A DNA stretch of 64,000 bases, from the sequence record NC_042100.1; one strand, 5' to 3'. The position numbers and the translations under genes are program-made. This document shows positions 1 to 64,000 of this stretch, in pieces. Below the pieces are notes generated by a model. That model was not told the origin of the DNA. It ran no database searches and saw nothing but the letters and a program-made list of their open reading frames with translations. Each line of letters starts with the position of its first letter. Positions within the stretch are counted from its first letter, which is position 1.

Positions 1-17
1 GTCAACAACGCACTCAA

Positions 18-602
18 ATGAACTCCCGTTCTCTCGGTGTGGATTTGATGAATTCCGAAGTACTGGCAGACGTTTATGCTGTTCGCATGGGTTGTGATAA
101 AGCTCTGCTAGAAGGCACTCATGAACTAAACAATGGGTTCCTTAAAGAAGCCATATTAGGTACCGCAATGGGTTCTTTCATGACCGCGATCATAGTAGGT
201 GGTGCTGTCCCAATGTTAGGTCCTATCGTTGCGGCGTTCTTTATCTCATGTATGGCGTTCGGTCTGGTGTTCTTTAACATGACCATGAGTTCTGATATCT
301 ACGACACCCCATATCGTCGTTTATTGAATATCTTCCAAGAACAAATCCAACGCCTTAAACAATCTAAAACGTTGTCTTCATCAGAGAAACGTAAGATGTT
401 AAATGAGTTAGATCAAAACCTTAAGGTCATCAAAGAAGCGAAACCGTTCTTTGAAGACACGGCGGTACAGCGTTTGTTCACTTGGTTTTCCTCTGAAGGT
501 TCTCCACGCTACGATGCCTTGGAGCACTACACCAAAATCATCTTGAACAACGAGATGTCCCTAGTCAACAGCAAAGTTCAACTTTTAGGTACAGGAGCGT
601 GA
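18..602 (+). CDS. 5'-truncated putative virion protein with hydrophobic segment
   Basis: The frame is open upstream to the window edge. It has an EVLADVYAVRMG motif and a hydrophobic stretch (AILGTAMG...GLVFF), and lies in the virion gene block. Confidence 0.55.
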   Translation: MNSRSLGVDLMNSEVLADVYAVRMGCDKALLEGTHELNNGFLKEAILGTAMGSFMTAIIVGGAVPMLGPIVAAFFISCMAFGLVFFNMTMSSDIYDTPYRRLLNIFQEQIQRLKQSKTLSSSEKRKMLNELDQNLKVIKEAKPFFEDTAVQRLFTWFSSEGSPRYDALEHYTKIILNNEMSLVNSKVQLLGTGA

Positions 603-603
603 C

Positions 604-1014
604 ATGTCACACCTAAGTAAAGTCATTAAATTAAACACAGTACTAGCAGAAAAAGAGTTAGCACAAAGTCCATCTGTTCAAGCATTGATCGTAGAGTCTG
701 CTATGATTCGTGCTTCGGTTGCTTACGCGCACGCTAAAAGCGGGGTTGAAGGTGCAGGGTTATCTGAATCCGTTCGTGAAGACATCCATAAAGCGGTAGA
801 GAAGTGGAACGAAGTTTCTCCTATCAACCACCGTCATGTGATCAACTCGGTTGGTGGTGCGATCCAACGCCTTTACAACCAAGCACTCGCGGGTTGTGAG
901 TTCCGTCCTATCGAAGTCGGGTTAGATGAACTGGACTTCAACCTAATGGAGTTACCGGAATATAAAGAACTGTTCCGTTGTTTGTTAACTGAGTTAATCG
1001 AAGATAACCGATAA
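604..1014 (+). CDS. Hypothetical protein, likely virion-associated
   Basis: 136-aa ORF packed 1 nt after the upstream stop, in the same orientation. Confidence 0.6.
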   Translation: MSHLSKVIKLNTVLAEKELAQSPSVQALIVESAMIRASVAYAHAKSGVEGAGLSESVREDIHKAVEKWNEVSPINHRHVINSVGGAIQRLYNQALAGCEFRPIEVGLDELDFNLMELPEYKELFRCLLTELIEDNR

Positions 1015-1024
1015 GGAGCACGTA

Positions 1025-2488
1025 ATGAGTAAGTCCCCTAATTTCATCTCTATGGGTACCGACTCGACTTCCGGTGTAAGTTTGACTGATGATCGTCAAA
1101 TCATAGATCTTGACGATCATTACGATGACAAAGCAACCGAAGAAGAAACGAAAGCTATTGCTGAGTATCTGTCTTCTGGTAAGTTGAGTAAGAAAGCACT
1201 GCAAGCCCAAAACGTCGAAGGTCAAGAACGTTTCGAACCGGGAACCACTGTGTTGAACGGCGTATTGGGTGGTGAGTCTTTTCTGCAAAGTATCGTAAAA
1301 GGTGCTGCCGACTTTGTTAAGAAAGTCATCAAAATGATCGCGGATGCCGCTCGCTGGTTGACAGAGAAAGTTCGTCAGTTCACGACTTACTTTAGTGATA
1401 TCCGAGAGATCCAGAAAACGGAAGAGATGATGCGTGAGATCGAAGCCAAGCTTATGGAGCTCGGTGGACCGTCTATGCTCATCCCTAACGTGGAAGAACT
1501 CTTTGGTAAAGATAAGGTCGTCGCACGTCGTGTCTCGGTCGTACGCATGTTGCGAGACCGCAACAAAACGGTCATCGAAGCAGCGGCTAAGTTATCCGAG
1601 TCGTCACCTCAAATCAAAGAGTTGATCCTTTCACTGAACTCACAAGAATTCAGTGCACGTCGAGTGAAAGATCAGTTTGATAAGTCAGTCGCCCATATCC
1701 GTAAACGCTTTAAAGAGAACTCCCTTACTTTAGAAGACGTAACTTTATGGGAAGCACAAGTCAGTGATCTTGTTGCACAAAACTTACAACCTCATAAACT
1801 GAAAGCATCGTTCTCTAAACTAGCATCTATTGTGTCACTGGATCAAGAACTCAGTGACACTGTACAAGCCGAAGATCGCTTTGCTGAGTTTTATGAAACC
1901 CTTCGCAAAAACCAAGAGTTGGCTAAAGAAGAGTTATCGGTTAAAGACTTTGCTGCCTTTGCCCAACAAGGTAACGCGATGCGCGACATGGTTGCTCAAA
2001 ACCCGGGGGAGTTCGATATTGCCATTAAAGCATCCGATCTCAAAGAGCTCGATCAAGTCGTTTCTATGAGTGATCTGGATTTCTTTACTACGATTGGTAA
2101 TGCGTTAGGTTCCCCACGTCCCGTTGCGGTTTACCGTGACTTTGTTGCACGTTGTTCTGATTACGTTAAGACACTCCGTATTTGTGTTGAAACGGCGGTG
2201 CGTTACACCGAAGAAATCAAATACGTCGCAGAATGGGCGCAACGCTACCAATTGATCTTAAACGTTTATTCTTTGTCTAATGCGTCTAATCGTGAAGAAA
2301 AGATAAAAGAGATCGAAAAGGAAACCGGTAAATCATTTGATGGTGCGGGGATTGATTCCGTAGTAGAAGACGGTCTTGATAAAACCGAGCGTGCGTGGCG
2401 CGCTGCTTACGAACGTATGTTCCCTAGACTGAAAGATCAGATGAACCGTTTGTCACGTAAACTTAATGCGGGGGTAACGGTAAAATGA
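1025..2488 (+). CDS. Internal head protein paralog (phiKZ_IP-like)
   Basis: SD aggag. An acidic N-terminus is followed by GGESFLQSIVKGAADFVKKVIKMI, the same post-cleavage amphipathic helix seen in the 12-21 kb paralogs. Confidence 0.65.
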   Translation: MSKSPNFISMGTDSTSGVSLTDDRQIIDLDDHYDDKATEEETKAIAEYLSSGKLSKKALQAQNVEGQERFEPGTTVLNGVLGGESFLQSIVKGAADFVKKVIKMIADAARWLTEKVRQFTTYFSDIREIQKTEEMMREIEAKLMELGGPSMLIPNVEELFGKDKVVARRVSVVRMLRDRNKTVIEAAAKLSESSPQIKELILSLNSQEFSARRVKDQFDKSVAHIRKRFKENSLTLEDVTLWEAQVSDLVAQNLQPHKLKASFSKLASIVSLDQELSDTVQAEDRFAEFYETLRKNQELAKEELSVKDFAAFAQQGNAMRDMVAQNPGEFDIAIKASDLKELDQVVSMSDLDFFTTIGNALGSPRPVAVYRDFVARCSDYVKTLRICVETAVRYTEEIKYVAEWAQRYQLILNVYSLSNASNREEKIKEIEKETGKSFDGAGIDSVVEDGLDKTERAWRAAYERMFPRLKDQMNRLSRKLNAGVTVK

Positions 2489-3207
2489 TTCGTGAAATTA
2501 ATAGTTCTTACAAAGACATTCGTAAGCGTGTTCGTAAATGGGAAGCGGGAGTCATTGAGTTCAATGAAAAGGTGAAAGAGCTAAAGGTGACTCTGGACCA
2601 ACCTATTGGGTATCAAACCCTAATGGAGATGGCTAAATTCGCCCAAGCCCTTCCATCTGAGATTCGTGAACTAAAGTTGTACGCAACCATGCAAGCTTCT
2701 CATGTTAATGGTGATGCATTCCGCCAATGTGTCAAACTCCGTAGCAATAACGGGTACATTTCTTTGACTCAATTAGACCAAGGTCGTGCGTTGATCAAAG
2801 AGTACTACCATCTAGCGGAGAACATGCTGAAGTACACGCTGGACGAACTTAACCGTGAACGCACTCAGACCAACAGTCATAAGGCGGTGTGTTTGAGTCG
2901 TGATGTGGCACGTTTCCAGAAGTACTTCCAAGAGGGATTTTACGGTCCCATCGAGTGGGCTAAGATTGAACCAGACGCGGATTACCTTTCTAACATGTAT
3001 TCGTTAGAGAACGTAAAGGATGACTTGTTCGAACTGACCCGTCGTGATTCAACAAAAGGTCTTCACCTTTGGTCGCTCACTTGGGATACTGAACGTTTAC
3101 AGTACGCCATCCATTCTCTACAAGCTCTAGTAGAGCGTGTTACTGAATTTGGAGTTGCGCGTCTGGAACTGACCCCAGAGCAACTTGATAAGTTGGATCC
3201 TAAGTAA
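2485..3207 (+). CDS. Hypothetical protein (probable virion)
   Basis: 240-aa ORF with ATGA overlap on the upstream stop, followed by a terminator. Confidence 0.6.
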   Translation: MIREINSSYKDIRKRVRKWEAGVIEFNEKVKELKVTLDQPIGYQTLMEMAKFAQALPSEIRELKLYATMQASHVNGDAFRQCVKLRSNNGYISLTQLDQGRALIKEYYHLAENMLKYTLDELNRERTQTNSHKAVCLSRDVARFQKYFQEGFYGPIEWAKIEPDADYLSNMYSLENVKDDLFELTRRDSTKGLHLWSLTWDTERLQYAIHSLQALVERVTEFGVARLELTPEQLDKLDPK

Positions 3208-3215
3208 ACAATATA

Positions 3216-3249
3216 AAGTACTCCTTCCCCAAATGGGGAAGGAGTACTT
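3216..3249. terminator. Bidirectional intrinsic terminator
   Basis: Perfect 15-bp stem AAGTACTCCTTCCCC/GGGGAAGGAGTACTT with AAAT loop, between convergent genes, T-rich on the 3' side. Confidence 0.85.
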
Positions 3250-3253
3250 ATGT

Positions 3254-6175
3254 TTATTTATTTTTAAAGTGTGGTAAGAATGCGTAAGAAATCGCTTCCT
3301 TAACACTCGCTACACCATCGCCAGTGTTTTCCAGACGTTTACGAACGGAGAAGCTCGTCGTAGTATCCATGTTAGACACAACGTCAATTTCAGTGTCATC
3401 CGCTAACGCATTGAGACGAACATCTACGACGTCACTTGGTAGTGTGTCTTTTAACGCCCGTAGGATATCGTTGTTGGATACCGTAGAGTTCTTTAGCATC
3501 TCGTTGATCACGTTAGACGTCAAAGTCTTCAGTGCCGGACGTATGGTGTCACTACGGATACCCGCAGGCGTTAAGTAGTAAACTACGTTAAAGGACAAGT
3601 CCGCTCTCACCTTCGTTTCGAACTGGGAGTTAATCACGACATCAATCAAACCAAGCTTCACTTTCGGTGAGAACATCAGTTCAGTCTTATCTCGCATCTG
3701 ACTACTGAAGTTAGCCATGTCTTGCATAACGACATCTGTGATATACTCTTTAGTACGATCAGCAAAGTCCAAGTCATATTGGTCGTTGGAGAACCAGAAG
3801 TTCCCATCGAACGTCACGAAGTCCATGTAGTACTTGAGTTCACCACCACCCAGTTTGATCGGATTACCATTGTCATCACGAACCAGTGAGTTTTTGTAAT
3901 GCAAGATAATTGGGTCACCGTCATCGTTCAACATCGGGTCACCGGCTTTATGTTCCAGTACCAGTTTCCCGTCCTCAACAACGTAAGTGTTATCCGGATT
4001 ACGTTTAAATCGGTTTTCAGGCCAAGTCTCGTAAACGTCCTCATCATAACGCTGGTATTGTTCTTCACCCAGTACCGGATGAGCACGATGGTAAAGGTTA
4101 TTTAGGGCTTTACCAAATACCACGTCATAACCGACTTCGATCAAACAAGTCTTGTTGGAACCAAACAGTACAGCGTCGATACGCAGATCTTGTTCTGTTG
4201 GTTTCTCACCTTCTGACGCCTCCACTAAGAACATCACTTTAATGTCAGTCTTCAGGTCTGCGTGAACCTCACTTGCTGGACGACCAAACATGTTCATGTT
4301 GGTGAAACTCAACATGTCACGAACGTCCACATCGAAGTTGGACTCCAAAGTGAATTCCCAGACACGATCTTGTTCTTCGTTACGACCCAGTACTTTACCC
4401 TTTAGGGTAGCGATCTCATTGGAGTCCGCAGGGGTAAAGTAAAGCTGAGCACCCACCTTATCATCTGGCATGGTTTTGTACGCGTCATCACCACGAGTCA
4501 CCATCACGATGCGATAGCCGTTGTCTTTATGTTCAACTGAGATCGAAGTAACACTGAGCTCAACACCCAAGGTTTCTTTCTCATACAAAAAGTTTTGGTT
4601 ATCGTATTTCGGTTTATCCAGTAAATAAGGACGAACCTTCACAGTCCCACTGGTAGTATCCAGTACGTTATGGAACGGCGTATAAACCAACATACGGTCA
4701 TTAACGTAATCCAGTAGTTCATCCGTGGTCATTGTCCCGATTTGGTTTACTTGTGTCTCAGGAATAATACGAGTGGACGTATCATTAACCTCGAACACGG
4801 TACCCGGTGGAATAGTCACACGAGTATCGTTATCGTAAACCACACCAGAATCTCTTAACTCATTCAAGGAGTACATGACCTTAGCTATGTAGGCATTAAC
4901 CGAAACCGATTTCTTTTCAGCGTCAGCGTAGCTAGGAAGTTCTCTGGTCAATTGATACAAACGGTTAGTGTACATGTCGATCAACTTAGTTGCGCTGTAC
5001 CCGTAAGCATTCAAGTAACTGCTGATTTGGTTTTCAGAGATCGGGATGGACTGGCGACGACTGTTGTTAATCGCTTCGCTCTTCATTTGCAAGAAGTTAC
5101 GAGGACTACTACCACCACTTACCGGTGTTTGAATTTCCCATGCCGCGTTATTGACTTCTCGAATCGGTGCTTCATAACGACCTAACTGATCAGACCCGTA
5201 ATCAAAGTCTAAGAAAGTTGCGGTATGGGTTTGAGTACGCAATGTCTTAAGATCTTGTTCATACGCTCCTTTGGTCGTATAAACCACCAAGGTCAATGTA
5301 CCTACGCCACGTCCGTTATTAATGTAAACTTCTGGGATCGAATAAGTGAACTGTTGATTGTCTTGATCCACGTCCACCGTTAACGTAACTTCGTTCTGGT
5401 TAAAGACTTGGTTGTTGTAAGCAATACGGATTTCTCGTGTAGCGCCACCGACTGGGGTCAACCAAGCACGCACCCCAAATAGTTTATCCTTATAAGGGAA
5501 GATCTCTTTAAGACCGGCGGTAGGGGTTACAGCAATCTTACGTTTGGTCTCACCTTTAAGTTGTTTGACGGGAATATCCACGTACAAGTATTCTTGACCC
5601 GCCATGTTCACGGTACGGCGGTCTAAAGAGTTGGTTGTGATGCCGTAGAACGGATGTTGACTCTTCGTATCATACACAACCTGAACATGACCAGCTTCCA
5701 TTAAACGGAATTCGATCGGATGAACGATATTGAAAGGTACGCCGTAAACTTCAATGATGGTGTCTTTTGGCATCACCAATTTACGATAGCGGTTAATCAC
5801 CGTTCCGGACTGTTCTTCGTAAGGGATGGATAAGCGACGAATCTCATCCACCGGCAGGGAGTAACGTATCGTAGCTTCACTAGGATAACCAAATAATCCA
5901 AAGAACTCATAATCACTCATATGTCGGAATAAGTCCGATGGTTTACGAGCATGTTCACGGTATAAACGAGATTCAACGTCACCAACACGGTTAATCAACC
6001 CTGCTGATTCAGAAACGATTGTGTCTAAAGCTCGAACAAAAGGGTGACTCGTACTTTCGAACGCCACACGCTTTCCTTCGAACGCTTCCGCCGTTCTATC
6101 CAACACCAGAGAAATAGCTCTACCGGGGTTGTTAGCAACACGGTTTAATTCATCAAAGGTTAGTTCACCACTCAT
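3254..6175 (-). CDS. Large virion structural protein, probable baseplate wedge (phiKZ gp87-like position)
   Basis: About 973 aa. Start placed at 6175, where it forms a TAATG overlap with the upstream stop. Call rests on size and divergent orientation next to the inner-head genes, as recalled for phiKZ-like phages. Confidence 0.6.
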   Translation of the reverse strand: MSGELTFDELNRVANNPGRAISLVLDRTAEAFEGKRVAFESTSHPFVRALDTIVSESAGLINRVGDVESRLYREHARKPSDLFRHMSDYEFFGLFGYPSEATIRYSLPVDEIRRLSIPYEEQSGTVINRYRKLVMPKDTIIEVYGVPFNIVHPIEFRLMEAGHVQVVYDTKSQHPFYGITTNSLDRRTVNMAGQEYLYVDIPVKQLKGETKRKIAVTPTAGLKEIFPYKDKLFGVRAWLTPVGGATREIRIAYNNQVFNQNEVTLTVDVDQDNQQFTYSIPEVYINNGRGVGTLTLVVYTTKGAYEQDLKTLRTQTHTATFLDFDYGSDQLGRYEAPIREVNNAAWEIQTPVSGGSSPRNFLQMKSEAINNSRRQSIPISENQISSYLNAYGYSATKLIDMYTNRLYQLTRELPSYADAEKKSVSVNAYIAKVMYSLNELRDSGVVYDNDTRVTIPPGTVFEVNDTSTRIIPETQVNQIGTMTTDELLDYVNDRMLVYTPFHNVLDTTSGTVKVRPYLLDKPKYDNQNFLYEKETLGVELSVTSISVEHKDNGYRIVMVTRGDDAYKTMPDDKVGAQLYFTPADSNEIATLKGKVLGRNEEQDRVWEFTLESNFDVDVRDMLSFTNMNMFGRPASEVHADLKTDIKVMFLVEASEGEKPTEQDLRIDAVLFGSNKTCLIEVGYDVVFGKALNNLYHRAHPVLGEEQYQRYDEDVYETWPENRFKRNPDNTYVVEDGKLVLEHKAGDPMLNDDGDPIILHYKNSLVRDDNGNPIKLGGGELKYYMDFVTFDGNFWFSNDQYDLDFADRTKEYITDVVMQDMANFSSQMRDKTELMFSPKVKLGLIDVVINSQFETKVRADLSFNVVYYLTPAGIRSDTIRPALKTLTSNVINEMLKNSTVSNNDILRALKDTLPSDVVDVRLNALADDTEIDVVSNMDTTTSFSVRKRLENTGDGVASVKEAISYAFLPHFKNK

Positions 6176-7218
6176 TAGTCTTTCACCCACCATTCTAGTT
6201 CCATGGTATTGATGTTAATCCATGGATAAGCTTTAAAGTTATGATCTAAGAATTCAGACGGTTTTAACTTACGGTACACTCTTTCACGTCTACCATCAGC
6301 CATGTCTTCATTAAAGAACAGCGTTGAACCGTTAAAGGCATCGATACATTCAAACGTATCTGCTCTTGCACCCACGGATTTAAATTGCACGTCAAACGTA
6401 TCCTGACCCGGGCCACGACGACTAGCTTGATCATAATCGATCGACGCTAAACTACCCTGAGGGTGTGTGGAAGGAACAGACTCTATCGTCATGTAGATAG
6501 ATTCGATATTGATCATGTTAGGGTTCATGAACAAATGGAAGATGCGAGTATCAAAATCAAAATAGTTTTGGTGCTGCGCTTCAAAATACGGTTCCATTTG
6601 ATGGTCGCCCAAACGCACTTCCGGGATGTAATGTTCCCAAACGGAAAACAAATAAGGGAGGATCCCCCCTTTCACGTTTTGGTATGTTTGGTTAATAGTC
6701 AACACACCGTTGGTTTCTAACAGACCTTCGATCCATTGGAAAGTCTCTTGACGAATACCCGGTTGTGTTGAAGTGGATTCCAGTTCCAAATCAGGGAAGC
6801 CGTCTGACTTACGCAGTAAGTTGGTTAATAAAGGCATCCACGCATTTTTGTTATCTAACGCTGGGTGACTGTACTGACGACCGGTTCGGTAATCAAGTAA
6901 TCCTCGGATGTAACCACCGAGGGAATTAGAGTCTGCTTCTAATAACTTTGCAAATCGAGGTGACTTAGAAACGTTCTCGTCACTTAAGTTCAACACAGGT
7001 CTTGGGATAAACATTAATCCTATGGTGTCATCAGCCAAAGGTGCGAGTTGTATGCCGTTACCCAATATTTTTATCCCATGAAGAATATTGCCTAACGGAC
7101 TTAAATAACTACCCCCGCCATTCTCCTTGAAGATGTCATTTAGCCAAACCTTTAACTTTGGATCGACTTCTCCTGTGAATGGGTTGAGTGAGGTAGACTT
7201 TTTGTCTATTTCATCCAT
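6175..7218 (-). CDS. Virion structural protein, tail-tube-like baseplate component (phiKZ gp88-like position)
   Basis: 347 aa. The QTYQNVKGGILPYLFSVWEHYI segment resembles tube-fold proteins. Synteny. Confidence 0.5.
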   Translation of the reverse strand: MDEIDKKSTSLNPFTGEVDPKLKVWLNDIFKENGGGSYLSPLGNILHGIKILGNGIQLAPLADDTIGLMFIPRPVLNLSDENVSKSPRFAKLLEADSNSLGGYIRGLLDYRTGRQYSHPALDNKNAWMPLLTNLLRKSDGFPDLELESTSTQPGIRQETFQWIEGLLETNGVLTINQTYQNVKGGILPYLFSVWEHYIPEVRLGDHQMEPYFEAQHQNYFDFDTRIFHLFMNPNMINIESIYMTIESVPSTHPQGSLASIDYDQASRRGPGQDTFDVQFKSVGARADTFECIDAFNGSTLFFNEDMADGRRERVYRKLKPSEFLDHNFKAYPWININTMELEWWVKD

Positions 7219-7253
7219 TCTTAATTCCTAATAACTAACTGAGAGTATTTATC

Positions 7254-8375
7254 ATGATTCCTTTTGCGTCTCTAGGGGCTACACTGTTAGCCAACCTTAC
7301 CGGTGAAGGTGCCGGCGTCTTAGCTGGTGAAATCGCCGGTAAAGCGACCGAGGGTGGCATCGCTGCCATCGGTACCAACAAAGGTAACAGCTTGGTGCGA
7401 GAAGCACAAAAAACAATGATTCGACCAATGGTGGTCGTAGAACAATCTATTATTCATCAGGACTACGCATCTGACCTGATGACGATCATACAATTGCGAG
7501 ATATTCAGGCAACTCTCACCCACTTGCGCCTGCAAGGTTCAGTAGGTGGTGTGCAGATTTCTAAGTACGTCGAACCTATTCGTCCAGTACGTGGCATGGG
7601 TCGTTCCCTTGGCAGTTTTGGTGGTCTAGAGTCCTTTGGTGGGACTAACATTGTGAAACCTGTCGACGGCATGGAGTCCGCAGACACTCCAGACGGTGTT
7701 AAGATTGATTCTAAATCAGCACAGTCTGTGTTGTCTGAATACGCACCACTTGCGCTTGGTCGTACCATCGAAGCAGTAATTACTTCTAACGGTGAAACTG
7801 TCAGCTTCCCGCTAACGTTCCGTCAAATCCCAGTGCCGATGAGTACTAAAGATCTAGAACGTGTCTTTGATCACGCTAAAGGTGAAGATAGCTGGCAAAC
7901 TCGTTTTGACAAGCTTGAAGTTGGTATGATCACCCCACCAGATCTTCTTACAGGTCGTGATATCATCAAAGAGAAATTCCGTATTCGTTTAGATGATATT
8001 AAAGCGAACTCGCGTTACATTTCCGATTCTATCAAGAACCAACGCAACCATGTGAAGAAAGCCGCTACTTCAGGTGAGATGTCTTTGAACAACATGGCTA
8101 ACACGTTCGTAATCACTGATACAGCAGCACGTCAAATCGAAATGTTGACGGGTAAACGTTTTAGTGTGTTTAGTCAACGTGAAACTCTATGGTCGGGTCT
8201 GCGTGCTAACACGATCGTAATCTGTAATGAAGCTCGTGGTTTATTCACGTTCTACACTTGGGGTTCGAAGGATGCGGAAACGTATACTCGTAACGATCTT
8301 AAACAGAAAGCAGCAAAAGAATCTAGCGTAGGTTCTTTGACTGATATCATGAAGCTACTTAATGGCGGTATGTAA
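7254..8375 (+). CDS. Inner head / inner body protein (phiKZ gp89-like)
   Basis: 373 aa with GLES and GMES protease-type sites. First gene of the divergent head-protein operon. Confidence 0.6.
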   Translation: MIPFASLGATLLANLTGEGAGVLAGEIAGKATEGGIAAIGTNKGNSLVREAQKTMIRPMVVVEQSIIHQDYASDLMTIIQLRDIQATLTHLRLQGSVGGVQISKYVEPIRPVRGMGRSLGSFGGLESFGGTNIVKPVDGMESADTPDGVKIDSKSAQSVLSEYAPLALGRTIEAVITSNGETVSFPLTFRQIPVPMSTKDLERVFDHAKGEDSWQTRFDKLEVGMITPPDLLTGRDIIKEKFRIRLDDIKANSRYISDSIKNQRNHVKKAATSGEMSLNNMANTFVITDTAARQIEMLTGKRFSVFSQRETLWSGLRANTIVICNEARGLFTFYTWGSKDAETYTRNDLKQKAAKESSVGSLTDIMKLLNGGM

Positions 8376-9256
8376 TGGAACTTTTAGATTTTAAAAACAA
8401 AATGAAGCCGCTTAATAAAGCGGATCTGGTGAAGTTAATAAACAACCACCGCGACTTTACCGAAGGTGCTTACGACAACTTACGTCTATTGGTATCTGAA
8501 AACATTTCTTTGAGTGAAGCAATTGGTGGTTGGAAAATGGCACCAGCTTTATTTCAAGCAATGCGCGGCAATATTCCTAAGTCGATCAAAATGGAATCGA
8601 TCTTAGAAGGTGCGATTAAGAACGTGTTGTTGATCATCGACGTAATTGAAAAAGACGTTAAGTCCGGTCCGAGTGTCATCGCTAAAGAAACCGCGACGGT
8701 TAAAGAAGTCAACGCACTCATGTTGGATTCTTATATCTCGTTCTGGGTTGATTACTTAGCACGCTTGATGAACATGTTTACGTCAATGATGATTCATAAG
8801 AAATCGGCTGAACAAGTAGCACAAAAACCGGACCTTGAGTTCTTAACACAGAACCTAGAGCGTTTCGGTGAACTTACTTACATGTTCTTTGAACGTGGTG
8901 GTGTGGTTCTTAAACGTTACCGCTCAGCTCCTAAGATCGTTGCAGACGAACAGACAGTTGACGTCTTGACGGCGACTAAGGGTAAAGATGCTGTGCTGGT
9001 CATGCCGACTCGTAACTTCGGTCCGCACTCGCTTAACCCGGGTTACTGGTGGTCGATGTATCAAATGGAGCGTGCGTTGTCTCAGTATGAAGCAATGCAG
9101 AACTCTATCGAGTCTAATGCTCAGAAGATAAGCTACTACCGTGATCTTCAAAACCAAGATCCATCACCTGCAAACGAGAAAATGATCGAAAAACTTGAAG
9201 GTCGTATTATCTCTGCGCAAGCGAAGATGGAAGCAATTGAACAATCTTACAGCTAA
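8375..9256 (+). CDS. Inner head protein (phiKZ gp90-like)
   Basis: 293 aa with TAATG coupling. C-terminal NPGYWW...coiled coil...IEKLEGRI pattern. Synteny. Confidence 0.6.
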   Translation: MELLDFKNKMKPLNKADLVKLINNHRDFTEGAYDNLRLLVSENISLSEAIGGWKMAPALFQAMRGNIPKSIKMESILEGAIKNVLLIIDVIEKDVKSGPSVIAKETATVKEVNALMLDSYISFWVDYLARLMNMFTSMMIHKKSAEQVAQKPDLEFLTQNLERFGELTYMFFERGGVVLKRYRSAPKIVADEQTVDVLTATKGKDAVLVMPTRNFGPHSLNPGYWWSMYQMERALSQYEAMQNSIESNAQKISYYRDLQNQDPSPANEKMIEKLEGRIISAQAKMEAIEQSYS

Positions 9257-9267
9257 AGGGGTGTATC

Positions 9268-9777
9268 ATGAGTGACTTTCGTAAAGTTGCTTACGGCTAT
9301 GTCGATAGCCGTCTGTTAGACCCAACCCTTACTGTCATTAACGGTATCTTACGGGCCTACGTTCAAAGCTCGCAAGACATGACTATGCAAATTGACCCAG
9401 CGTCAATTAAAGAAGTCATTGAAATGGGTAACAAAATCACGGGTCAAGATTTCAAACACTGGATCACCGCTAACTACGAACGTGGTGCGGGTCGTCGTGC
9501 TCGTCTAATGCGCGCTATTACGTTTTTCTTAAATGGAAAGATCTCAGCACGCACTCTGGAACAAGCTATTACCGGGGATGAGCAATTCGTCACCACTACC
9601 GACATTAAACACATTAAGTCTGGTAACGGTCTCGTTGAACGACGTAACCTTGATGAAGTGGAAGACGTCATTCGTCATCTAAAACACGACGATATGTTCC
9701 GTCTCATTGAAGGTATCGGTCCTCAAATGTTTGCTCGTATGTTGATTACCTTTAATGGAGAATCTGCATATGCCTGA
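9268..9777 (+). CDS. Putative head protein
   Basis: 169-aa ORF with SD aagggg, inside the head operon. Confidence 0.55.
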   Translation: MSDFRKVAYGYVDSRLLDPTLTVINGILRAYVQSSQDMTMQIDPASIKEVIEMGNKITGQDFKHWITANYERGAGRRARLMRAITFFLNGKISARTLEQAITGDEQFVTTTDIKHIKSGNGLVERRNLDEVEDVIRHLKHDDMFRLIEGIGPQMFARMLITFNGESAYA

Positions 9778-11035
9778 ACAAGACGTTAGTAGTGAATTAG
9801 CGGCACTTAGTGTGGTCAGTTCTACTGAACTTGCAGATCAGGCAAAGGAAGGTCGCGATCTGGTTAAACTCCAAGAACAGATCAACAACTCGATTGACCG
9901 CGTAGAAGCGGTCAAAACAGTTTTAGGTCAAACGGAACCTAAAGATGTCACCCAACTATTTGGTAACATCGTTGACCGCCAACTGGAGCGCGTAGGGATT
10001 CGTAGCTTTGGTGATTCTGAAGAAGTTGCTGGTGTTGAATCTCTTGGTTACCAGTTAACACCGAAGCGTTACTTGGAAACTCGTATCGCGGCATGTGAGT
10101 CGTTCTTAACAGAATTCATGGACTGGAGTCGTTCTATCGCTAAACGCTTTTATGATGAAGTGTTAGAACAACTGGTCCTTATGAAAGACAGTCACGATAC
10201 TCTTACCAAGCGTGCTAAACTACTGCAAGGCAAGTTAAATGATAAGAACACTCAATTCCTAAAAGAGGAGTTGACAATGAGCGGAACCAACCGTGTACTT
10301 TTGTTAAACAACAAAGTGCCGGAGGACATCCATGCTCAGATCTTACGTTTCGTGGCTACTACGCGTGCTATCACGAGTAACTTCTACCGAGTTAACCAAG
10401 CTAACACCAATGAGATCATTTCTTACTTTGGTGGGTTCTCTGGGTTAAATGAAGAACAAGCGATCGAGCGTCTACTTAAACTCCCGCGTGCTTTGTCTAA
10501 GTACCAGTTTAAAGAAGCAATGTTCAATCTTCGTGAGCAATCTAACGACATCTATCAAACCCGTGCAAGTGTGACGTTATTGGGTGACCGACGTTACATC
10601 AATACGTTCCTCGTTAAGCGTGATGAATGTCGAGACATCACTCAACTTAAAGAGTGGGTTGAAACATACCGTAAAAACGAACGCATTAAGTTGGAGATGA
10701 TTGAACGCCCTAGCTCCGATGTAATCATCCCTTCGTTTGATAAAGATCAAATTGATCGTGCCATTCGCAACGTACATTCTACGTTACGCGATGTCGAAGG
10801 TTTGTTTAAAGAAGGGGATCGTTACTTAGTCGATGGTGCAGAGTACAAGAAAATGCTTGCGATGCTAAGTGACGTGACTTGGTCTGAAAGTACGAAGACA
10901 GCGGTCGGTGATGCTTACATCGCTTTAGTGTTAGCTCGTAACAACGAACAAGTCCGTATGCGTTCTGATGTTGTTAAATATACCACGTTGGTCATGAACG
11001 CTATCCTTAACGTTTGTGAATCCTCTATGGAGTAA
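9770..11035 (+). CDS. Internal head protein paralog
   Basis: SD ggag 9 nt before ATG 9770. The GVESLG and ACESFLTEF sites precede an amphipathic helix. Confidence 0.6.
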   Translation: MPEQDVSSELAALSVVSSTELADQAKEGRDLVKLQEQINNSIDRVEAVKTVLGQTEPKDVTQLFGNIVDRQLERVGIRSFGDSEEVAGVESLGYQLTPKRYLETRIAACESFLTEFMDWSRSIAKRFYDEVLEQLVLMKDSHDTLTKRAKLLQGKLNDKNTQFLKEELTMSGTNRVLLLNNKVPEDIHAQILRFVATTRAITSNFYRVNQANTNEIISYFGGFSGLNEEQAIERLLKLPRALSKYQFKEAMFNLREQSNDIYQTRASVTLLGDRRYINTFLVKRDECRDITQLKEWVETYRKNERIKLEMIERPSSDVIIPSFDKDQIDRAIRNVHSTLRDVEGLFKEGDRYLVDGAEYKKMLAMLSDVTWSESTKTAVGDAYIALVLARNNEQVRMRSDVVKYTTLVMNAILNVCESSME

Positions 11036-11037
11036 AC

Positions 11038-11991
11038 ATGGAAGAAGACGAATACACACCAGAACAACTAGCCTTAGCCTTTAAAGCTCTAGCTGGTGAA
11101 GAGTCTTTTCTCAGTGACATCCGAGACGCGATTGGTTTGGGAGGTTCTAAGACAGAACAAGTCAAAGAACTCGAGGACGGTAAACTTGCTCAACGTTTCA
11201 TGTTGGGCGCAAATACGGTGAGTCGTCTTACTTCCAAAGCCCTAGGTTCTAATGAAGGGGTGATCCAATCCCTTCTTAGTCGTGCTAAGTCGGTGGATGT
11301 CCACGAAGCAAAAGTCTCCGGTAAGTTGATCGCTGACCTAACCGTGGAATCTAATCCGGATCATCTGTTAAAGGATCAAAAGATCCTCACTGACACTATC
11401 TCCTTGGTAATGAAATACCAAAGTGAACTAGAATCCTACGGTACTCAGATCAACACCTTACTTAAAGCAGTGACATCCGCTAAAGGTAACGAACAACTGA
11501 CTGAGATCAGTACAAAACTTGGGTTGGTGAAATTCCCTATTCTGAAGTTAGAAAAACGTGACGAAGATGGGGAACATTCCGACGAACTTCCGGGTGGGAA
11601 GCAAATCCATTGTAAGACTAACCCAGTGGGTTTTGTTTTAGATGGGACAGCTGACCCTAAAGGTGAGCAAACCTTTGAACTGAGTAAGTCTGATCTAACG
11701 AAGTACTTAACTCAGATGCGTTGGGTGAATACTCAACAGAAGTCATTGAGTGAGATGATCAACCGTTACGCTAAGTTCTTAAAGAACTGGAGCACGACCG
11801 TTAAAGAAACTCAAACTCATCTGGATAAAACGGAAGGTGTGAGTAAGTCAGTGAACAACCAGTTAGTGAGCTTCATGGCACTCAATTCTTCCCAAGTGGA
11901 ATTTTATACGACGTTCCTTCCTCGACTGATTGCTTATTTGAATCACTATGTGAATCAAGGTAACGAATTAGCGACCGTTGTTTTAGACTAA
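11038..11991 (+). CDS. Internal head protein paralog with short propeptide
   Basis: AGEESFLSDIRDAIG site at about residue 20. LPGGKQI segment. Confidence 0.55.
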   Translation: MEEDEYTPEQLALAFKALAGEESFLSDIRDAIGLGGSKTEQVKELEDGKLAQRFMLGANTVSRLTSKALGSNEGVIQSLLSRAKSVDVHEAKVSGKLIADLTVESNPDHLLKDQKILTDTISLVMKYQSELESYGTQINTLLKAVTSAKGNEQLTEISTKLGLVKFPILKLEKRDEDGEHSDELPGGKQIHCKTNPVGFVLDGTADPKGEQTFELSKSDLTKYLTQMRWVNTQQKSLSEMINRYAKFLKNWSTTVKETQTHLDKTEGVSKSVNNQLVSFMALNSSQVEFYTTFLPRLIAYLNHYVNQGNELATVVLD

Positions 11992-12048
11992 TTTAACTTA
12001 AGGGGATCTTATCCCCTGATCTTTATTGCAATAAAGGAAACCATAACA

Positions 12049-13332
12049 ATGACACTTAGCATTAAAAACATCCTAGCGCTACACGCAGGGGTCGAGTCAC
12101 TAGAAACACCACCTGTTGACATGCCTGCTGAAGAAGTGGCTGAACTTACAAACGAACTTGAACACCAACAAATGCGTGCTGAGATTCGTGAGAACTCAAA
12201 AGAAATCGACGACACGGCTGAAGTGATCGAAGAAGTTCAAGATCAAGTTGAAGAACTAGAAGAAGTCGTTGAAGGCATGGAAGCGCTTGCTGCTCAACCA
12301 ACTCTTAACCGTCCTGCTATCGCTGTTCTTTACCGTCGTGCAGAACGCATCAACGCTAAACTTGGTGCAGAAGCTCGTCAACAAATCGCTGGTAACGAAA
12401 ACCTAGCATCGGACGATGCGTTCCGTTCTGCGGTTATTGACGGCTGTGAAGGCTTCATGGAAACTGCGAAGAAAGTTTACGAGACAACGTCTTCTTTCAT
12501 CAAGAACATTTTCTATGCGCTGGTTGACGCAGTTAAGAAACTATTCAGCTTTGCAACAGATCAATCTGCTAAAGCTGAGTCCATGAAAAAGCAACTGAAA
12601 GACAAAGAAATCAAGTCTGAAGTTAAACTAGGTGGTTGGAACCGTTTCTTCGAAGGTAATCTAAGTGTGCTCGACACAGTGATGACCAAAGTTGGTGATA
12701 TCGTTCCTGAATTCGGTGGTCTGCTAAAAGACATGTCGGATATTACTTCAGTAACAGAAAGCGATACTGCTTCACTACTTAACAAAGTAGAGGCACTCTC
12801 TGCTAAGTTTGAAGGCGTTATCAAAGGTGATACCATCCCATGGAATATCATTGGTGGTCGTGGTAAACAAAAAACTGCACGCGGTACCAGTGATAAAAAC
12901 CTGATCTACTGGTCTGTCCCGGGTAAAGGTCTGTTTACCCCAGATACTGTGGACAAAGCCATTGCAGAATTCTCTTTTGATGTTGCGACGGTTAACTACA
13001 CTAACATCATCGACGGCACCACACTAACTGGTACTTCGAAGGCGATGTTTGGTAAAGGTGACCTTGACGGTATCTTGAACAGCGTAATTAAGAACGCAGA
13101 AATGATCAAGAAGCTGAAGGCTAGCGTGGAAGGACTTAAATCCACAGTTGACGGCATCGTTAGTAAACTTAAGCAAGGCCCTAAAGAAGGTTCAGATGAG
13201 AAAGCAACCAAGGTGTTTATCTCTGCCCTTAAACGTCTAGTTACGAAACACAGTCAGTTAGTAAATAACTTCTGTCGTATTGTTTCTAGCATCGACGGTG
13301 CGAAGTTGCAAGCAGTGAAAGCTCACTTCTAA
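12049..13332 (+). CDS. Internal head protein, phiKZ gp93-family (phiKZ_IP, PF12699-like)
   Basis: Glu-rich propeptide with GVES, GMEA, GNEN and GCEGF sites, then KSEVKLGGW. C-terminus AVKAHF. Confidence 0.75.
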   Translation: MTLSIKNILALHAGVESLETPPVDMPAEEVAELTNELEHQQMRAEIRENSKEIDDTAEVIEEVQDQVEELEEVVEGMEALAAQPTLNRPAIAVLYRRAERINAKLGAEARQQIAGNENLASDDAFRSAVIDGCEGFMETAKKVYETTSSFIKNIFYALVDAVKKLFSFATDQSAKAESMKKQLKDKEIKSEVKLGGWNRFFEGNLSVLDTVMTKVGDIVPEFGGLLKDMSDITSVTESDTASLLNKVEALSAKFEGVIKGDTIPWNIIGGRGKQKTARGTSDKNLIYWSVPGKGLFTPDTVDKAIAEFSFDVATVNYTNIIDGTTLTGTSKAMFGKGDLDGILNSVIKNAEMIKKLKASVEGLKSTVDGIVSKLKQGPKEGSDEKATKVFISALKRLVTKHSQLVNNFCRIVSSIDGAKLQAVKAHF

Positions 13333-13342
13333 TCTGACTCTT

Positions 13343-13380
13343 AAAGCTGTGGTTCCTAGAACCACAGCTTTATTTTTTTA
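13343..13380 (+). terminator. Intrinsic terminator
   Basis: 13-bp stem AAAGCTGTGGTTC/GAACCACAGCTTT followed by ATTTTTTT. Confidence 0.85.
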
Positions 13381-13405
13381 TTTGTGTTCATCATAGGGTT
13401 GAGAA

Positions 13406-14596
13406 ATGAGTAAAGTGAGAACATCTTTACGAGAAAGTGTCATGGGTCTTGAATCCCTAGAGACATCCTCAGAAGAAACGTCGGAATTAGTTACTGACGT
13501 AAAACTTAAACAAAGCGGGATAGAAGTCAACAAACAACTCAAAGTCCTAGAAACAGAGACCGACACGATTGTTAGTCAGGACGAAGACTTAGAAAGTTTG
13601 GCTGACGCCGTTGAAGGCATGGAAGCCCTCATTAAGAGTGGTGAAACCAACACTCCAGCATTTTCACTTCTGTATCGTCATGCGGAGCGCCTCCACGTTA
13701 AGTTAGGTGGTGAACCCACCACACCTCGTTCGGGTAACGAAAACCTAACCCTAAAGTCTTTGGAAGCTCACGCTATTGTAGGCTTTGAAGGTTTCATGGA
13801 TACGGTAAAAGGTGGTGCTGACAATTTTGTGACCTTCATTAAAAAGATCATCGCTTACATTAAAGACTTGTTCTTAGATTGGTTTAGTTCGGAAAAGCAG
13901 ATTAAATCAAAAGTAGAAAAACTGAAAAGACGTTTAGCGAACAAAGGTGTTGCTAAAGAAGTCAAGGTCGGCGCATGGGGTGCACAAGAACCTGCATATC
14001 AAGGTACTGAAGAAGTAGATGAAAAATTCTACCAACGTTACCGTGAAATTGATGAAAAGATTCATCACGTGTTAATGGCTATTACTGACTTTAATAGTAT
14101 CGAGAAACTGTACGATAACCTTAACAAAATACGTGAAGGTCTTAAGTCCATGTATCCGTACAACGCGCCAGCCAGAGTCATGGGTAAATACACCACGTTG
14201 TCTTTACCGGGTTACCCGAGTGTTCGTTTCCTAAACACCAAGGTCAATAGTTTCCCGGACTCATTAGAGTTCATGAAATCATTACGTTTCTCCGATAACG
14301 TCCTTCCTTATCAACCGAAGGCAGGTAAGGTAAACTCCGAATACGACGCTACTAAGTTGAACGACACACTCGATACCGACATCCCTAAAGCGATGGCACG
14401 TGTTGAGTTTCTAAAGAGTTATTTACGTGGTCTTGAGCAAATGGAAACCCGTGCTCTCAATAAAAATCAGGACAACTACAGTAAATTCATAAAGAGTTTA
14501 TGTGGTATGGTGAGTGCGAAGATTTCTCGTGACATCCGTTGGACAATGAAAACGGTCAAGATGAAACTTGACATGGTAGAAGCACACATCGCTTAG
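13406..14596 (+). CDS. Internal head protein, gp93-family paralog
   Basis: GLES, GMEA, GNEN and GFEGF sites. KEVKVGAW. C-terminus MVEAHIA. Confidence 0.75.
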   Translation: MSKVRTSLRESVMGLESLETSSEETSELVTDVKLKQSGIEVNKQLKVLETETDTIVSQDEDLESLADAVEGMEALIKSGETNTPAFSLLYRHAERLHVKLGGEPTTPRSGNENLTLKSLEAHAIVGFEGFMDTVKGGADNFVTFIKKIIAYIKDLFLDWFSSEKQIKSKVEKLKRRLANKGVAKEVKVGAWGAQEPAYQGTEEVDEKFYQRYREIDEKIHHVLMAITDFNSIEKLYDNLNKIREGLKSMYPYNAPARVMGKYTTLSLPGYPSVRFLNTKVNSFPDSLEFMKSLRFSDNVLPYQPKAGKVNSEYDATKLNDTLDTDIPKAMARVEFLKSYLRGLEQMETRALNKNQDNYSKFIKSLCGMVSAKISRDIRWTMKTVKMKLDMVEAHIA

Positions 14597-14613
14597 TTGC
14601 TAAGGTAAAAAAA

Positions 14614-15813
14614 ATGAAAGGTGTTATGGCGGCTCGCCTAAGAGCAAGAGTTGCAGGTATTGAATCTTTGGATATGACTGAAGAGGAAGTCGTGCAGCTA
14701 GTAGAAGAAGTGGCTGAAAAGAAAGTCGACAACGAAGTAAAAGAGATCAGTAAAGAAGTTGAAAAACTCGCTGATAAGGTAGAAGAAGAAGCCGAACTGG
14801 TTGAAGAACTGGAAGAAGTTGTTGAGGGGATGGAAGGGTTGATCAATTCAGGCAATCCTAACCCTGCCGCTTTATCCATTCTTTATCATCGCGCGGAACG
14901 CATTCATACCAAGCTAGGTGGGACTACCACCATGCCACGCTCTGGTGTCGAGAACCTAACCACTAAAACGTTGGAAGCTCACGCGATCGTTGGTTTAGAG
15001 AGTTTCTCTGATACTTTAAAGAACGTAGGTGAATTCGGTAAAGATTTGGTGCGTCGATCCATTCAGTTCTTGATCGACCTGTGGAACTCCATCATGGGTT
15101 CGGAAAGTCGTATTAAACGCCAAATGAAAGAGCTTAATGAAAAGCTTGATAAAAATGGTGTTAAAGAAAAAGTTAAGTTAGGTCCGTGGGCGAATATGTA
15201 CCCGGCTTACTCAACTTTAGACGAAACGAAGAAAGATCAAGCTCAACTTGCTAACAACCTACTTGACATGGCCCAGACCTTCTTGGATAACATTGAAAAG
15301 CACATCACCAATGAAGGAGAATTAGTTTCTCACTGTAGTGATTTCCAGAAAGGTATCGAGACGTTTTACAACAAAGAAACGTCCGAGCTCACTAAAAGTG
15401 GTGATTTCACACTTTACCGTGTTTCACTGGGTCCGGGTATTCGTTACTATTCTGGTGAGATTAAAACGTTTGGTGACGCTAAGAAGTTCTTGAACTCGAT
15501 TCGTATCCTTCCATATTTAACGGATAAAGTTGAGTCTAAAGAAGTGTCCTCCGTATTTACTAAAACGGATCTCAAACGTTTTTTAAACGAACACGTTCCT
15601 AGACACTTAACTAACGTTAAAAACTCTAAGACCGCCATTAAGAACGTTGAGCGTGACATTAACCAGATTCTAGCTAAAGGACCTAAGCCAGAGTTACAGG
15701 GTTTGTTAAAAGCATACCTGAGTGCTTTAACGAATATCTTCTCAGGCGTCATGCGTAGTAATCAGCGCATAATTAAGGTTGATTTGGAAATGGTAAAAGT
15801 CCATATTGCATGA
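14614..15813 (+). CDS. Internal head protein, gp93-family paralog
   Basis: GIES, GMEG, GVEN and GLESF sites. KVKLGPW. C-terminus MVKVHIA. The start may be ATG 14626. Confidence 0.75.
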   Translation: MKGVMAARLRARVAGIESLDMTEEEVVQLVEEVAEKKVDNEVKEISKEVEKLADKVEEEAELVEELEEVVEGMEGLINSGNPNPAALSILYHRAERIHTKLGGTTTMPRSGVENLTTKTLEAHAIVGLESFSDTLKNVGEFGKDLVRRSIQFLIDLWNSIMGSESRIKRQMKELNEKLDKNGVKEKVKLGPWANMYPAYSTLDETKKDQAQLANNLLDMAQTFLDNIEKHITNEGELVSHCSDFQKGIETFYNKETSELTKSGDFTLYRVSLGPGIRYYSGEIKTFGDAKKFLNSIRILPYLTDKVESKEVSSVFTKTDLKRFLNEHVPRHLTNVKNSKTAIKNVERDINQILAKGPKPELQGLLKAYLSALTNIFSGVMRSNQRIIKVDLEMVKVHIA

Positions 15814-15917
15814 TCGATCACGTAAGGCAGGTAAATACCTGCCTTATCTTAGGGTGTTTACGAGTACCCTAAGATAAGGTCAGACGTGACCTAACATAAA
15901 CCTCATGAGGAACCACT

Positions 15918-17168
15918 ATGTCTATCCGTACAAAACTCTCAGGACTCGCTGGAATGGAGTCGATGTCGAGAGATGAAGTCACTGACGATCTCCATAAAAC
16001 TATCGTCGAAAACGTGTTCGCTAATGACGTGGGTGAAGAACTAGCACCACCAGAAGATTTAGAAGAACAAAAAATAAATAAAGCGATAGCAGAAGTCACT
16101 TCTGATATCAAAGAGTCAAATAAGGTGACTAAGTTTTACCTTAAACAAAAACAGAAACAAGAAGAAGCCGTACAAGACCTTCACGAAGCTGTAGAAGGAT
16201 TGGAGCAACTTCTAACGACCGATTACACCCACGAGTCTTTAAACGCTCTCACGCGCCACACAGAGCGATGTGCTAAACGTGCCGGATTATCTATTAAGCT
16301 CGGTGTAGCCGGTATGGAGGGACTTACTCCTGCTTCAGTCTATTTGTCCGTAAGAAGTGGTTTGGAATCACTGAACGGGGTACAACAAAATAATGCTGAT
16401 TCCATTAAGATTGGTTACGATCGTTTAATCAGTTCTTGTTCGGATGTTGAGAAACGTTATGACCTTTTATTGAAGCGTCTACATTTACTCATGGATCGTC
16501 TTAAGAAACACCCTGAGATTAAATCAGATATTTCACTTGGTGATTGGAACCAGTGGCTAAACGTTCAATCGAAGCCACCTAAACCAATCGTGAAACTCGT
16601 TAACTTAATGGAGATTGAGTACATACTGGATCGCATTAAGGTTTTGGATATCGTTTCTAATGACGACTCAGTGTCGGCTAAAGCTCAGGAACTGTTGAGT
16701 AAAGACATTAAGAAATCCATTGACGTGTCTCGTGATCGCACTGAAGACGGCAAAAATCATAATGCGTGGGAGTTCCGCTTTAATACCGCGTGCTTCTATT
16801 TTGATCTTCCTAATCAAAACGGGACTTCTCTAGAAGCACTTAAAGTGTACAACCTCCGTATGCAACCTTTCAGTTACCGTTACGCTGATAAATCGAAGAA
16901 CGTCTACCACGGTGTTGATGAAATGATTTCCGAGCTAGAAGAAATGATTTCGATCATCGAGGACACCAAGACCACTTACACAGATTGGAAGAAGTCATTA
17001 AAGACTCAACGTGATTCGGTTGTTTCTGCACTCAATGCAGGTAAAGTCGATTCGGGCAAAGCCCTAGGGTACGTCTCGTTACTTAATCGTTTCATGACCG
17101 CTTCCCAACGCGGTATTTACGAAATCATCTCGGCATACGAACATCTATTCCGCGCTCACTTGGTTTAG
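15918..17168 (+). CDS. Internal head protein, gp93-family paralog
   Basis: SD gagga. GMES, GLEQ, GMEG and GLES sites. DISLGDW. C-terminus LFRAHLV. Confidence 0.75.
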   Translation: MSIRTKLSGLAGMESMSRDEVTDDLHKTIVENVFANDVGEELAPPEDLEEQKINKAIAEVTSDIKESNKVTKFYLKQKQKQEEAVQDLHEAVEGLEQLLTTDYTHESLNALTRHTERCAKRAGLSIKLGVAGMEGLTPASVYLSVRSGLESLNGVQQNNADSIKIGYDRLISSCSDVEKRYDLLLKRLHLLMDRLKKHPEIKSDISLGDWNQWLNVQSKPPKPIVKLVNLMEIEYILDRIKVLDIVSNDDSVSAKAQELLSKDIKKSIDVSRDRTEDGKNHNAWEFRFNTACFYFDLPNQNGTSLEALKVYNLRMQPFSYRYADKSKNVYHGVDEMISELEEMISIIEDTKTTYTDWKKSLKTQRDSVVSALNAGKVDSGKALGYVSLLNRFMTASQRGIYEIISAYEHLFRAHLV

Positions 17169-17211
17169 GTGAACGCTCAAGATAACCCTCTTTAACTTCA
17201 TGAAGGAATCC

Positions 17212-18489
17212 ATGATGAACATACGTTTTAAACTAGCCGCTATCGCAGGGCTGGAAACACTATCGAGTGACATTAATCCAGAGGAGCTTCAAACCCACAC
17301 TACTGATGGTGAGTTATCCGCTGACGACGCAGTTATCGAAAACCAGATTAACTATGAAGTATCGGAAGCAAACTCTGATGTGAAAGAATCGGCTAAACTA
17401 GCAGAAAACTTCATTGAGAAAGAAGAAAAGCAAGAACAAGCTTTAAACGACCTAGAAGAAGCTGTAGCAGGTTTTGAAGGTTTATTTGAAGGTGAGTTCT
17501 CTCAAGTAGCTTATGAGCGTTTGATGCGGCACACAGAGCGTTGCGCACAACGTGCTGGTGTAGAACTCCCTATCAAGTTAGCAGGTATGGAGTCCATGAC
17601 TCCCGCTTCCATTTACCTTGATACCCGCAATGGTTTAGAAGGCTTTATGGACTCAGTTAAAGCTAAAGCGGGTGACATTAAGAAATTCATTGTGGATCTT
17701 TACCGTTTCATCATTGATTTGATTAAGAGTCAATTCAGTGCAGCTAAGAAACAGTCTGATGAGATCGCGAACCTTATCAAGCAGGCTAAAAACAAGAAAG
17801 GTCCGTTGAACGAAAAGATCACACTGGGTAAATGGAACGGTCTACTTAATGTAAATGACCTTGGTCTTCCTACTGAAAACGCTTACGCCAACATGTTGGC
17901 TGCGGTAGAGTCAGTTAACGAACTCAACGTACGACCTTTTGTCCTAGGCTCCTTGGATGAAGCCAAAACGCAACTACGTAATTTCGCCAATGCCGTCGGT
18001 CACCTAAAGGGTGATGTTCACACGACTGATCTAGACGGGGTTAAATGTAACGAGATTAAACTGGAGTTAGGTGGTGTGCGGGTTCTCATTAGCACTCCGG
18101 CAGCAAACACCTCAATTCCGGACGAACGTGGTCTAACTAGTATACTGCACATGATCAGCACCAGTAAGAAGGTTATCTCTAGTGGAGCAAATGTCGGTGA
18201 CTCAACCCCTGCTTATTACAAGAACGCAGAAACCGTGGTTAAAGTGCTGGAAGACATGAAAAGGGTTTCTGATAAATTGAGTGAGGTTTATCAGAAGCAA
18301 GTTCGGGCAATAGAGAGAGAACGTGATCTGGTCATCAGCGGTATCGGGATCGAAACATCGGGTGAAGCTAATTACCGTAGCTTGATCCGTAACTTGGTGG
18401 ACGCCAAACGTAAGATCTCTAAAGAAACGAACTCAGCTCTTCGTTCGGTAATGGGTGCACACCTAAGTTGCATACGCAGTCACTTATAA
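17212..18489 (+). CDS. Internal head protein, gp93-family paralog
   Basis: SD aagga favours ATG 17212 or 17215. GLET, GFEG, GMES and GLEGF sites. KITLGKW. C-terminus CIRSHL. Confidence 0.75.
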   Translation: MMNIRFKLAAIAGLETLSSDINPEELQTHTTDGELSADDAVIENQINYEVSEANSDVKESAKLAENFIEKEEKQEQALNDLEEAVAGFEGLFEGEFSQVAYERLMRHTERCAQRAGVELPIKLAGMESMTPASIYLDTRNGLEGFMDSVKAKAGDIKKFIVDLYRFIIDLIKSQFSAAKKQSDEIANLIKQAKNKKGPLNEKITLGKWNGLLNVNDLGLPTENAYANMLAAVESVNELNVRPFVLGSLDEAKTQLRNFANAVGHLKGDVHTTDLDGVKCNEIKLELGGVRVLISTPAANTSIPDERGLTSILHMISTSKKVISSGANVGDSTPAYYKNAETVVKVLEDMKRVSDKLSEVYQKQVRAIERERDLVISGIGIETSGEANYRSLIRNLVDAKRKISKETNSALRSVMGAHLSCIRSHL

Positions 18490-18496
18490 GTAATTA

Positions 18497-18500
18497 TATG
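18497..18500 (+). promoter_or_regulatory. Possible late (nvRNAP) promoter TATG
   Basis: TATG in AT-rich context just after the upstream stop. phiKZ late promoters have a TATG consensus. The motif is short and non-specific. Confidence 0.35.
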
Positions 18501-18613
18501 TAGAATACTATAGTACTGTAGTGCTACACCTTTCGGGATTGTGTGATGACCCCGTTTAGAAAATTTAATTAAATCTTCTAGTCAAAAAGACTAAACATCA
18601 AAGGAACATAGTT

Positions 18614-19852
18614 ATGAACCATATTCGTAATCAACTTATGTCACAAGTAGCGGGCATCGAATCACTATCGTCTGCTGAAGAAGCACAAGTTGAACAAATC
18701 GCTGAAAAGACTGCTGAAGAAGTAGCAGAGCTAGTGGCGGATAAAGCAGCTGAAGAGATCAAAGAAGAAGTCGAAGATCTAGCTGATGAAGTTGAAGATC
18801 TTTCTGAAGAAGTCGAAGAGATCGAAGAAGAAGTTGAAGAACTAGAAGAGTGTGTGGAAGGTATGGAAGCACTACTTAAATCTGGTGCTTACAACGCAGC
18901 GGCTTTCGGCATCCTTTACAACCGTGCTGATAAACTAAACGCTAAACTTGGTGGTAAGCCTTCAGGTTCAGTTGTTGGTGCGGAAGCTCTAGGTGATGCG
19001 ACATCTGCTGGTCTAGCGGCTCGCGAAGGTATCGAAGGCTTCGTAGAAACGGCTAAGTCTTACGGCGCGGCAGCACTTAAGTTCATCATGAACATGTATG
19101 AAGCTGCAAAGAGCTTTGTAAAAGGTCTACTAGACAAGTCTGTTGCTCTTGAAAACCAAGTTAAAGCAACTAAGGCTCGTCTAGAGAAAACTGAAGAGCT
19201 TAAGAAAGACGTTAAACCGGGTAAGTGGGCTTCACTAGCACGCATCACTAAGACAGACAAGATCGAAGCGTTGATCCGTTCTTCTGATAACGTAGTTAAA
19301 GCTGCGGGTAAACTAGCGACTAACGATGTTGCAGGTTACGCTTCTGCTTACAACGGTCTTAAATCATCGATCGAAGGTCTGGCGTCTACTGGTGACTCTA
19401 CTAAAGCGAAATCTGGCGATAAAGAAACTCACCAAATCAAGATCGGTGCGGTTACTATCGTGGCTTCAGTTTACACTGGCGAGATCAAAGAGCAAGCTGA
19501 CGTTTCTAAAGCAGCTAAGGCAACTGGTCTAAGCTTCTCTTCTGAGAAGAAAGCTGACGAGAAATTCCAAGCTCTTGACAAGTCTTCTGCTGGTACTCTA
19601 CTGGGTGAAGTGTCTAAGACAGCTGCTCGTCTGAAAGAGCTTAAGTCTTCTGAGTCTGGTAACGAGAAAGGCCGTGACGAACTAATCGCAGCAATCAAGA
19701 AACTTGAAGGCGACGATAAAGAGTGGGCTAAACCAGCAGTATCTGCGGTTAAAGCTTCTACAGCGATGACTAACAAGATCTTCACTGTTGCAGCACGTGC
19801 ACTAGGTACAATTGCTGACGCTAAACTAGCGGCGGTTAAAGCTTACCTATAA
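18614..19852 (+). CDS. Internal head protein, gp93-family paralog, probably high copy
   Basis: Very Glu-rich propeptide with GIES, GMEA, GAEA and GIEGF sites. DVKPGKW. C-terminus AVKAYL. Strong codon bias like the major capsid gene. Confidence 0.8.
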   Translation: MNHIRNQLMSQVAGIESLSSAEEAQVEQIAEKTAEEVAELVADKAAEEIKEEVEDLADEVEDLSEEVEEIEEEVEELEECVEGMEALLKSGAYNAAAFGILYNRADKLNAKLGGKPSGSVVGAEALGDATSAGLAAREGIEGFVETAKSYGAAALKFIMNMYEAAKSFVKGLLDKSVALENQVKATKARLEKTEELKKDVKPGKWASLARITKTDKIEALIRSSDNVVKAAGKLATNDVAGYASAYNGLKSSIEGLASTGDSTKAKSGDKETHQIKIGAVTIVASVYTGEIKEQADVSKAAKATGLSFSSEKKADEKFQALDKSSAGTLLGEVSKTAARLKELKSSESGNEKGRDELIAAIKKLEGDDKEWAKPAVSAVKASTAMTNKIFTVAARALGTIADAKLAAVKAYL

Positions 19853-19881
19853 TCCAACTCCCGTGTGGGTTAGATACTGAT

Positions 19882-19919
19882 GATCGGGGAGGGCTCAGGC
19901 TCTCCCCGATTATTTCACG
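19882..19919 (+). terminator. Intrinsic terminator
   Basis: Stem ATCGGGGAGGGC/GCTCTCCCCGAT (one G-U pair) followed by a T-rich tract. Confidence 0.7.
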
Positions 19920-19942
19920 TTTTCCTTTTAGAGGGTAACATA

Positions 19943-21031
19943 ATGAATAAAACAGATGCTGCTAAAGCTCAGTTGTCCACGGTTAAATCGAAATACGACC
20001 AAGCCAAGGACGGAACGAATAAAGCACTGAGAGAAGCAGACAAACCTCTGGACCCTAAGGACCAAGGTACTTTAGAATCAGACCTACCAGTTAACGCTGA
20101 CGACCTTGATAAGGACATGAACAACGTTAAAGCATTCCAGACGTTATCTGGGTTAGCAGGGTTTTCACCTAAGGTGGATGGAAACGAAGGTTTCATGGAT
20201 ACGGTAAAAGAAACCGTAACTTGGTTACTACGTCGTGCCAGTGATATCCTGAACTGGGTTTTGGATTACACGATGAACCGAGTGAGTTCTTTACGTCGCA
20301 AAATTACACGATTGAAGTACTCATTCAACGACAACGGCATCAAACTCAAAGATACGTCGTATCCTCGAAGTGTAATAAAGTTAGCGGTTAAACCTAACAT
20401 CCCTAGTACACCGGAGTTCGCTGTTAAGACGTTAGATGAAGCCCAACGCTTCTACAATCGCATGATGTCTCAACAAACACAGATTGCTAGTCTAACTCGT
20501 GCTTTCCCATCGGACATCACTAGAGAGCAGTTGTTGAATTTCTCAGACTCATTGAGCACAAGTTATATCAGCGGGATGGGTGGTAAACGTGTTAAAGATA
20601 ACCTTTACGAAATTCACATGCCGAGTGGTTTCCAAACGATCAAAGCAATGAGTAACCCAGCTCGTGGATTCAACGGGTTCACTTTGTCTGAATACTTCTT
20701 AGCGAAGATTTCACCAGTAATCCCAGACACGTTTACTCCGAGTGCAGATGTGGTTCAACGACTCATCCTTAAGCTGGATGTTTGTTTGATGGATGTGGAG
20801 AAATCCCATAAATCTCAACGTAGTTTTGCTAACAACTTTAAACGTACCGTACAACCACTCGCTGATGGTGTTAAACTCTATCCAGAGAAAACCAAAGACG
20901 AGATATTAAAATACTACCGCTGGTTAGTGAATTACCAACAGAAAACCGTCGCCATTCCTCTCAACTATTACCTGAGTGTAATCTCGGCTTCAGTCGATTT
21001 ATGTAACGCTCAAGTCCACGTATCTAAATAG
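19943..21031 (+). CDS. Internal head protein paralog
   Basis: SD gaggg before ATG 19943. DGNEGFMDTVKETV site. HMPSGFQ segment. Confidence 0.7.
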   Translation: MNKTDAAKAQLSTVKSKYDQAKDGTNKALREADKPLDPKDQGTLESDLPVNADDLDKDMNNVKAFQTLSGLAGFSPKVDGNEGFMDTVKETVTWLLRRASDILNWVLDYTMNRVSSLRRKITRLKYSFNDNGIKLKDTSYPRSVIKLAVKPNIPSTPEFAVKTLDEAQRFYNRMMSQQTQIASLTRAFPSDITREQLLNFSDSLSTSYISGMGGKRVKDNLYEIHMPSGFQTIKAMSNPARGFNGFTLSEYFLAKISPVIPDTFTPSADVVQRLILKLDVCLMDVEKSHKSQRSFANNFKRTVQPLADGVKLYPEKTKDEILKYYRWLVNYQQKTVAIPLNYYLSVISASVDLCNAQVHVSK

Positions 21032-21040
21032 GGCATTTCC

Positions 21041-22453
21041 ATGATTGAAGTATTTAAGAAGATCTTTTTCTTACTGCGCCTTCACCGTGCGTTAGAACTA
21101 GACAGTATGATTAAAGATCATCGCGATGTGATGATGTTAGAAGCCACCGCTAAAGAACTTGGTATCGACCCAGAGATCGTGGGGACGTTTACCCTTAACG
21201 AACCGTGGGTATTGTTATCTGCTATCCGCAACGAATTGATTCAACAAGCCCATGAGTGCCAGTCGTTCATGGAAGGGATCGACTTCCTCATTCCACGGTC
21301 CTTTGAAGAACGTCTGCGTCGTTTAGATTACTCGGAAATGCGGGATTATTGTCCGGATGTTAATTTCAACCACGCAGGGTTTATTAAGATGTTGACCCCA
21401 CAAGAAGTATCAGAAGAATTGATCTCTTCAGGTACTTTAGAGAAACTATTAGGGGACTTCCGACTGAACCTAGATGCATTGGAAGAACAGCTTAAAAAGA
21501 ACTATGACCGAGACATCAGACTCGCTGAAGAATGTAACCGCGACATGTTACTTATCTTTGCTATCTTTGAACACATCGAGTCAAAAGGTCTTGAGCTATT
21601 CACACCGGGTGATTCGGAATATGACATCTGGTACAAAAAGTTTACGGTTTACACTACATCGGCTGAAGCAGTCTTGGATTCCAAGTTACTGGATGATCCA
21701 AGTTCGATGAATAAAGAAGAACGCGAAGCGGTTAACTCAGCAATGGAAGAACTTGGTGTCGACGGCATGGAACAGTTCTGGAGTGAAGTTGATCAGCAAG
21801 CTTCTTTGCACTTACTTAAGTTCACTGGCAACGAAGACTTTAAGAGTGACGTGAAACGCATGGCAGGTAAAGCTGCGGAAATGTTAACTACCGCGCTTAA
21901 GTCTTTGAAGACTCGTTTTGATGAGCGAAAGAAAGAAGGTTCGAAAGAAGCGGAAGGTATTAAGGAAGCGATCGATAAAGCGATTTCTGATCTTAGTAAC
22001 AAAGCAGGCGAACCCGACGCTAATCTAGTTAAACAACTTCAACAACGTTTAACTAAAGCGGGCTTCGAGAAACAAGCTTCTAAGCTGAACGGTGTGACAA
22101 CGTACACTCAATTGGGTCAGGCTTTTAGTACCATCTCGGGTGAGTTCACTAGTATGATTTCAGAAATGAAAGAAGCAGAAGCCAAGTTACGTGAGGCCGA
22201 AGCTAAAGTGAAAGAAGCTTCCACACCACCGTCGGGTACTTCAGAAGACGCTGACGAAACCACCAAGGCTCAAATCAAAGCTCAAATGTCTGAAGCTCAA
22301 AAGACCGCTAAAGAGTTAATGAAGTCCGCTTCGACTTCTATCGGTGAATCTATGAAATCCATTGCGATGCTTCGTGGTATCAAATCCACACTGGAACGCA
22401 TCACTGAGTCTACTAAAGAGAAAGTAGATGGTCAGGAATCTTGGATGCTATAA
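21041..22453 (+). CDS. Head protein with long acidic propeptide and coiled-coil mature region
   Basis: GMEQ and GNEDF sites at about residues 243-266, followed by a Lys/Glu/Ala-rich helical region. Confidence 0.6.
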   Translation: MIEVFKKIFFLLRLHRALELDSMIKDHRDVMMLEATAKELGIDPEIVGTFTLNEPWVLLSAIRNELIQQAHECQSFMEGIDFLIPRSFEERLRRLDYSEMRDYCPDVNFNHAGFIKMLTPQEVSEELISSGTLEKLLGDFRLNLDALEEQLKKNYDRDIRLAEECNRDMLLIFAIFEHIESKGLELFTPGDSEYDIWYKKFTVYTTSAEAVLDSKLLDDPSSMNKEEREAVNSAMEELGVDGMEQFWSEVDQQASLHLLKFTGNEDFKSDVKRMAGKAAEMLTTALKSLKTRFDERKKEGSKEAEGIKEAIDKAISDLSNKAGEPDANLVKQLQQRLTKAGFEKQASKLNGVTTYTQLGQAFSTISGEFTSMISEMKEAEAKLREAEAKVKEASTPPSGTSEDADETTKAQIKAQMSEAQKTAKELMKSASTSIGESMKSIAMLRGIKSTLERITESTKEKVDGQESWML

Positions 22454-22459
22454 GTCTAT

Positions 22460-22496
22460 GGGTGGGTCCTCCGGGGCTCACCCTTTCGTCGATTTT
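22460..22496 (+). terminator. Intrinsic terminator
   Basis: Stem GGGTGGGTCC/GGGCTCACCC followed by TTTCGTCGATTTT. A TATG follows at 22496-22499. Confidence 0.65.
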
Positions 22497-22522
22497 ATGA
22501 TTATTCACTAAAGGGGAGAGTT

Positions 22523-24127
22523 ATGCTTACTGCTCTTTTTGATGCTAGCGAGACGTACCGTAATGCGACTCGTCCCGCTATACTCGACAGCATCAATTCC
22601 GTACTGGAATTTTACCAAGTTCGAGAAAAAGATCTACGAGTATATTTGAACGGTGATGCACAAGACGCCCGACCAATGTATTCATCTCCTAACGATCATC
22701 CTCGTTCAGGACAATACACTGATTTTATTTTCAACAACAAATTGTTTGCTATTGCTGAAATCACGACGACCGAATTTAACTCTGGTTACGGGAACTTAGG
22801 TCGACAAATCAACAACGCACCTTTATGGTGTAATAAAGGCACTCGAACTGACTTAGTTCCTATTTTTGAAGGTCGTAAGATTAACGTGGATTGCAACGTC
22901 CATTTTAATACTCGACAACAAGCTAAGAACTTCCGCAACCGTCTACAACGCATTTATGATTTACAAGGTGCGAATCCGTGGTTCCGTGCGCACATCCATT
23001 ATCCAGTTCCTTACGAGTTTATGTTGCTTTCAAGTCACCTGCAACAACTGAGTATTAAGTCCGGATTATCTCAAGCAGACGAAAACTATCCAGATTGGTT
23101 TTTACGTCACTGTACGGTCCCTACAAGCATTCTAACCAATGCAGCTGGTGAAAACCCTATCTTTGGTATGAAGCGTCGCATAGAGAACTCTGAGATCATC
23201 TTAGAGGAACCAACGATTGCGCTTACACAACGCAACCAAGAAATACTAGGGAAATACGAAGTCAGTTTCCGTTATTCTTTTTATTGGCAAGAACTTACCA
23301 GTTGGAAAGTCAATTATCCACTGATGGTGAACCAGCACCCAATCAGCAAAGATTTTGTTAACAGTTTATTAGAAGAACCCGGGAACCCTCATTCACTGTA
23401 CAAAACCTTCGAGCTCCATGCAGGGGATTCGATCAAGGGATTCGACGGCACTAAGTACTACTACTACGCACGCTACCCATTACACGACCCTTGGTTCCCG
23501 CCACCTAACTACGAGCGAGTAGAACCTAAGGTGATCGTAAACTTCACGGTACGAGATGTAGAAGAGAAGCAGTTCTTGTTTAACATCAAAGCGATCCCGG
23601 GGATGCAATGGAATCCGGTTATTCTAGAATTCATATTAAAATACCATGACCTAATAACACGCCGTGGTAACTTGGTATTGTGGATGCAACTTTACTCCGA
23701 TGACACGCCAGTCTTGCAGCGTGACATTGAGTTGGATGAAGAAGGGAATTTGTATTTATTACGGGATCCCGTTATCGAGAATAACTATCGATTTGTTCTG
23801 AACCTAGATGGGATGTTGGGGTTGTTGAATGAACAGGGGAAACGTCTGATCATAGATGACGACAACTACCGCCTTAAAGTGCTACCGGAGATCTTCCCAT
23901 GGTGGAACTGGAACTCAATGAAACAACTGGAGCATGCTGGACCTTGGGGTTCCACTGGTATTCCGGTTCCGGGTACTGAGTACGCGGACCCTGACAAAGG
24001 GTATTACGACGATCGCGTGGTGATTACGCTAGATGACTTGGAAAAAGCCATTGACTCCATAGGAGCGTTACCTGAATTCCCGGATACTCCTTCTTTCATG
24101 TTAGATATGTCTTTAATTGCGAGGTAA
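22523..24127 (+). CDS. Virion structural protein (tail/neck/baseplate region)
   Basis: 534 aa, rich in aromatic residues and beta-strand character. Located directly after the head paralog array, as in phiKZ-like phages. Confidence 0.55.
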   Translation: MLTALFDASETYRNATRPAILDSINSVLEFYQVREKDLRVYLNGDAQDARPMYSSPNDHPRSGQYTDFIFNNKLFAIAEITTTEFNSGYGNLGRQINNAPLWCNKGTRTDLVPIFEGRKINVDCNVHFNTRQQAKNFRNRLQRIYDLQGANPWFRAHIHYPVPYEFMLLSSHLQQLSIKSGLSQADENYPDWFLRHCTVPTSILTNAAGENPIFGMKRRIENSEIILEEPTIALTQRNQEILGKYEVSFRYSFYWQELTSWKVNYPLMVNQHPISKDFVNSLLEEPGNPHSLYKTFELHAGDSIKGFDGTKYYYYARYPLHDPWFPPPNYERVEPKVIVNFTVRDVEEKQFLFNIKAIPGMQWNPVILEFILKYHDLITRRGNLVLWMQLYSDDTPVLQRDIELDEEGNLYLLRDPVIENNYRFVLNLDGMLGLLNEQGKRLIIDDDNYRLKVLPEIFPWWNWNSMKQLEHAGPWGSTGIPVPGTEYADPDKGYYDDRVVITLDDLEKAIDSIGALPEFPDTPSFMLDMSLIAR

Positions 24128-24130
24128 AGA

Positions 24131-25420
24131 ATGGCATTCTTAGAACAAGCTCCGGGAATGGACGATAAACCGGATTTGAATAAACCTACCGTGTACGCTA
24201 AAGAGTATCGTCACGCCATTGTTGATTCTGAATACGTCCCTCACACCAGTTTACTCCATAGCGTTTCAGGTCAACCTATTCGATGTGACTATTACCGTCA
24301 ATTCCTAGGTCAAGACGAAGAAGTAGTAGGGTTGCAACTCAATGACGTTTCGACTTACCAGTCTTACACTGAAATACGTAACATGGTTTACAAACGGGAT
24401 GGTGACCCGTCTCGTAACTGGAATGAAGAACGCTACGAAGTTAGTCAAACGTGGATCGGTTATTTTATCTTTGATCTAACTCCGTTAAAAGCGGACATGT
24501 TCGTCCAAGACATTGGTGATGGTCGAGCGGGCTTAGTGCAGATCACTAAAACCCCGGAACCGATGAACATTTACAAAGATAAAGTTTATAGTTGTGAATG
24601 TACGTTGTTAGCGGAAATGAACCAACAGATTGAAGATAACATCCGAAGTAAAGTGGTGGAAACTTCTTGGTTCTCCGCAGAGTCTGCCATCAAAGGTGGG
24701 CAAGCAATTATTTCTGAGACCGATCGTAGTTTGAATAAAAAACTTGATCGTTGGGCTTACATGATCTCTCAACATTTGTTGACGGAACATTATTGGAACC
24801 CAGAGCGTACGATTGCGTTAGTCGAAGATGATCGTCTGTATTCTTATGACGCGTATCTGGTCCGTTATCTACAACGTGTAATCCCTCACAAATATATTCC
24901 GGGAGCGAACCCAATTGAGTCTTTAAACTTTAACGTAGGTCGCAACTTTAACTACGATAAAGAACTGACGATCTGGGATTGTTTTGTTCAGGGATCCTTT
25001 GATTTCCTTCCAATGATCAGTAAGAAGCTCTACCGTTACAATCGTACGAGTATGATGTCTTCTCGTGGTTATACCGGGTTCTTGGCAACAAAGTTCGATT
25101 ACATACTGTTACCAAGCAAGTTAGAGTTCAACGAACTTAACTCACTGTACATTAGTCGTGATAATGGGTTAGCTCCGAGACCTCCGGTAGAGGAAGGTGT
25201 GGAAGTCGATAATTATTTCTCTGAAGAATTCTACAATGGTAGTTATAAAGGGGAGTTTGAACGTTGGTGTAAGGAGTTCTTTGGGGAACGTACGGTGGAT
25301 CGACAAAAACTTCTAGGGTGGTGTGAGGACTACGCGAACTGGTCTAAACGAGATCAAGTCTATCGTGCTGGTTTGTTGGTTTCCGCTATCATGATTTCTA
25401 AACGCGTATTTGGAGGTTAA
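24131..25420 (+). CDS. Virion structural protein
   Basis: 429 aa. The LLHSVSGQPIRCDYYRQ and DMFVQDIGDGRAG motifs resemble conserved phiKZ-like virion proteins. Confidence 0.6.
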   Translation: MAFLEQAPGMDDKPDLNKPTVYAKEYRHAIVDSEYVPHTSLLHSVSGQPIRCDYYRQFLGQDEEVVGLQLNDVSTYQSYTEIRNMVYKRDGDPSRNWNEERYEVSQTWIGYFIFDLTPLKADMFVQDIGDGRAGLVQITKTPEPMNIYKDKVYSCECTLLAEMNQQIEDNIRSKVVETSWFSAESAIKGGQAIISETDRSLNKKLDRWAYMISQHLLTEHYWNPERTIALVEDDRLYSYDAYLVRYLQRVIPHKYIPGANPIESLNFNVGRNFNYDKELTIWDCFVQGSFDFLPMISKKLYRYNRTSMMSSRGYTGFLATKFDYILLPSKLEFNELNSLYISRDNGLAPRPPVEEGVEVDNYFSEEFYNGSYKGEFERWCKEFFGERTVDRQKLLGWCEDYANWSKRDQVYRAGLLVSAIMISKRVFGG

Positions 25421-25421
25421 C

Positions 25422-26123
25422 GTGGATATAGTGCGTTATACTTACGTCCGTAGTCGTTTGATAGAGTTATGGAGAGAGTTATCCTTTCACGGGTTCCGAA
25501 TGTTTGTTCCCAAACACATGTTTTTAACCCCAGAAGAAATCACAAACCACGATCATATTTCTTACGAAGGTTCTTACGCTTGGGGCAGTGATCTTTATGC
25601 TCACAACCATTACTTGGTTACCGTCCCCATGCTTAAGGATTTAATCAAGGGAATTAATACGGAATCAAGCATTGGGTTCTATGACGCTGAAGATTCCATT
25701 TGGTTGTTTAAACACATTACGGAATATTTAGAGTTGTGGATGGAGGTTGCTAATGAAGCACCCCAATACTACATCCCCCATATCCCTGAGTTGTATGACT
25801 TAGAGGAAGTGGCGTTGTGGGTCTTCCACACTTACAAACCGATCATGATTCATCGGGCTAATATGAAACTCGCCAAGCGCCGTGCTGAAGGGGAAGATAC
25901 TAAAATCGATCCTTTCTTACTCTTGATCCAAATGGGTGCTTCTGAATCCGTAGACGAGATCCCTGATCAAATTAGTTATTCGAGTATTTTGGATGACCGA
26001 TTACCAGAACGTCTCAAGTCTCACTATAACCAGATCAAACGTTCTCAGTCCACTATGGATGTAGAAGACGAATGGCGAGTTAATATGTCGGACATCGCGG
26101 ACCTACTAGACATGGGGGTTTAA
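25422..26123 (+). CDS. Hypothetical protein
   Basis: A GTG start 6 nt after SD GGAGG is more plausible than the track's TTG at 25410. Confidence 0.6.
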   Translation: MDIVRYTYVRSRLIELWRELSFHGFRMFVPKHMFLTPEEITNHDHISYEGSYAWGSDLYAHNHYLVTVPMLKDLIKGINTESSIGFYDAEDSIWLFKHITEYLELWMEVANEAPQYYIPHIPELYDLEEVALWVFHTYKPIMIHRANMKLAKRRAEGEDTKIDPFLLLIQMGASESVDEIPDQISYSSILDDRLPERLKSHYNQIKRSQSTMDVEDEWRVNMSDIADLLDMGV

Positions 26124-26124
26124 C

Positions 26125-27456
26125 ATGATCCCATTGGAGTTAAGTAACATACTGGATCAAGCTCGATTGAACGCCAGTGCTCCGACGGCGTACGTTTATC
26201 AACTAACGGGGAGTTTTGTACTCCCTGACGGGTTTGTTGATATCATTGGTATAGAACGCCTTTCTGGATTGGGTAACTTCGTTAGTAACCGAAGTGAAGA
26301 CATTCGAGTTCGAGTCAGATTACAACCGGGAGTTTATCAAAGTAAGATACTCCCGTTCAAAGACGACTTACAGTTTGAATTGATCATGGATAATGGGAGA
26401 GAGTCACAACTCCGGTACTACCGGTGTGTTCCTCTTTCAGTTAACGATACGGAAGCTTTAGGGAACACCACCAAGGAAATCGACTTAAGTCTTTACGACA
26501 GTCAAAACTTCATCAGTCTTGATTTTCAGTTGATCGACTTAGGGTTTTCTAAACTCCGTACGATTCCTTATTCCGATACGTTCTTATCTGCTAACGTAAA
26601 GGACGTCATTCATTATGTATTAAGTTCTGAAACCATTGACTTGGGGTTAACCGGACAAGACCGTTTTCGTGGTGTGTTCATAGAAGAACCTGTTAATAAC
26701 CAAGTGGTGTATCGCCAGATCGTGTTCCCTCAAGGAAAAACCAACTTGATTAACATCGTACAGTTCCTTCAGGAAAATGACTATGGTGTTTATTCTCGAG
26801 GAGTTGGTTCCTACTACATGAATGGGGAATGGCGAGTCTACACATTATGGGACTCTGTGAAATATGACCGCAGCGACTATACGTTGGATATTATTCGTGT
26901 GCCTGAAGATGTCATGCCTTCTATCGAACATTCTTACTACGTTAACGATTCTAACTTGAGTATTGTTTCCAGTGGTCAGGGTGAACTTCGTAACTCAGTA
27001 GACGTGCAGCTTCAAAACAAAGGCACTGGTCAACAGATCATTTCCAGTAAAGCAGCAAACGGAATGGTGGGGAGTCATTATGAGAAAGGTCAAGTGTTAT
27101 TAACTCGACAAGACTCATTAACTCAATTCCGTACCGTGGAGCGAAAATCTGGAGAAGAACGAATACATGTGAATCCCGTCCCAACAAACAACATAGCGAG
27201 GGAACTATCTAAGTCCCGAGTAAACAACGGTGAGGTACTGACGATCCCTTGGAAGAACGCAGACCCTAGATTAATACGTCCGGGGATGCCTTTCCGTTAT
27301 TACTACTTGACTTCGGATGGAGTGGTAAAACAACGCACGGGGACAGTCATCGGTATGGCTTACGATTTCGCACCGAAAGACGCATCACCTCAGTATTCGT
27401 TTTATTGTAACATGAACTTAACACTGTTCATGGGTCTGGAAGAACAATACGTTTAA
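26125..27456 (+). CDS. Putative baseplate hub-like virion protein
   Basis: 443 aa. The C-terminal WKNADPRLIRPGMP...RTGTVIGMAY pattern resembles hub (gp27-like) C-termini. Confidence 0.5.
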   Translation: MIPLELSNILDQARLNASAPTAYVYQLTGSFVLPDGFVDIIGIERLSGLGNFVSNRSEDIRVRVRLQPGVYQSKILPFKDDLQFELIMDNGRESQLRYYRCVPLSVNDTEALGNTTKEIDLSLYDSQNFISLDFQLIDLGFSKLRTIPYSDTFLSANVKDVIHYVLSSETIDLGLTGQDRFRGVFIEEPVNNQVVYRQIVFPQGKTNLINIVQFLQENDYGVYSRGVGSYYMNGEWRVYTLWDSVKYDRSDYTLDIIRVPEDVMPSIEHSYYVNDSNLSIVSSGQGELRNSVDVQLQNKGTGQQIISSKAANGMVGSHYEKGQVLLTRQDSLTQFRTVERKSGEERIHVNPVPTNNIARELSKSRVNNGEVLTIPWKNADPRLIRPGMPFRYYYLTSDGVVKQRTGTVIGMAYDFAPKDASPQYSFYCNMNLTLFMGLEEQYV

Positions 27457-27498
27457 TAACTACGGTGGACTCAGTCCACCGTAGTTACCTTTGCTTTT
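27457..27498 (+). terminator. Intrinsic terminator ending the structural block
   Basis: Perfect 14-bp stem TAACTACGGTGGAC/GTCCACCGTAGTTA followed by CCTTTGCTTTT. Confidence 0.8.
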
Positions 27499-27503
27499 AG
27501 ATT

Positions 27504-27530
27504 TTTTCAAATCTATATTACCTACTTGAA
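27504..27530 (+). promoter_or_regulatory. Putative early (virion RNAP) promoter, copy A
   Basis: TTTTCAAATCTATATTACCT contains TATATTAC, the phiKZ early consensus. Follows a terminator. Confidence 0.65.
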
Positions 27531-27575
27531 ACTAAGAACAGTTTCATCATCATTAACCTTTATAGGAACTCTATT

Positions 27576-29015
27576 ATGTCTGACAACAACGAATACTACA
27601 CTCGTAAAAATGCAATGTTAGGTGTTTTTGAAGAAAACCAACATGAGATTTTAAAATCCCTCATTGCTACGATCCACAAACCTTGTCCAGAAGGTCAAGG
27701 AGAAGTGCGACTCACCGCCCCCTTCGACGTCCGCCCTCTTATCAAAGATAGGGACCCTGAAAACATTTATTGTCTCATCGATGGTCGACCTACCACTCCT
27801 GAAGTACTAAAGGAAATGGGGATGCCGGGGGATTTACTCCGGGTCGATTTAAAGGAAGATTCGGTTAAAGTGGAGTTGATCAAATGTTTTGGTCGTTGTA
27901 TCTACGCCATCGTTGGTGATCCTACCGGCTTGATAGAAAATCTGAAAAGCCAATTAAAACCTAAAGAAATCCATTTCTACCAAGGTAATTATGAAACAGA
28001 CTTAACCACTATTTCTGAGCAAATAGAAATAGAAGATAGTTTCATGGTGGAAGTGTTTGGTGGTCGAATCAACATATCATTGTTGGGTGGGGATAAAGGA
28101 CCTAAACTGCGTCCCCACATGCAGTCAGATCTGTTTGCTTGTTTAAAATCTGCATGGATCGAAACCATAAAAGATGTCGACGAAGATAAACCGGACTTTC
28201 GTATAAGAAGAACGAACCTTTATCGTGATGGCGAAGTAAAAGGTGAGTCACAGTTTCTGTCAAGGCAAGTGATCCATCAACCTCACATCGAGTTCTCCAC
28301 ACGTATAGTGGAAGGATTCATGAATGAGGTTAGAACAGATCAACTTCGCGAGTTGGCTGAAAATCTAGAGTGTTACGTTGGGAGCACTAAGTGTGATCTG
28401 GAAGAGTTTCTTCACATCATGGACCCAAACGATGTTTTACTATTGCAGATCTTCAGCGATAAAGTTCGCTTGGTTATCAACCAAGCGGTTGGGGTATTCC
28501 AACATCAAATTAAAGAGGATACCGAAGTAGCTAAGTTAGCAGTTATAAAACGTGCAAACTCTATGTTGATCAATTCGACCTTCGGCGCTTACGGAACCCC
28601 GTACACATTAAGCACGCCTAAACCCTACCTTGGTCCTAAATCTGTGTCGCACACCACATTTATTAGTTACTTAGAACATGGAGATGCCTTAGTTTCACAT
28701 TCATTGGGTGTGTCATCGGCGATAAGTTGTGAACGTGCGGATAAAGAAGATTACTCAGAATCTAAATTGTTTGTGAATTGTGAAATTCACTCTCCTAAAC
28801 CAGACGGTCAAGGAGCCACTTTATTAGAAAATGAGTTTGTTAAGGAGATCATAGACGCTCTTATAGAGCAAGACGTGATTCAACCTAACTGGGAATCAAG
28901 AGCAACCCTTGCAAGCCCAATGACGTTTAACAAACCAACTATCAAAGGGGTTAAGCTTAAGCAGTCTCGTAAAGAGCTGTCTCCGTTAATGAAGCGCATG
29001 ATGAAGCGTCTTTAA
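27576..29015 (+). CDS. Hypothetical early protein
   Basis: 479 aa with SD aggaa. No clear family. Confidence 0.7.
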   Translation: MSDNNEYYTRKNAMLGVFEENQHEILKSLIATIHKPCPEGQGEVRLTAPFDVRPLIKDRDPENIYCLIDGRPTTPEVLKEMGMPGDLLRVDLKEDSVKVELIKCFGRCIYAIVGDPTGLIENLKSQLKPKEIHFYQGNYETDLTTISEQIEIEDSFMVEVFGGRINISLLGGDKGPKLRPHMQSDLFACLKSAWIETIKDVDEDKPDFRIRRTNLYRDGEVKGESQFLSRQVIHQPHIEFSTRIVEGFMNEVRTDQLRELAENLECYVGSTKCDLEEFLHIMDPNDVLLLQIFSDKVRLVINQAVGVFQHQIKEDTEVAKLAVIKRANSMLINSTFGAYGTPYTLSTPKPYLGPKSVSHTTFISYLEHGDALVSHSLGVSSAISCERADKEDYSESKLFVNCEIHSPKPDGQGATLLENEFVKEIIDALIEQDVIQPNWESRATLASPMTFNKPTIKGVKLKQSRKELSPLMKRMMKRL

Positions 29016-29071
29016 TTCATCAACTGATAACAACTGATTTTACCAACACATATTAATTAAGGATTTATATA

Positions 29072-29470
29072 ATGACTATCAAGAAAGACGGTTCACTAAA
29101 CCAAATTCGTATCTTCGCTCTAGTTCAACTAAGCAGCTGGATTTATCGCCACCATAAAGTGAAGAGCATCAAAGCGATGGCGGAGATGGCTAAAGTAAAC
29201 CCGTCCACTCTAAGTTCCATTAAGAACGGTAGTGTGAAAAGTATCTCGCTTAATCGCATCTTTGCTATTATGGATAATCTCAACATCAACTACACCTTCC
29301 AAATGGTACGACGTAAAGGCATTACTAGTTATTCATTCCAAATGGATGTGTATAACGTTCGTAAAGCGGATACCAGAGACAAAGAAGTCAGCTACCAAGA
29401 AGAGTACAAGCAACTTCGTAGTCACCATCAGTTAAATGAAACGAGTTTCGATAACGTCGTTCATCTTTAA
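29072..29470 (+). CDS. XRE-family helix-turn-helix DNA-binding protein
   Basis: IKAMAEMAKVNPSTLSSIKNGSVKSISLNRIFAIMDNL matches the Cro/C1 (XRE) HTH pattern. Confidence 0.7.
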   Translation: MTIKKDGSLNQIRIFALVQLSSWIYRHHKVKSIKAMAEMAKVNPSTLSSIKNGSVKSISLNRIFAIMDNLNINYTFQMVRRKGITSYSFQMDVYNVRKADTRDKEVSYQEEYKQLRSHHQLNETSFDNVVHL

Positions 29471-29479
29471 TCCAACTAA

Positions 29480-29511
29480 ATACTCAGGGATCCTTCGGGG
29501 TTCCTGAGTAT
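29480..29511 (+). terminator. UUCG-capped hairpin (terminator or mRNA stabiliser)
   Basis: 14-bp stem ATACTCAGGGATCC/GGGTTCCTGAGTAT with TTCG loop, abutting the SD aggag. No immediate U-tract. Confidence 0.55.
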
Positions 29512-29522
29512 AGGAGTTTATT

Positions 29523-29684
29523 ATGTTTTTAAAAGTTAATCCGGTTTCCCCTTATTTTGGGCATCATTCTAAACCAGTTCTTCCAAAACAAACGAAACGC
29601 CGTAAAACGAACAGAGACAGCAATAAGGACTTTCAAGCTATATTGGTTCGTGAATTAAATAAAACGGTAGCCAGAGGTCGTTAG
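29523..29684 (+). CDS. Small basic protein (53 aa), absent from the ORF track
   Basis: SD AGGAG 6 nt before ATG. Translates to MFLKVNPVSPYFGHHSKPVLPKQTKRRKTNRDSNKDFQAILVRELNKTVARGR. Stop lies 1 nt before the next ATG. Confidence 0.65.
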   Translation: MFLKVNPVSPYFGHHSKPVLPKQTKRRKTNRDSNKDFQAILVRELNKTVARGR

Positions 29685-29685
29685 G

Positions 29686-29997
29686 ATGCGTTTATTTAAC
29701 TGTTTTAAAAAGAAACCTAACCCCATTCCTTATGAGAACGTTGCAAGACTGTTAATACGGACCAGTCCAGAAGAAGAACTCACTTTAAGAGTGACTCGAT
29801 ATAAGGAGTTATATTACGTTAACGTTTACGACATCTTTCGATGGAGTGACGGAACTTGGTATAACCAATACGAGAATCAAGCATCAGATGAATTCATGAT
29901 CTCTGCTTTAAACTCATTAAAGTGTGAGTTCATCGTATCCGAGTTTAATAACCTGATTCATGGCACCCTATTACTTGACCATTTTGAATGTAAATGA
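29686..29997 (+). CDS. Hypothetical protein
   Basis: 103 aa, coupled to the upstream small ORF. Confidence 0.6.
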   Translation: MRLFNCFKKKPNPIPYENVARLLIRTSPEEELTLRVTRYKELYYVNVYDIFRWSDGTWYNQYENQASDEFMISALNSLKCEFIVSEFNNLIHGTLLLDHFECK

Positions 29998-30096
29998 AAT
30001 ATTTTCTTACTGGAAAAGTTATCCTAATGGGGGAGGGGGAAAGAGTTAAAAAAGATCGAAGATAATTTAATTAATATATTAAGTTAAATATACCTT

Positions 30097-30136
30097 AGAG
30101 TATATACGACATTACGAAGTGATGAGAGTATATACG
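30097..30136. repeat. 12-bp direct repeat AGAGTATATACG x2 within a structured non-coding element
   Basis: Copies at 30097-30108 and 30125-30136. Each contains the palindrome GTATATAC and is followed by a GNA-loop hairpin. Confidence 0.85.
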
Positions 30137-30234
30137 GTGAGTATTACGGAGTAATACGGATAAAGGTTATTTAACGTATACTACCCTAACGACCGTTAGG
30201 TCAAGATAACAACTGATAACAAAGAGAATACATT

Positions 30235-31074
30235 ATGACTAAACTAACTTACACTCAACGTTTTGCCACTCGTTTTGAAAAGAACATCATGTCACAACAA
30301 CCTGAGCTATTAAAACTGTATCAGCGCATTCTAAATCACAACTACTGGTACGACTATTGTGACGCTATAACAGGCTGGCGAGCAGGTCTAGAGAACGAAC
30401 AAGAAATCATTAAGTTGTTGGATAAAAATAAAGAGCATAAACACTATCCTATTTTACAACGTCTCTGGAGTGAGAAAGGGGATAAAGAAGTAATCAATGG
30501 AGAGGACGTGTTTGCTGAATGGTTAGAAAAATACCAAGATGAGTCCATGGATATGTATCGATTCTTAGAGACACTAGATCTTCTAGAAATGGATGATGAG
30601 AAAATCGCTAGAGCGGTTAGAGCGATGCGTCGAGTAAGTAAGTTCTTGATTGAAGAATCCCGAGTGGAGTCTAAAGTCGTTGACTATTTCCCTAAATTGG
30701 TTTACACAAAACACTTAGGTCCTAAGTCGGTCGGTAAAGAATACGTGGATAAAGTAATGCTACCGAGAAATCTACAGCGTTACACAGAGTTGATGGTTAC
30801 TCAAGTCGAAATGTATGACTTCGATTGTCTGGGTTTGTTGACTCCTAATGTGGGGACTTTTGATACTGTTCGATTTGATCCAGAGTGTGAAAAAGAAGAA
30901 CACTTGGCGTACATCAAAGGGTATCACTTCAAATCAGTATATATCCTTAAAGATAAGTTACTGTCTAAAATTCGTCGTATCGAACTGCGTGATCTGAAAG
31001 ATCTAACCGAAGTCCTAAGAGGGAAACTACCAGTTAAAAGTCTGTACGCTTCTAATACTTCGGAGTACGTATGA
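30235..31074 (+). CDS. Hypothetical protein
   Basis: 279 aa. First gene of an overlapping gene string. Confidence 0.7.
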   Translation: MTKLTYTQRFATRFEKNIMSQQPELLKLYQRILNHNYWYDYCDAITGWRAGLENEQEIIKLLDKNKEHKHYPILQRLWSEKGDKEVINGEDVFAEWLEKYQDESMDMYRFLETLDLLEMDDEKIARAVRAMRRVSKFLIEESRVESKVVDYFPKLVYTKHLGPKSVGKEYVDKVMLPRNLQRYTELMVTQVEMYDFDCLGLLTPNVGTFDTVRFDPECEKEEHLAYIKGYHFKSVYILKDKLLSKIRRIELRDLKDLTEVLRGKLPVKSLYASNTSEYV

Positions 31075-31568
31075 GTGAATTAAGAAACCATTACGTCCGA
31101 GATTGGTTGACCGACAATGAAGGCGCGCTATGTTGCGCCGAATTTTTTATTAGTGAGTCGTACAAAGGTAGATTCATTAATGTGGGTTATACCATCAAAA
31201 ATCGAAACGCGGCATCTGTGTTTTGTATGCTGGACGTCGATAATACTCTCAACCAAGAAGTCGTCCGCCACATGCAACACATCACCGAACTTATTGGTGT
31301 ATTGGATAAGGTCCATGACTTCATCACCGTTTCGAGTAATGAATCCAATCGGCAACGCTCTTGGGCTATTTCACATCGAGATATCCACGATCAAGTCACC
31401 ATTTCTATTCAACATCATTTTAAGAATTCCTTTAAAATGATCATACAAATAGGAACTTCTACTACGTATTTTTCTATGGAAGATGAAGAACTAGTGGATG
31501 CGATCTTAACCTTGACGGACTTGGCTAAGCAACATAACAAGGCATTAGGTAAACTGGTGGCATCATGA
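31071..31568 (+). CDS. Hypothetical protein
   Basis: 165 aa with ATGA overlap. Confidence 0.65.
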   Translation: MSELRNHYVRDWLTDNEGALCCAEFFISESYKGRFINVGYTIKNRNAASVFCMLDVDNTLNQEVVRHMQHITELIGVLDKVHDFITVSSNESNRQRSWAISHRDIHDQVTISIQHHFKNSFKMIIQIGTSTTYFSMEDEELVDAILTLTDLAKQHNKALGKLVAS

Positions 31569-32071
31569 AAAAGATCGGAAGAAGAGAGTTCTTGAGTGAC
31601 AAAGGGTTGAGCATGGTCGCTTACAGCTGTTCGGTCAACGATAATAATCTGTTGAAGATGTATTTTACCATCTATTTAAATAAAACGGATGTTACCCTAC
31701 ATCGTGAAGTATCGTTGAAGGAGTACCCCCTCCGAGAACTTAACATCGAGTCGGCGTTCAACAAAATAGAGCGCCTCATCAAAACCTTACAGGAGTATGT
31801 AAAACATTTACAAGACGGTGGTGTGGTAAACGACCACCGCCCGGTCGGTTTATTAGTTGAACCCGATACCGGGGATTACGTAGGGGAAACCAGTACAGTC
31901 CATCTATGGGCGAATGGGGATCAAGTCTCTTTTAGCTTAACCAGCTGCGAAAAGAAACTGAGGACCACTTTAGACCGTGAACCTACGATAGAACTACTGA
32001 CAACACTCATCGGACACTTATGGTGTCATTTAAACGATGCGAAAACAATTACGCAAAAAGCACTAAAATAA
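31565..32071 (+). CDS. Hypothetical protein, possible paralog of 31071-31568
   Basis: 168 aa with ATGA overlap. Similar length and strand-then-helix pattern. Confidence 0.65.
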   Translation: MKKIGRREFLSDKGLSMVAYSCSVNDNNLLKMYFTIYLNKTDVTLHREVSLKEYPLRELNIESAFNKIERLIKTLQEYVKHLQDGGVVNDHRPVGLLVEPDTGDYVGETSTVHLWANGDQVSFSLTSCEKKLRTTLDREPTIELLTTLIGHLWCHLNDAKTITQKALK

Positions 32072-32085
32072 ACAAGGATTCCACC

Positions 32086-32490
32086 ATGACTAAATATCGT
32101 TCACTCATCGACCACTACCGTAGCGTGTTAGGATTGAATCAAAAATTAAAACCAGTGGACATTAATCGTGTCTCTATGTTGATCACTAATCTTAATATCA
32201 AAGATAAAGAGTCCAAAGCGCTCTTTACCGTCGCGTATTACCACATTAAGGTACATACACGGTTCACACACGAAAAAGCCCAAACGATCGCTTACACACT
32301 CACTGAGGGTGTAAGAATGTTAGGTGAAGGTAAAAGTAAAGAAGACGTTTATTTGGAGATGATCGCAATTCCAAACAAGTTCTTTGAAGAAGAACAAACC
32401 GTCGTTAACTTGGCCGATGTAGCACTGGATTATCTTGAACGCATGATTAGTAATGTGGAAGAAGCAATCAAAGAACAGGTGACCGCATGA
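32086..32490 (+). CDS. Hypothetical helical protein
   Basis: SD aagga before ATG 32086, downstream of the track's start. Confidence 0.6.
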   Translation: MTKYRSLIDHYRSVLGLNQKLKPVDINRVSMLITNLNIKDKESKALFTVAYYHIKVHTRFTHEKAQTIAYTLTEGVRMLGEGKSKEDVYLEMIAIPNKFFEEEQTVVNLADVALDYLERMISNVEEAIKEQVTA

Positions 32491-32945
32491 AATACGTAAC
32501 CTCATTCTTTCTTGAACTCCAACGTATGTTCTACGCTATCTTTTATCGCATTAACGCTAACCATGAAGTTTTCCATGGTTATTTGTCCTATTACTTAGGA
32601 TTGTTGGAGTTCGATGACATTCACCAGTTCTTACATAACGAAAGGCTTCAACGCCAACTAGAATTTCTAAAATACCATAACTATAAACATGACTACACAG
32701 GTGCGGTGTTCATTGCCGGATGTATCTACGCAGAATACACTCTGAAATATAAACACCACCACCAATGCCTGTCGTTTGGTCAAACGTTGGCGGATGCCTT
32801 TATCCATCGACATTGTTTGGAAACCATGAGTAGAGAAGCTCTCATTACGGAGTCTCTGGAGCGATGCGGGTTAACTCGAACGAATCAATTAAGTCGAGAT
32901 CTAACCAAAACCTTAACCCTTATCTTAAATCTATCTTACAGGTAA
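32487..32945 (+). CDS. Hypothetical protein
   Basis: 152 aa with ATGA overlap. Confidence 0.6.
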   Translation: MKYVTSFFLELQRMFYAIFYRINANHEVFHGYLSYYLGLLEFDDIHQFLHNERLQRQLEFLKYHNYKHDYTGAVFIAGCIYAEYTLKYKHHHQCLSFGQTLADAFIHRHCLETMSREALITESLERCGLTRTNQLSRDLTKTLTLILNLSYR

Positions 32946-32949
32946 AGAC

Positions 32950-33285
32950 ATGAATAAAGTAATCGTAGACGCACTCCGCGCTAAGCTAGAAACAAAAGAG
33001 ATCAATTTCAATCCGGCTGAATTTGAAGAAGACGCAGTGTTGATCTTAGGTCTTCAGTGTACGATGGAACCAGAGAGCTTTGGACCTAATGGTTGGTTCT
33101 TGAACCTGATGGCTTGTGTGCTGTCGGAACAATACGAAGCCGTTCGTGCACTGGTTTGGCGTGAAGACAACGTAAAGAACATTTACCGTTGTCTGGATCA
33201 TCTTTACGAAACCGTCTTTATTGGTCATATGGATCCTTGTGAATTACAAGAGCTCAAAGACCAAGTTTACCAAATCACCTATTAA
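32950..33285 (+). CDS. Hypothetical protein
   Basis: 111 aa, 4 nt after the upstream stop. Confidence 0.6.
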   Translation: MNKVIVDALRAKLETKEINFNPAEFEEDAVLILGLQCTMEPESFGPNGWFLNLMACVLSEQYEAVRALVWREDNVKNIYRCLDHLYETVFIGHMDPCELQELKDQVYQITY

Positions 33286-33290
33286 AAATA

Positions 33291-33318
33291 TTTCACACCC
33301 ATATTACTTGGGTGTGAA
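33291..33318 (+). promoter_or_regulatory. Putative early promoter, copy B, inside a perfect inverted repeat
   Basis: TTCACACCCA-TATTACT-TGGGTGTGAA: a 10-bp stem with the promoter core in the loop. Confidence 0.65.
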
Positions 33319-33359
33319 CTCCACCTTAATATTCAATAAACCTTTATAGAGGAAACATC

Positions 33360-35183
33360 ATGAAAAACGTTAACAAACTATTAGCAGAAGTTGGCATCAA
33401 CCTTAACTTTAATCTACCTGAAACTACGGTCCAAGAGTTTATGTGCAAAGTTTCTCCCAACTTGGCTTTACAACTACTTAAGAAAAGAAATGCAATTCTT
33501 CAGACACTCCCTAATCACACTATGGGGTTAGAATCAGGAATGCGTGAAGTGCTCAATAACTTACAAAATACCACGGTATTCTTCGAAAGAAATTTCGATC
33601 ACAACATTCTAATGACCCCTGTGGGTTTTGGTGAGACTTACTTTGATAAGTGTGTTCGTACGTTAACATCACTGACCCAAACCCCTCCACCAATATCGGG
33701 ACGCTTTATGGCATGGCTGTTGTTAGGTGACAAAACTAACAACACGATACCGGACAACATTTACGCTAACTTTGAACGTGCATGTGCAACGATAGGTTTA
33801 GTAGATGAATTCAGATCCACTTTCTCTCCTGAGTCTACTCAACCATCAACTAACCTTAAGCTATTAACAGCTCTTAATCTCGTTCACGAAGCCAATACAC
33901 CCCCGGGACATTTTGGTACCTCAAGCGCAATGGAAGTAATTAAATTTGGAGCAAAAGTGACATCTCTACTGAGCGCCCCAATGACCTTCGGTACTCGCGC
34001 GTTGGACTTAAATGACCCGACTCCTTTGTACGATATGGCTTTAGCACGTCTCGGTAAACTAACCGGAATTAAATGCATGGTTAATTTAACCAGCTTGGCT
34101 GATTTATTATTGTTAGGTGTAGTGCCTAAAGAACCTATCTTTTTGGAACCTGAAAGTTACCAAAATTTAGTTTCTTCTATTGATGTGCAATTCTCAGACA
34201 TAGAGTCATATACTTTGATCCAAAACTACGTGAAGCAAAAAGACGTTAAATCAAACAACTCCATGGTTTGTATGCAGACCTTGAACAGTTCGTTTGCTGA
34301 AGTTATAAAAGGTAAAGTCACTCCGAAAGAAGAAAGTGTAATGTTAAGAGTTTACACTGACCTCTTAACCCGAATTCCGGAGTACGTTATTGACCACCAC
34401 ACACCGGAGGAGTTTGAGATGTTAACTTCTTACATCAAACCACTTCTTAGGTCCTACCATGGGACTTTCTCTGGAGTGTTGTCTGCTCTGACTGCTTGGC
34501 ATGATGTTCGTCTGAAGTTAAACGAAAAGGCTGATATGGAAATGAAAGAGAAAACCGACACACCTTTAGCTAAACTGATGACCAAGTCTCGTTTACAGGC
34601 AGAGGAACTCATCGCTGAGATAACACCTTTCTTATTTGAAGATCGTAAACTCACTTCAGAAGAAATTAATGAGGTTCTTAGTCAAGCGGAACATGAGACT
34701 TATCTCCTAGCATTGTTAGCGTTAGAAAACCAAATCGACTTAGAAGGTGTTTTTGATAACCCTGATGAAATCACATCCCCAACCGTTAATAAAACTCCGG
34801 CATCACAAACCTTCCCACCGGAACCAGAAGTAACGGATACTCCACTTCAAATCAAATTGGAAAACCCTTCCGATGAAGTTAAGGTAGTGAAGTATGTTTT
34901 GGATCGATTAAACGATAAACTCAAATATCAAGGAGGTGATTTGGATAATGTACTTCAACAGTACTTTTCAACCCGTCCGGTTTCCATCGATACGGTTATT
35001 CGTTGTTTGGTCCTACTTCCTAAATCAGTTGACACTTCAGGGTTAAGTGAAGAGATCAAAACCACTTACGAAACTTTGGTCGCTGGGAATGGTACAATGC
35101 AAATAGAAAGTTTCCCTACACTAGGACAGTCTATTGCGGAGGGACTGTACTTGGCTTTATGGCCTGTGGTCCCTGCTTGGTGA
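33360..35183 (+). CDS. Hypothetical protein (607 aa, largely helical)
   Basis: SD gagga. Long ORF with no family recognised. Confidence 0.7.
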   Translation: MKNVNKLLAEVGINLNFNLPETTVQEFMCKVSPNLALQLLKKRNAILQTLPNHTMGLESGMREVLNNLQNTTVFFERNFDHNILMTPVGFGETYFDKCVRTLTSLTQTPPPISGRFMAWLLLGDKTNNTIPDNIYANFERACATIGLVDEFRSTFSPESTQPSTNLKLLTALNLVHEANTPPGHFGTSSAMEVIKFGAKVTSLLSAPMTFGTRALDLNDPTPLYDMALARLGKLTGIKCMVNLTSLADLLLLGVVPKEPIFLEPESYQNLVSSIDVQFSDIESYTLIQNYVKQKDVKSNNSMVCMQTLNSSFAEVIKGKVTPKEESVMLRVYTDLLTRIPEYVIDHHTPEEFEMLTSYIKPLLRSYHGTFSGVLSALTAWHDVRLKLNEKADMEMKEKTDTPLAKLMTKSRLQAEELIAEITPFLFEDRKLTSEEINEVLSQAEHETYLLALLALENQIDLEGVFDNPDEITSPTVNKTPASQTFPPEPEVTDTPLQIKLENPSDEVKVVKYVLDRLNDKLKYQGGDLDNVLQQYFSTRPVSIDTVIRCLVLLPKSVDTSGLSEEIKTTYETLVAGNGTMQIESFPTLGQSIAEGLYLALWPVVPAW

Positions 35184-35187
35184 TAAC

Positions 35188-35538
35188 ATGTCTTTAGTTG
35201 GTGAATTACAGACTCCTTTCTTTAAGGAGTTATATCAACACCTCAATAAACTCACTTACACGTTGGAAGATTTTGAAGATCCCTATCTTTATCAGAACCT
35301 CCAACAACAATTAACAAGTGATCTCTTTCGTATCCTGAGACCGCATGTTATACCTCGTCCTGATATCAGAGATAAATACCGAAATGCTGACCTAAGGGTG
35401 CACATCCATTTAACGCCCTACGAAGTCCGTTACTGTGTTAAACCAGTGGTGTTGGACTTAGCTTGGGATTTGATGGAAGCCTCTTTACCGCAAGAAGTAG
35501 CGCCTCCTGAACCATCGGACGAACTACCTTTTAATTAA
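35188..35538 (+). CDS. Hypothetical protein
   Basis: ATG 4 nt after the upstream stop. Acidic PSDELPFN C-terminus. Confidence 0.6.
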   Translation: MSLVGELQTPFFKELYQHLNKLTYTLEDFEDPYLYQNLQQQLTSDLFRILRPHVIPRPDIRDKYRNADLRVHIHLTPYEVRYCVKPVVLDLAWDLMEASLPQEVAPPEPSDELPFN

Positions 35539-35541
35539 CCA

Positions 35542-35575
35542 TTACCTTAACCAGCTTACGGGCTGGTTAAGGTAA
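35542..35575 (+). terminator. Hairpin / possible terminator
   Basis: 14-bp stem TTACCTTAACCAGC/GCTGGTTAAGGTAA. Confidence 0.6.
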
Positions 35576-35599
35576 CCTTATCATCACAAGGAGGGTAAT

Positions 35600-35926
35600 T
35601 TGAACGTACCTGCTGTTTTGGGTGCTGTTTTCGGTACTGCCATTACTGGGTTAGCTACTGAGGACCCAAAAGCTACTTTACTAGGTGCGGCTACGGGTTT
35701 AATCACCGTAGGTATATTGGACTCTGTGAAGAAAGAAAATGAAGACCAAGATGGCGACTTCTTGACCAATCTTTCTCCTAGAGATTTTTGTACTACAGCG
35801 TGTGCTTCACTATGGCCTTCGTTAGTGTACGAAAAAGAAGAACTATATCAACCACGTATTCTGGATGACGATGAATTGTGGACTGAAGATGATATTTTGG
35901 ATTTACCTATTACTATCCAAAGTTAA
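35600..35926 (+). CDS. Small membrane protein with glycine-zipper N-terminus and acidic tail
   Basis: TTG start after SD AGGAGGG. VLGAVFGTAITG...LLGAATGLITVG. Confidence 0.65.
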   Translation: MNVPAVLGAVFGTAITGLATEDPKATLLGAATGLITVGILDSVKKENEDQDGDFLTNLSPRDFCTTACASLWPSLVYEKEELYQPRILDDDELWTEDDILDLPITIQS

Positions 35927-35938
35927 AAAGCAGTAATA

Positions 35939-35992
35939 ATACCTTACCTCCCGTTATCGGGAGGTAAGGTATCTTTTTAAGTTTATTTTTTT
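35939..35992. terminator. Bidirectional intrinsic terminator
   Basis: 15-bp stem ATACCTTACCTCCCG/CGGGAGGTAAGGTAT with T tracts, between convergent genes. Confidence 0.85.
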
Positions 35993-35997
35993 ATCTA

Positions 35998-37536
35998 TTA
36001 TGCATCAAAATCATCAAATTCGTTACCGTCAGCATCAAGCTGGACTTTGAATGAACGACGACATTGGTTCTTACCATTAATGTCATGCACCAACCCTTTG
36101 GTCGGGTCGAGATCATAAATGCCAAATCGATCACTCATTGGTGAGCCTTCACCGCCACGAGCCTTACCTAAAGACCAAGTGAAATAAGCTTTATCACCAC
36201 CCGGTTTAGCAACGTGGAATGTGAACTCGTAATCCACTTCGTTGGTGATCTTCGTAGACGTTTCCGTCATGGACTTACCACCGACCTCGCGGGCAAAGTA
36301 AAGTTCTGATTCATCGTCGGCTTCTCGTAAGTGCTTCTTCGCTTCTGGAGATAACTGGTGAGGAGTAACAAACGCTATACCGCGGTTTACCATAAAGGCG
36401 CGAGTTCGACGATATAAGTCTTGTAGTTTATCGCCCTTAGTTTCGCCCGTCATTCCTTTTAAGTCCGCCATGGCTAAGTAGTCATAAGCGTAGAAAATGA
36501 TCTCGTGACCTTTCATCTCCAACTTACGGATACGGTCAGTGATGTTGTAGTAGTTATCTTCGGTTGGGTTAACTCGGTTGATTTTCAACACCCACCCATT
36601 TTCAGCAAACGCGTCGATAATCACCTTAGCGATTTCAGCAGCAGGTGTGGTGGCAAAGTCCCCCACTTCACCCGTCTTGTTAACCATGATGAGTTTGTAG
36701 ATGCGTTCGATGATCACATCCAATGCATCTTCTGCTGAGTCCAACAGTACCGTAGGAATACGACTACGATCCCGTAACATCGGTTTGTTGTATAAACCAA
36801 CGGAAGCTACTACGTGACCTAGACCAAATGATTTACCACGGTTGGTTAGTGCGTTGATCAAATAGAACTTACCGCGACGTAACCCACAGTCAGGCCATAA
36901 CGCTCGGTTCATTCCCTGTAGACCTAATTTAAGAACACCTTCCGCTGAGGATTCTTCTTTGGCTCGCTCGATGATTTTAGTGAATGAATCCGGGTCATCC
37001 GTATCAACGGATTCTACTAGTGATGGGTCGGTATCTCCCAACATCTTTTGAGTTAACTGATCTTCAATCATGTCAGCCAACGCTGCCCACTTCTCTTTGG
37101 TCATCTTAGATGGATCACCGAAGAAAGGTTCTTTGATCGCTTCTTTAAAATCCAATCCAAACTTTTCATCCGCACGTGCTTTACGGATTTCTTTGATGTG
37201 TTGGTAGATAACTTGACGAGTGCGTTCTTCTGATGGATAGTCTTCCAGACCGTACTCAATACTGCTTTTTAATTCAGGAGCTTCTTTAGAGAAATCTAGT
37301 ACACGCTGCATTAAGTTTGATTTTATGACCGGTTCGTCTTTTGGCTGGTCCAGAACCCACTTAATGGTGTCCCTGATTGAAACCTCTATCTTTTTGTCTT
37401 GGGTGAAAACATCACCCTTTGCCTCAGGTATGAGCGCTAAGGTATCGAGTAATTCTTGTGTCAAGGATTCGTCGGTCAGCTTGCTCGCTTGATAGAGAGA
37501 CGTTAGTATCTTGACTAATTGTAACAGCGGACTCAT
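35998..37536 (-). CDS. dnaB: DnaB-like replicative helicase (phiKZ gp118-like)
   Basis: Walker A LINALTNRGKS, Walker B IIFYAYDYL, TPHQLS and KARG motifs of SF4 helicases. Located just upstream of the capsid gene, as in phiKZ. Confidence 0.85.
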   Translation of the reverse strand: MSPLLQLVKILTSLYQASKLTDESLTQELLDTLALIPEAKGDVFTQDKKIEVSIRDTIKWVLDQPKDEPVIKSNLMQRVLDFSKEAPELKSSIEYGLEDYPSEERTRQVIYQHIKEIRKARADEKFGLDFKEAIKEPFFGDPSKMTKEKWAALADMIEDQLTQKMLGDTDPSLVESVDTDDPDSFTKIIERAKEESSAEGVLKLGLQGMNRALWPDCGLRRGKFYLINALTNRGKSFGLGHVVASVGLYNKPMLRDRSRIPTVLLDSAEDALDVIIERIYKLIMVNKTGEVGDFATTPAAEIAKVIIDAFAENGWVLKINRVNPTEDNYYNITDRIRKLEMKGHEIIFYAYDYLAMADLKGMTGETKGDKLQDLYRRTRAFMVNRGIAFVTPHQLSPEAKKHLREADDESELYFAREVGGKSMTETSTKITNEVDYEFTFHVAKPGGDKAYFTWSLGKARGGEGSPMSDRFGIYDLDPTKGLVHDINGKNQCRRSFKVQLDADGNEFDDFDA

Positions 37537-37581
37537 AAATGCTCCAATTTAATGTATATCTTTAAAGGTTAAAGGTTGAAT

Positions 37582-38148
37582 ATGAAATTTGTGAATAGTG
37601 GTCTGGCGGCACCTCAAAAAGTGTGGGTGGTTACCGACCAACAGTTACTCAGTTTGGATACAGCAGGTATAGGATTTGATCGTTTGTTCGAATTACCTAC
37701 CCTGCATGAACTAATGCCTGAACAGGACATTATCGACTTAGCATTAACCCAATACCGTGCTGGTTTAAAGTTAGATGTCGAAGTCGGAAATGTGTTTGAA
37801 CGTTTTGATGATGACTATAAAGATATCCTGCTCAGTAAAATTAAAACTGAACAGAAAGGTCTTTCTAAGATCGAACACTTTAAGGAATTGAAGAACTACA
37901 GTAAATTCTATGTACATAACACTAATGACATTTTAGTGTTGGTGCTCTCGGGCAATGAAGTGCCTATGAATTATATTAGTGGACTATGTGCTTCGTTCAC
38001 TGAGCTACACGTGCAAACGTTTTCTGAAGCGATGTTGAAAGCGCTTTATCAAATTCACGGTTACACTTACCTTCATCATAAAGAGTGTTGTCGTGAATTG
38101 ATAGACGGAGAGTTCAATTTAGCCAAAGTCTACAAGGCGCTAGTTTAG
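37582..38148 (+). CDS. Hypothetical protein (between helicase and capsid genes)
   Basis: ATG 37582 after SD aagg. 188 aa. Confidence 0.65.
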   Translation: MKFVNSGLAAPQKVWVVTDQQLLSLDTAGIGFDRLFELPTLHELMPEQDIIDLALTQYRAGLKLDVEVGNVFERFDDDYKDILLSKIKTEQKGLSKIEHFKELKNYSKFYVHNTNDILVLVLSGNEVPMNYISGLCASFTELHVQTFSEAMLKALYQIHGYTYLHHKECCRELIDGEFNLAKVYKALV

Positions 38149-38152
38149 TATG
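38149..38152 (+). promoter_or_regulatory. Possible late promoter TATG for the capsid gene
   Basis: TATG directly after the upstream stop, about 95 nt before the capsid ATG. Short motif. Confidence 0.35.
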
Positions 38153-38247
38153 TTGTAACATTCTATGTGCAACAAAAGCACAAACAAATATTTGTTTATG
38201 TTTTATCCTTAAAATAAAATACATTTTTTCGATAAAGGAAAAGAGTA

Positions 38248-40443
38248 ATGAAAAGAAATATCGTAGCTCAGCTGACTCCTACTTCAGCGAGCGTTTACAC
38301 AGCAATTAAGAACGGCCTAGAAGCAGGCGCATTCTCATCTGTATCTGGCGTAGAGAGCTTCACAGATGGTTCTCAAACCCTTGACTCTGTGATGGGTTCT
38401 GAATCTTTCGCTAGCGGTACAGTAGGCGAAACTATCAAAGGTCTTTCTGGTGAACAGAAATTCTCAGTAGTTAGCTCTATCCAACGTGCACTGGAAAACA
38501 AATCTGTCACTGGCATGGAATCTCTGATCCGTGAAGAAGAGCGCGTAGCTGGTCTTGAAGGTTTCTCTTGGGCTCAGTCTCCGGGTCACTCTGTAGAAGG
38601 TAAGGCAGCATCTATCACACTGAACGCACTAGCGCACCGTCAAACTGACGCAGCAGAAGCGATGTTCAAGACTGTGACTGTTCCTTACGAAACAGAGCAA
38701 CTTGAGTACACAGTTCGTACATCTGGTCTAGGTCGTTACATCTACGGTGCTTCTGCATTTGATTCAGCGTCTCAACTACAACCAGTGACTAGCCTACTAC
38801 GTCAGTCTAAGTACTTCCTAGACGACACACTAGAGCTAACTCCGGTTTACCCAACGGCTTCTGATTCTCCAGCTCGTCCACTGTTCGTTGACGAAGCAGA
38901 CTTCACACCTTGGGAAAAGTCTTACTCAAACGCAGACGCACTACGTCGTACGAACCACCTAACTTCGTACCTACGTACTGGTAAGACAATCACTAACCTT
39001 CTTGGTCTAGCTGAAACTCCGGGACAAACTCCGTTCGATCATTCAACTGACGAAATCGAAGCAAACTCTATCACAGTACAGAAAGTTCTTCTGAAAGTTA
39101 CTGTAGATGGTAAAGATGAAGTTCTTGTAGTACCTACTAACAACTTCACTAACTCTTCTTTCGGTGTAACGTCTAACGGCCACAGCTCTGACGATCGTCT
39201 ACTAAACATGGTAGTACGTGGTCTTCCTGTGAAAGCGTTCCAAAACAAAGACGGCGGTGAAACATCTATCTTTGATCCAGTGCAAGCAGGCGGCGCTAAA
39301 GCGTACTTCAGCTTCACTCTAGGTGGTACTTACCAACGTCAACAAAACACAGTTCAGACTAGCGTGTCTGATCTAAACATCGATTACATCGAACTTGACG
39401 GCGTTAAGCACAACCGCGGTACTAAGTCTACAGCAGCAAAAGCTCTGTTCGCTAAATACACTAACGGTCAAGTGATCGGCTGGTTACCTTCGTACAATCA
39501 CAACAACGTTAACCGTACTAACTTCGGTTACCGTGTTGAAGTGTTCGATGCACACAAAGTGATGAACGTTCGCCGTGAAACTCCTATCTCTGTGAAATAC
39601 CCAGTTGATAAGAACGACGTGAACGAGCAGTCTCTAAGCTTCGCTATCGAAGAGATGAACACTATCCTGCAAGCACAAACTACAGCTAAAGCTTACCAAG
39701 CTGCTGAAGGTCACATTGCACGCGTAGCATCTCTACACGGTCACGCGATCGTTGGTAACGAACAGTCTGCATCTGTAATGGCAGGTATGCACTTCGTTAA
39801 CGCTTCTTACCTACATCGTACGATGAAACTGTCTGAAGCAGTATCGGCGCTTGACTCTACTACAGTTCTAGAAGCTGTAGAGAAAACGCTAACTATGAAC
39901 ATCACAGAGCTTTGTGCAGCACTAAGCACTGTGTCTGGTCTAGCGGCTATCTCTGAGTACCGTCGTATTGACAAGAAGTGGGTTATCGTTGGTCACCAAA
40001 ACCTAGCACGTTACATGATCCGTCAAGGTGATGCACGTACTATCGGTGCTGGTATCTCGTTCCAAGCGATCGAGTCTAACCTAGACGACATGATCGGTAA
40101 GTTCTACATCTTCCCAGAATCTGAAACTAAAGATTCTAACATCGACGTGATCGGTGGTATGGGTGTGATGGTGTCTAAAGAACACCAAGTGATCCAAGCG
40201 AACCTAACTCGTAACAACGCGGACTTCGGTATCGTGATCACTCAACCTGCATACAAACACCACTCTGTATGTCCAATCGTTGGTGTACTAGAGATCGAAG
40301 ATGCTAAGCATGCGGTTAGCGAAGAAGGTCTTATCCGTTACCTATCTCAACAACGCGTTAAAGTTACTAACGCTTCTGAGTTCCCTGAAGCGGGTGGCAC
40401 TTCTGGCGCAAGCGCAGACGAAAACGCTGGTAAACTACCATAG
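38248..40443 (+). CDS. Major capsid protein precursor (phiKZ gp120-like)
   Basis: 731 aa with extreme codon bias. The N-terminal propeptide has GVES, GSES, GMES and GLEG sites. IGWLPSY...NRTNFGYR and QPAYKH motifs. Synteny with the helicase and RNAP subunit. Confidence 0.9.
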   Translation: MKRNIVAQLTPTSASVYTAIKNGLEAGAFSSVSGVESFTDGSQTLDSVMGSESFASGTVGETIKGLSGEQKFSVVSSIQRALENKSVTGMESLIREEERVAGLEGFSWAQSPGHSVEGKAASITLNALAHRQTDAAEAMFKTVTVPYETEQLEYTVRTSGLGRYIYGASAFDSASQLQPVTSLLRQSKYFLDDTLELTPVYPTASDSPARPLFVDEADFTPWEKSYSNADALRRTNHLTSYLRTGKTITNLLGLAETPGQTPFDHSTDEIEANSITVQKVLLKVTVDGKDEVLVVPTNNFTNSSFGVTSNGHSSDDRLLNMVVRGLPVKAFQNKDGGETSIFDPVQAGGAKAYFSFTLGGTYQRQQNTVQTSVSDLNIDYIELDGVKHNRGTKSTAAKALFAKYTNGQVIGWLPSYNHNNVNRTNFGYRVEVFDAHKVMNVRRETPISVKYPVDKNDVNEQSLSFAIEEMNTILQAQTTAKAYQAAEGHIARVASLHGHAIVGNEQSASVMAGMHFVNASYLHRTMKLSEAVSALDSTTVLEAVEKTLTMNITELCAALSTVSGLAAISEYRRIDKKWVIVGHQNLARYMIRQGDARTIGAGISFQAIESNLDDMIGKFYIFPESETKDSNIDVIGGMGVMVSKEHQVIQANLTRNNADFGIVITQPAYKHHSVCPIVGVLEIEDAKHAVSEEGLIRYLSQQRVKVTNASEFPEAGGTSGASADENAGKLP

Positions 40444-40474
40444 TCTTTCGTCGTTAACGTGAGTTAACAAAATC

Positions 40475-40519
40475 AACTACCCCTCCTGCTTTCGGGCAGG
40501 AGGGGTAGTTACCATTTTT
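40475..40519 (+). terminator. Capsid gene terminator
   Basis: 15-bp stem AACTACCCCTCCTGC/GCAGGAGGGGTAGTT followed by ACCATTTTT. Confidence 0.85.
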
Positions 40520-40525
40520 GCTAAA

Positions 40526-40552
40526 TTTTTACAAATCTATATTATCTTTGTG
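40526..40552 (+). promoter_or_regulatory. Putative early promoter, copy C
   Basis: TTTTTACAAATCTATATTATCTTTGTG, nearly identical to copy A. Follows a terminator. Confidence 0.6.
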
Positions 40553-40624
40553 ATGCATGACGATGTATCGTTTTAAATTACTTAATTAAGTTTGAAGTAC
40601 ATTAACCTCATGAGGAAATATATT

Positions 40625-41695
40625 ATGTCTGTAAAGATTCCTTCTAACTACGTGGAAAGACCACACCTTTATAACAATCACCGTGCTCCACATCGTGAAT
40701 ATCTCAACATTGAAGTCGTCAACTATACGACGAGTAATGTCTATGTCAAACGCGGACCGTATAACACGATCAGCAAACCTTTGACGATAGTCGAAGACGA
40801 ACGATGTTGTGTAGAGTTCGAAGTAACGTTTTCTTTTAACTTTGAAAACCGTCCTTCTTTTTACGAACCAGAAACCCCCTTGGATATTTACATCATGTCT
40901 AAGATCAGGGAGTATTACCGTAATAAGTCGGAAGAAGAACTCATCGCGTATGGCGGGCAAATTAACGGGAGATTCCTTATCGGTGTTGGTCGAGCCAACT
41001 TAGGGGAATACATAGGAAGCGATGGTGGGATCCACTCTCGGCTTTTAGGTATTTCCGTTTATCCTTTCTTAGATGTTCCAGAGGACTTCCATAAAAGTCC
41101 ATCCCCTTACTATGGTCCAGTGACAACGGACGAAAATGGTAATCGGATAGACAGTCGTTCTCCGACCCAAGTCATCTACGAGTATTACAACAACTCCAAT
41201 CCCGAAGCGACGATTTATACGCCCGTGAATGGTAGGGTGTTGAAACTCGTCCCTAAGCAGGACCCGAGTATAGAAGATGGAATTAAAATGACAGTCGTTT
41301 CTCCCCTTGGGAAGAAAGAGTCGTTTATAGAACTCCCCGATTCTTTTAAAGACCGGGATAAGTTCTTTAAAGTACTCGAAGAAAACAATTTCTATTTGTC
41401 TTCTTCCGACGCATTAGAATCCATAAATAGTAAATCTTTACAGCAAGCCTTATCTATGGTGTCCCAACTGCAAAAAGAGTTGAAGGCATCACAGAAGGAA
41501 ACCCTTAATCTGAGGGAAGCACATGGTAAGCTTAAGGATGCTAACAGCAAACAACAAATAAAGCACGAACAAACATCGTTATGGAGTAAATTGTTGGAAA
41601 CAATCATCAAAGTACCCTTTACGATAATCGCGCATTTGTTGGAAGTCAAATTAACCCAAGTCTTAGGACCTAAGTTATTAATGGCGGTTCTGTAA
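40625..41695 (+). CDS. Hypothetical conserved protein with C-terminal coiled coil
   Basis: SD gagga before ATG 40625, downstream of the track's start. Precedes the RNAP subunit. Confidence 0.7.
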   Translation: MSVKIPSNYVERPHLYNNHRAPHREYLNIEVVNYTTSNVYVKRGPYNTISKPLTIVEDERCCVEFEVTFSFNFENRPSFYEPETPLDIYIMSKIREYYRNKSEEELIAYGGQINGRFLIGVGRANLGEYIGSDGGIHSRLLGISVYPFLDVPEDFHKSPSPYYGPVTTDENGNRIDSRSPTQVIYEYYNNSNPEATIYTPVNGRVLKLVPKQDPSIEDGIKMTVVSPLGKKESFIELPDSFKDRDKFFKVLEENNFYLSSSDALESINSKSLQQALSMVSQLQKELKASQKETLNLREAHGKLKDANSKQQIKHEQTSLWSKLLETIIKVPFTIIAHLLEVKLTQVLGPKLLMAVL

Positions 41696-41738
41696 TCTTA
41701 TCCGTGTGTGACCTCAACAATAATAAGAGGAAACACAA

Positions 41739-43412
41739 ATGGACCCGAGGTTACTAGATGCTATCGACGATACCATGCCCCGTTTTAATACGGAGTTAAC
41801 CAAAGGATTCCATGCACGTCAGTTCGAAGATATCGAAAAATGGTATGAACGGCAATTACGCATGATCCTAAAGTCGTTAGAATCGAAAGGGGTGAAATTC
41901 CACGGATTAAAGCCCGTGCGCCCTGATGAGATGTTCAAGGTCATCAGCGAAACGACTCAGAACAAAACCTTTGAGACCAATAAAGAATCTTTATATCCGA
42001 CTAGGTTAGACATTTCTTATACTGATAACCAAGGTATAGAACGTGTGTTCCCTAACATCTACGTCATGTTACCTTTTACAGACGAGTACGGAGACATCTA
42101 CATCAGAGACTCTTTATGCTCATTGCAAATCGTTTTAGCAGACCGAGGTCTAAGTGTTACCAAAGATGAACAAATCTTTGTAAGAATCCTAGGTTACAAG
42201 TTCAAAATAGGAACAGAGAATATCGGATTCGTCCGAGTGTTCCCTGCACCTAATGGCAACCGTATTGTGCCTATGCAGTTAAACTTACCTGCAAACCGCT
42301 TTTATACACCAAAAGAAGCATGGCGCGTGAACCCTAAGAAAGTGCCTGAGCCTTTATTAGCTTGGTACATGTTCGCGGAATACGGTGTAACTGAGACAAT
42401 GAAAAAATATGGTGAATGCGAAATCGCCGTAGGGGATAGTGACGTCATTAGTGACACCTACCCTGAAAGTGAAGGCTGGGAAATCTACGCAAATAGTGGT
42501 CGTCGTTCGGAAAGACAGTTAACGAAGAACTCTATTTACAATTCCTTTGCGATTGCGGTTCGTCCAGTCAATCGTAAACGGAAAGAAATTCCTACCGTAG
42601 CATTACAATACGTAGCAAGTTTAATATTCTTGTTTGATTGCGGTTCCACGCTAGTTGATCTCGATCGACTAGATGACCGAATGTTCTGGCGTTTGATTAT
42701 CGGTATGTCATCCATGTCCTCTCGAGGCGGTGCGGATAACATATTACGACAAATGAAAGACCATTTTCAAAGCATCTATGAATACATGGATGAGAGTTCA
42801 ATCAAGCGCTTTGCAGCGCAACGAATTGTTGTGAATGATATGTTCGATTTGTTCAACTACATCATCGCAAACCGTACTGAAATTGTCAAGACTGTCGACA
42901 GAGCAGACATGCTCCATAAAGAAGTCTGTTCATTAGAGTACACTATGGATCGTCTCATCGTCCGAGCTAATCGTTTTAAACACGAAATTAAGAACATCAC
43001 TGATCTGAACACGAGCAAGGTAGGTCACACTATCGTCCGCTGGTTTGGTTTAAGAGACATAGAACCCGCTGCCCGAGAATCAAACATGGTGCAAGAATCA
43101 ACTCCGACAGACTGTCCTTTAGTGGACTACGTATTAGGGGTGATGACGCAAGCCAAGGTTTGTTCAACACGGGGAAGCAAACGCGCTGGCTTTAACGTCA
43201 GTGATCCGGCTAACAGTATTCATCCGTCGTTGCCGTTTGCTATGTCTGCTGAGCGTATTACAAAACCGGATCCAGATGGTCGTGGGTACCTAAGCCCGAC
43301 GGTCAAGCTGAATCTGTCTAATTGTATTGTGCTCGATCCAAAACTTCGGGATTTGTATAATGCTACTGCTGCTCGTTTGACGACACGTCAGCCGAGAGAC
43401 AACCAAAAATGA
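41739..43412 (+). CDS. Non-virion RNA polymerase beta-like subunit, N-terminal part (phiKZ gp123-like)
   Basis: 557 aa. MPRFNTELTKG, IYVMLPF..YGDIYIRD, LADRGLSV and DGRGYLSP motifs. Position two genes after the capsid gene. Confidence 0.85.
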   Translation: MDPRLLDAIDDTMPRFNTELTKGFHARQFEDIEKWYERQLRMILKSLESKGVKFHGLKPVRPDEMFKVISETTQNKTFETNKESLYPTRLDISYTDNQGIERVFPNIYVMLPFTDEYGDIYIRDSLCSLQIVLADRGLSVTKDEQIFVRILGYKFKIGTENIGFVRVFPAPNGNRIVPMQLNLPANRFYTPKEAWRVNPKKVPEPLLAWYMFAEYGVTETMKKYGECEIAVGDSDVISDTYPESEGWEIYANSGRRSERQLTKNSIYNSFAIAVRPVNRKRKEIPTVALQYVASLIFLFDCGSTLVDLDRLDDRMFWRLIIGMSSMSSRGGADNILRQMKDHFQSIYEYMDESSIKRFAAQRIVVNDMFDLFNYIIANRTEIVKTVDRADMLHKEVCSLEYTMDRLIVRANRFKHEIKNITDLNTSKVGHTIVRWFGLRDIEPAARESNMVQESTPTDCPLVDYVLGVMTQAKVCSTRGSKRAGFNVSDPANSIHPSLPFAMSAERITKPDPDGRGYLSPTVKLNLSNCIVLDPKLRDLYNATAARLTTRQPRDNQK

Positions 43413-45892
43413 GTCATCAAAATCCAAACTTCCCATCGCGTCCCGGTACACCGGTAGGTCGAGAAATCGGTTCTACTCAAAACTGGTCGCAATCCCAACC
43501 TCAGCAAAACATGATGCCGACAATGGGAACGGGTCAACCTTCAAACATGGGTATGCCGGGAACGGGACAGCGCCAAATGTCCCCGTTAGACCAATTGCAA
43601 TCCATGATGCGGTCAGGCCAAGTTAAAAACAACTTTTCGTATGAGGAACGTAAAGGTAGTACTAACATCGACTATTCTTCCGTTGACAGTTTCATTAACG
43701 GCGGAACAGATGGTGAGAAAAGTCAAAGTGAACTAATGTCGTTACGTCGTGAGGACGCAAAGAACGCCGTTGCTCCGTTGATCATGCACATCGCAAATGA
43801 ATACGCGTTAAGAAACTCACGATTCAAAACCGTTGAGTTAATGATCACACAGTTTGCTATGAAGTTCACCGAAGGTCATCCAGTTAAGACCGTGCATAAA
43901 TACTGGGAGATGATGTGTAATAACTCCAATATGCGTCAGGCCATCGGCTTTAACGTTGGTACTTTGTTTGCCCACCAAATGGCGACAGGTATCATGCACG
44001 AAGCCGTCCCAGATTCACGTCAAAGTGAATTACTATATCAAGGTTGTATTGACAACATCTTAGCGATCGAGTTATGTCGTTGGTTAACCCAATCGCCGAG
44101 TGCTCGCGCTACATTACAAGAAGAAGGCCCTATTGGGGTTCACTTCCGTAAACGTTTGTTAGATCAATACCGTGATCGTGCACCGTCTATTTCAGACTCA
44201 TTTGCGTTTATGGGGATCGATTCCCCGTACGATGGATTTGAACCGAAACTGGAAGAAACACTGGACCACGCAAGTGATCCAGCCAACTACGTGATCAAGC
44301 AATACGCTCGACCACCAGAACCTTACCACCAACCAGTTGCTGATGCCTTTCAATATCAACCGTCTCCAGAGTCCCGTACTCCGGTTACCGACATGTTGTT
44401 TGAATTGAATCGCTTAGAACAAGAAAACCTTGCTAAGCAAACAACTGAACAATCACAACAACGTTCCCCTCAATCTTACTACCGTGAAGAAACTCTTCCA
44501 GAGACTAACACGAGTTGGACAGATGATGAGGACGACGCACCGTTAGTATTCGGTGAACCAACTGTGATCCAAGACGACTTTTACGGTATGACTCCTGATA
44601 ACCATCATAAGTACAACTGGAAAGAACGTTTAATTGCAGTACCGCATACTAATTTATTCACTACTGATGAAGAAATGCTCGAAGTACTACGTGATGCTTT
44701 CTTCCGTGGTAGTTACCGTTACATGCGTTCGATCCCGGGTTACGTAACAGTGTTCACTCTGGATGAAAATGGTTTACCTAACGGTGACGACTACTTGATT
44801 AACATAAGAGGGAGATCAGTGGAAACTTTCCTTACTAATCCAGAGTTACTATTACCTCATCTGAAAGAAACTGAAGACGGTATCGTAGAAGTTCGAAACG
44901 TAGACCTAGTGGTAGACGAGGAAGAACAATACGACCTAGACGCAGTGAAGATGGCGGCAATGGAAGATCGTGAAGCGCGTCACACTTTGATTGAAGAAAT
45001 CGCAGTACGTGATCTCGAAGAACAAGATCGTGAAGCAATGCACGTTCACACCGTGGGTACTCGTAAGGGTATCATGCACGCAACGACCAACATTGAAGTC
45101 CACCATGAGTCAACTCTAATGAGTTCTCCTTCGGCGGTTACTGAAGTGTATCGTTGTTTATCTATGCTGGTTAAAGATCGTCCGGTGAATACATCGTACT
45201 TCGACTTTATCCGCAATGTGTACCACACTATCGGTCGTCAGTTTATTGAGGAGGGTGAATTAATCCGAATCATAGACACGTACCTTAAGACTGAACTAGA
45301 ACGTCACATGATTGATCGTTATGGTTACAGCAACGATCCTAAGAGCAACCACTATTTCCAAGTACACACTCTGACGGATTGTTTTGATGATTTAGAAGAC
45401 GAAATCCTTAAGCTTTGTCCTGAAGCACATGCTGAACTGTCTACTAATAAAACATCACAAACACTTATTTCGAAATCTCAATGTTTTGTTGATCGAGTGG
45501 AAGCACTTCGTATACTAACAGCGAACATTCGTCCTAAGTCCCGCACTCGTGCGGTAGAAGAATACGACGCAGCGATGCGTGTGCTATTCGTTCGCGAAGT
45601 TATCATCACTCGCATCTCTAACATGGCTCCACCGGTCAATAGCGCTGGAGAGTCCATAGCAATTGTGAAACGCAGTGAAGTTCCTAGCCTGTTCAAATTG
45701 ATCAGTACCGCTTACGGTAGTGCGTCATCTAAGTTGAAACCGGGTGCGGAACAGATCATCGTGTTCACTGATGCAAGTGACCAACGTTGGACATTCCAAA
45801 CTAACCGTTACGATGGTGGTAACGTAGGTACTCTACGTAAGCTTAACCGCCAAGATCGTTTAGGGTTGTTGGATTTGATGGTAACCAATTAA
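43409..45892 (+). CDS. Large conserved hypothetical protein with Q/M/P/G-rich N-terminus
   Basis: 827 aa with ATGA overlap on the RNAP subunit. Confidence 0.75.
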   Translation: MSHQNPNFPSRPGTPVGREIGSTQNWSQSQPQQNMMPTMGTGQPSNMGMPGTGQRQMSPLDQLQSMMRSGQVKNNFSYEERKGSTNIDYSSVDSFINGGTDGEKSQSELMSLRREDAKNAVAPLIMHIANEYALRNSRFKTVELMITQFAMKFTEGHPVKTVHKYWEMMCNNSNMRQAIGFNVGTLFAHQMATGIMHEAVPDSRQSELLYQGCIDNILAIELCRWLTQSPSARATLQEEGPIGVHFRKRLLDQYRDRAPSISDSFAFMGIDSPYDGFEPKLEETLDHASDPANYVIKQYARPPEPYHQPVADAFQYQPSPESRTPVTDMLFELNRLEQENLAKQTTEQSQQRSPQSYYREETLPETNTSWTDDEDDAPLVFGEPTVIQDDFYGMTPDNHHKYNWKERLIAVPHTNLFTTDEEMLEVLRDAFFRGSYRYMRSIPGYVTVFTLDENGLPNGDDYLINIRGRSVETFLTNPELLLPHLKETEDGIVEVRNVDLVVDEEEQYDLDAVKMAAMEDREARHTLIEEIAVRDLEEQDREAMHVHTVGTRKGIMHATTNIEVHHESTLMSSPSAVTEVYRCLSMLVKDRPVNTSYFDFIRNVYHTIGRQFIEEGELIRIIDTYLKTELERHMIDRYGYSNDPKSNHYFQVHTLTDCFDDLEDEILKLCPEAHAELSTNKTSQTLISKSQCFVDRVEALRILTANIRPKSRTRAVEEYDAAMRVLFVREVIITRISNMAPPVNSAGESIAIVKRSEVPSLFKLISTAYGSASSKLKPGAEQIIVFTDASDQRWTFQTNRYDGGNVGTLRKLNRQDRLGLLDLMVTN

Positions 45893-45902
45893 TAATAATT
45901 AC

Positions 45903-45934
45903 AAGAGAGGGTCTTCGGACTCTCTCTTATTAAT
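45903..45934 (+). terminator. Intrinsic terminator
   Basis: AAGAGAGGGTC-TTCG-GACTCTCTCTT followed by an AT-rich tract. Confidence 0.75.
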
Positions 45935-45951
45935 TTCAGGATTTTTTTAGT

Positions 45952-46515
45952 ATGTTAATTAAGAAACTACTTTACCCAAGAACTGTGGATGGGTTTTTGG
46001 ACCAATTAGAAGAAAAAGTAATGGCGTTGAGTTCGGTTAAAACCAATAACTATTACGACTTGGTGTTTGCCACCTTACGTGAAGAATACGAAAACTGGAT
46101 GGAGTTGCGTGTTTTTCCTAAGATCAAAGAACAACGTCAAACGGTTCGTTTAGTGAATGTGTCGATAAAGACCAACAACCGTAACCGTGAGCGTTTGTTC
46201 TTCCGCTTACCTGTTGTTGTGGGTAGTCGAATGGATAAGAAAGAGTGTAGTAAGAAAAATCATTTTTGTCGAGGTTATGACGAAACCGACTTGGATTTAC
46301 TAAGAAAGTCTTCACCACTCCTAGTCAGTTACCACGATACCCCCGTGCACATCCGTGGATTGACTTCTCCGCACAATTTCTACACTAATGTAGAGTTTTC
46401 CTTAGTACGACGTAACACGGGCTTACAGCGCCGTATAGATCGTTTAAGAATGTGGGGACCACATTTACCTTGGGTTAGAAACAAAAACCTTTTGAAACTA
46501 CCAGTGAGACACTAA
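45952..46515 (+). CDS. Hypothetical basic protein
   Basis: 187 aa, SD agga. Confidence 0.6.
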   Translation: MLIKKLLYPRTVDGFLDQLEEKVMALSSVKTNNYYDLVFATLREEYENWMELRVFPKIKEQRQTVRLVNVSIKTNNRNRERLFFRLPVVVGSRMDKKECSKKNHFCRGYDETDLDLLRKSSPLLVSYHDTPVHIRGLTSPHNFYTNVEFSLVRRNTGLQRRIDRLRMWGPHLPWVRNKNLLKLPVRH

Positions 46516-46518
46516 GTT

Positions 46519-47523
46519 ATGGAATACACACATCATGATGACAATGAATTGCTTGACGCAGTAGCTTACCGCATACAAACCGCAATTCAAAACAAATCCG
46601 GTATGGAGGACATGCTCGGTATTACTAAGTTGGTTTGGGCTCTTTACCCATTTACTTCTGACCTCCGCTTCATGAAGGATTACGCCTTTACGTTGAGTGA
46701 CGGTTATCTTACGGTGGATTTCCCTAAGACCAAAGACGAACTCCATATGTTTAACAAAGAACCCGGTCTTTATTTTAAAGCGGGTGTGGATTGTAAGATT
46801 AAATTCCATCAAACTTTCCCCTTTAATAAAACATTCCCTTTAAAAGAGGTCACCAGTTATAAACTCATGACTCGTATTTATCTGGGGGAAGAAACCCCAA
46901 ATATCGCTTTCTCACCAGAAGGTCATTACGGGTTCCCGTTTATTGGTCCGCTACGTTTAGTGGGTAAAAAGTTCCACCCCGGAGAAATGCATTATGTGTT
47001 GTTTCCATTGGAGTTGGAAACCACTAGTCTCAAAAACCTACCGAGTCAAATGGGATTATCGTTCTTAAAACCTGATCCAGATAAGCCAGATTACATCACC
47101 ATTGCTAAACTTGATGCGGTGCGATTAGCAATGATCATTGGGAGTAATCCAGAGAACGCAGAATTCTACTTAGAAGAGTGGTTTAAAGATCCTCGTTTCC
47201 CAGCTTACTCGGAAGATTCTACCGTGACTGTAGGTGACGTGACATTAACCTACCCGAACGATCAGCGTGATTTACTTGCGCTTAAAGATTGGAAGGTTGA
47301 TTTCACTAAAGCTTTAAATGTAAAAATTAACGACGATGCATCAATGTCACCGAACACGACATCGCCAACGTTCTCCGGGGAGCAAATACCTGCGGTGAAA
47401 AAGATACCACAACATTTGCTGTTAACCCAAGTGAATCTATTACGTGAACACCTTGGGTTGCCTCCAGTCAAAGCAAAATGGTCTGTTGGTGGAGATATTA
47501 TCGACTTAGAGGAAGAGTCATGA
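46519..47523 (+). CDS. Hypothetical protein
   Basis: 334 aa, 3 nt after the upstream stop. Confidence 0.65.
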   Translation: MEYTHHDDNELLDAVAYRIQTAIQNKSGMEDMLGITKLVWALYPFTSDLRFMKDYAFTLSDGYLTVDFPKTKDELHMFNKEPGLYFKAGVDCKIKFHQTFPFNKTFPLKEVTSYKLMTRIYLGEETPNIAFSPEGHYGFPFIGPLRLVGKKFHPGEMHYVLFPLELETTSLKNLPSQMGLSFLKPDPDKPDYITIAKLDAVRLAMIIGSNPENAEFYLEEWFKDPRFPAYSEDSTVTVGDVTLTYPNDQRDLLALKDWKVDFTKALNVKINDDASMSPNTTSPTFSGEQIPAVKKIPQHLLLTQVNLLREHLGLPPVKAKWSVGGDIIDLEEES

Positions 47524-48269
47524 CAGAAAAAGATCGTTCTATATTTGGTGAATTCACACCGGAACAGTTCCTTGAGGTTATGAAAGGTGAGTATTTTGAC
47601 GAGCAACTGCTCCGAAAGTGGTTAACGGAAAAACGGGAGATGAGTCTACTAACCCAACTCCCACCGTCCCTGAGCTTTTCTATCCAACGCAGGTTCTATA
47701 ACGTCATTATTCCGACGAACGACGTTATGTACACTTGCATAGATAACCTCGACCATTATCCCATGGTGGTGTCAGAAGACCTAATGGGGGTGAGTGAGAT
47801 TTTGAATCATCTCTTGATGGACGAGTATAAGGAACGTAAAGTAATTTCTGTGGCACTTCGTAGGTTGTTAATGGAAACCTCCAACCACCATAACGATTAT
47901 CCATACATACTTGAAGTGACTGTCGGGAACGAACAGCTGACACTAAGTTTCTTAAATGAAAGTTTTGTGGATATGGATCCTTTAGAGTGGACAGAAAAAT
48001 ACGTAGATCACCGAATCTTAAACGGGTCCTACGATCGTAAATCGCTCGATGAACGCCATGAGGATGGTCCTACTAATTCATCTGATGAGATGTTCAAAGA
48101 AGTTGGTAACTCTTTACAGGAAGCCATACAGGAAGTTAAAGAAACACCTTTGGCTGAACACATCGAAGGTGGGATGGGTGACGACGGTCGTTATGTAGTT
48201 AAAACCTTCCGTCAGTTCCATAACCGTGAAGAGTACTTGGATTACATGCGTAAAGTCATGGACCTTTAA
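47520..48269 (+). CDS. Hypothetical acidic protein
   Basis: ATGA overlap at 47520 with SD gagga, preferred over the track's 47478. Confidence 0.65.
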   Translation: MTEKDRSIFGEFTPEQFLEVMKGEYFDEQLLRKWLTEKREMSLLTQLPPSLSFSIQRRFYNVIIPTNDVMYTCIDNLDHYPMVVSEDLMGVSEILNHLLMDEYKERKVISVALRRLLMETSNHHNDYPYILEVTVGNEQLTLSFLNESFVDMDPLEWTEKYVDHRILNGSYDRKSLDERHEDGPTNSSDEMFKEVGNSLQEAIQEVKETPLAEHIEGGMGDDGRYVVKTFRQFHNREEYLDYMRKVMDL

Positions 48270-48278
48270 TAAACATTC

Positions 48279-48331
48279 TAACCTCACCTCCTTAACGGGA
48301 GGTGAGGTTATGTTTGCTTTCTTTATTTTTT
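48279..48331 (+). terminator. Intrinsic terminator
   Basis: 14-bp stem TAACCTCACCTCCT/GGGAGGTGAGGTTA followed by T tracts. Confidence 0.8.
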
Positions 48332-48343
48332 AACATACAGTTT

Positions 48344-48370
48344 ATTTCAGACCTATATAGTCTAGGTGTA
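48344..48370 (+). promoter_or_regulatory. Putative early promoter, copy D (variant)
   Basis: ATTTCAGACCTATATAGTCTAGGTG aligns to copies A-C. Follows a terminator. Confidence 0.5.
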
Positions 48371-48419
48371 TAAAGATACATGTATTTAAATTCAACTAAC
48401 CTTAAAGAAGGAACACATT

Positions 48420-48863
48420 ATGTCTAACAAAAACCAAAACAAAAACGCTGGTAAAAACGAAGCTGAATACGTAGATGATTTCGAAAAGTACGAAGGTCCT
48501 AAAACTGAAGAAACTAAAGGTTCAGATAAAGACCAAGGTACTTCTGAAGCTTCGAAGAAAGAAACCCCTGTTAATGAAGGTAAACAAGGCATTAACCTTT
48601 ACAGCCTAGTAGGTGGACTAATCGCAGGTGGTGCAGTAAGCGCTTACACTCGTTCTACAACAGCCGCTATTACAACAGCGGGTGCCGTTGGCGGGGCTTC
48701 CTACTACCTAGGTAAACAAGACCGTGAAAGATCTATGGTGAAGGATGTTGCTATCGGTGCAGCGGTCGGTGTAGTTAGTGCAACAGCAGGTAGCATGTTG
48801 GGTTCTCTATTCGACAACCCTGATGCAGAAGAGTTGGAAACTATCCCTACACAACAAGACTAA
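48420..48863 (+). CDS. Membrane protein with charged N-terminus and glycine-zipper helices
   Basis: SD aagga. LVGGLIAGGAVS...AGAVGGAS and AIGAAVGVVSATAGSMLG. Confidence 0.7.
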   Translation: MSNKNQNKNAGKNEAEYVDDFEKYEGPKTEETKGSDKDQGTSEASKKETPVNEGKQGINLYSLVGGLIAGGAVSAYTRSTTAAITTAGAVGGASYYLGKQDRERSMVKDVAIGAAVGVVSATAGSMLGSLFDNPDAEELETIPTQQD

Positions 48864-48872
48864 GTTATTAGG

Positions 48873-49313
48873 ATGTTATGGGCGAAAGCCTGTAACATCC
48901 TAAAACTAAAACAATTTATTTTTTGTCTATTACTAAGGTCGAATCTGATGAGCATTGAAGTCGCACCGCACCCGATACCTTTCCTAACGGAAGCATTAAC
49001 ATTGGGTGAAATTAATGACTTTAAACCACGGCTAGTTAAGCTGATGGTTGAAGACGACATCTCAGAGAACTGGAAACATCCTAAGCTCTCGGAGTGTAAA
49101 ACCGTGCTTTATGATAAAGGCTGGTACCGTGGTGACGCGGAACTTACTCATAATGTCAGCTTGGTTTTTCTGTATTGGTTAGAACGTTGTTCTGGTAAAG
49201 AAGCTTTACTTAAGCGAGCTTACCAACACTTCTACTTACTAGGTGACCATGGTACTAAATTCTTTGGACATCTAAACACACTTTACGACGTGTTAAGATC
49301 CCATAGGAAATAA
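48873..49313 (+). CDS. Hypothetical protein
   Basis: 146 aa. The start is uncertain (ATG 48873 or 48948). Confidence 0.55.
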   Translation: MLWAKACNILKLKQFIFCLLLRSNLMSIEVAPHPIPFLTEALTLGEINDFKPRLVKLMVEDDISENWKHPKLSECKTVLYDKGWYRGDAELTHNVSLVFLYWLERCSGKEALLKRAYQHFYLLGDHGTKFFGHLNTLYDVLRSHRK

Positions 49314-49314
49314 A

Positions 49315-49362
49315 TATACCCACCTCCCCGTTTGGGGAGGTGGGTATATACAGTTTATTTTT
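49315..49362. terminator. Bidirectional intrinsic terminator
   Basis: 15-bp stem TATACCCACCTCCCC/GGGGAGGTGGGTATA between convergent genes. Confidence 0.85.
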
Positions 49363-52269
49363 TTACTCTTCCGGTTCTTCTAAACCTTCGTCGTCCTCCA
49401 ATTCTTCTGTTTCCTCAGACTCTTCCTCTTCAGCAGGCTCGTCTGTTTCTTCAGCTTCCTCGGTTTCCTCAGACTCTTCTGGTTCTTCAGTCCCGTCAAG
49501 TTCTTCACTCTCAAAGTCAGTGGACTCATCGGTGTCTTCTAAGGATTCATCTGTGTCGTCTCCAACGGTGTCACCGATCCCTAACGGGTCGGAGTTTTCG
49601 TCACCGGTGAACTCTGAACCTTCCGGTTTAGGTAAAGCCTTAGCAAGTCGTTCCACACGATCGTCGAACTGTTTCATGTATTCAATGATAAAGTTACCCA
49701 CGTTCTCGTTAAAGTAATCGAGCTCGTTAAGTAAGGAGAACATACCACCCTCTTTACCTTTGTTCATGATATCATCGAAAGGTGTTGGGACATTGAACAG
49801 TTTAAACGCTCGGTAACGGATTACTGCTGCAAACTGACTTTCCAGTTCATCAGGACTCAGTTTTTCACTGTCGATATTCAATCGTTCCAGCAGTGGACCC
49901 ATTAACCCTTTCGCCGCAGACATCGACACCACTTTCTCAGACCATTCCTCGGCTAACTCCATTTTCTCTTTGATCTTAGTCACCGACTCCATTGTTGTTG
50001 GACGTGGTAAAGAAACAAAGAAGTTTTGAAGGAAGTCGTTTAAGATCACCATGACTTTCTCTTGTTTGTCACCTTCGATCTTAGCTTTAGAATCCGGCAC
50101 CAATAACTTTTCCGGTGCGTCCAGAATCGTGTCCACCAAACGGTTCATCACCGGTTCGTTAACTAGGGCATTCTTACGAATAATGTCGGTTAACATTTCG
50201 GCAAGTTGGGTTTGATACATGATCGTTTGGTTGCACAATGTTTCTTGTTCAGCCAATGCTTCGATCTGGAAGTTATTCCCGTTTTCATCTCGTTCATCTA
50301 ACCAACTGCGAGGCAAACCATAAGTGTTGGCAATGGAAGACAGCAAATACTGACGAGAATCTTCATCAACACGCTTAAACGAAGTACGGTCGATTTGGTT
50401 CACCTGCATTTGTGGTGCAGTGACAAATTTGTTATCACCTGCTTCCACACGGATTAACAAAGATTGTTCTTTTAACGCATCCACAATCATCGGCATCGAT
50501 AACGTACCAGATGAAATCAGGTTATGAACCGTAGGATTCGATTTAAAGAACTCATAACGCGCCATAGAGATCGTTAAGTCTGGGTCGGTGTCCTGAGCTT
50601 CTAACGCCACCACGAGCTCGTTACGTGTTTGAGCGTTATCTAGTTGTGCTAGTGCATCTGCAACATCCAATGCCGCTAGACGTGCGATGAAGTCTTTTGC
50701 TTGTGTAGTTAACGACTCACCAATACCTAGACGGTTGTACTGGAACGCCATATAAGTGAAGTAACACTCAGGAATGTAAAGTACTCGTGTGCGTTGTTGC
50801 TGGAAAGCACGTTCTAGGAAGAGCTTCAGCACATCTTCTTCCAAATCGATTGAAACGTCCGAACCATCGCTTCCTGACCATACCGCTTGGTAAAGTTCTT
50901 TCTCAATTTGTGACTTCGCGATCATTGCAAATTCACTCATATCAAAATCACACTCACCTCCGCTTTGGACTTTACGTAAGTTAGCGACCAATGAGTTAGT
51001 TGACGTACCAGTTGGTTTGTCGTCAATCTTATTGGCTTGGGCACTCAATGACTGGTAGAATCGGTAATCCTTACTCATTTTCAGGAACTCACCGTTTTCA
51101 TCCAACAATGCATAACCACCACGGAGGCGATTAACGTCACCATGAACGTGTACTGGAATGAAACAATCACTCGGAAGATGGTAACCTAAAGGAGTTCCCC
51201 AAGGCGCTTGACTGTAAACTCTTGGCGCGCGTAAAGATTGCGCGGCTTTAGTTGCATAACTGCGATCACCCGGCATAACTTGTTGCAGAGCTTCTTGTTG
51301 CGCTAAACCAAGGTTTGCGGTTTTAGCACCCGGGTTAGGTTGCTTAGTCTTCTTGCTCTTTTCTTTATCAGCACTACTCAGTACGTCGGTTTTAGCCATA
51401 CGGTTAGCAACGTAACTCTGGATGGACTCATTACCCTGAATACCGTTTAATCGTTCCTTGATACGCTGACGCATGTTTTGGACAGCTAACACACTGACGT
51501 TATCTGTTACCGTAATGCCGAATTTCTCATCAATGATGGGGAACTCATAATCGTCTTCACCAGAACCATCGTTCCAGATAGCTTCCATACCAGTTACTTT
51601 ATCGTCTACCGCTTTTGGATTTTTAACAAATCCAATGTTCTTGGCTAACATCACCGACTTATCATTTAACGTGGTTTGTTTGAACACGTTATTGATTTCT
51701 CTTTCAACCGACTCACGGTATTGTTGTTTGGTGAAGCTTTCGTTACCTTCAACGATCTGATTGCCGTTAATGATGTTGTCAAGCGCAGGACGAGTGATGT
51801 TTAGCTTTACGTAACTACCACTACCAATTAATAAGTCAGAGACCATATTTGGTAGTTCACGCTCGATTTTATAGTCGTTGGTGTAGTACTCACTCAAGAC
51901 CCTTAGCAAGCTATCATGCAATTTAGTGTTTTTGTATTCACTGTTGTTCGAGTCGTACTCCAGAATGTTTTTCGTTGCACCGTTAGGGTGTAAGATCAAC
52001 GTTTTCCAAATTACTTCAGCCTTGGTAATATAAGGTGTGATTTTCTTAAGGTCAACGTTAGCGTTGATCGTATTGGCGATAATGTCGCCTAGACTCTTTA
52101 GCTTACGACCTTCAACCCGACGAAGTTGTTCCTCTTCGGTACCGGTACCCTCGGATCGAGTTTCTGCTACCCGAACGTTAAGTATTGCTTCTAGTGGTTT
52201 AGGGACACGCGATAGCGACTTACGTAGTTCCGTAAGGTCGACTCGAGTATTACCTCTCGTTTGTTTCAT
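49363..52269 (-). CDS. Portal protein (phiKZ gp129-like)
   Basis: 968 aa. LGYHLPSDCFIPVH..GD...GGYALLDENG and YIPECYFTYMAF.YN..GIG motifs. GNES and GMEA sites. Divergent pairing with a ~700-aa virion gene, as in phiKZ-like phages. Confidence 0.75.
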   Translation of the reverse strand: MKQTRGNTRVDLTELRKSLSRVPKPLEAILNVRVAETRSEGTGTEEEQLRRVEGRKLKSLGDIIANTINANVDLKKITPYITKAEVIWKTLILHPNGATKNILEYDSNNSEYKNTKLHDSLLRVLSEYYTNDYKIERELPNMVSDLLIGSGSYVKLNITRPALDNIINGNQIVEGNESFTKQQYRESVEREINNVFKQTTLNDKSVMLAKNIGFVKNPKAVDDKVTGMEAIWNDGSGEDDYEFPIIDEKFGITVTDNVSVLAVQNMRQRIKERLNGIQGNESIQSYVANRMAKTDVLSSADKEKSKKTKQPNPGAKTANLGLAQQEALQQVMPGDRSYATKAAQSLRAPRVYSQAPWGTPLGYHLPSDCFIPVHVHGDVNRLRGGYALLDENGEFLKMSKDYRFYQSLSAQANKIDDKPTGTSTNSLVANLRKVQSGGECDFDMSEFAMIAKSQIEKELYQAVWSGSDGSDVSIDLEEDVLKLFLERAFQQQRTRVLYIPECYFTYMAFQYNRLGIGESLTTQAKDFIARLAALDVADALAQLDNAQTRNELVVALEAQDTDPDLTISMARYEFFKSNPTVHNLISSGTLSMPMIVDALKEQSLLIRVEAGDNKFVTAPQMQVNQIDRTSFKRVDEDSRQYLLSSIANTYGLPRSWLDERDENGNNFQIEALAEQETLCNQTIMYQTQLAEMLTDIIRKNALVNEPVMNRLVDTILDAPEKLLVPDSKAKIEGDKQEKVMVILNDFLQNFFVSLPRPTTMESVTKIKEKMELAEEWSEKVVSMSAAKGLMGPLLERLNIDSEKLSPDELESQFAAVIRYRAFKLFNVPTPFDDIMNKGKEGGMFSLLNELDYFNENVGNFIIEYMKQFDDRVERLAKALPKPEGSEFTGDENSDPLGIGDTVGDDTDESLEDTDESTDFESEELDGTEEPEESEETEEAEETDEPAEEEESEETEELEDDEGLEEPEE

Positions 52270-52289
52270 AACACCCTCTTGGATAAACT

Positions 52290-54401
52290 ATGGAAAATAT
52301 TGAATTTAACGCCCACGTGGAGAGCGTACTCAGTTTGATGCGTACGTTGGTTATAAAGTGTGAAGCCATCGGCGTCACCGATAACCGTCTCCTCGCAGAA
52401 GCGGGGTACCCGGTGTCTCAAGATAAGCGCAAGTGGCGTTATTATCTCAATATGACCGGGGAATACCACGAGACTGATGAACCCATGTACGTAGCCTCCA
52501 TCGATAATGGAGAGCAGATTTTGTTCAGTAAAGTTAACCTTGATATTCACTTGGCAACACGCCGAGCGTATCAACCGGGTTCTTACTGGTATAAACGATT
52601 GACCGAAGAACACCCGGGTCAAATCGATTTAATCAACGGGATCATAGACCCCATAAATATGGAGGACGCGATCGCTGCTGAAGACTATAAGATCTTACGC
52701 TACAATAAAGATTTAATCGAAACTAATGAAGATCAACTAATCCCCGGTTTACAACAATGGATCAATGCGTACACACAACGTCACTTTAAGACGGATTACA
52801 TGTACACAGAAAACCTACAGCTACCTATAGACTTGGCGACGATGTACGGTTTAATGATTCCACTGGTACTGATATTAAGATTAGAAGCATTTGGTACGCG
52901 TAATGTTTCTGATTACCATGTTTGGAATCGTCTCAATTCTTACGGGGACTTCCGGACTTATCGTGCCGGGTTAGGTCAAACCCAGAAAATGTGGTTATAC
53001 CGTAACATCGAGTACTTAAGAAATAACCTCGGTAAGAACTTTACCTTAGAGCAACTCATCTCAAACTTATTGACACCAGAGTCTATTCCGATCTTTCATT
53101 ATCGTTCTATTATCAACACTGAGCAGATGGAAACTGACCAAGGTCAACCAGAAGGGTTGTTCGTTAAAGAACGACTTAACTTCAAAGAACTCGAATACGA
53201 CACCGGGGAACGTTTCACTAACTCTCAATTGTTGTCATTTGAGGAGCCAATGGCGAGAGACAATGCTCTACTCAAAGCATATCATGAAGTGCTTGTTGAA
53301 CCTGAGTCCAAAGAAACGACTTTTAATGATCTAAGTACTAAGGTGTTGGACTCCACTATGGAGGACTACACCAACCGTCATGACGATACATTAATGAAAA
53401 CGTTGTTCCATGAATGGATTTACACCAGTAAACACAAACTGTATGAATCTATCGTGGACTTCATAGACCCACTCAACGGTAATCATGTGCGTTTGAATAC
53501 TCATGATGCTCTGATCTACTGGCAGTTGTTATTGCGTTCTTATCTAGGCACGCCGGTTGAAGTCATTGAACCGTTCTGGTTCCAATGGGTGATGACTAAG
53601 GACTTACGTGACTTTGATACCTTCCGAGCCGCTGGTCCATCACCTGCACTTCATGATTCGGTAGTGATTGATATCCGTAAACAATGGGTGCCTAAGCTCA
53701 AAGTAATTTCCCCAGATGCATTCTTTGATCAGTGCTTTACCATTCATCAAGCAAAATGGAAAGCTAAGAAAATCTATTCACAGCATGATGAACTGTATCA
53801 ACATGCTTACACCAAAGAATGTGTTCGTCGTTTGTATGACCATGGTGTCTATTACCTTCATGACCCAGCGGTTCACCCTAGTGCACAGTCTTGGTTAGAT
53901 GATAAAGAACTCCACCTAGGGGACTACAGTAAATCAGAGTTGATCGAGCTATGTTGGGAGATCTTCACTAAAGCCACTGGCTGGGATGTCAAGGGTGTAG
54001 TTTCCTTACGACAGATTCAATCTAACTTAGTTTCTTTGATGACTGACCTGAGTTCTTACACCATTCAAATCCTAAAGGATATTGATGACGGTAATACGAC
54101 GGCGGAAAATACGGATAACGTTCACCTAGGACTCACTGGGGATAACCAAATGAGTAACGTGGGTGATTACCTTGCTAATCCTCTAGTGCCGGTAGACATC
54201 CATGCAGTACCTTTGGCAGCAATGAATGAATACCTGATTACAATCGACGACCGAAACCATGACGTTAAACTTTCTGGTTCCACTCTTCATAATGGAAATC
54301 TTAACGTCGATGTTGGAGTAACAGAAATCCCACGAGATCAAGTCGCTAATCTACGTGTCCCAGTTTCAGTGGGTGTGAGAGAAGCTACTTGGGCTTACTA
54401 A
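52290..54401 (+). CDS. Virion structural protein, probable baseplate (phiKZ gp128-like)
   Basis: 703 aa. WRYYLNMTGEYHETD, YRNIEYL..NLGK and LSSYTIQIL motifs. Confidence 0.7.
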   Translation: MENIEFNAHVESVLSLMRTLVIKCEAIGVTDNRLLAEAGYPVSQDKRKWRYYLNMTGEYHETDEPMYVASIDNGEQILFSKVNLDIHLATRRAYQPGSYWYKRLTEEHPGQIDLINGIIDPINMEDAIAAEDYKILRYNKDLIETNEDQLIPGLQQWINAYTQRHFKTDYMYTENLQLPIDLATMYGLMIPLVLILRLEAFGTRNVSDYHVWNRLNSYGDFRTYRAGLGQTQKMWLYRNIEYLRNNLGKNFTLEQLISNLLTPESIPIFHYRSIINTEQMETDQGQPEGLFVKERLNFKELEYDTGERFTNSQLLSFEEPMARDNALLKAYHEVLVEPESKETTFNDLSTKVLDSTMEDYTNRHDDTLMKTLFHEWIYTSKHKLYESIVDFIDPLNGNHVRLNTHDALIYWQLLLRSYLGTPVEVIEPFWFQWVMTKDLRDFDTFRAAGPSPALHDSVVIDIRKQWVPKLKVISPDAFFDQCFTIHQAKWKAKKIYSQHDELYQHAYTKECVRRLYDHGVYYLHDPAVHPSAQSWLDDKELHLGDYSKSELIELCWEIFTKATGWDVKGVVSLRQIQSNLVSLMTDLSSYTIQILKDIDDGNTTAENTDNVHLGLTGDNQMSNVGDYLANPLVPVDIHAVPLAAMNEYLITIDDRNHDVKLSGSTLHNGNLNVDVGVTEIPRDQVANLRVPVSVGVREATWAY

Positions 54402-54460
54402 TTACTAACCTTATAATGGTATGTAAACTATTATAATTTTGATCAAAAGGATCTTTACAC

Positions 54461-55375
54461 ATGGCTAACCAAAACGACCTGATCCGAGAATCAGATAACT
54501 CTCGTGTTCCGGCGCAAATGGTATCCACTCAACCGATGGGTACCAACATCATGATTGCTAAGGCGACCAACAAACAACTAAACATACCGCCTAACACGAC
54601 ATTAAACGAACACCACGAAATCGAAGTGAATAACTCGTTGGGTGTTAAGAACGGTCAAGACTTTGTATTGGGTTACTTTGGTGTAGGTATCAAAGGCTAT
54701 CAGGTAGTGGGTAACCACCCGATCACCCAAGTTCCGGTGAATTATACCAACCAACACCAGCCATTCGATCAAAACCTGTTCTACTCTATCCCTTTGTGTG
54801 CTCGTCCTCTAGACGACGACCTCAACGAACAAGAGCGTGAAAAATACCGTATCCGCACGATTAAGATCTTAGACGGTGTCCCGACCGCACTTTACTGGTT
54901 GATGAAAACTGGGATGAGTGAATTCAATCCTAAGACTAAGCGTGCTTACCGTAAACCAGACACCGGTAACGAAGTTCCGGAAGATTACGTGTACCGACCA
55001 GAGTCACTTAACCCTGAACCAATCGCATTGTCTTCAAACGGAACGGTTCCACTGTCAAACACATACTTGACATCTTCTGGTTTGATGGACTTATCACTCA
55101 ATGGGACTGCGTTAGAAGAACTCCGTAACGTATGTCGTTTGATGTTTGGTGATCCTTCACTGGCCGCGGTATCAGAATACCAAATCGTGTGGGGTATCGA
55201 ATCCACAACCGAAGGGCAAGGTCCGGGTGGTACAACGTTCCGTCACAAAGAGTTGATCTCAGCAGTAACTCAATACGTTATTTCTGAACGTCATGCTCGT
55301 GATGCTAACTCTAACGGCGATATCGTCCTTAAATATGACTTGGGTGCCGCTTACCCAATGTTGTTAGAAGAATAA
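54461..55375 (+). CDS. Virion structural protein
   Basis: 304 aa with LGYFGVGIKG and SIPLCARPLDDDL motifs. A TATG lies at 54420-54423 upstream. Confidence 0.6.
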   Translation: MANQNDLIRESDNSRVPAQMVSTQPMGTNIMIAKATNKQLNIPPNTTLNEHHEIEVNNSLGVKNGQDFVLGYFGVGIKGYQVVGNHPITQVPVNYTNQHQPFDQNLFYSIPLCARPLDDDLNEQEREKYRIRTIKILDGVPTALYWLMKTGMSEFNPKTKRAYRKPDTGNEVPEDYVYRPESLNPEPIALSSNGTVPLSNTYLTSSGLMDLSLNGTALEELRNVCRLMFGDPSLAAVSEYQIVWGIESTTEGQGPGGTTFRHKELISAVTQYVISERHARDANSNGDIVLKYDLGAAYPMLLEE

Positions 55376-55977
55376 TGGAAACACTTCCACTCCCAGAAGG
55401 GTGGATACGTTCTATAGCGATAGACCCATCCACCTCCCGGATGGGGATGTCTATTATTGACGTCAATCTCGAACAACCGGAACGTTTTAAATTACAATGG
55501 GTGGAAACCATCCATGGTGATAAAATGGAACATTTTGGTTCAACGAACTATGACGATGACGGTGCAGTGCAATCCCGCATACTGGGGTTGTCTAAAGCGT
55601 ACCGCAAACTATTAGACTTCTTTAACCCTACGGTAGCGGCGTGTGAAGATAACTTCTTAGGGGCATCTCCAGATACCTTTAAGAGACTTATCGAAGCGGT
55701 CTCATTGCTGCGTACTGAAACTGAGAATTATGGGAACGGGCTCTACATGGTGAACGTTCCACCTCGGGCGGCTAAGGAAACCGTTGGGGCCAACTTTAAG
55801 GGTACACAAAAAGAAGACGTGACCAAAGGTATTAAGAAATACGAAAATATTGACCTTAACGGACACGACTTGGATTTGCTGGATGAACACTCGATCGATG
55901 CTATAGCGATAAACTTAAATTTGTGTGAGCGTATCGCTAAAGATCGAGGTAAATTCCATGACACAAAAAATACCTGA
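55375..55977 (+). CDS. ruvC: RuvC-like Holliday junction resolvase
   Basis: Catalytic motifs IAIDPS, ACEDNF, KEDV and HSIDAIAI of the RNase H-fold RuvC family. Confidence 0.85.
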   Translation: METLPLPEGWIRSIAIDPSTSRMGMSIIDVNLEQPERFKLQWVETIHGDKMEHFGSTNYDDDGAVQSRILGLSKAYRKLLDFFNPTVAACEDNFLGASPDTFKRLIEAVSLLRTETENYGNGLYMVNVPPRAAKETVGANFKGTQKEDVTKGIKKYENIDLNGHDLDLLDEHSIDAIAINLNLCERIAKDRGKFHDTKNT

Positions 55978-56311
55978 ACGTAATGATCATTTAGATACGG
56001 CAGAAGGTGTGGTGCTAGGAAAGTGGGGAACACGTATTCGAACATTTTGTGGTATCATTGCGGTACTCACGACGTGTTGGGTTTCGTATTCTGGTATGGC
56101 CTCTATTGTCGAGTCAGTGAAAGCTGGTAAAGGTTGGCCTAGTGACATGACGATCTTTTTGTTCGTCTTTGGCCCTGTGGCTATTGCTTGGCAATACATG
56201 AGTGTAAACAAACTGTTATCCCTACTCTTTTCATCCGATGCCCAGAACGCTGTAAAGATCAAAGATCGTTTACGGGGGTTTATTGATCCCGACCCTCCTA
56301 ATAAACCATAA
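55958..56311 (+). CDS. Two-TM membrane protein, candidate holin
   Basis: SD gagg before ATG 55958. Two hydrophobic segments and a charged C-terminus. Confidence 0.5.
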   Translation: MTQKIPERNDHLDTAEGVVLGKWGTRIRTFCGIIAVLTTCWVSYSGMASIVESVKAGKGWPSDMTIFLFVFGPVAIAWQYMSVNKLLSLLFSSDAQNAVKIKDRLRGFIDPDPPNKP

Positions 56312-56317
56312 CCGAAC

Positions 56318-56358
56318 ATAACTCCCTACCCACTGAGGGTAGGGAGTTATTATTGCTT
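56318..56358. terminator. Bidirectional intrinsic terminator
   Basis: 14-bp stem ATAACTCCCTACCC/GGGTAGGGAGTTAT between convergent genes. Confidence 0.8.
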
Positions 56359-56799
56359 TTATTCTTCTTCACTGTCTGGGGGCTTGGAATCCAGTATCGC
56401 GTAAATACGATTCAATGTCTTCAACAATGACTGGATAGTAACCTTAGCCCCATAGAGTTCTTCAGATCTTTGGTCTGAACGATTGGCAAGTTCAATAGTG
56501 TACACTATACTCGCGTAGTGACACTCCCTCGGAACTAAATCACCTTCGCATTTATTAGAACTCAAGAAAGTCTGGAGTGCCAATAACTCACTCGGACTTA
56601 ACTTTGGAGGGTTCTCCTTTAAATAGGGAGGAATGTCTAAGACGCTACTCCTTAATGCACCGACGTTGGCTCGCACGATATCCATCTTAGCAACTTCGGC
56701 GTTGACTTTTAGTTGTGCGCTACCTTCCTGAAAAGAAGGCTTGGTGGAGCAGCCAGTTAATAACATGATCGCCATCACAACAACGACCAATAATCCCAT
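56359..56799 (-). CDS. Lipoprotein, candidate o-spanin
   Basis: MGLLVVVVMAIMLLTGC lipobox from ATG 56799, 1 nt after the upstream stop. Two further Cys residues. Confidence 0.6.
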   Translation of the reverse strand: MGLLVVVVMAIMLLTGCSTKPSFQEGSAQLKVNAEVAKMDIVRANVGALRSSVLDIPPYLKENPPKLSPSELLALQTFLSSNKCEGDLVPRECHYASIVYTIELANRSDQRSEELYGAKVTIQSLLKTLNRIYAILDSKPPDSEEE

Positions 56800-56800
56800 G

Positions 56801-57190
56801 TTAACCTTCAGGCCGAGGGACTTCAGTAACCGGATCGTGCTCCACATCTTTATTAGTGGACCCACTAGGTATTACTCCTTTCATTTCTAATTGATACTCG
56901 TCCATCATGGACTGGTAACTTTCACGACGAACACCTTTTTTCTCTTCGAGAAATCGTTCTAACTCAAGATTACTCCTTTTATTCTCTTCCAATATCACTC
57001 GAGACTCTTTGTTGATTTGTTCAAAGGTCTTCATGATATCTTCTAGCTGAGCAATGGTTTCCTTTGACATACCTTCGTCTTTGTCAAAGAACATACCACC
57101 TAAGTTTGTGAGCAAGGTCAGTAATAACAACCCAACGATTGTACCGAACTGCACCGTTGTCCAAGTCATACGTTTATCTTGATCGGGCAT
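56801..57190 (-). CDS. Single-TM coiled-coil protein, candidate i-spanin
   Basis: N-terminal TM helix (FGTIVGLLLLTLLTNLGGMFF) followed by a heptad coiled coil. Directly upstream of the lipoprotein gene. Confidence 0.55.
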   Translation of the reverse strand: MPDQDKRMTWTTVQFGTIVGLLLLTLLTNLGGMFFDKDEGMSKETIAQLEDIMKTFEQINKESRVILEENKRSNLELERFLEEKKGVRRESYQSMMDEYQLEMKGVIPSGSTNKDVEHDPVTEVPRPEG

Positions 57191-57193
57191 AAT

Positions 57194-58429
57194 TTACATG
57201 TCCTTAAATATCGAGTAAATTTTGAAGTGATAAGCTTCAACACTATGGTGAGGTTCGTACCAGTTGACTTTGTCATGGAACAACCCCCCACCGTTCTCAG
57301 AGCCTGTGGAGTAATCCGTTGAGATATCGATATATCGGACATCGAAGTCTAGTAACCTTCTGCCTGCGCCTAAGCGATGACGGTAAGTAGGGAACCGTCC
57401 GTCAGACAACATCACCGGGTGGTGAAACTGATCTTCAGTCGCAAATGTGGTGGGGAAAGTATAAGTTTCTAGAGGTTCAACATCCACACCCATGTAAGGG
57501 TTGGACATATAGATAATGAAGCTGTTGAAATTAAGCAACAGTTCCTCTATCACATCGGATCGCTCTAAGAGCTCCGCTTCGACAACACCGCTACGGCAAT
57601 TTGCGACATTGTCCAAGTCGATATGCTTAGCTCCCTTGACTAACAAGCGACCTAAGTCTAAAGCACGTAAATCTAGTCGGAAGCTGTGCTTCCCTACTTT
57701 AGTCACAGCTGGGTCACCGCAGATCAATTTACCACCAATGACTAACCACACTGTTTCTTCTAAAATAGGACGATCAACAGTAATGAGTACGGAATGACTC
57801 TTACCATCAATGTCAAGTTGTTCTTTTTCAAACGGAACCGTTTCGATGGAACTGATCCCTTTAAAGTCCAACGCACCCACATGTCCTTTGTCATCAATGC
57901 GGAAGTTACGCCCACCGCCAACTAAGTAGATGCCATCCGGTCTCCCCACACCACGGATAAAGTAACCGTTGTATGTAAACAGCGTAGTCTTAACAAATTC
58001 TTGGTAATTGGGATTCGCTGAAACAATATGTTTCAGTTTAAGGTCAACGGCACCGGCGTTCGTTATTTGAGGCTGACGACCCGCAGCGAAATCCAACCGT
58101 CCCGGTAAGACCACGTAGCCGGCTTGTTGCATGTCCTCCATACGGACGTAGTTATAGGTTTCTCCGATCTTACCTAAGTAAACCTTTAATGGGATGCGCT
58201 CTTTTGTATCTAACCAGTCTTGGATGCTACCGTGGAAGTATAAAGCTTCACTTCTATATTCCCCCATGTCTACGGTGATTTCTTTTAATAACAATGCGTC
58301 GTAAACAGTGATGAACAAAGCACGAGTTTTTTCCATTACCGAGCTTAACTTAGCGTTTTCGATTTTAAGTGGCTGTAGACCCGCCAAGTCCCCTTGGTAG
58401 GCACCAATACAGCGTCGGTACAGATACAT
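57194..58429 (-). CDS. Virion structural protein (phiKZ gp130-like position)
   Basis: 411 aa. TTLFTYNGYF and VWLVIGGKL motifs. Divergent from the tail-fibre genes. Confidence 0.6.
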   Translation of the reverse strand: MYLYRRCIGAYQGDLAGLQPLKIENAKLSSVMEKTRALFITVYDALLLKEITVDMGEYRSEALYFHGSIQDWLDTKERIPLKVYLGKIGETYNYVRMEDMQQAGYVVLPGRLDFAAGRQPQITNAGAVDLKLKHIVSANPNYQEFVKTTLFTYNGYFIRGVGRPDGIYLVGGGRNFRIDDKGHVGALDFKGISSIETVPFEKEQLDIDGKSHSVLITVDRPILEETVWLVIGGKLICGDPAVTKVGKHSFRLDLRALDLGRLLVKGAKHIDLDNVANCRSGVVEAELLERSDVIEELLLNFNSFIIYMSNPYMGVDVEPLETYTFPTTFATEDQFHHPVMLSDGRFPTYRHRLGAGRRLLDFDVRYIDISTDYSTGSENGGGLFHDKVNWYEPHHSVEAYHFKIYSIFKDM

Positions 58430-58507
58430 TATACAAATCTCCTTGGTGAATTCTATAGAATCGTTACGTTACTTGTGCGATTTGACACTAACATAAGGCC
58501 TTTTGTT

Positions 58508-60649
58508 ATGAGTTACATCATCCACCCTTGGAACCCTTTTGGGGACAATGAACAGAGTGTGGTGTACAACGAAACGATCAGTGCGTTAGGTGAGGAACGT
58601 AGTTTATTAGTTCCTCGTTACGGCCCGTTCTTTGAGAAAGATCTCGTTCTTAAAGATGCGCAAACGGGTGTCGAACTAAAGCCGGGTCGAGACTTCGTTT
58701 TCAGTTACCCATTCGACGAATTCATTAAATATTACAATCGAACTGTTTTCGGTGGCATCACTCTATTAGATAGTGGTCGTAACCGACAGCTCGTTCTTGA
58801 GAAATACAAAACCGTTGGTGAACCGTTCACACAGAATGACCAAGAGTTCATTCGTCTGACGTCAACGATCATTCATTCGGAACGTATTGCGGACTGGAGT
58901 CAGGTAGTTAACCTACCTATGGAAGGGTTCCCTTCTGACCCACACCAACACGAACCGGACTTAACCTACAACTATCATAAATTCATCGAAGTGATGAAAG
59001 CGATAGATGCAGCACAGCGCAACGAGTTCAACAACCCTACCGTTGCTTCTCAGCTGGCTGAACACGTTTCCCAAGCTTTTAAGTTAACCCACCCTAACGC
59101 AACAGCCGCGGATTTCAATCTAGGTAACGTGGAAGACTTCGGTGTCGCTACCGAATCTGACTTACAAGGTAATTCCGATCAACTGTATTTGACTTTAGCT
59201 AAAGGTCGATTACTGACGGAAAACATCTTGAAAGATCTGAATCTCTACCCAGATCAAACACCCACAGAACCGGGTAGTGATGACCCACTACATCAACCGC
59301 TATCTTTAGCTAAAGCGTTGGAGTTGTTTGTAGGGAAGAAAGACGATCTTGCTGAAATTGCTAGTCGTGGTAAGGCCGCTCGTCGTAATGCTCGTAATAA
59401 CCTTGGTCTAGGGGATGCGGCAACCGCGACCATCGAACAAACCATCGGTGATGGCCTTAAGGCTTTGATGTCACAAAAAGCGATCTCTGACGCTTTAGCC
59501 AAGCTAGTTCCTCAAACCCGAACGATCAACGGAATGCCGTTAACCAAAGATATCACTATTGATGTCAACGATAACGATTCTTACTCTAGAACGGAAACCG
59601 ATAACTTACTAAACAAAAAGTTTGATAAGACTTCGGTGAGTCAGAGTACGGGTACGAGTTCGGTTGCGGTAATGTCTCAGAAAGTGACGACCGATGAATT
59701 GAACAAACGAGTGCCAAACACTCGTAAAGTGAACGGCAAGCCATTATCGTCTGATGTTTCTTTATCGCCGGGTGATGTGGGGGCGTACACTAAAACTCAA
59801 GTCAATGACTTGGTCAATGGTCGTGTGCCTAATGGTCGTACGGTCAATGGTAAAGCCCTGAGTTCAAATATCTCTTTGAGCGCGGCGGATGTCGGTGCTT
59901 ATACCAAGTCTGAAGTCAACAGTCGTTTAGATGACAAGTTTGATAAATCTCGTTTGACCAGCAGTACGGGTGGCAGTACGTCTTATGCGATGACTCAAAA
60001 AGGTGTGACTGACCAACTCAATACCAAAGTTCCTACTTCTCGTACGATTAATGGTAAAGCACTTACAGGTAACATCTCTCTGAGTGCAGCTAATGTGGGT
60101 GCTTATACTAAGGCAGAGACCGATTACCGTCTCAACCTTCGTTTAGAGAAAAACAAAATCTCACAAGGCCAAGGTAATAATGCTGCCTATGTGATGTCCC
60201 AGAAAGCAGTAACTGACGGGCTGAATAGTAAAGTTCCAACGTCACGCACGATTAATGGGAAGGCGTTAACGGGTAACATCTCTTTGAGTGCGTCTGACAT
60301 CGGACTGGGTTCGGTTGAAAACAAACGTTGGGTCAAGGTAAAGGACGCTTCAGTGAGTTTCAACCTTCGTAATGGTTACCGTGTTTACACGGGTGAAGTC
60401 GATACCGGTCTACGTCTCCCTTATCAAGATGGTCGTCGTTTTGATAAAGATCGTTTCCGTGTTATCCCAGAGACCATAGGTAACATTACGTCCAGCAACG
60501 CTAACGCTTGTTGGTGGGGTGTTGACTATGAGGTCGTTCTGAAACAGTACTGGAATAAGGGTCATCAAATCTGGGTCAAGTTTTACGGTTCAGGTGCGTA
60601 TATCTCTTCCGGTAAGATCAGTGGTTACGAGCTGTACGAGTGGAAATAA
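58508..60649 (+). CDS. Tail fibre protein (phiKZ gp131-family N-terminal adaptor plus fibre repeats)
   Basis: Start ATG 58508 (MSYIIHPWNPFG). LVPRYGPFF...WSQVVNLP..FP..PHQH adaptor. Repeated VP..R.(I/V)NGK.L...I.L units. Confidence 0.8.
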   Translation: MSYIIHPWNPFGDNEQSVVYNETISALGEERSLLVPRYGPFFEKDLVLKDAQTGVELKPGRDFVFSYPFDEFIKYYNRTVFGGITLLDSGRNRQLVLEKYKTVGEPFTQNDQEFIRLTSTIIHSERIADWSQVVNLPMEGFPSDPHQHEPDLTYNYHKFIEVMKAIDAAQRNEFNNPTVASQLAEHVSQAFKLTHPNATAADFNLGNVEDFGVATESDLQGNSDQLYLTLAKGRLLTENILKDLNLYPDQTPTEPGSDDPLHQPLSLAKALELFVGKKDDLAEIASRGKAARRNARNNLGLGDAATATIEQTIGDGLKALMSQKAISDALAKLVPQTRTINGMPLTKDITIDVNDNDSYSRTETDNLLNKKFDKTSVSQSTGTSSVAVMSQKVTTDELNKRVPNTRKVNGKPLSSDVSLSPGDVGAYTKTQVNDLVNGRVPNGRTVNGKALSSNISLSAADVGAYTKSEVNSRLDDKFDKSRLTSSTGGSTSYAMTQKGVTDQLNTKVPTSRTINGKALTGNISLSAANVGAYTKAETDYRLNLRLEKNKISQGQGNNAAYVMSQKAVTDGLNSKVPTSRTINGKALTGNISLSASDIGLGSVENKRWVKVKDASVSFNLRNGYRVYTGEVDTGLRLPYQDGRRFDKDRFRVIPETIGNITSSNANACWWGVDYEVVLKQYWNKGHQIWVKFYGSGAYISSGKISGYELYEWK
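59435..60321 (+). repeat. Intragenic tail-fibre repeats
   Basis: Five VP-x2-R-x-(I/V)NG-x2-L-x3-(I/V)-x-(L/I) units and four Q/S-x2-G-x6-M(S/T)QK-x2-(T/S)D units. Confidence 0.85.
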
Positions 60650-60663
60650 TACTTCCTTAGTTA

Positions 60664-60700
60664 ATAATCCAGAGGTCCGTAGGGATCTCTGGATTATATT
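60664..60700 (+). terminator. Hairpin / terminator
   Basis: 15-bp stem ATAATCCAGAGGTCC/GGATCTCTGGATTAT. Confidence 0.65.
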
Positions 60701-60769
60701 ACGGTAGAACGAATTTTATGATTCATTAACTTCTAGGGTAATAACCCGGAACTTATTAAAGGACGGAAT

Positions 60770-63700
60770 ATGAACCTCCCCGAGATTAAACAATATCGGT
60801 TTGATGTAAGAGGGTCGGCGAGAGAGAACTTAGTTCCTCGAGAGTTGATCCCTGCCAGTGATGAACGCAGTGCTAAGATCGTGGTCCCTAGACACGCACC
60901 TTTTTTCATTGAGTCAGTTCACGTTTACATCGCCGGTCAAACGGTTCCCCTTAACTTAGGTGAGCACTATGACTTCGTGAGCATTGATCACGAGTTATCC
61001 GAATACTGCGGTAACCGAGTGAGTTGGGTGATCCGTAAACTCAAAGACAACCTACCAGACTTAGAGATCACCTATCAAACGTTAGGTTCCATTCCAGCGT
61101 TAACCGCGACCACGAAGTACTGGTATGAAGCGGCAGCGTTAGACCAACGTCCTGTGTGGTTCGATCAGCTATTAAACAAACCAAGTCACTACATGCCAAT
61201 GTTACACGGCCATGATCTAGCACAAGGTTTCTTTAATTTCTCACGTCTTATTGAAGTTTACGAAGATCGATATGAAACACTATTTGGTCAAGATGCTTTA
61301 GTGCCTTATCGTGATTGGTTTATTGCTCAGCTCAATAACCTTAAATCGTACGTACAACCTTACAGAACGCTTTTGGAGCGTTACACTGACAATCACATTG
61401 AGCATCAACGAGATCCTCATGGAACGCGTTCTAGGGCGGTTCCCGGGTTAGATCAAATCGATGAAGTGAAAACCGCTTCACATTTGGACATCGAAGCTGG
61501 AAACAATGATCGTCTACGAGTTGTTGCAGCTCAAGCTCACGACCTCATTAATAAAGTCGGACCTAATCCTAAAGATCACGTACCTCCAACGATTGTTGGT
61601 GATTATGGTCAACACCTACTACCGTTAGACGGTAGTCCTTCTCCAATTCCGAAAACAACACTTACCGTTGGTGTTAAGGATTTGATGGTCAACGCTTACG
61701 TGGATAGACTAGGAGTAGGTCGAGGTCAACAACTCTTCACGGGTAACGATAAAGACGTAGTTAACAATATCTTTAACCCGAATCCAATCAGTGATGACCG
61801 TAACCCGAATGACAACGTTTGGATTAACGAACACATTGATGCCGGATATGATTTGTTTGTGGCAGGCGGTAACCGTGAAGCTCGATTAATGTACAACGCT
61901 TCCGGGAACTACTGGGACTTGATTATAGATCCAATCAATCCAACGGATTACAAAACACAACCCGATACCAAAATACGAGTAACCGGGGACATGAGTGATG
62001 TCAAACGATACATTAGAGAATGGCGTCTAATCCATACCGAAGGTGCAGTGCATTTGATTCGTACTGTTGACCATGAGACCCGCCCTACAGTTCATTGGAA
62101 AACAATCACCTACCGTTCAGAACACGGTAACGTTGGTGTGGTACGTTCGTACACGTTCAAATACAAAACCATCAACGATGGGACGAACTACACTGAACAA
62201 GGTCGAGTGATTTTGTTTCCTCGAGGATTCAGTTCCGGTCGTTATGCCAACGGGGACTTGGTGTTTTCCGACCCAGTGGAGTTGGTTCGTGAAGACAATC
62301 AGATCTTGATTCTTCCTGCGGTAGTGGAGGACGCGCTCTATATGGAGTTCTTACTCCCTGAGACGTTCCGACATAAAGGGGAATTGCGCCGTTATGTTCA
62401 CTCTCATATGGCGGAAGTAAATCTGGACCATAGTAAAGCGGAAATGACATTGACGTGGACCGACACTCGACCTCGTCCTTATGTTGTAACTGATTCATTG
62501 TTTTCTAAGACACCCGATGCGAATAACTACTTTGAGCAAGTTGCGGTCCCTTTCCCTAGTGAGTTAACCAGTCGACGTGCAACTTTAGTTCAAATGTCTC
62601 AAGAAGGATTCTTCGGATTTGGGTATAAAGAGAACTCCCTTGGTGAAATGTTTGCAGTACGCATTACCCCCGGTGAATACTCTATTGATCATACTGGTCG
62701 TAAATGGCATTTGGCGGACACGGGTGAATGGGCAGTTAACCGAGTGGGTGGAGCTTCTCCTATTAACCACGATCACATCGACGTAGGACACCTCCCTCCT
62801 ATGAATCCTTACATGGGGGTTTGGGCTGAGTCTAATGTTCGTAACCGTTACGGTATCGTGAAGGGCATCCATCCTGAGCACGGCATGGGTTTCTTTTACA
62901 AGAACTTGTACGGCGGAGTTAACTTACAAACGATCGCCGGGTCGGAAGTCAGAACCAGTTTACCTCTGGACAACATCGAATACGTGCAGGGTTTACACCC
63001 AAGTCGCTGGATTGGTACGGTGCTGGATGAATCAGAACGTGAATCTGAATTTTGTTGGCAAGTGGCTTCTTCCGACGGTGTTGATCGCTGTGTTCCTTAT
63101 CAAGTGGGATTCAGTGGTTCTCAGTTCACGGTAATCCACTACGTTAAAGTTTCTGATGAATGGTTAGCTGGACTTGGAGTCACCGAAAACGACCATTGGA
63201 CTCTACTATTGGGTAGACCACACGATCTTCCAGACTTGTTGTTCATTACTCGAGTACAAGCCGGGTTAATTAAAACCACGGTTAAAGTACTTCGTGTGTC
63301 GGACGAAGTCTTGGGTCGTGTTGACGGCATGCACGATCATACTACGATGACCACACTAGGTGCGGATGACGTACCAACGATCATTGACGAACGAACAACG
63401 TCACATCCTTCCCCCGCTCATGTCGTAAAGGAAAAGATTGGTCATCCTAACCCTTCCATGGACACTAATGTGATTAACGTTCTGATGGGAGTGAGTGGTC
63501 GCACTACGTTCAACTTGCACCCTAACAACCGATTTGGGAATGAATCCCATCAACTGACTTATCCGTTTTCGTTGGTGTTAAATCAGAGTAATGACACGAT
63601 CGCCTTCTTTGAAGATGAGATTAAAGACGGCTGTGTGGGGTTGTCTCCTGATTTAGGTTGGGTTCGTACCTCAAACAAAGCACAGCGTATGTGTGGAGGT

Positions 63701-64000
63701 ATGGTTAATGCCGGTCAACAACTAGGGAGTGGTTATCAAGTTAACCCAAGTTACATTCCGGTTTACCCGGGTCTAGTGGGGATGTTTAATATCGTTCCTG
63801 AGAACCGTCACAAGGTTTACTTACCCATCCCTATGGACGTTCAAGTGGAGAATCATCTGTTCCGCGTTCGTGGTTTGGTTTACGATACGAAACAACTCAT
63901 TGTCCCCGGGAGTACCCAACGTCATCATCTTGGTGTTGTTAACGACCCTCTAGGTCCTTACTTAGAAGTAGACAGCTACACAACCGTAGACGAGGGTTGG
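60770..64000 (+). CDS. 3'-truncated large tail fibre/tail protein (at least 1077 aa), absent from the ORF track
   Basis: SD aagga, then ATG 60770: MNLPEIKQYRFDVRGSARENLV...IVVPRHAPFF...VWFDQLLNKPSHYMPMLHGHD. Same adaptor family as 58508. The track omits it, consistent with no in-frame stop before the window end. Confidence 0.8.
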   Translation, partial: MNLPEIKQYRFDVRGSARENLVPRELIPASDERSAKIVVPRHAPFFIESVHVYIAGQTVPLNLGEHYDFVSIDHELSEYCGNRVSWVIRKLKDNLPDLEITYQTLGSIPALTATTKYWYEAAALDQRPVWFDQLLNKPSHYMPMLHGHDLAQGFFNFSRLIEVYEDRYETLFGQDALVPYRDWFIAQLNNLKSYVQPYRTLLERYTDNHIEHQRDPHGTRSRAVPGLDQIDEVKTASHLDIEAGNNDRLRVVAAQAHDLINKVGPNPKDHVPPTIVGDYGQHLLPLDGSPSPIPKTTLTVGVKDLMVNAYVDRLGVGRGQQLFTGNDKDVVNNIFNPNPISDDRNPNDNVWINEHIDAGYDLFVAGGNREARLMYNASGNYWDLIIDPINPTDYKTQPDTKIRVTGDMSDVKRYIREWRLIHTEGAVHLIRTVDHETRPTVHWKTITYRSEHGNVGVVRSYTFKYKTINDGTNYTEQGRVILFPRGFSSGRYANGDLVFSDPVELVREDNQILILPAVVEDALYMEFLLPETFRHKGELRRYVHSHMAEVNLDHSKAEMTLTWTDTRPRPYVVTDSLFSKTPDANNYFEQVAVPFPSELTSRRATLVQMSQEGFFGFGYKENSLGEMFAVRITPGEYSIDHTGRKWHLADTGEWAVNRVGGASPINHDHIDVGHLPPMNPYMGVWAESNVRNRYGIVKGIHPEHGMGFFYKNLYGGVNLQTIAGSEVRTSLPLDNIEYVQGLHPSRWIGTVLDESERESEFCWQVASSDGVDRCVPYQVGFSGSQFTVIHYVKVSDEWLAGLGVTENDHWTLLLGRPHDLPDLLFITRVQAGLIKTTVKVLRVSDEVLGRVDGMHDHTTMTTLGADDVPTIIDERTTSHPSPAHVVKEKIGHPNPSMDTNVINVLMGVSGRTTFNLHPNNRFGNESHQLTYPFSLVLNQSNDTIAFFEDEIKDGCVGLSPDLGWVRTSNKAQRMCGGMVNAGQQLGSGYQVNPSYIPVYPGLVGMFNIVPENRHKVYLPIPMDVQVENHLFRVRGLVYDTKQLIVPGSTQRHHLGVVNDPLGPYLEVDSYTTVDEGW

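Follow-up and report, generated by a model that had tools for sequence, protein, structure and literature searches.

The window analysed here, a 64,000-nt stretch of DNA, corresponds to nt 124001-188000 of the genome of the jumbo Vibrio phage Aphrodite1 (NC_042100.1). The genes under study are six plus-strand open reading frames, gp107-gp112, already annotated in RefSeq as "internal head protein" and carrying the family labels PF12699 (Pfam) and PHROG 5750. Gene coordinates are positions in the window unless marked as genome nt (Table 1). RefSeq places the start of gp111 at 17215. PHROG 5750 matches all six genes (e-110 to e-133). The gathering score of PF12699 is 27 bits and is exceeded by gp107 (96.7 bits), gp108 (162.5), gp109 (194.5, 4e-57), gp111 (67.4) and gp112 (129.7). 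With 23.9 bits gp110 lies under this cut-off, and its family membership is drawn from PHROG 5750 (2e-126), hhalign (99.5% to gp111-type) and an agreeing fold model.

Table 1. Features of the array and the major capsid protein. Sites are G-x-E glutamates predicted as cleavage positions; the arrow marks the predicted cut.
Feature	Position	Strand	Predicted sites or motifs	Predicted propeptide coded by	Remarks
gp105	9770..11035	+	AGVE-90↓S, AACE-110↓SF		upstream PF12699 member; phiKZ gp92 position
gp106	11038..11991	+			short PF12699 member, 317 aa
gp107 (P0001)	12049..13332	+	E16, E78, E117, E134	12049-12450	conserved "anchor" paralog
gp108 (P0002)	13406..14596	+	E16, E73, E112, E128	13406-13789	variable zone
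gp109 (P0003)	14614..15813	+	E17, E74, E113, E129	14614-15000	variable zone
gp110 (P0004)	15918..17168	+	E14, E96, E134, E150	15918-16367
gp111 (P0005)	17200..18489	+	E19, E93, E131, E147	17200-17640
gp111 replaced mature-domain segment	17677..18489	+			unrelated to USC-1 allele
gp112 (P0006)	18614..19852	+	E16, E85, E124, E141	18614-19036	conserved "anchor" paralog
gp113	19943..21031	+	DGNE↓GFMDTVKE (site-4 motif)		divergent downstream relative; without N-terminal leader
major capsid protein	38248..40443	+			PF25620 PhiKZ_MCP 4.8e-130, domain from residue 92; PHROG 3231

The first-pass annotation had limited the array to six genes. It extends further in both directions, since gp105 (PF12699 82.4 bits, 5.1e-23 in Pfam and own-genome scans; 95.8% against the family alignment by hhalign) and gp106 (35.5 bits, 8.5e-9, HMM positions 134-380) pass the Pfam threshold and gp113 has the maturation motif. 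The leader of gp106 ends LAGEE-22↓SFLSD and is followed directly by the mature-domain region. hhalign aligned gp113 with residues 120-226 of gp112 (93.5% against the family profile over ~100 columns), and a 25-nt exact repeat (13787-13811 = 20186-20210) joins it to the site-4 codons of gp108. The array is a nine-gene row consisting of eight tandem PF12699 paralogs (gp105-gp112) and one remote relative (gp113). Its surroundings are syntenic with phiKZ: the order gp87(-), gp88(-), gp89, gp90, gp91, gp92-gp97 corresponds to Aphrodite1 gp100(-), gp101(-), gp102, gp103, gp104, gp105-gp112, and orientation and size agree (phiKZ gp87-gp97 with Aphrodite1 gp100-gp112). The array thus occupies the conserved head/inner-body operon of chimalliviruses. 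In phiKZ, gp92-gp97 as well as gp162 and gp163 belong to PF12699, and gp92-gp97 lie in the same syntenic operon, flanked by the counterparts of gp87-gp91 and gp98-gp99. Assignment to the phiKZ gp93-type family is borne out by PF12699, PHROG 5750 and this synteny; gp107-gp112 and the row around them belong to the already known phiKZ-type internal head proteins and do not constitute a new family.

In a MAFFT alignment of the six proteins, L9, G14, E16, L70, V74, G76, E78, L80, L94, G106, G115, E117, G132, E134, G195 and W197 were invariant. When the comparison was widened to 31 family members (7 phages or contigs), only the four G/E pairs and G..W stayed invariant, and per-column conservation therefore confirms both the four G-x-E sites in register and the shared G-x-W motif. 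The register is also kept in orthologs from 6 other genomes or contigs; at site 3 of pTD1 the glycine is replaced by serine, which is still inside the known S/A/G-x-E motif. Each protein has 4-6 G-x-E in the N-terminal 128-150 aa, where shuffled sequences would give 0.6-1.2 (P = 0.03 to <0.0001 per protein), and 0-2 in the remaining 266-293 aa. All six canonical proteins start with a leader of 14-19 aa ending (A/M)-G-x-E↓(S/T), followed by an acidic helical region, three more invariant G-x-E sites and a predicted mature domain of ~265-290 aa beginning at G-x-E↓(G/S)-(F/L). Within the first 45 aa, the leader motif occurs genome-wide in array genes only. The C-terminal (V/I/F)-x-x-(H/Y)-(L/I/F) ending was likewise found in the six. 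An amphipathic helix after site 4, which had been ascribed to all of them, is significant in five (maximal muH 0.53-0.70, reached by <=5% of shuffles) but not in gp110.

A homolog of the phiKZ head protease gp175 is encoded at genome nt 23292-24185 (E 2.6e-21). Near its own C-terminus this protein has the motifs GME↓SL at residue 220 and GME↓SF at residue 262, which resemble the C-terminal self-cleavage of SPN3US gp245. A motif scan of the major capsid protein located four G-x-E-[SG]-[FL] sites within the first 104 residues (E36, E52, E91, E104). Because the capsid-protein leader independently carries four such sites, we take G-x-E to be the probable head-protease motif of Aphrodite1. Homologs in SPN3US are indeed cut, gp53 at E-12, E-95 and E-125 and gp54 at E-124 and E-137. 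The earlier proposal of protease sites agrees with all of these observations, and G-x-E↓[S/G]-hydrophobic is a predicted head-protease site common to the array, the capsid protein and the protease, with the sites in Aphrodite1 being putative.

Comparison with characterised phages indicates how such proteins may work. In phiKZ, as predicted for Aphrodite1, a leader is cut after small-x-E at ~residue 13-17 and more sites precede a helix-rich C-terminal domain, and both phages have a gp175-type protease. The proteins of the two phages share only ~10-20% sequence identity, the P3 residue is Gly at all Aphrodite1 sites but S/A/G in phiKZ, and between sites 1 and 2 a strongly acidic helix is predicted for Aphrodite1 in place of the capsid-bound arms and helix-loop-helix of phiKZ gp93. 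Injection has been shown experimentally for phiKZ gp92, gp93, gp95 and gp97 and for Goslar gp58. The family member gp162 remains in the phiKZ head, and not every paralog need therefore be ejected. Parts of gp93 (residues 14-84) and of gp162 (residues 19-134) stay bound to the inner capsid surface (PMC11297242), which argues against the former view of the N-terminal part as a simply discarded targeting propeptide.

The two SPN3US proteins gp53 and gp54 ("paralog family A", high-abundance ejection proteins) are also pfam12699 members, compared with eight or nine paralogs in Aphrodite1. Their propeptides of 125 and 137 aa are cut at multiple sites as determined experimentally, while the Aphrodite1 sites are read from sequence; the motif is A-x-E rather than G-x-E. 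The mature N-termini, G-W or S-L, resemble the G-F or S-F predicted for Aphrodite1. In the syntenic region of the E. coli phage Goslar, gp53-gp58 are six tandem proteins of the PF12699 fold, one of them shown to be injected and one dominant at ~2150 copies. Some are recognisable by predicted fold only, as are gp110 and gp113 of Aphrodite1. The T4 internal proteins (IPI-III, Alt) work alike, with a short leader ending at a head-protease Glu site, packing with the DNA and ejection, and the IP genes vary among T4-like phages (PMC5694885). T4 IPs are small basic proteins whose leader measures ~10 aa, whereas Aphrodite1 has propeptides of 128-150 aa with four sites and helix-rich mature domains of ~30 kDa. 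The likeness drawn here is one of working principle; nothing in the Aphrodite1 genome matched the T4 gp21-family protease PF03420 (Peptidase_S77) at E <= 1. From relatives at only 10-20% identity we infer cleavage, packaging and ejection in Aphrodite1, and likewise the copy number of the proteins per virion.

Among the paralogs, mean pairwise identity is 10.9% in the core and 27-34% in the propeptide; gp108 and gp109 share 32% over 401 aa. The cores had been described as not alignable by eye, which is fair at this identity, but profile comparisons do align them and connect all six over ~250 columns (hhalign on mature parts only: T3-T8 97%, T3-T7b 97%, T4-T5 98%, T6-T7b 99.5%, T7a-T7b 98.5%; 230-265 columns). 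AlphaFold models of gp112 (pLDDT 79.3, pTM 0.74) and gp110 (pLDDT 77.1, pTM 0.69) gave the same predicted fold, in which helices and strands follow one another identically: long helices are combined with a small four-stranded sheet and, at the C-terminus, a helical hairpin. Both models were built on the same 31-sequence alignment and their mutual likeness is partly built in. More independent are the BFVD viral models, the same ones being matched full-length by both (E 1e-14 to 1e-7, TM 0.5-0.78); these are predicted structures of family members from Vibrio, Ralstonia, Erwinia, Klebsiella and Pseudomonas phages. On profiles and models, the mature domains belong to one homologous helix-rich fold. 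Where orthologs exist in related phages, they are under purifying selection (dN/dS 0.02-0.22, with dS at saturation in the more distant pairs). No catalytic or toxin domain exceeded the Pfam threshold in the six proteins (Tox-ART-HYE1 0.027 and HeLo 0.00097, both below cut-offs), and no enzyme among solved structures matches the fold models. The first-pass annotation had interpreted the cores as diversified payload cassettes. One conserved fold under purifying selection, as found by hhalign, the fold models and dN/dS, and the absence of enzymatic or toxin domains above threshold speak against that interpretation. The shared fold and the selection on it are the first of the two outcomes which that annotation had itself named as contrary to its reading.

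Between phages the array varies in two ways. Annotated members number 4-6 per phage. The anchor gp107 is 60% identical to its PDCC-1 counterpart, which is the level of the flanking genes, and gp112 is 78% identical to PDCC-1 and 65% to VP4B. For gp108, the best match outside Aphrodite1/USC-1 is only 30-38% identical; gp110 occurs in pTD1-type phages and is missing from PDCC-1 and phage 2 TSL-2019. The arrays of Aphrodite1 and USC-1 have 98-100% protein identity except for the mature domain of gp111, which is 21-24% identical behind a propeptide with 75% identity. Nucleotide identity collapses after ~codon 160-180 and returns directly past the stop codon, so that the breakpoint lies 15-30 codons beyond site 4, off the site itself. 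The replaced segment had no tblastn match in 50,697 phage records, and a search of 5.8 billion proteins gave it a single relative, P0007 (61% identical). Mature domains have also been replaced in the gp107-type protein between pTD1 and contig L011, where a sharp breakpoint falls at codons 125-140 (site 4), and in the gp108/109-type protein between pTD1 and VP4B. Central alleles are identical in PDCC-1 and phage 2 TSL-2019 (dS = 0) while the flanks differ (dS 0.3-0.8), which suggests recent spread and not drift. The pTD1-like relative represented by contig L011 carries an insertion, a SUKH immunity-type domain flanked by two G-x-E sites, AGCE-16 and the new AGNE-154. Judged from these comparisons, variation consists of copy-number change and whole mature-domain swaps between phages, with breakpoints at or near the predicted maturation site. 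The modular architecture that had been suspected is thus retained, with mature domains exchanged behind a conserved N-terminal part. A diversity-generating (hypermutation) cassette was considered and rejected: the genome has no match to its reverse transcriptase (RVT_1), and positions 9000-22000 contain no long near-identical repeats of the kind that a template/variable pair would form, the nucleotide repeats being short conserved propeptide-coding tracts only.

We consider it highly probable that the locus is the core of a phiKZ-like (Chimalliviridae, Gorgonvirinae) inner body/ejection gene cluster, the one-fold mature domains of which have been diversified by gene turnover and domain replacement. 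The proteins would be loaded into the prohead, where the gp175-type head protease would cut behind the Glu of G-x-E, as it would in the capsid protein and in its own sequence, and the freed mature domains would form protein mass packed alongside the DNA. If phiKZ and Goslar are a guide, most mature domains would exit the capsid with the genome at infection, and N-terminal pieces may remain on the inner capsid wall as in phiKZ. Diversity would stem from gene gain and loss mid-array (gp108-gp111) and from recombination that replaces entire mature domains and has its breakpoints in or close to conserved maturation-site sequence. A delivery role of the proteins is plausible.

Alternatively, the proteins could act purely inside the capsid as packing mass, DNA spool or capsid cement, central variation being neutral turnover of redundant copies. 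Several observations fit such a role: in phiKZ, the N-terminal pieces of gp93 and gp162 form a fibre-like cement lining the capsid, SPN3US and Goslar carry hundreds to thousands of copies per virion, transposons can insert in several phiKZ paralogs, phages differ freely in copy number and the gp112 mature domain resembles capsid-bound phiKZ gp86 (Z 9.4, rmsd 3.5 over 198 residues, a range common for helical bundles). We nevertheless regard this role as rather unlikely, given that injected phiKZ and Goslar members co-localise first with the early infection vesicle and then with the phage nucleus, that the mature domains are under purifying selection and that the central alleles of PDCC-1 and phage 2 TSL-2019 suggest recent spread. 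Still less probable is that the N-terminal part and helices are a delivery scaffold on which each variable core is a different ejected effector (toxin or anti-defence). The low core identity of ~11%, central members without background-identity orthologs in sister phages, the swaps of whole mature domains between near-identical phages, the injection of phiKZ and Goslar members and the SUKH domain within the same protein of a relative are compatible with this idea, but full-length profile links among all mature domains, one predicted fold shared with PF12699 proteins of Ralstonia, Erwinia, Klebsiella and Pseudomonas phages, the lack of catalytic or toxin domains above threshold and of enzymes among solved-structure matches, and the low dN/dS of orthologous cores argue against it, and the one real foreign domain, SUKH, lies in the propeptide, outside the core. 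Conservation of G-x-E for structure, as helix caps or turns, is very improbable: sites 2 and 4 do fall inside or at the ends of helices in the predicted uncut model, but the same motif with its P1' and P2' residues recurs in unrelated proteins where head proteases cut (capsid leader, protease C-terminus), a G-to-S substitution is tolerated, homologous positions are cut in SPN3US and phiKZ, and the inserted SUKH domain has its own new AGNE site.

Beyond the inner body/ejection cluster itself, it is conceivable, though we advance this only tentatively, that leader and propeptide form a natural portable capsid-loading/ejection module, behind or inside which mature domains, and foreign ones too, are exchanged through recombination at conserved protease-site sequences. 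The SUKH insertion between AGCE-16 and AGNE-154, the three independent mature-domain replacements between close relatives and the identical central alleles between diverged flanks support this reading. The gp108-gp111 region might then be a fast-turnover locus supplying ready-made proteins that arrive together with the DNA and serve the first minutes of infection, perhaps by countering host defences. In chimallivirus biology, the role of these numerous injected PF12699 paralogs is openly described as an unsolved question. The array offers three natural experiments in this respect: two phages 98-100% identical over the array apart from one entire mature domain (gp111), sister phages that differ in array copy number, and a foreign immunity-type domain bracketed by predicted protease sites in one relative. 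Such contrasts between relatives can be used to ask whether the paralogs act in the capsid or in the host, and the G-x-E↓[S/G]-hydrophobic motif provides a working cleavage rule for annotating head proteins of Gorgonvirinae.

The 7.8-kb stretch with the six tandem genes matches Vibrio phage Aphrodite1 (NC_042100/MG720308) at 100% identity, and the window corresponds to nt 124001-188000 of its genome. Aphrodite1, whose host is Vibrio alginolyticus, belongs to the Gorgonvirinae (genus Aphroditevirus) and is a jumbo phage of 237.7 kb; the six genes, gp107 to gp112, carry the RefSeq name "internal head protein". The array is a member of the already known PF12699 internal head protein type, for which paralog arrays of 2-7 members, multi-site processing and abundance were described in SPN3US, phiKZ, 201phi2-1 and phiPA3 (PMC5694885). 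Phage Goslar has six tandem genes of the PF12699 fold, one of them the dominant member. In Aphrodite1, the array is really longer than six genes. A scan of the whole genome yielded eight PF12699 matches, all contiguous and including gp105 and gp106, and the gene that follows gp112, gp113, matches the family profile. When compared with the mature-domain profiles, gp106, gp102 and gp103 gave no signal, although Pfam does match gp106. The order of the genes gp100 to gp112 mirrors that of phiKZ gp87 to gp97; the region is the canonical inner-body operon. Matches to sigma-70-like promoters are depleted between 9000 and 22000 (3 versus 19.6 +/- 5.0 in shuffles), and terminator-like hairpins follow gp106, gp107 and gp112, with two long hairpins after gp109; such features may adjust how strongly each paralog is expressed relative to the others.

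The first-pass annotation had ascribed to all six proteins four G-x-E sites in register, a G-x-W motif, a common C-terminal ending and an amphipathic helix. Identity between gp107 and the other five proteins is 20-30%, and alignment of the six left as invariant columns L9, G14, E16, L70, V74, G76, E78, L80, L94, G106, G115, E117, G132, E134, G195 and W197, which cover the G-x-W motif and all four G-x-E sites. C-terminal endings among the six are VKAHF, VEAHI, VKVHI, FRAHL, IRSHL and VKAYL. Within the N-terminal 128-150 residues, each protein has 4-6 G-x-E motifs where shuffled sequences would give 0.6-1.2 (P 0.03 to <0.0001), and the remaining 266-293 residues contain 0-2 per protein. Orthologs from USC-1, PDCC-1, phage 2 TSL-2019, pTD1 and a metagenome contig keep the four sites in register. 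Only in the gp110-type protein of pTD1 does a site differ, S replacing G at site 3, a variant that the known S/A/G-x-E motif allows. When the alignment was extended to 31 family members (seven phages or contigs), the invariant columns were reduced to the four G/E pairs and G..W. Sites, G-x-W motif and C-terminal ending are thus present as described; amphipathicity of the helix that follows site 4 reaches significance in all but one of the six (gp110). Mean pairwise identity is 33% in the leader up to site 1, 27% in the acidic region, 34% across sites 2-4, 23.5% in the long helix, 10.9% in the core (the variable middle of the mature domain) and 17% at the C-terminus. One metagenomic family member of 507 aa has an extra N-terminal extension of ~100 residues, acidic and rich in Val, Glu and Ala, in which no domain was recognisable.

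That the G-x-E sites serve a protease, as had been proposed, gained support from the rest of the genome. Among the Aphrodite1 genes is a homolog of gp175, the head maturation protease of phiKZ (E 2.6e-21); PF03420, the family of the T4-type protease, has no match in the genome. Near the C-terminus of the gp175-type protease lie GME↓SL (residue 220) and GME↓SF (262), consistent with a protease that trims its own C-terminus like SPN3US gp245. When the genome was scanned for G-x-E-[SG]-[FLM], the motif turned up in the array, in the protease (twice), in the major capsid protein (four times) and, as a single copy, in each of several further virion proteins; only array proteins have a leader motif in their first 45 residues. 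The motifs of the capsid protein suggest a leader of ~104 residues that would be removed piecewise. The PHROG 3004 protein, gp102 and gp98 (Table), with one site-4-like motif each, are candidate substrates. SPN3US gp245 shortens itself by 64 residues at the C-terminus; it also cleaves the capsid protein (at E-130) and the PF12699 proteins gp53 (at E-12, E-95 and E-125) and gp54 (at E-124 and E-137), whose mature N-termini are G-W.. and S-L.. (PMC10052503), and phiKZ gp93 is cut at SLE-13 (PMC5694885; PMC11297242). The motif positions in the capsid protein, protease and array of Aphrodite1 correspond to the places where such proteases cut in SPN3US and phiKZ. From these parallels we infer cleavage itself, which in Aphrodite1 very probably follows the rule G-x-E↓(S/G)-hydrophobic with an invariant Gly at P3, site 4 being the predicted maturation site.

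Table. Positions of array genes, motif-bearing virion proteins and associated features (window positions unless stated otherwise; ↓ marks the predicted cut)
Feature	Position	Strand	Description
gp98	1025-2488	+	GGE↓SF at 84
gp102, at phiKZ gp89 position	7254-8375	+	GLE↓SF at 126
gp105	9770-11035		PF12699 5e-23; motifs AGVE-90↓S, AACE-110↓SF
gp106	11038-11991		PF12699 8.5e-9; leader end LAGEE-22↓SFLSD
gp113	19943-21031		DGNE↓GFMDTVKE; family-profile match 93.5% over ~100 columns
Major capsid protein	38248-40443	+	731 aa; PF25620 4.8e-130, domain from residue 92; G-x-E-[SG]-[FL] at E36, E52, E91, E104
Virion protein, PHROG 3004	49363-52269	-	968 aa; GNE↓SF at residue 177
gp175-type protease	genome nt 23292-24185	+	outside the window
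Terminator-like hairpins	12001-12017, 13342-13372, 19886-19905		after gp106, gp107 and gp112, respectively
25-nt exact repeat	13787-13811 and 20186-20210		codes EGFMDTVK at the maturation site of gp108 and gp113
P0014	L011:7016-8707 (SRR14597286) and L012:1643-3334 (SRR14865023)		Logan contigs
507-aa family member	L006:1551-3074		metagenomic

The modular architecture that had been read from the six proteins was borne out by close relatives, between which whole mature domains have been replaced under a conserved N-terminal part in three cases. The array proteins of Aphrodite1 and USC-1 are 98-100% identical with the exception of gp111, which has 75% identity in the propeptide and 21-24% in the mature domain. 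At the nucleotide level, identity in gp111 is ~90% over codons 1-60, 58-75% up to codon 160 and then random, and it resumes directly after the stop codon. In tblastn against 50,697 phage records, the mature domain of Aphrodite1 gp111 found only itself, and a search of 5.8 billion proteins returned a single relative (P0007, 61%), encoded on a metagenome contig, with a propeptide only 43% identical to that of gp111. In the second case, pTD1 and contig L011 have flanks of 98-100% identity and a gp107-type protein with 93% identity in the propeptide and 38% in the mature domain; the genes show 97-100% nucleotide identity up to codon 120 and break in codons 125-140, which is site 4. Thirdly, the gp108/109-type proteins of pTD1 and VP4B have 60% identity in the propeptide and 26% in the mature domain. 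Nucleotide repeats between paralogs are limited to short tracts that code for conserved propeptide motifs, site 4 included, and these are plausible recombination substrates. Outside a 25-nt exact repeat, gp108 and gp113 are unrelated at the nucleotide level, and the repeat may be a trace of gene conversion or a recombination microhomology.

The first-pass annotation had gone further and proposed a shared delivery scaffold with a different payload in each core. Full-length BLASTP already paired gp108 with gp109 (32% over 401 aa), gp110 with gp111 (28% over 435) and gp107 with gp112 (29% over 441). With hhalign profiles built from the mature parts alone, all types were linked over 230-265 columns: the gp107 and gp112 types at 97.3%, the gp107-type and the gp111-type of USC-1/PDCC-1 at 97.2%, gp108 and gp109 at 98.1%, gp110 and the USC-1/PDCC-1 gp111-type at 99.5%, and the two gp111 types with each other at 98.5%. 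AlphaFold models of gp112 (pLDDT 79, pTM 0.74) and gp110 (pLDDT 77, pTM 0.69), the least alike pair by direct comparison, agree in how their elements are arranged beyond site 4: the long helix is followed by the G-x-W loop and by two or three helices, then come a meander of three strands, a short helix and strand four, and a helical hairpin closes the C-terminus. This mutual likeness is partly built in by the shared alignment from which both were made. Both models also match, over their full length, the same separately predicted BFVD models (TM 0.5-0.78), which include Aphrodite1 gp109, USC-1 gp110, members from pTD1 and VP4B, and proteins of Ralstonia RSF1, Erwinia Ea35-70, Klebsiella Eowyn and Pseudomonas 201phi2-1. 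Foldseek of the gp112 model against the PDB returned nothing at E <= 0.001, and the family profile found among PDB sequences only phiKZ gp162 (E 0.11). The best relevant match of the VIA wide search was phiKZ gp86 (8y6v_G; Z 9.4, rmsd 3.5 over 198 residues), a capsid-bound protein, and it covers exactly the mature domain; we treat it as no more than a lead, Z values of this size being common among helical bundles. No enzyme or toxin domain was found in the six above the Pfam threshold; the hits to Tox-ART-HYE1 (0.027), HeLo (0.00097), various coiled-coil families and, in a relative, Ntox35 (0.014) were rejected, being below the cut-off and placed on low-complexity helices. Where orthologs exist, mature-domain dN/dS is 0.02-0.22 (Nei-Gojobori; dS saturated beyond the closest pairs), a sign of purifying selection on the orthologous cores, against a diversified cassette. 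Family, sites and modularity of the proposal stand; the "diversified payloads" do not, the cores being linked by profiles and, for gp112 and gp110, by fold models.

Conservation is unevenly distributed along the array. Compared with PDCC-1 and VP4B, gp105, gp106, gp107, gp112 and gp113 are conserved like flanking virion genes (54-78%); gp108, gp109 and gp111 have only paralog-level matches (30-38%), and gp110 is absent from PDCC-1 and phage 2 TSL-2019. Annotated copies number six in Aphrodite1 and USC-1, five in pTD1 and four in PDCC-1 and phage 2 TSL-2019. Between Aphrodite1 and USC-1, dS falls from 0.32-0.40 in gp105, gp106 and the mature-domain part of gp107 to 0.03-0.06 in gp108 and gp109; the gp107 propeptide has 0.17. 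PDCC-1 and phage 2 TSL-2019, isolated on different host genera, have identical central alleles (dS = 0) and a dS of ~0.8 in gp105 and gp106. This patchy synonymous divergence points to recent recombination in the cluster. Hypermutation of the DGR type was rejected, the genome having no reverse transcriptase and positions 9000-22000 no template repeat.

A different kind of change was found in P0014, a gp107-type protein of 563 aa in a pTD1-like array that was recovered on two contigs from two samples. It contains a SUKH/SMI1-KNR4 domain (PF14567 4e-12, residues 30-148) that AGCE-16 and a new AGNE-154 bracket precisely; beyond the latter the protein continues as a normal propeptide. SUKH proteins are reportedly immunity proteins against nuclease toxins and are said to have been recruited by DNA viruses. 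The mature domain of P0014 has 62% identity to the Aphrodite1 allele versus 38% to that of pTD1, and the rest of the contig is pTD1-like. The insert had no match in tblastn against phages, and a word search for other SUKH-PF12699 fusions among proteins of 310-985 aa with shared exact words found only P0014.

Injection is known in phiKZ for gp92, gp93, gp95 and gp97, and fluorescent proteins fused to the C-terminus are likewise packaged and injected; gp162 is retained in the head, and several phiKZ paralogs tolerate insertions. N-terminal pieces of phiKZ gp93 (residues 14-84) and gp162 (19-134) remain on the inner capsid wall (PMC11297242), and by analogy the "propeptide" may thus have a structural afterlife. 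New here are the full length of the array, a G-x-E rule common to array, capsid protein and protease, the layout of conserved flanks and a variable centre, the domain replacement at the maturation site and the SUKH insertion, which supports the idea of a loading platform, although here the cargo lies within the propeptide rather than the core.

Follow-up and report, generated by a model that had tools for sequence, protein, structure and literature searches.

The phage elements whose layout appears to come closest to the one described here are the putL and putR sites of HK022 and the nutL and nutR sites of lambda. In each of these genomes, a compact stem-loop RNA occurs as a pair of paralogs in the leaders or intergenic parts of rightward or leftward operons. 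The copies share a structure and key nucleotides, differ from each other in compensatory ways, and act on the host RNA polymerase. Vibrio phage Aphrodite1 (NC_042100 / MG720308) likewise has two paralogous structured leader elements in its genome. This phage is a member of the Gorgonvirinae within the Chimalliviridae, which are nucleus-forming jumbo phages that carry out transcription with their own non-canonical RNA polymerases, and we know of almost no defined regulatory RNAs and of no defined replication origin in the Chimalliviridae. The likeness to put and nut is one of resemblance and not of membership. The put sites consist of two hairpins of ~70 nt and the nut sites of boxA and one boxB hairpin, whereas the element is a ~110-nt junction with a 5' block. 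Both put and nut suppress downstream terminators, but none has been identified by the element, and the phages considered here differ from the put and nut systems in using multisubunit polymerases of their own (PMC7598289).

Other systems resemble the element in single features. The phi29 pRNA is also a phage non-coding RNA of similar size (~120 nt) with a three-way junction and with its 5' and 3' ends in a long helix. However, it is encoded by one gene, whereas the element exists as two diverged paralogs in a context unrelated to packaging genes and has no Rfam match. The triloops of the element are not mutually complementary, so ring-forming loop-loop contacts like those of pRNA are not evident. 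The N4 promoters and d(GCGNAGC) share with the element the C-GNA-G triloop, its sheared G.A pair and free central base, and stems of 5-7 bp. In N4, a single template-strand hairpin occupies positions -17 to -5 of the early promoters (PMC4496689). That hairpin lies near the genome end, has a G+C-rich centre and serves a single-subunit virion polymerase, whereas the hairpins here belong as arms to a larger junction, which is found on the coding-sense strand and at two loci inside the genome. No N4-type polymerase gene is annotated in Aphrodite1, and a different linear promoter motif serves its genome. Finally, G4 ori-c and RSF1010 ssiA/ssiB are comparable as strand-specific folded DNA with GNA/GNNA mini-hairpins. 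These mini-hairpins are recognised by primase, and RSF1010 has two such signals per replicon (PMC13037366). However, replicons with such signals either have an ssDNA stage or carry the signals adjacent to each other on opposite strands at oriV, whereas the copies in this dsDNA jumbo phage lie 74 kb apart on the same strand and have a weak fold as DNA.

The element pair marks short, unique loci under purifying selection far stronger than that on the surrounding genes. If it acts as RNA, then it would define a structured RNA family that is new and restricted to a single phage subfamily. Action at the DNA level would instead indicate sites of priming or initiation in these phages, and a folded + strand DNA signal, if that reading is true, would mean that replication or priming sites have been defined for the first time in a phiKZ-like phage.

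A three-way junction present in two copies

The window analysed is a stretch of 64,000 nt from the 237.7-kb Aphrodite1 genome, and positions in it equal the record position minus 124000. Copy 1 lies at 154.1 kb on the record, in a 237-bp spacer (29998-30234) between the + strand genes gp121 and gp122. All motifs listed in an earlier note on this DNA can be read directly in the spacer where that note placed them, including a near-pure A/T stretch at 30062-30092. The core of copy 1 (30070-30183, ~110 nt) is predicted to form a three-way junction in which a closing stem of ~18 bp (P1) carries a composite P2/P2a arm and a P3 arm (Table 1).

Table 1. Predicted features of copy 1 and its surroundings, in window positions
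Feature	Positions	Strand	Remarks
5' block start	30003..30028	+	begins right after gp121 stop; includes TTACTGGAAAAG (30007-30018); candidate promoter region
G-rich box GGGGGAGGGGG, then AAAGAG	30029-30039	+	near-invariant in 8 orthologs
Mini-hairpin AUC-GAA-GAU	30055..30063	+	third C-GAA-G triloop; invariant in 8 orthologs; in MFE fold
A/T-rich block	30058..30082	+	invariant in all orthologs up to 30077; no counterpart tract in copy 2
P1 extension, 5' strand (UAUAU)	30074..30078	+	pairs with 30176-30180
P1, 5' strand (GUUAAAUA-U-ACCUU)	30083..30096	+	from MFE folds of 12 distinct sequences
J1/2	30097..30099	+	with flanking bases CCUUAGAG, invariant in 16/16 sequences
P2, 5' strand (GUAUAUAC)	30100..30107	+	pairs with 30128-30135; core of first "direct repeat"
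P2a with flanks	30108..30127	+	purine internal loop GA / (A)GA, tandem G.A
P2a hairpin CAUUAC-GAA-GUGAUG	30110-30124	+	one U.G wobble
P2, 3' strand (GUAUAUAC)	30128..30135	+	core of second "direct repeat"; pairs with P2 5' strand
J2/3 GGUGA	30136..30140	+	ACGGUGAGU invariant in 16/16 sequences
P3 hairpin GUAUUAC-GGA-GUAAUAC	30141..30157	+	loop GGA, GAA or GCA
J3/1 GGAUA	30158..30162	+	A-rich in every copy
P1, 3' strand (AAGGU-UAUUUAAC) and extension (GUAUA)	30163..30180	+	pairs with P1 5' strand
P4 hairpin CCUAAC-GACC-GUUAGG	30185..30200	+	accessory, not universal
gp122 leader	30205..30234	+	GATAAC-N4-GATAAC direct repeat, then weak RBS (AAGAG); ATG at 30235

The nested stems described in the earlier note are real: the outer stem pairs 30083-30096 with 30163-30175 and encloses the inner hairpins. 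P1 forms a long, near-perfect duplex in both copies. Its sequence is wholly different in copy 2 and is still paired there, and both partners have changed in 7 of its 13 pairs. In the P1 extension, one position varies among U-G, C-G and U-A and another between U-A and U-G, which are pair types available on the + strand only. The P2a loop becomes GUA in phiKT1028, and the 3' side of the adjacent internal loop reads AGA, GGA, GAA or GA among relatives. P3 has a long form in copy 1 of phiKT1028 and VP4B and in every copy 2, in which a lower stem of 5 bp is followed by a GUA/GNA internal loop and by GUAC-GNA-GUAC, and the lower stem changes from A-U to G-C and from U-A to U-G. The strands of the junction are purine-rich and invariant (CCUUAGAG, ACGGUGAGU and GAUAAA). 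Each copy has three C-GNA-G (or G-GUA-C) triloop hairpins in which N may be A, G, C or U while the G, the A and the closing C-G pair are fixed, so the triloops singled out in the earlier note are conserved. P4 changes from C-G to A-U in pTD1 and phiKT1019, is weakened in PDCC-1, and is absent in phiKT1028 and VP4B. It does not qualify as an intrinsic terminator because it lacks a T run; TCAAGATAAC comes next.

The spacer is unusually stable when folded as RNA, with -51.4 kcal/mol on the + strand (z = -3.5; 1 of 200 shuffles as good) and -41.0 kcal/mol on the - strand (z = -3.0). Minimum free energy prediction returns the same three-way junction for all 12 distinct sequences. In an alignment of 16 sequences, 93.0% of cells pair, against 77.8% in shuffled alignments and 28-52% when the partners are slid; changes on both sides affect 18 of 33 pairs (52 cells), and none of 500 shuffles reaches any of five measures. 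This alignment was fitted to the model and its changes represent few independent events, as they come from eight genomes, two genera and one old duplication. A MAFFT alignment of the orthologs only has 94.4% of its cells paired, against 48% or less. The fold goes beyond chance, as it is kept with compensatory changes in eight related phages and in a paralog, and the earlier note is supported in its proposal of a non-coding, structured and functional element. It also gives clear mutational predictions, which concern compensatory pairs in P1, P2 and P3, the GNA loops and the junction purines.

P2 provides a particularly informative case. The 12-mer AGAGTATATACG has two exact copies in the 64-kb window (30097-30108 and 30125-30136, spaced by 28 nt), and these had been described as iteron-like direct repeats containing GTATATAC palindromes that could also pair with each other. 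If up to two mismatches are allowed, then 5 matches are found in the window where 4.8 are expected, so only the exact pair is special. In pTD1, phiKT1019 and phiKT1028 (Tidunavirus), GTATATAC is replaced by GTATGTAT in the first 12-mer and by GTACATAC in the second. These words are no longer repeats or palindromes and yet are complementary, which identifies them as the strands of one helix and not as iterons. The changes involved (A-U to G-C and C-G to U-G) support the pairing between the two palindromes by covariation.

Copy 2 occupies positions 80356-80466 of the record (80.4 kb), on the + strand between gp051 and gp052, and thus lies outside the window. Covariance models built from the eight orthologs or from both copy sets each find exactly two copies in the genome. 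P1 and P2 of copy 2 differ in sequence from those of copy 1 and their stems are fully compensated, whereas the junction strands are the same (CCUUAGAG, ACGGUGAGU and GAUAAAAGG). The long P3 of copy 2 combines the lower stem with a GUA/GUA internal loop and GUAC-GAA-GUAC. Between Tidunavirus and Aphroditevirus, which are the only two genera of the Gorgonvirinae, the differences in P1 of copy 2 are paired substitutions and a one-base deletion that is matched between the two strands. An RNAalifold fold of the extended copy 2 region was discarded as spurious because the P1 3' strands were misaligned.

Both copies are present and folded at syntenic sites in all eight Gorgonvirinae genomes. BLAST matches to the copy 1 spacer (USC-1, 5 TSL-2019, 2 TSL-2019, PDCC-1, phiKT1019, pTD1, phiKT1028 and VP4B) always place it upstream of a gp122 homolog. 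With Aphrodite1 as the reference, the stretch that starts just behind the upstream stop codon and runs through the outer stem has identities of 99, 95, 94, 96, 90, 81 and 70%; it is 81-99% identical in seven genomes and 69.5% in VP4B, which has an insert, compared with 55-87% for the flanking genes. Copy 2 has 85-99% identity, compared with 53-96% for its flanking genes. In phiKT1028 and VP4B, the identity of the gp122 protein itself drops to ~40%.

When IMG/VR, JGI metagenomes and GTDB genomes were searched with patterns and proteins, no element was found outside the same phage genomes, and protein searches with gp122 and gp052 reach the same phages only. A 19-mer spanning J2/3 and P3 matches only these genomes in IMG/VR, and its single GTDB match is a chance hit that the covariance model rejects. 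The model also rejects all 11 extra loci returned by a gapped junction pattern, each of which lies in coding sequence. Other exact queries gave chance matches: 14-15-mers give ~100 each in IMG/VR, and the invariant A/T 21-mer gives five in JGI metagenomes. Further close variants are found in public marine, fish-gut and mollusc runs, and Logan contigs contain two more natural variants.

The 5' block, candidate promoters and neighboring genes

Conservation is not limited to the core: in each copy, the ~70-80 nt before it are conserved to the same degree. In all eight phages, conservation around copy 1 begins with the first part of the 5' block (30003-30028). The blocks of the two copies share only short words, namely TAATATATTA, UC-GAA-GA, GGGAAAG(A/G)GTTA and T(T/G)TACT..AAAAG, and these occur in a different order, which makes the alignment of copy 1 with copy 2 ambiguous in this region. 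Copy 2 also has the word GTACTAAAAAG, which is similar to TTACTGGAAAAG. Within the 237.7-kb genome, the palindrome TAATATATTA (30072-30081 in copy 1) is confined to the two elements, and GGGAAAG[AG]G occurs in just five places, two of which are the elements. The mini-hairpin upstream of the core reads GUC-GAA-GAC in copy 2, which is an A-U to G-C change.

These shared words could include a promoter. The middle promoters of phiKZ have a TACT motif ~22 nt upstream of the transcription start (PMC8244752), and by analogy the same spacing would place the start of copy 1 near the G-rich box. In phiKT1028, the 5' block comes immediately after a G+C-rich hairpin with a T run, and this terminator-like structure suggests that the element needs a promoter of its own within the block there. 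A genome scan found no further members of a TACT..AAAAG promoter class, and no sigma-70-like promoter rises above chance in the spacer. A different, clear promoter-like motif, TCTATATTAYY with an A/T tract before it, is found ten times, always on the + strand. The nine occurrences that were checked lie ~50-90 nt upstream of the neighboring gene, and one of the ten sits between copy 2 and gp052.

The genes around copy 1 are unrelated to those around copy 2, and no common regulated function can therefore be named. Neither Pfam nor PHROGs provides a name for gp121 or for the genes downstream of copy 1. A Cro/C1-type HTH gene (gp120) lies ~0.6 kb upstream of copy 1, and the gp052 operon downstream of copy 2 continues into three AraC-type HTH proteins and PhuZ. 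The neighboring genes at both loci are all on the + strand, but this is weak evidence for RNA because most Aphrodite1 genes are on that strand. The copy 1 element lies 54 nt from the gp122 start codon. Copy 2 is separated from gp052 by ~125 nt of variable spacer with a separate strong promoter motif inside it, so a simple 5'-UTR role is not obvious for this copy.

Action as RNA or DNA and possible roles

The element represents a new, narrowly distributed family of structured nucleic-acid elements, with RNA as the likeliest form. Its + strand is more stable than its - strand in all 12 distinct sequences, by 4-14 kcal/mol with RNA parameters and likewise when DNA parameters are used. Several positions shift among C-G, U-G and U-A, and the tandem G.A pairs and GUA/GUA loops exist on the + strand only. 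These strand-specific wobble and G.A pairs, together with a length of ~110 nt closed by an 18-bp stem, favor RNA. The energy of the core is -19 to -33 kcal/mol as RNA and -11 to -17 kcal/mol as DNA, and the latter is too weak to extrude a 110-nt junction with an 18-bp stem from duplex DNA. Overall, the element probably acts as RNA. The stems are constrained only by pairing between the paralogs but are near-frozen among orthologs, beyond what pairing alone requires, which suggests that they make sequence-specific contacts in addition to maintaining the fold.

From these sequence comparisons, we lean toward the view that a new + strand structured RNA specific to the Gorgonvirinae exists in two paralogous copies, one of them encoded by the spacer. 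Such an RNA would be transcribed rightward with its neighboring genes from the predicted promoter inside the 5' block, and its start site may fall near the G-rich box; we infer the start, the 3' end and the promoter alike. The fixed junction and repeated triloop hairpins could then serve as a recognition platform for a phage (or host) protein. The RNA may form the 5' leader of two operons, one comprising gp122-126 and the other gp052, the AraC-type regulators and PhuZ. Alternatively, it may be a small stable RNA that is released from the two operon leaders.

A rather unlikely alternative is a strand-specific DNA signal, in which the mini-hairpins and junction of a single-stranded + strand would be read by a primase, helicase or RNA polymerase. 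Such a signal could serve single-strand initiation, form part of an origin or work as a hairpin promoter, and it would become accessible through supercoil extrusion or on the lagging-strand template. The triloops fit this reading. The C-GNA-G triloop is characteristic of hyperstable DNA mini-hairpins, and the corresponding RNA hairpins have a much lower stability (PMC13037366). Three GNA triloops with a C-G closing pair and a free central base are present in each copy, and this is the ultra-stable DNA signature found in the priming sites of G4, St-1 and alpha3, in RSF1010 ssiA and in the N4 early promoters (PMC13037366, PMC4496689). The near-frozen helices, the absence of any visible terminator to define an RNA, and the low G+C of copy 1 (28%) with the invariant A/T block before it would also be expected of a DNA signal. 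However, the weakness of the DNA fold argues against extrusion, the helices repeatedly pass through G.U-type intermediates, and these dsDNA phages have no obligatory ssDNA stage. Copy 2 has 40% G+C and no A/T tract, so the AT-rich region of the earlier note is not supported as a defining, unwinding part of the element.

Specific forms of this reading meet further difficulties. With respect to an origin, the cumulative GC skew has only a weak local maximum at 155.9 kb (~1.8 kb from copy 1) and no diagnostic switch, and no initiator gene is recognisable among the neighbors. The hairpins do have N4-type geometry (5-7 bp stem, G-N-A loop), but their stable GNA form is on the strand that is non-template for all neighboring genes. 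An N4-type hairpin is on the template strand (PMC4496689), 8 nt upstream of the start site of early genes, and in this arrangement it would drive leftward, antisense transcription. Moreover, the only RNA polymerase genes in the annotation encode beta-type subunits, and a separate linear promoter motif exists. Thus, from the earlier proposal of an origin, hairpin promoter or ncRNA, a conserved, structured, non-coding element stands, whereas iterons, a demonstrated origin and a demonstrated hairpin promoter do not. We also consider it unlikely that the two elements are strand-specific initiation signals, whether as + strand DNA for a primase-helicase or polymerase, as an RNA origin primer or as a put-like polymerase modifier.

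A role in RNA processing or stability is quite improbable. T7 early mRNA has processing sites, and the 18-bp P1 could similarly be an RNase III-type site or an exonuclease barrier in polycistronic transcripts. The long duplex in both copies, the same-strand genes on either side with no terminator, and a phage protein annotated as a ribonuclease are compatible with this idea. However, a genome of ~200 genes has only two such sites, a cleavage site would need far less than a conserved junction, an internal loop in P3 and a 5' block of 70-80 nt, and in phiKT1028 a terminator-like hairpin precedes the element.

It is very doubtful that the junction is a riboswitch-like aptamer that binds a small molecule and controls the downstream genes. 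The pattern between the paralogs is aptamer-like, with fixed junctions and P3 and covarying P1 and P2, the copies lie upstream of different genes, and copy 1 is 54 nt away from the gp122 start codon. However, no expression platform is found: there is no terminator after either copy and no intrinsic terminator in 29400-30400, and the spacer contains neither an anti-Shine-Dalgarno sequence nor any sequence able to sequester the gp122 RBS. The long variable spacer with its promoter motif before gp052 also argues against this role, as do the lack of a metabolic hint from the genes downstream of the copies and of an Rfam riboswitch match. In fact, neither copy matches any family in Rfam 15, even at E up to 10.

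A dsDNA site array, such as an iteron-type origin or an operator bound by a phage protein like HTH gp120, is highly improbable and largely refuted by covariation: the exact 12-mer repeat with its 28-nt spacing, the HTH genes near both copies and the restricted palindrome TAATATATTA would suit it, but the repeat has only two copies that diverge in the Tidunavirus clade while staying complementary, copy 2 has unrelated sequence at the same structural positions, and such a site requires neither compensatory helix changes nor wobble and G.A pairs that are asymmetric between the strands.

Several more specific identities were rejected. The structured core contains no ORF, and indels of 1 and 2 nt among relatives rule out coding. 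A leader peptide is not supported, as an ATG at 30027 and a 23-aa ORF (29994-30065) are not kept in relatives. A hammerhead ribozyme, which has the core strands CUGANGA and GAAA and a UH cleavage site at its junction, does not agree with the junction strands AGA(G), GGUGA and GGAUA; a GUGAUGAG-like stretch considered in this check is variable in relatives, and there is no Rfam match. A long-range helix between CCUAAUGG (30023-30030) and CCGUUAGG (30193-30200) was dismissed since the changes in pTD1 keep P4 instead, and pairing of the G-rich box with the CCC after P1 was dismissed since this CCC is not conserved. A CsrA-type GGA sponge or a Shine-Dalgarno mimic was dropped because GGA motifs are too few and two phages have GAA where the loop is otherwise GGA. 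A MITE-like mobile element does not agree with the synteny in all genomes or with closing stems that differ between the copies. ARAGORN detects no tRNA or tmRNA in the whole genome, and a whole-genome Rfam scan at the gathering threshold returns only a group I intron, which lies elsewhere. Downstream of copy 1, both GATAAC repeats of the gp122 leader change to GACAAC in pTD1 and phiKT1019.

Possible exchange between phages and between element copies

Phage phiKT1019 is apparently a mosaic. When its sequence (segments L005 and L249) is compared with that of pTD1 (segments L006 and L253), copy 1 of the element and its flanks turn out to be pTD1-like, whereas the copy-2 core matches the Aphroditevirus type without any difference. 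The distribution of the 5' block haplotypes GAGTTAAAAAAG and GACTTGAAAAC crosses genus boundaries, and the P3 hairpin of the copy-2 type is present in copy 1 of both VP4B and phiKT1028. Taken together, these sequence patterns suggest that recombination or gene conversion has occurred among phages as well as between the element's two copies.

Motifs and hairpins near the element and its neighbouring genes

The exact 13-mer GATAACAACTGAT could act as an operator or as a leader motif. One of its two copies in the window precedes the HTH gene gp120 by 46 nt and is kept there in most relatives, and the other precedes gp122 by 30 nt. In the gp122 leaders of pTD1 and phiKT1019, GATAAC changes to GACAAC in both units together.

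The promoter-like motif TCTATATTAYY, with an A/T-rich tract on its 5' side, occurs 10 times in the Aphrodite1 genome and always on the + strand. It is similar to the AT-rich, -10-centred early-promoter motifs of phiKZ-like phages. All nine copies that were checked for a neighbouring gene are located ~50-90 nt from the downstream gene, and one copy of the motif is situated between element copy 2 and gp052. A G+C-rich hairpin similar to the one near gp120 is found in phiKT1028 (segment L236, ~2428-2466), where it is followed by a T run and sits directly 5' of the element's conserved 5' block.

Features in and around the window, with coordinates
Feature	Window position	Record position	Strand	Remark
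G+C-rich hairpin	29482-29509			UUCG loop, without T run; between gp120 and 53-aa ORF
53-aa ORF	29523-29684			absent from Aphrodite1 RefSeq annotation
GATAACAACTGAT, exact 13-mer	29026-29038; 30205-30217			two copies in window
TCTATATTAYY, promoter-like	27509-27522; 40533-40546		+	window sites
TCTATATTAYY, promoter-like		80518; 107693; 206411	+	examples of 8 further sites in genome

Possible unannotated coding and non-coding features

A counterpart of the 53-aa ORF is annotated at the equivalent site in USC-1, 2 TSL-2019, phiKT1019 and pTD1. Crude ORF tiling of the window found no ATG-started ORF of at least 50 aa in 35539-35997, 47905-48419 or 60910-62228, and these ORF-poor stretches could contain genes that the annotation lacks, or other non-coding elements. 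Elsewhere in Aphrodite1, a group I intron match (Rfam, 55 bits, E 7e-11) is located outside the window at record 95793-96149 (L244:45793-46149). This match starts inside the last ~100 nt of gp066, the annotated RNA polymerase beta-subunit gene, and extends beyond the gene end.
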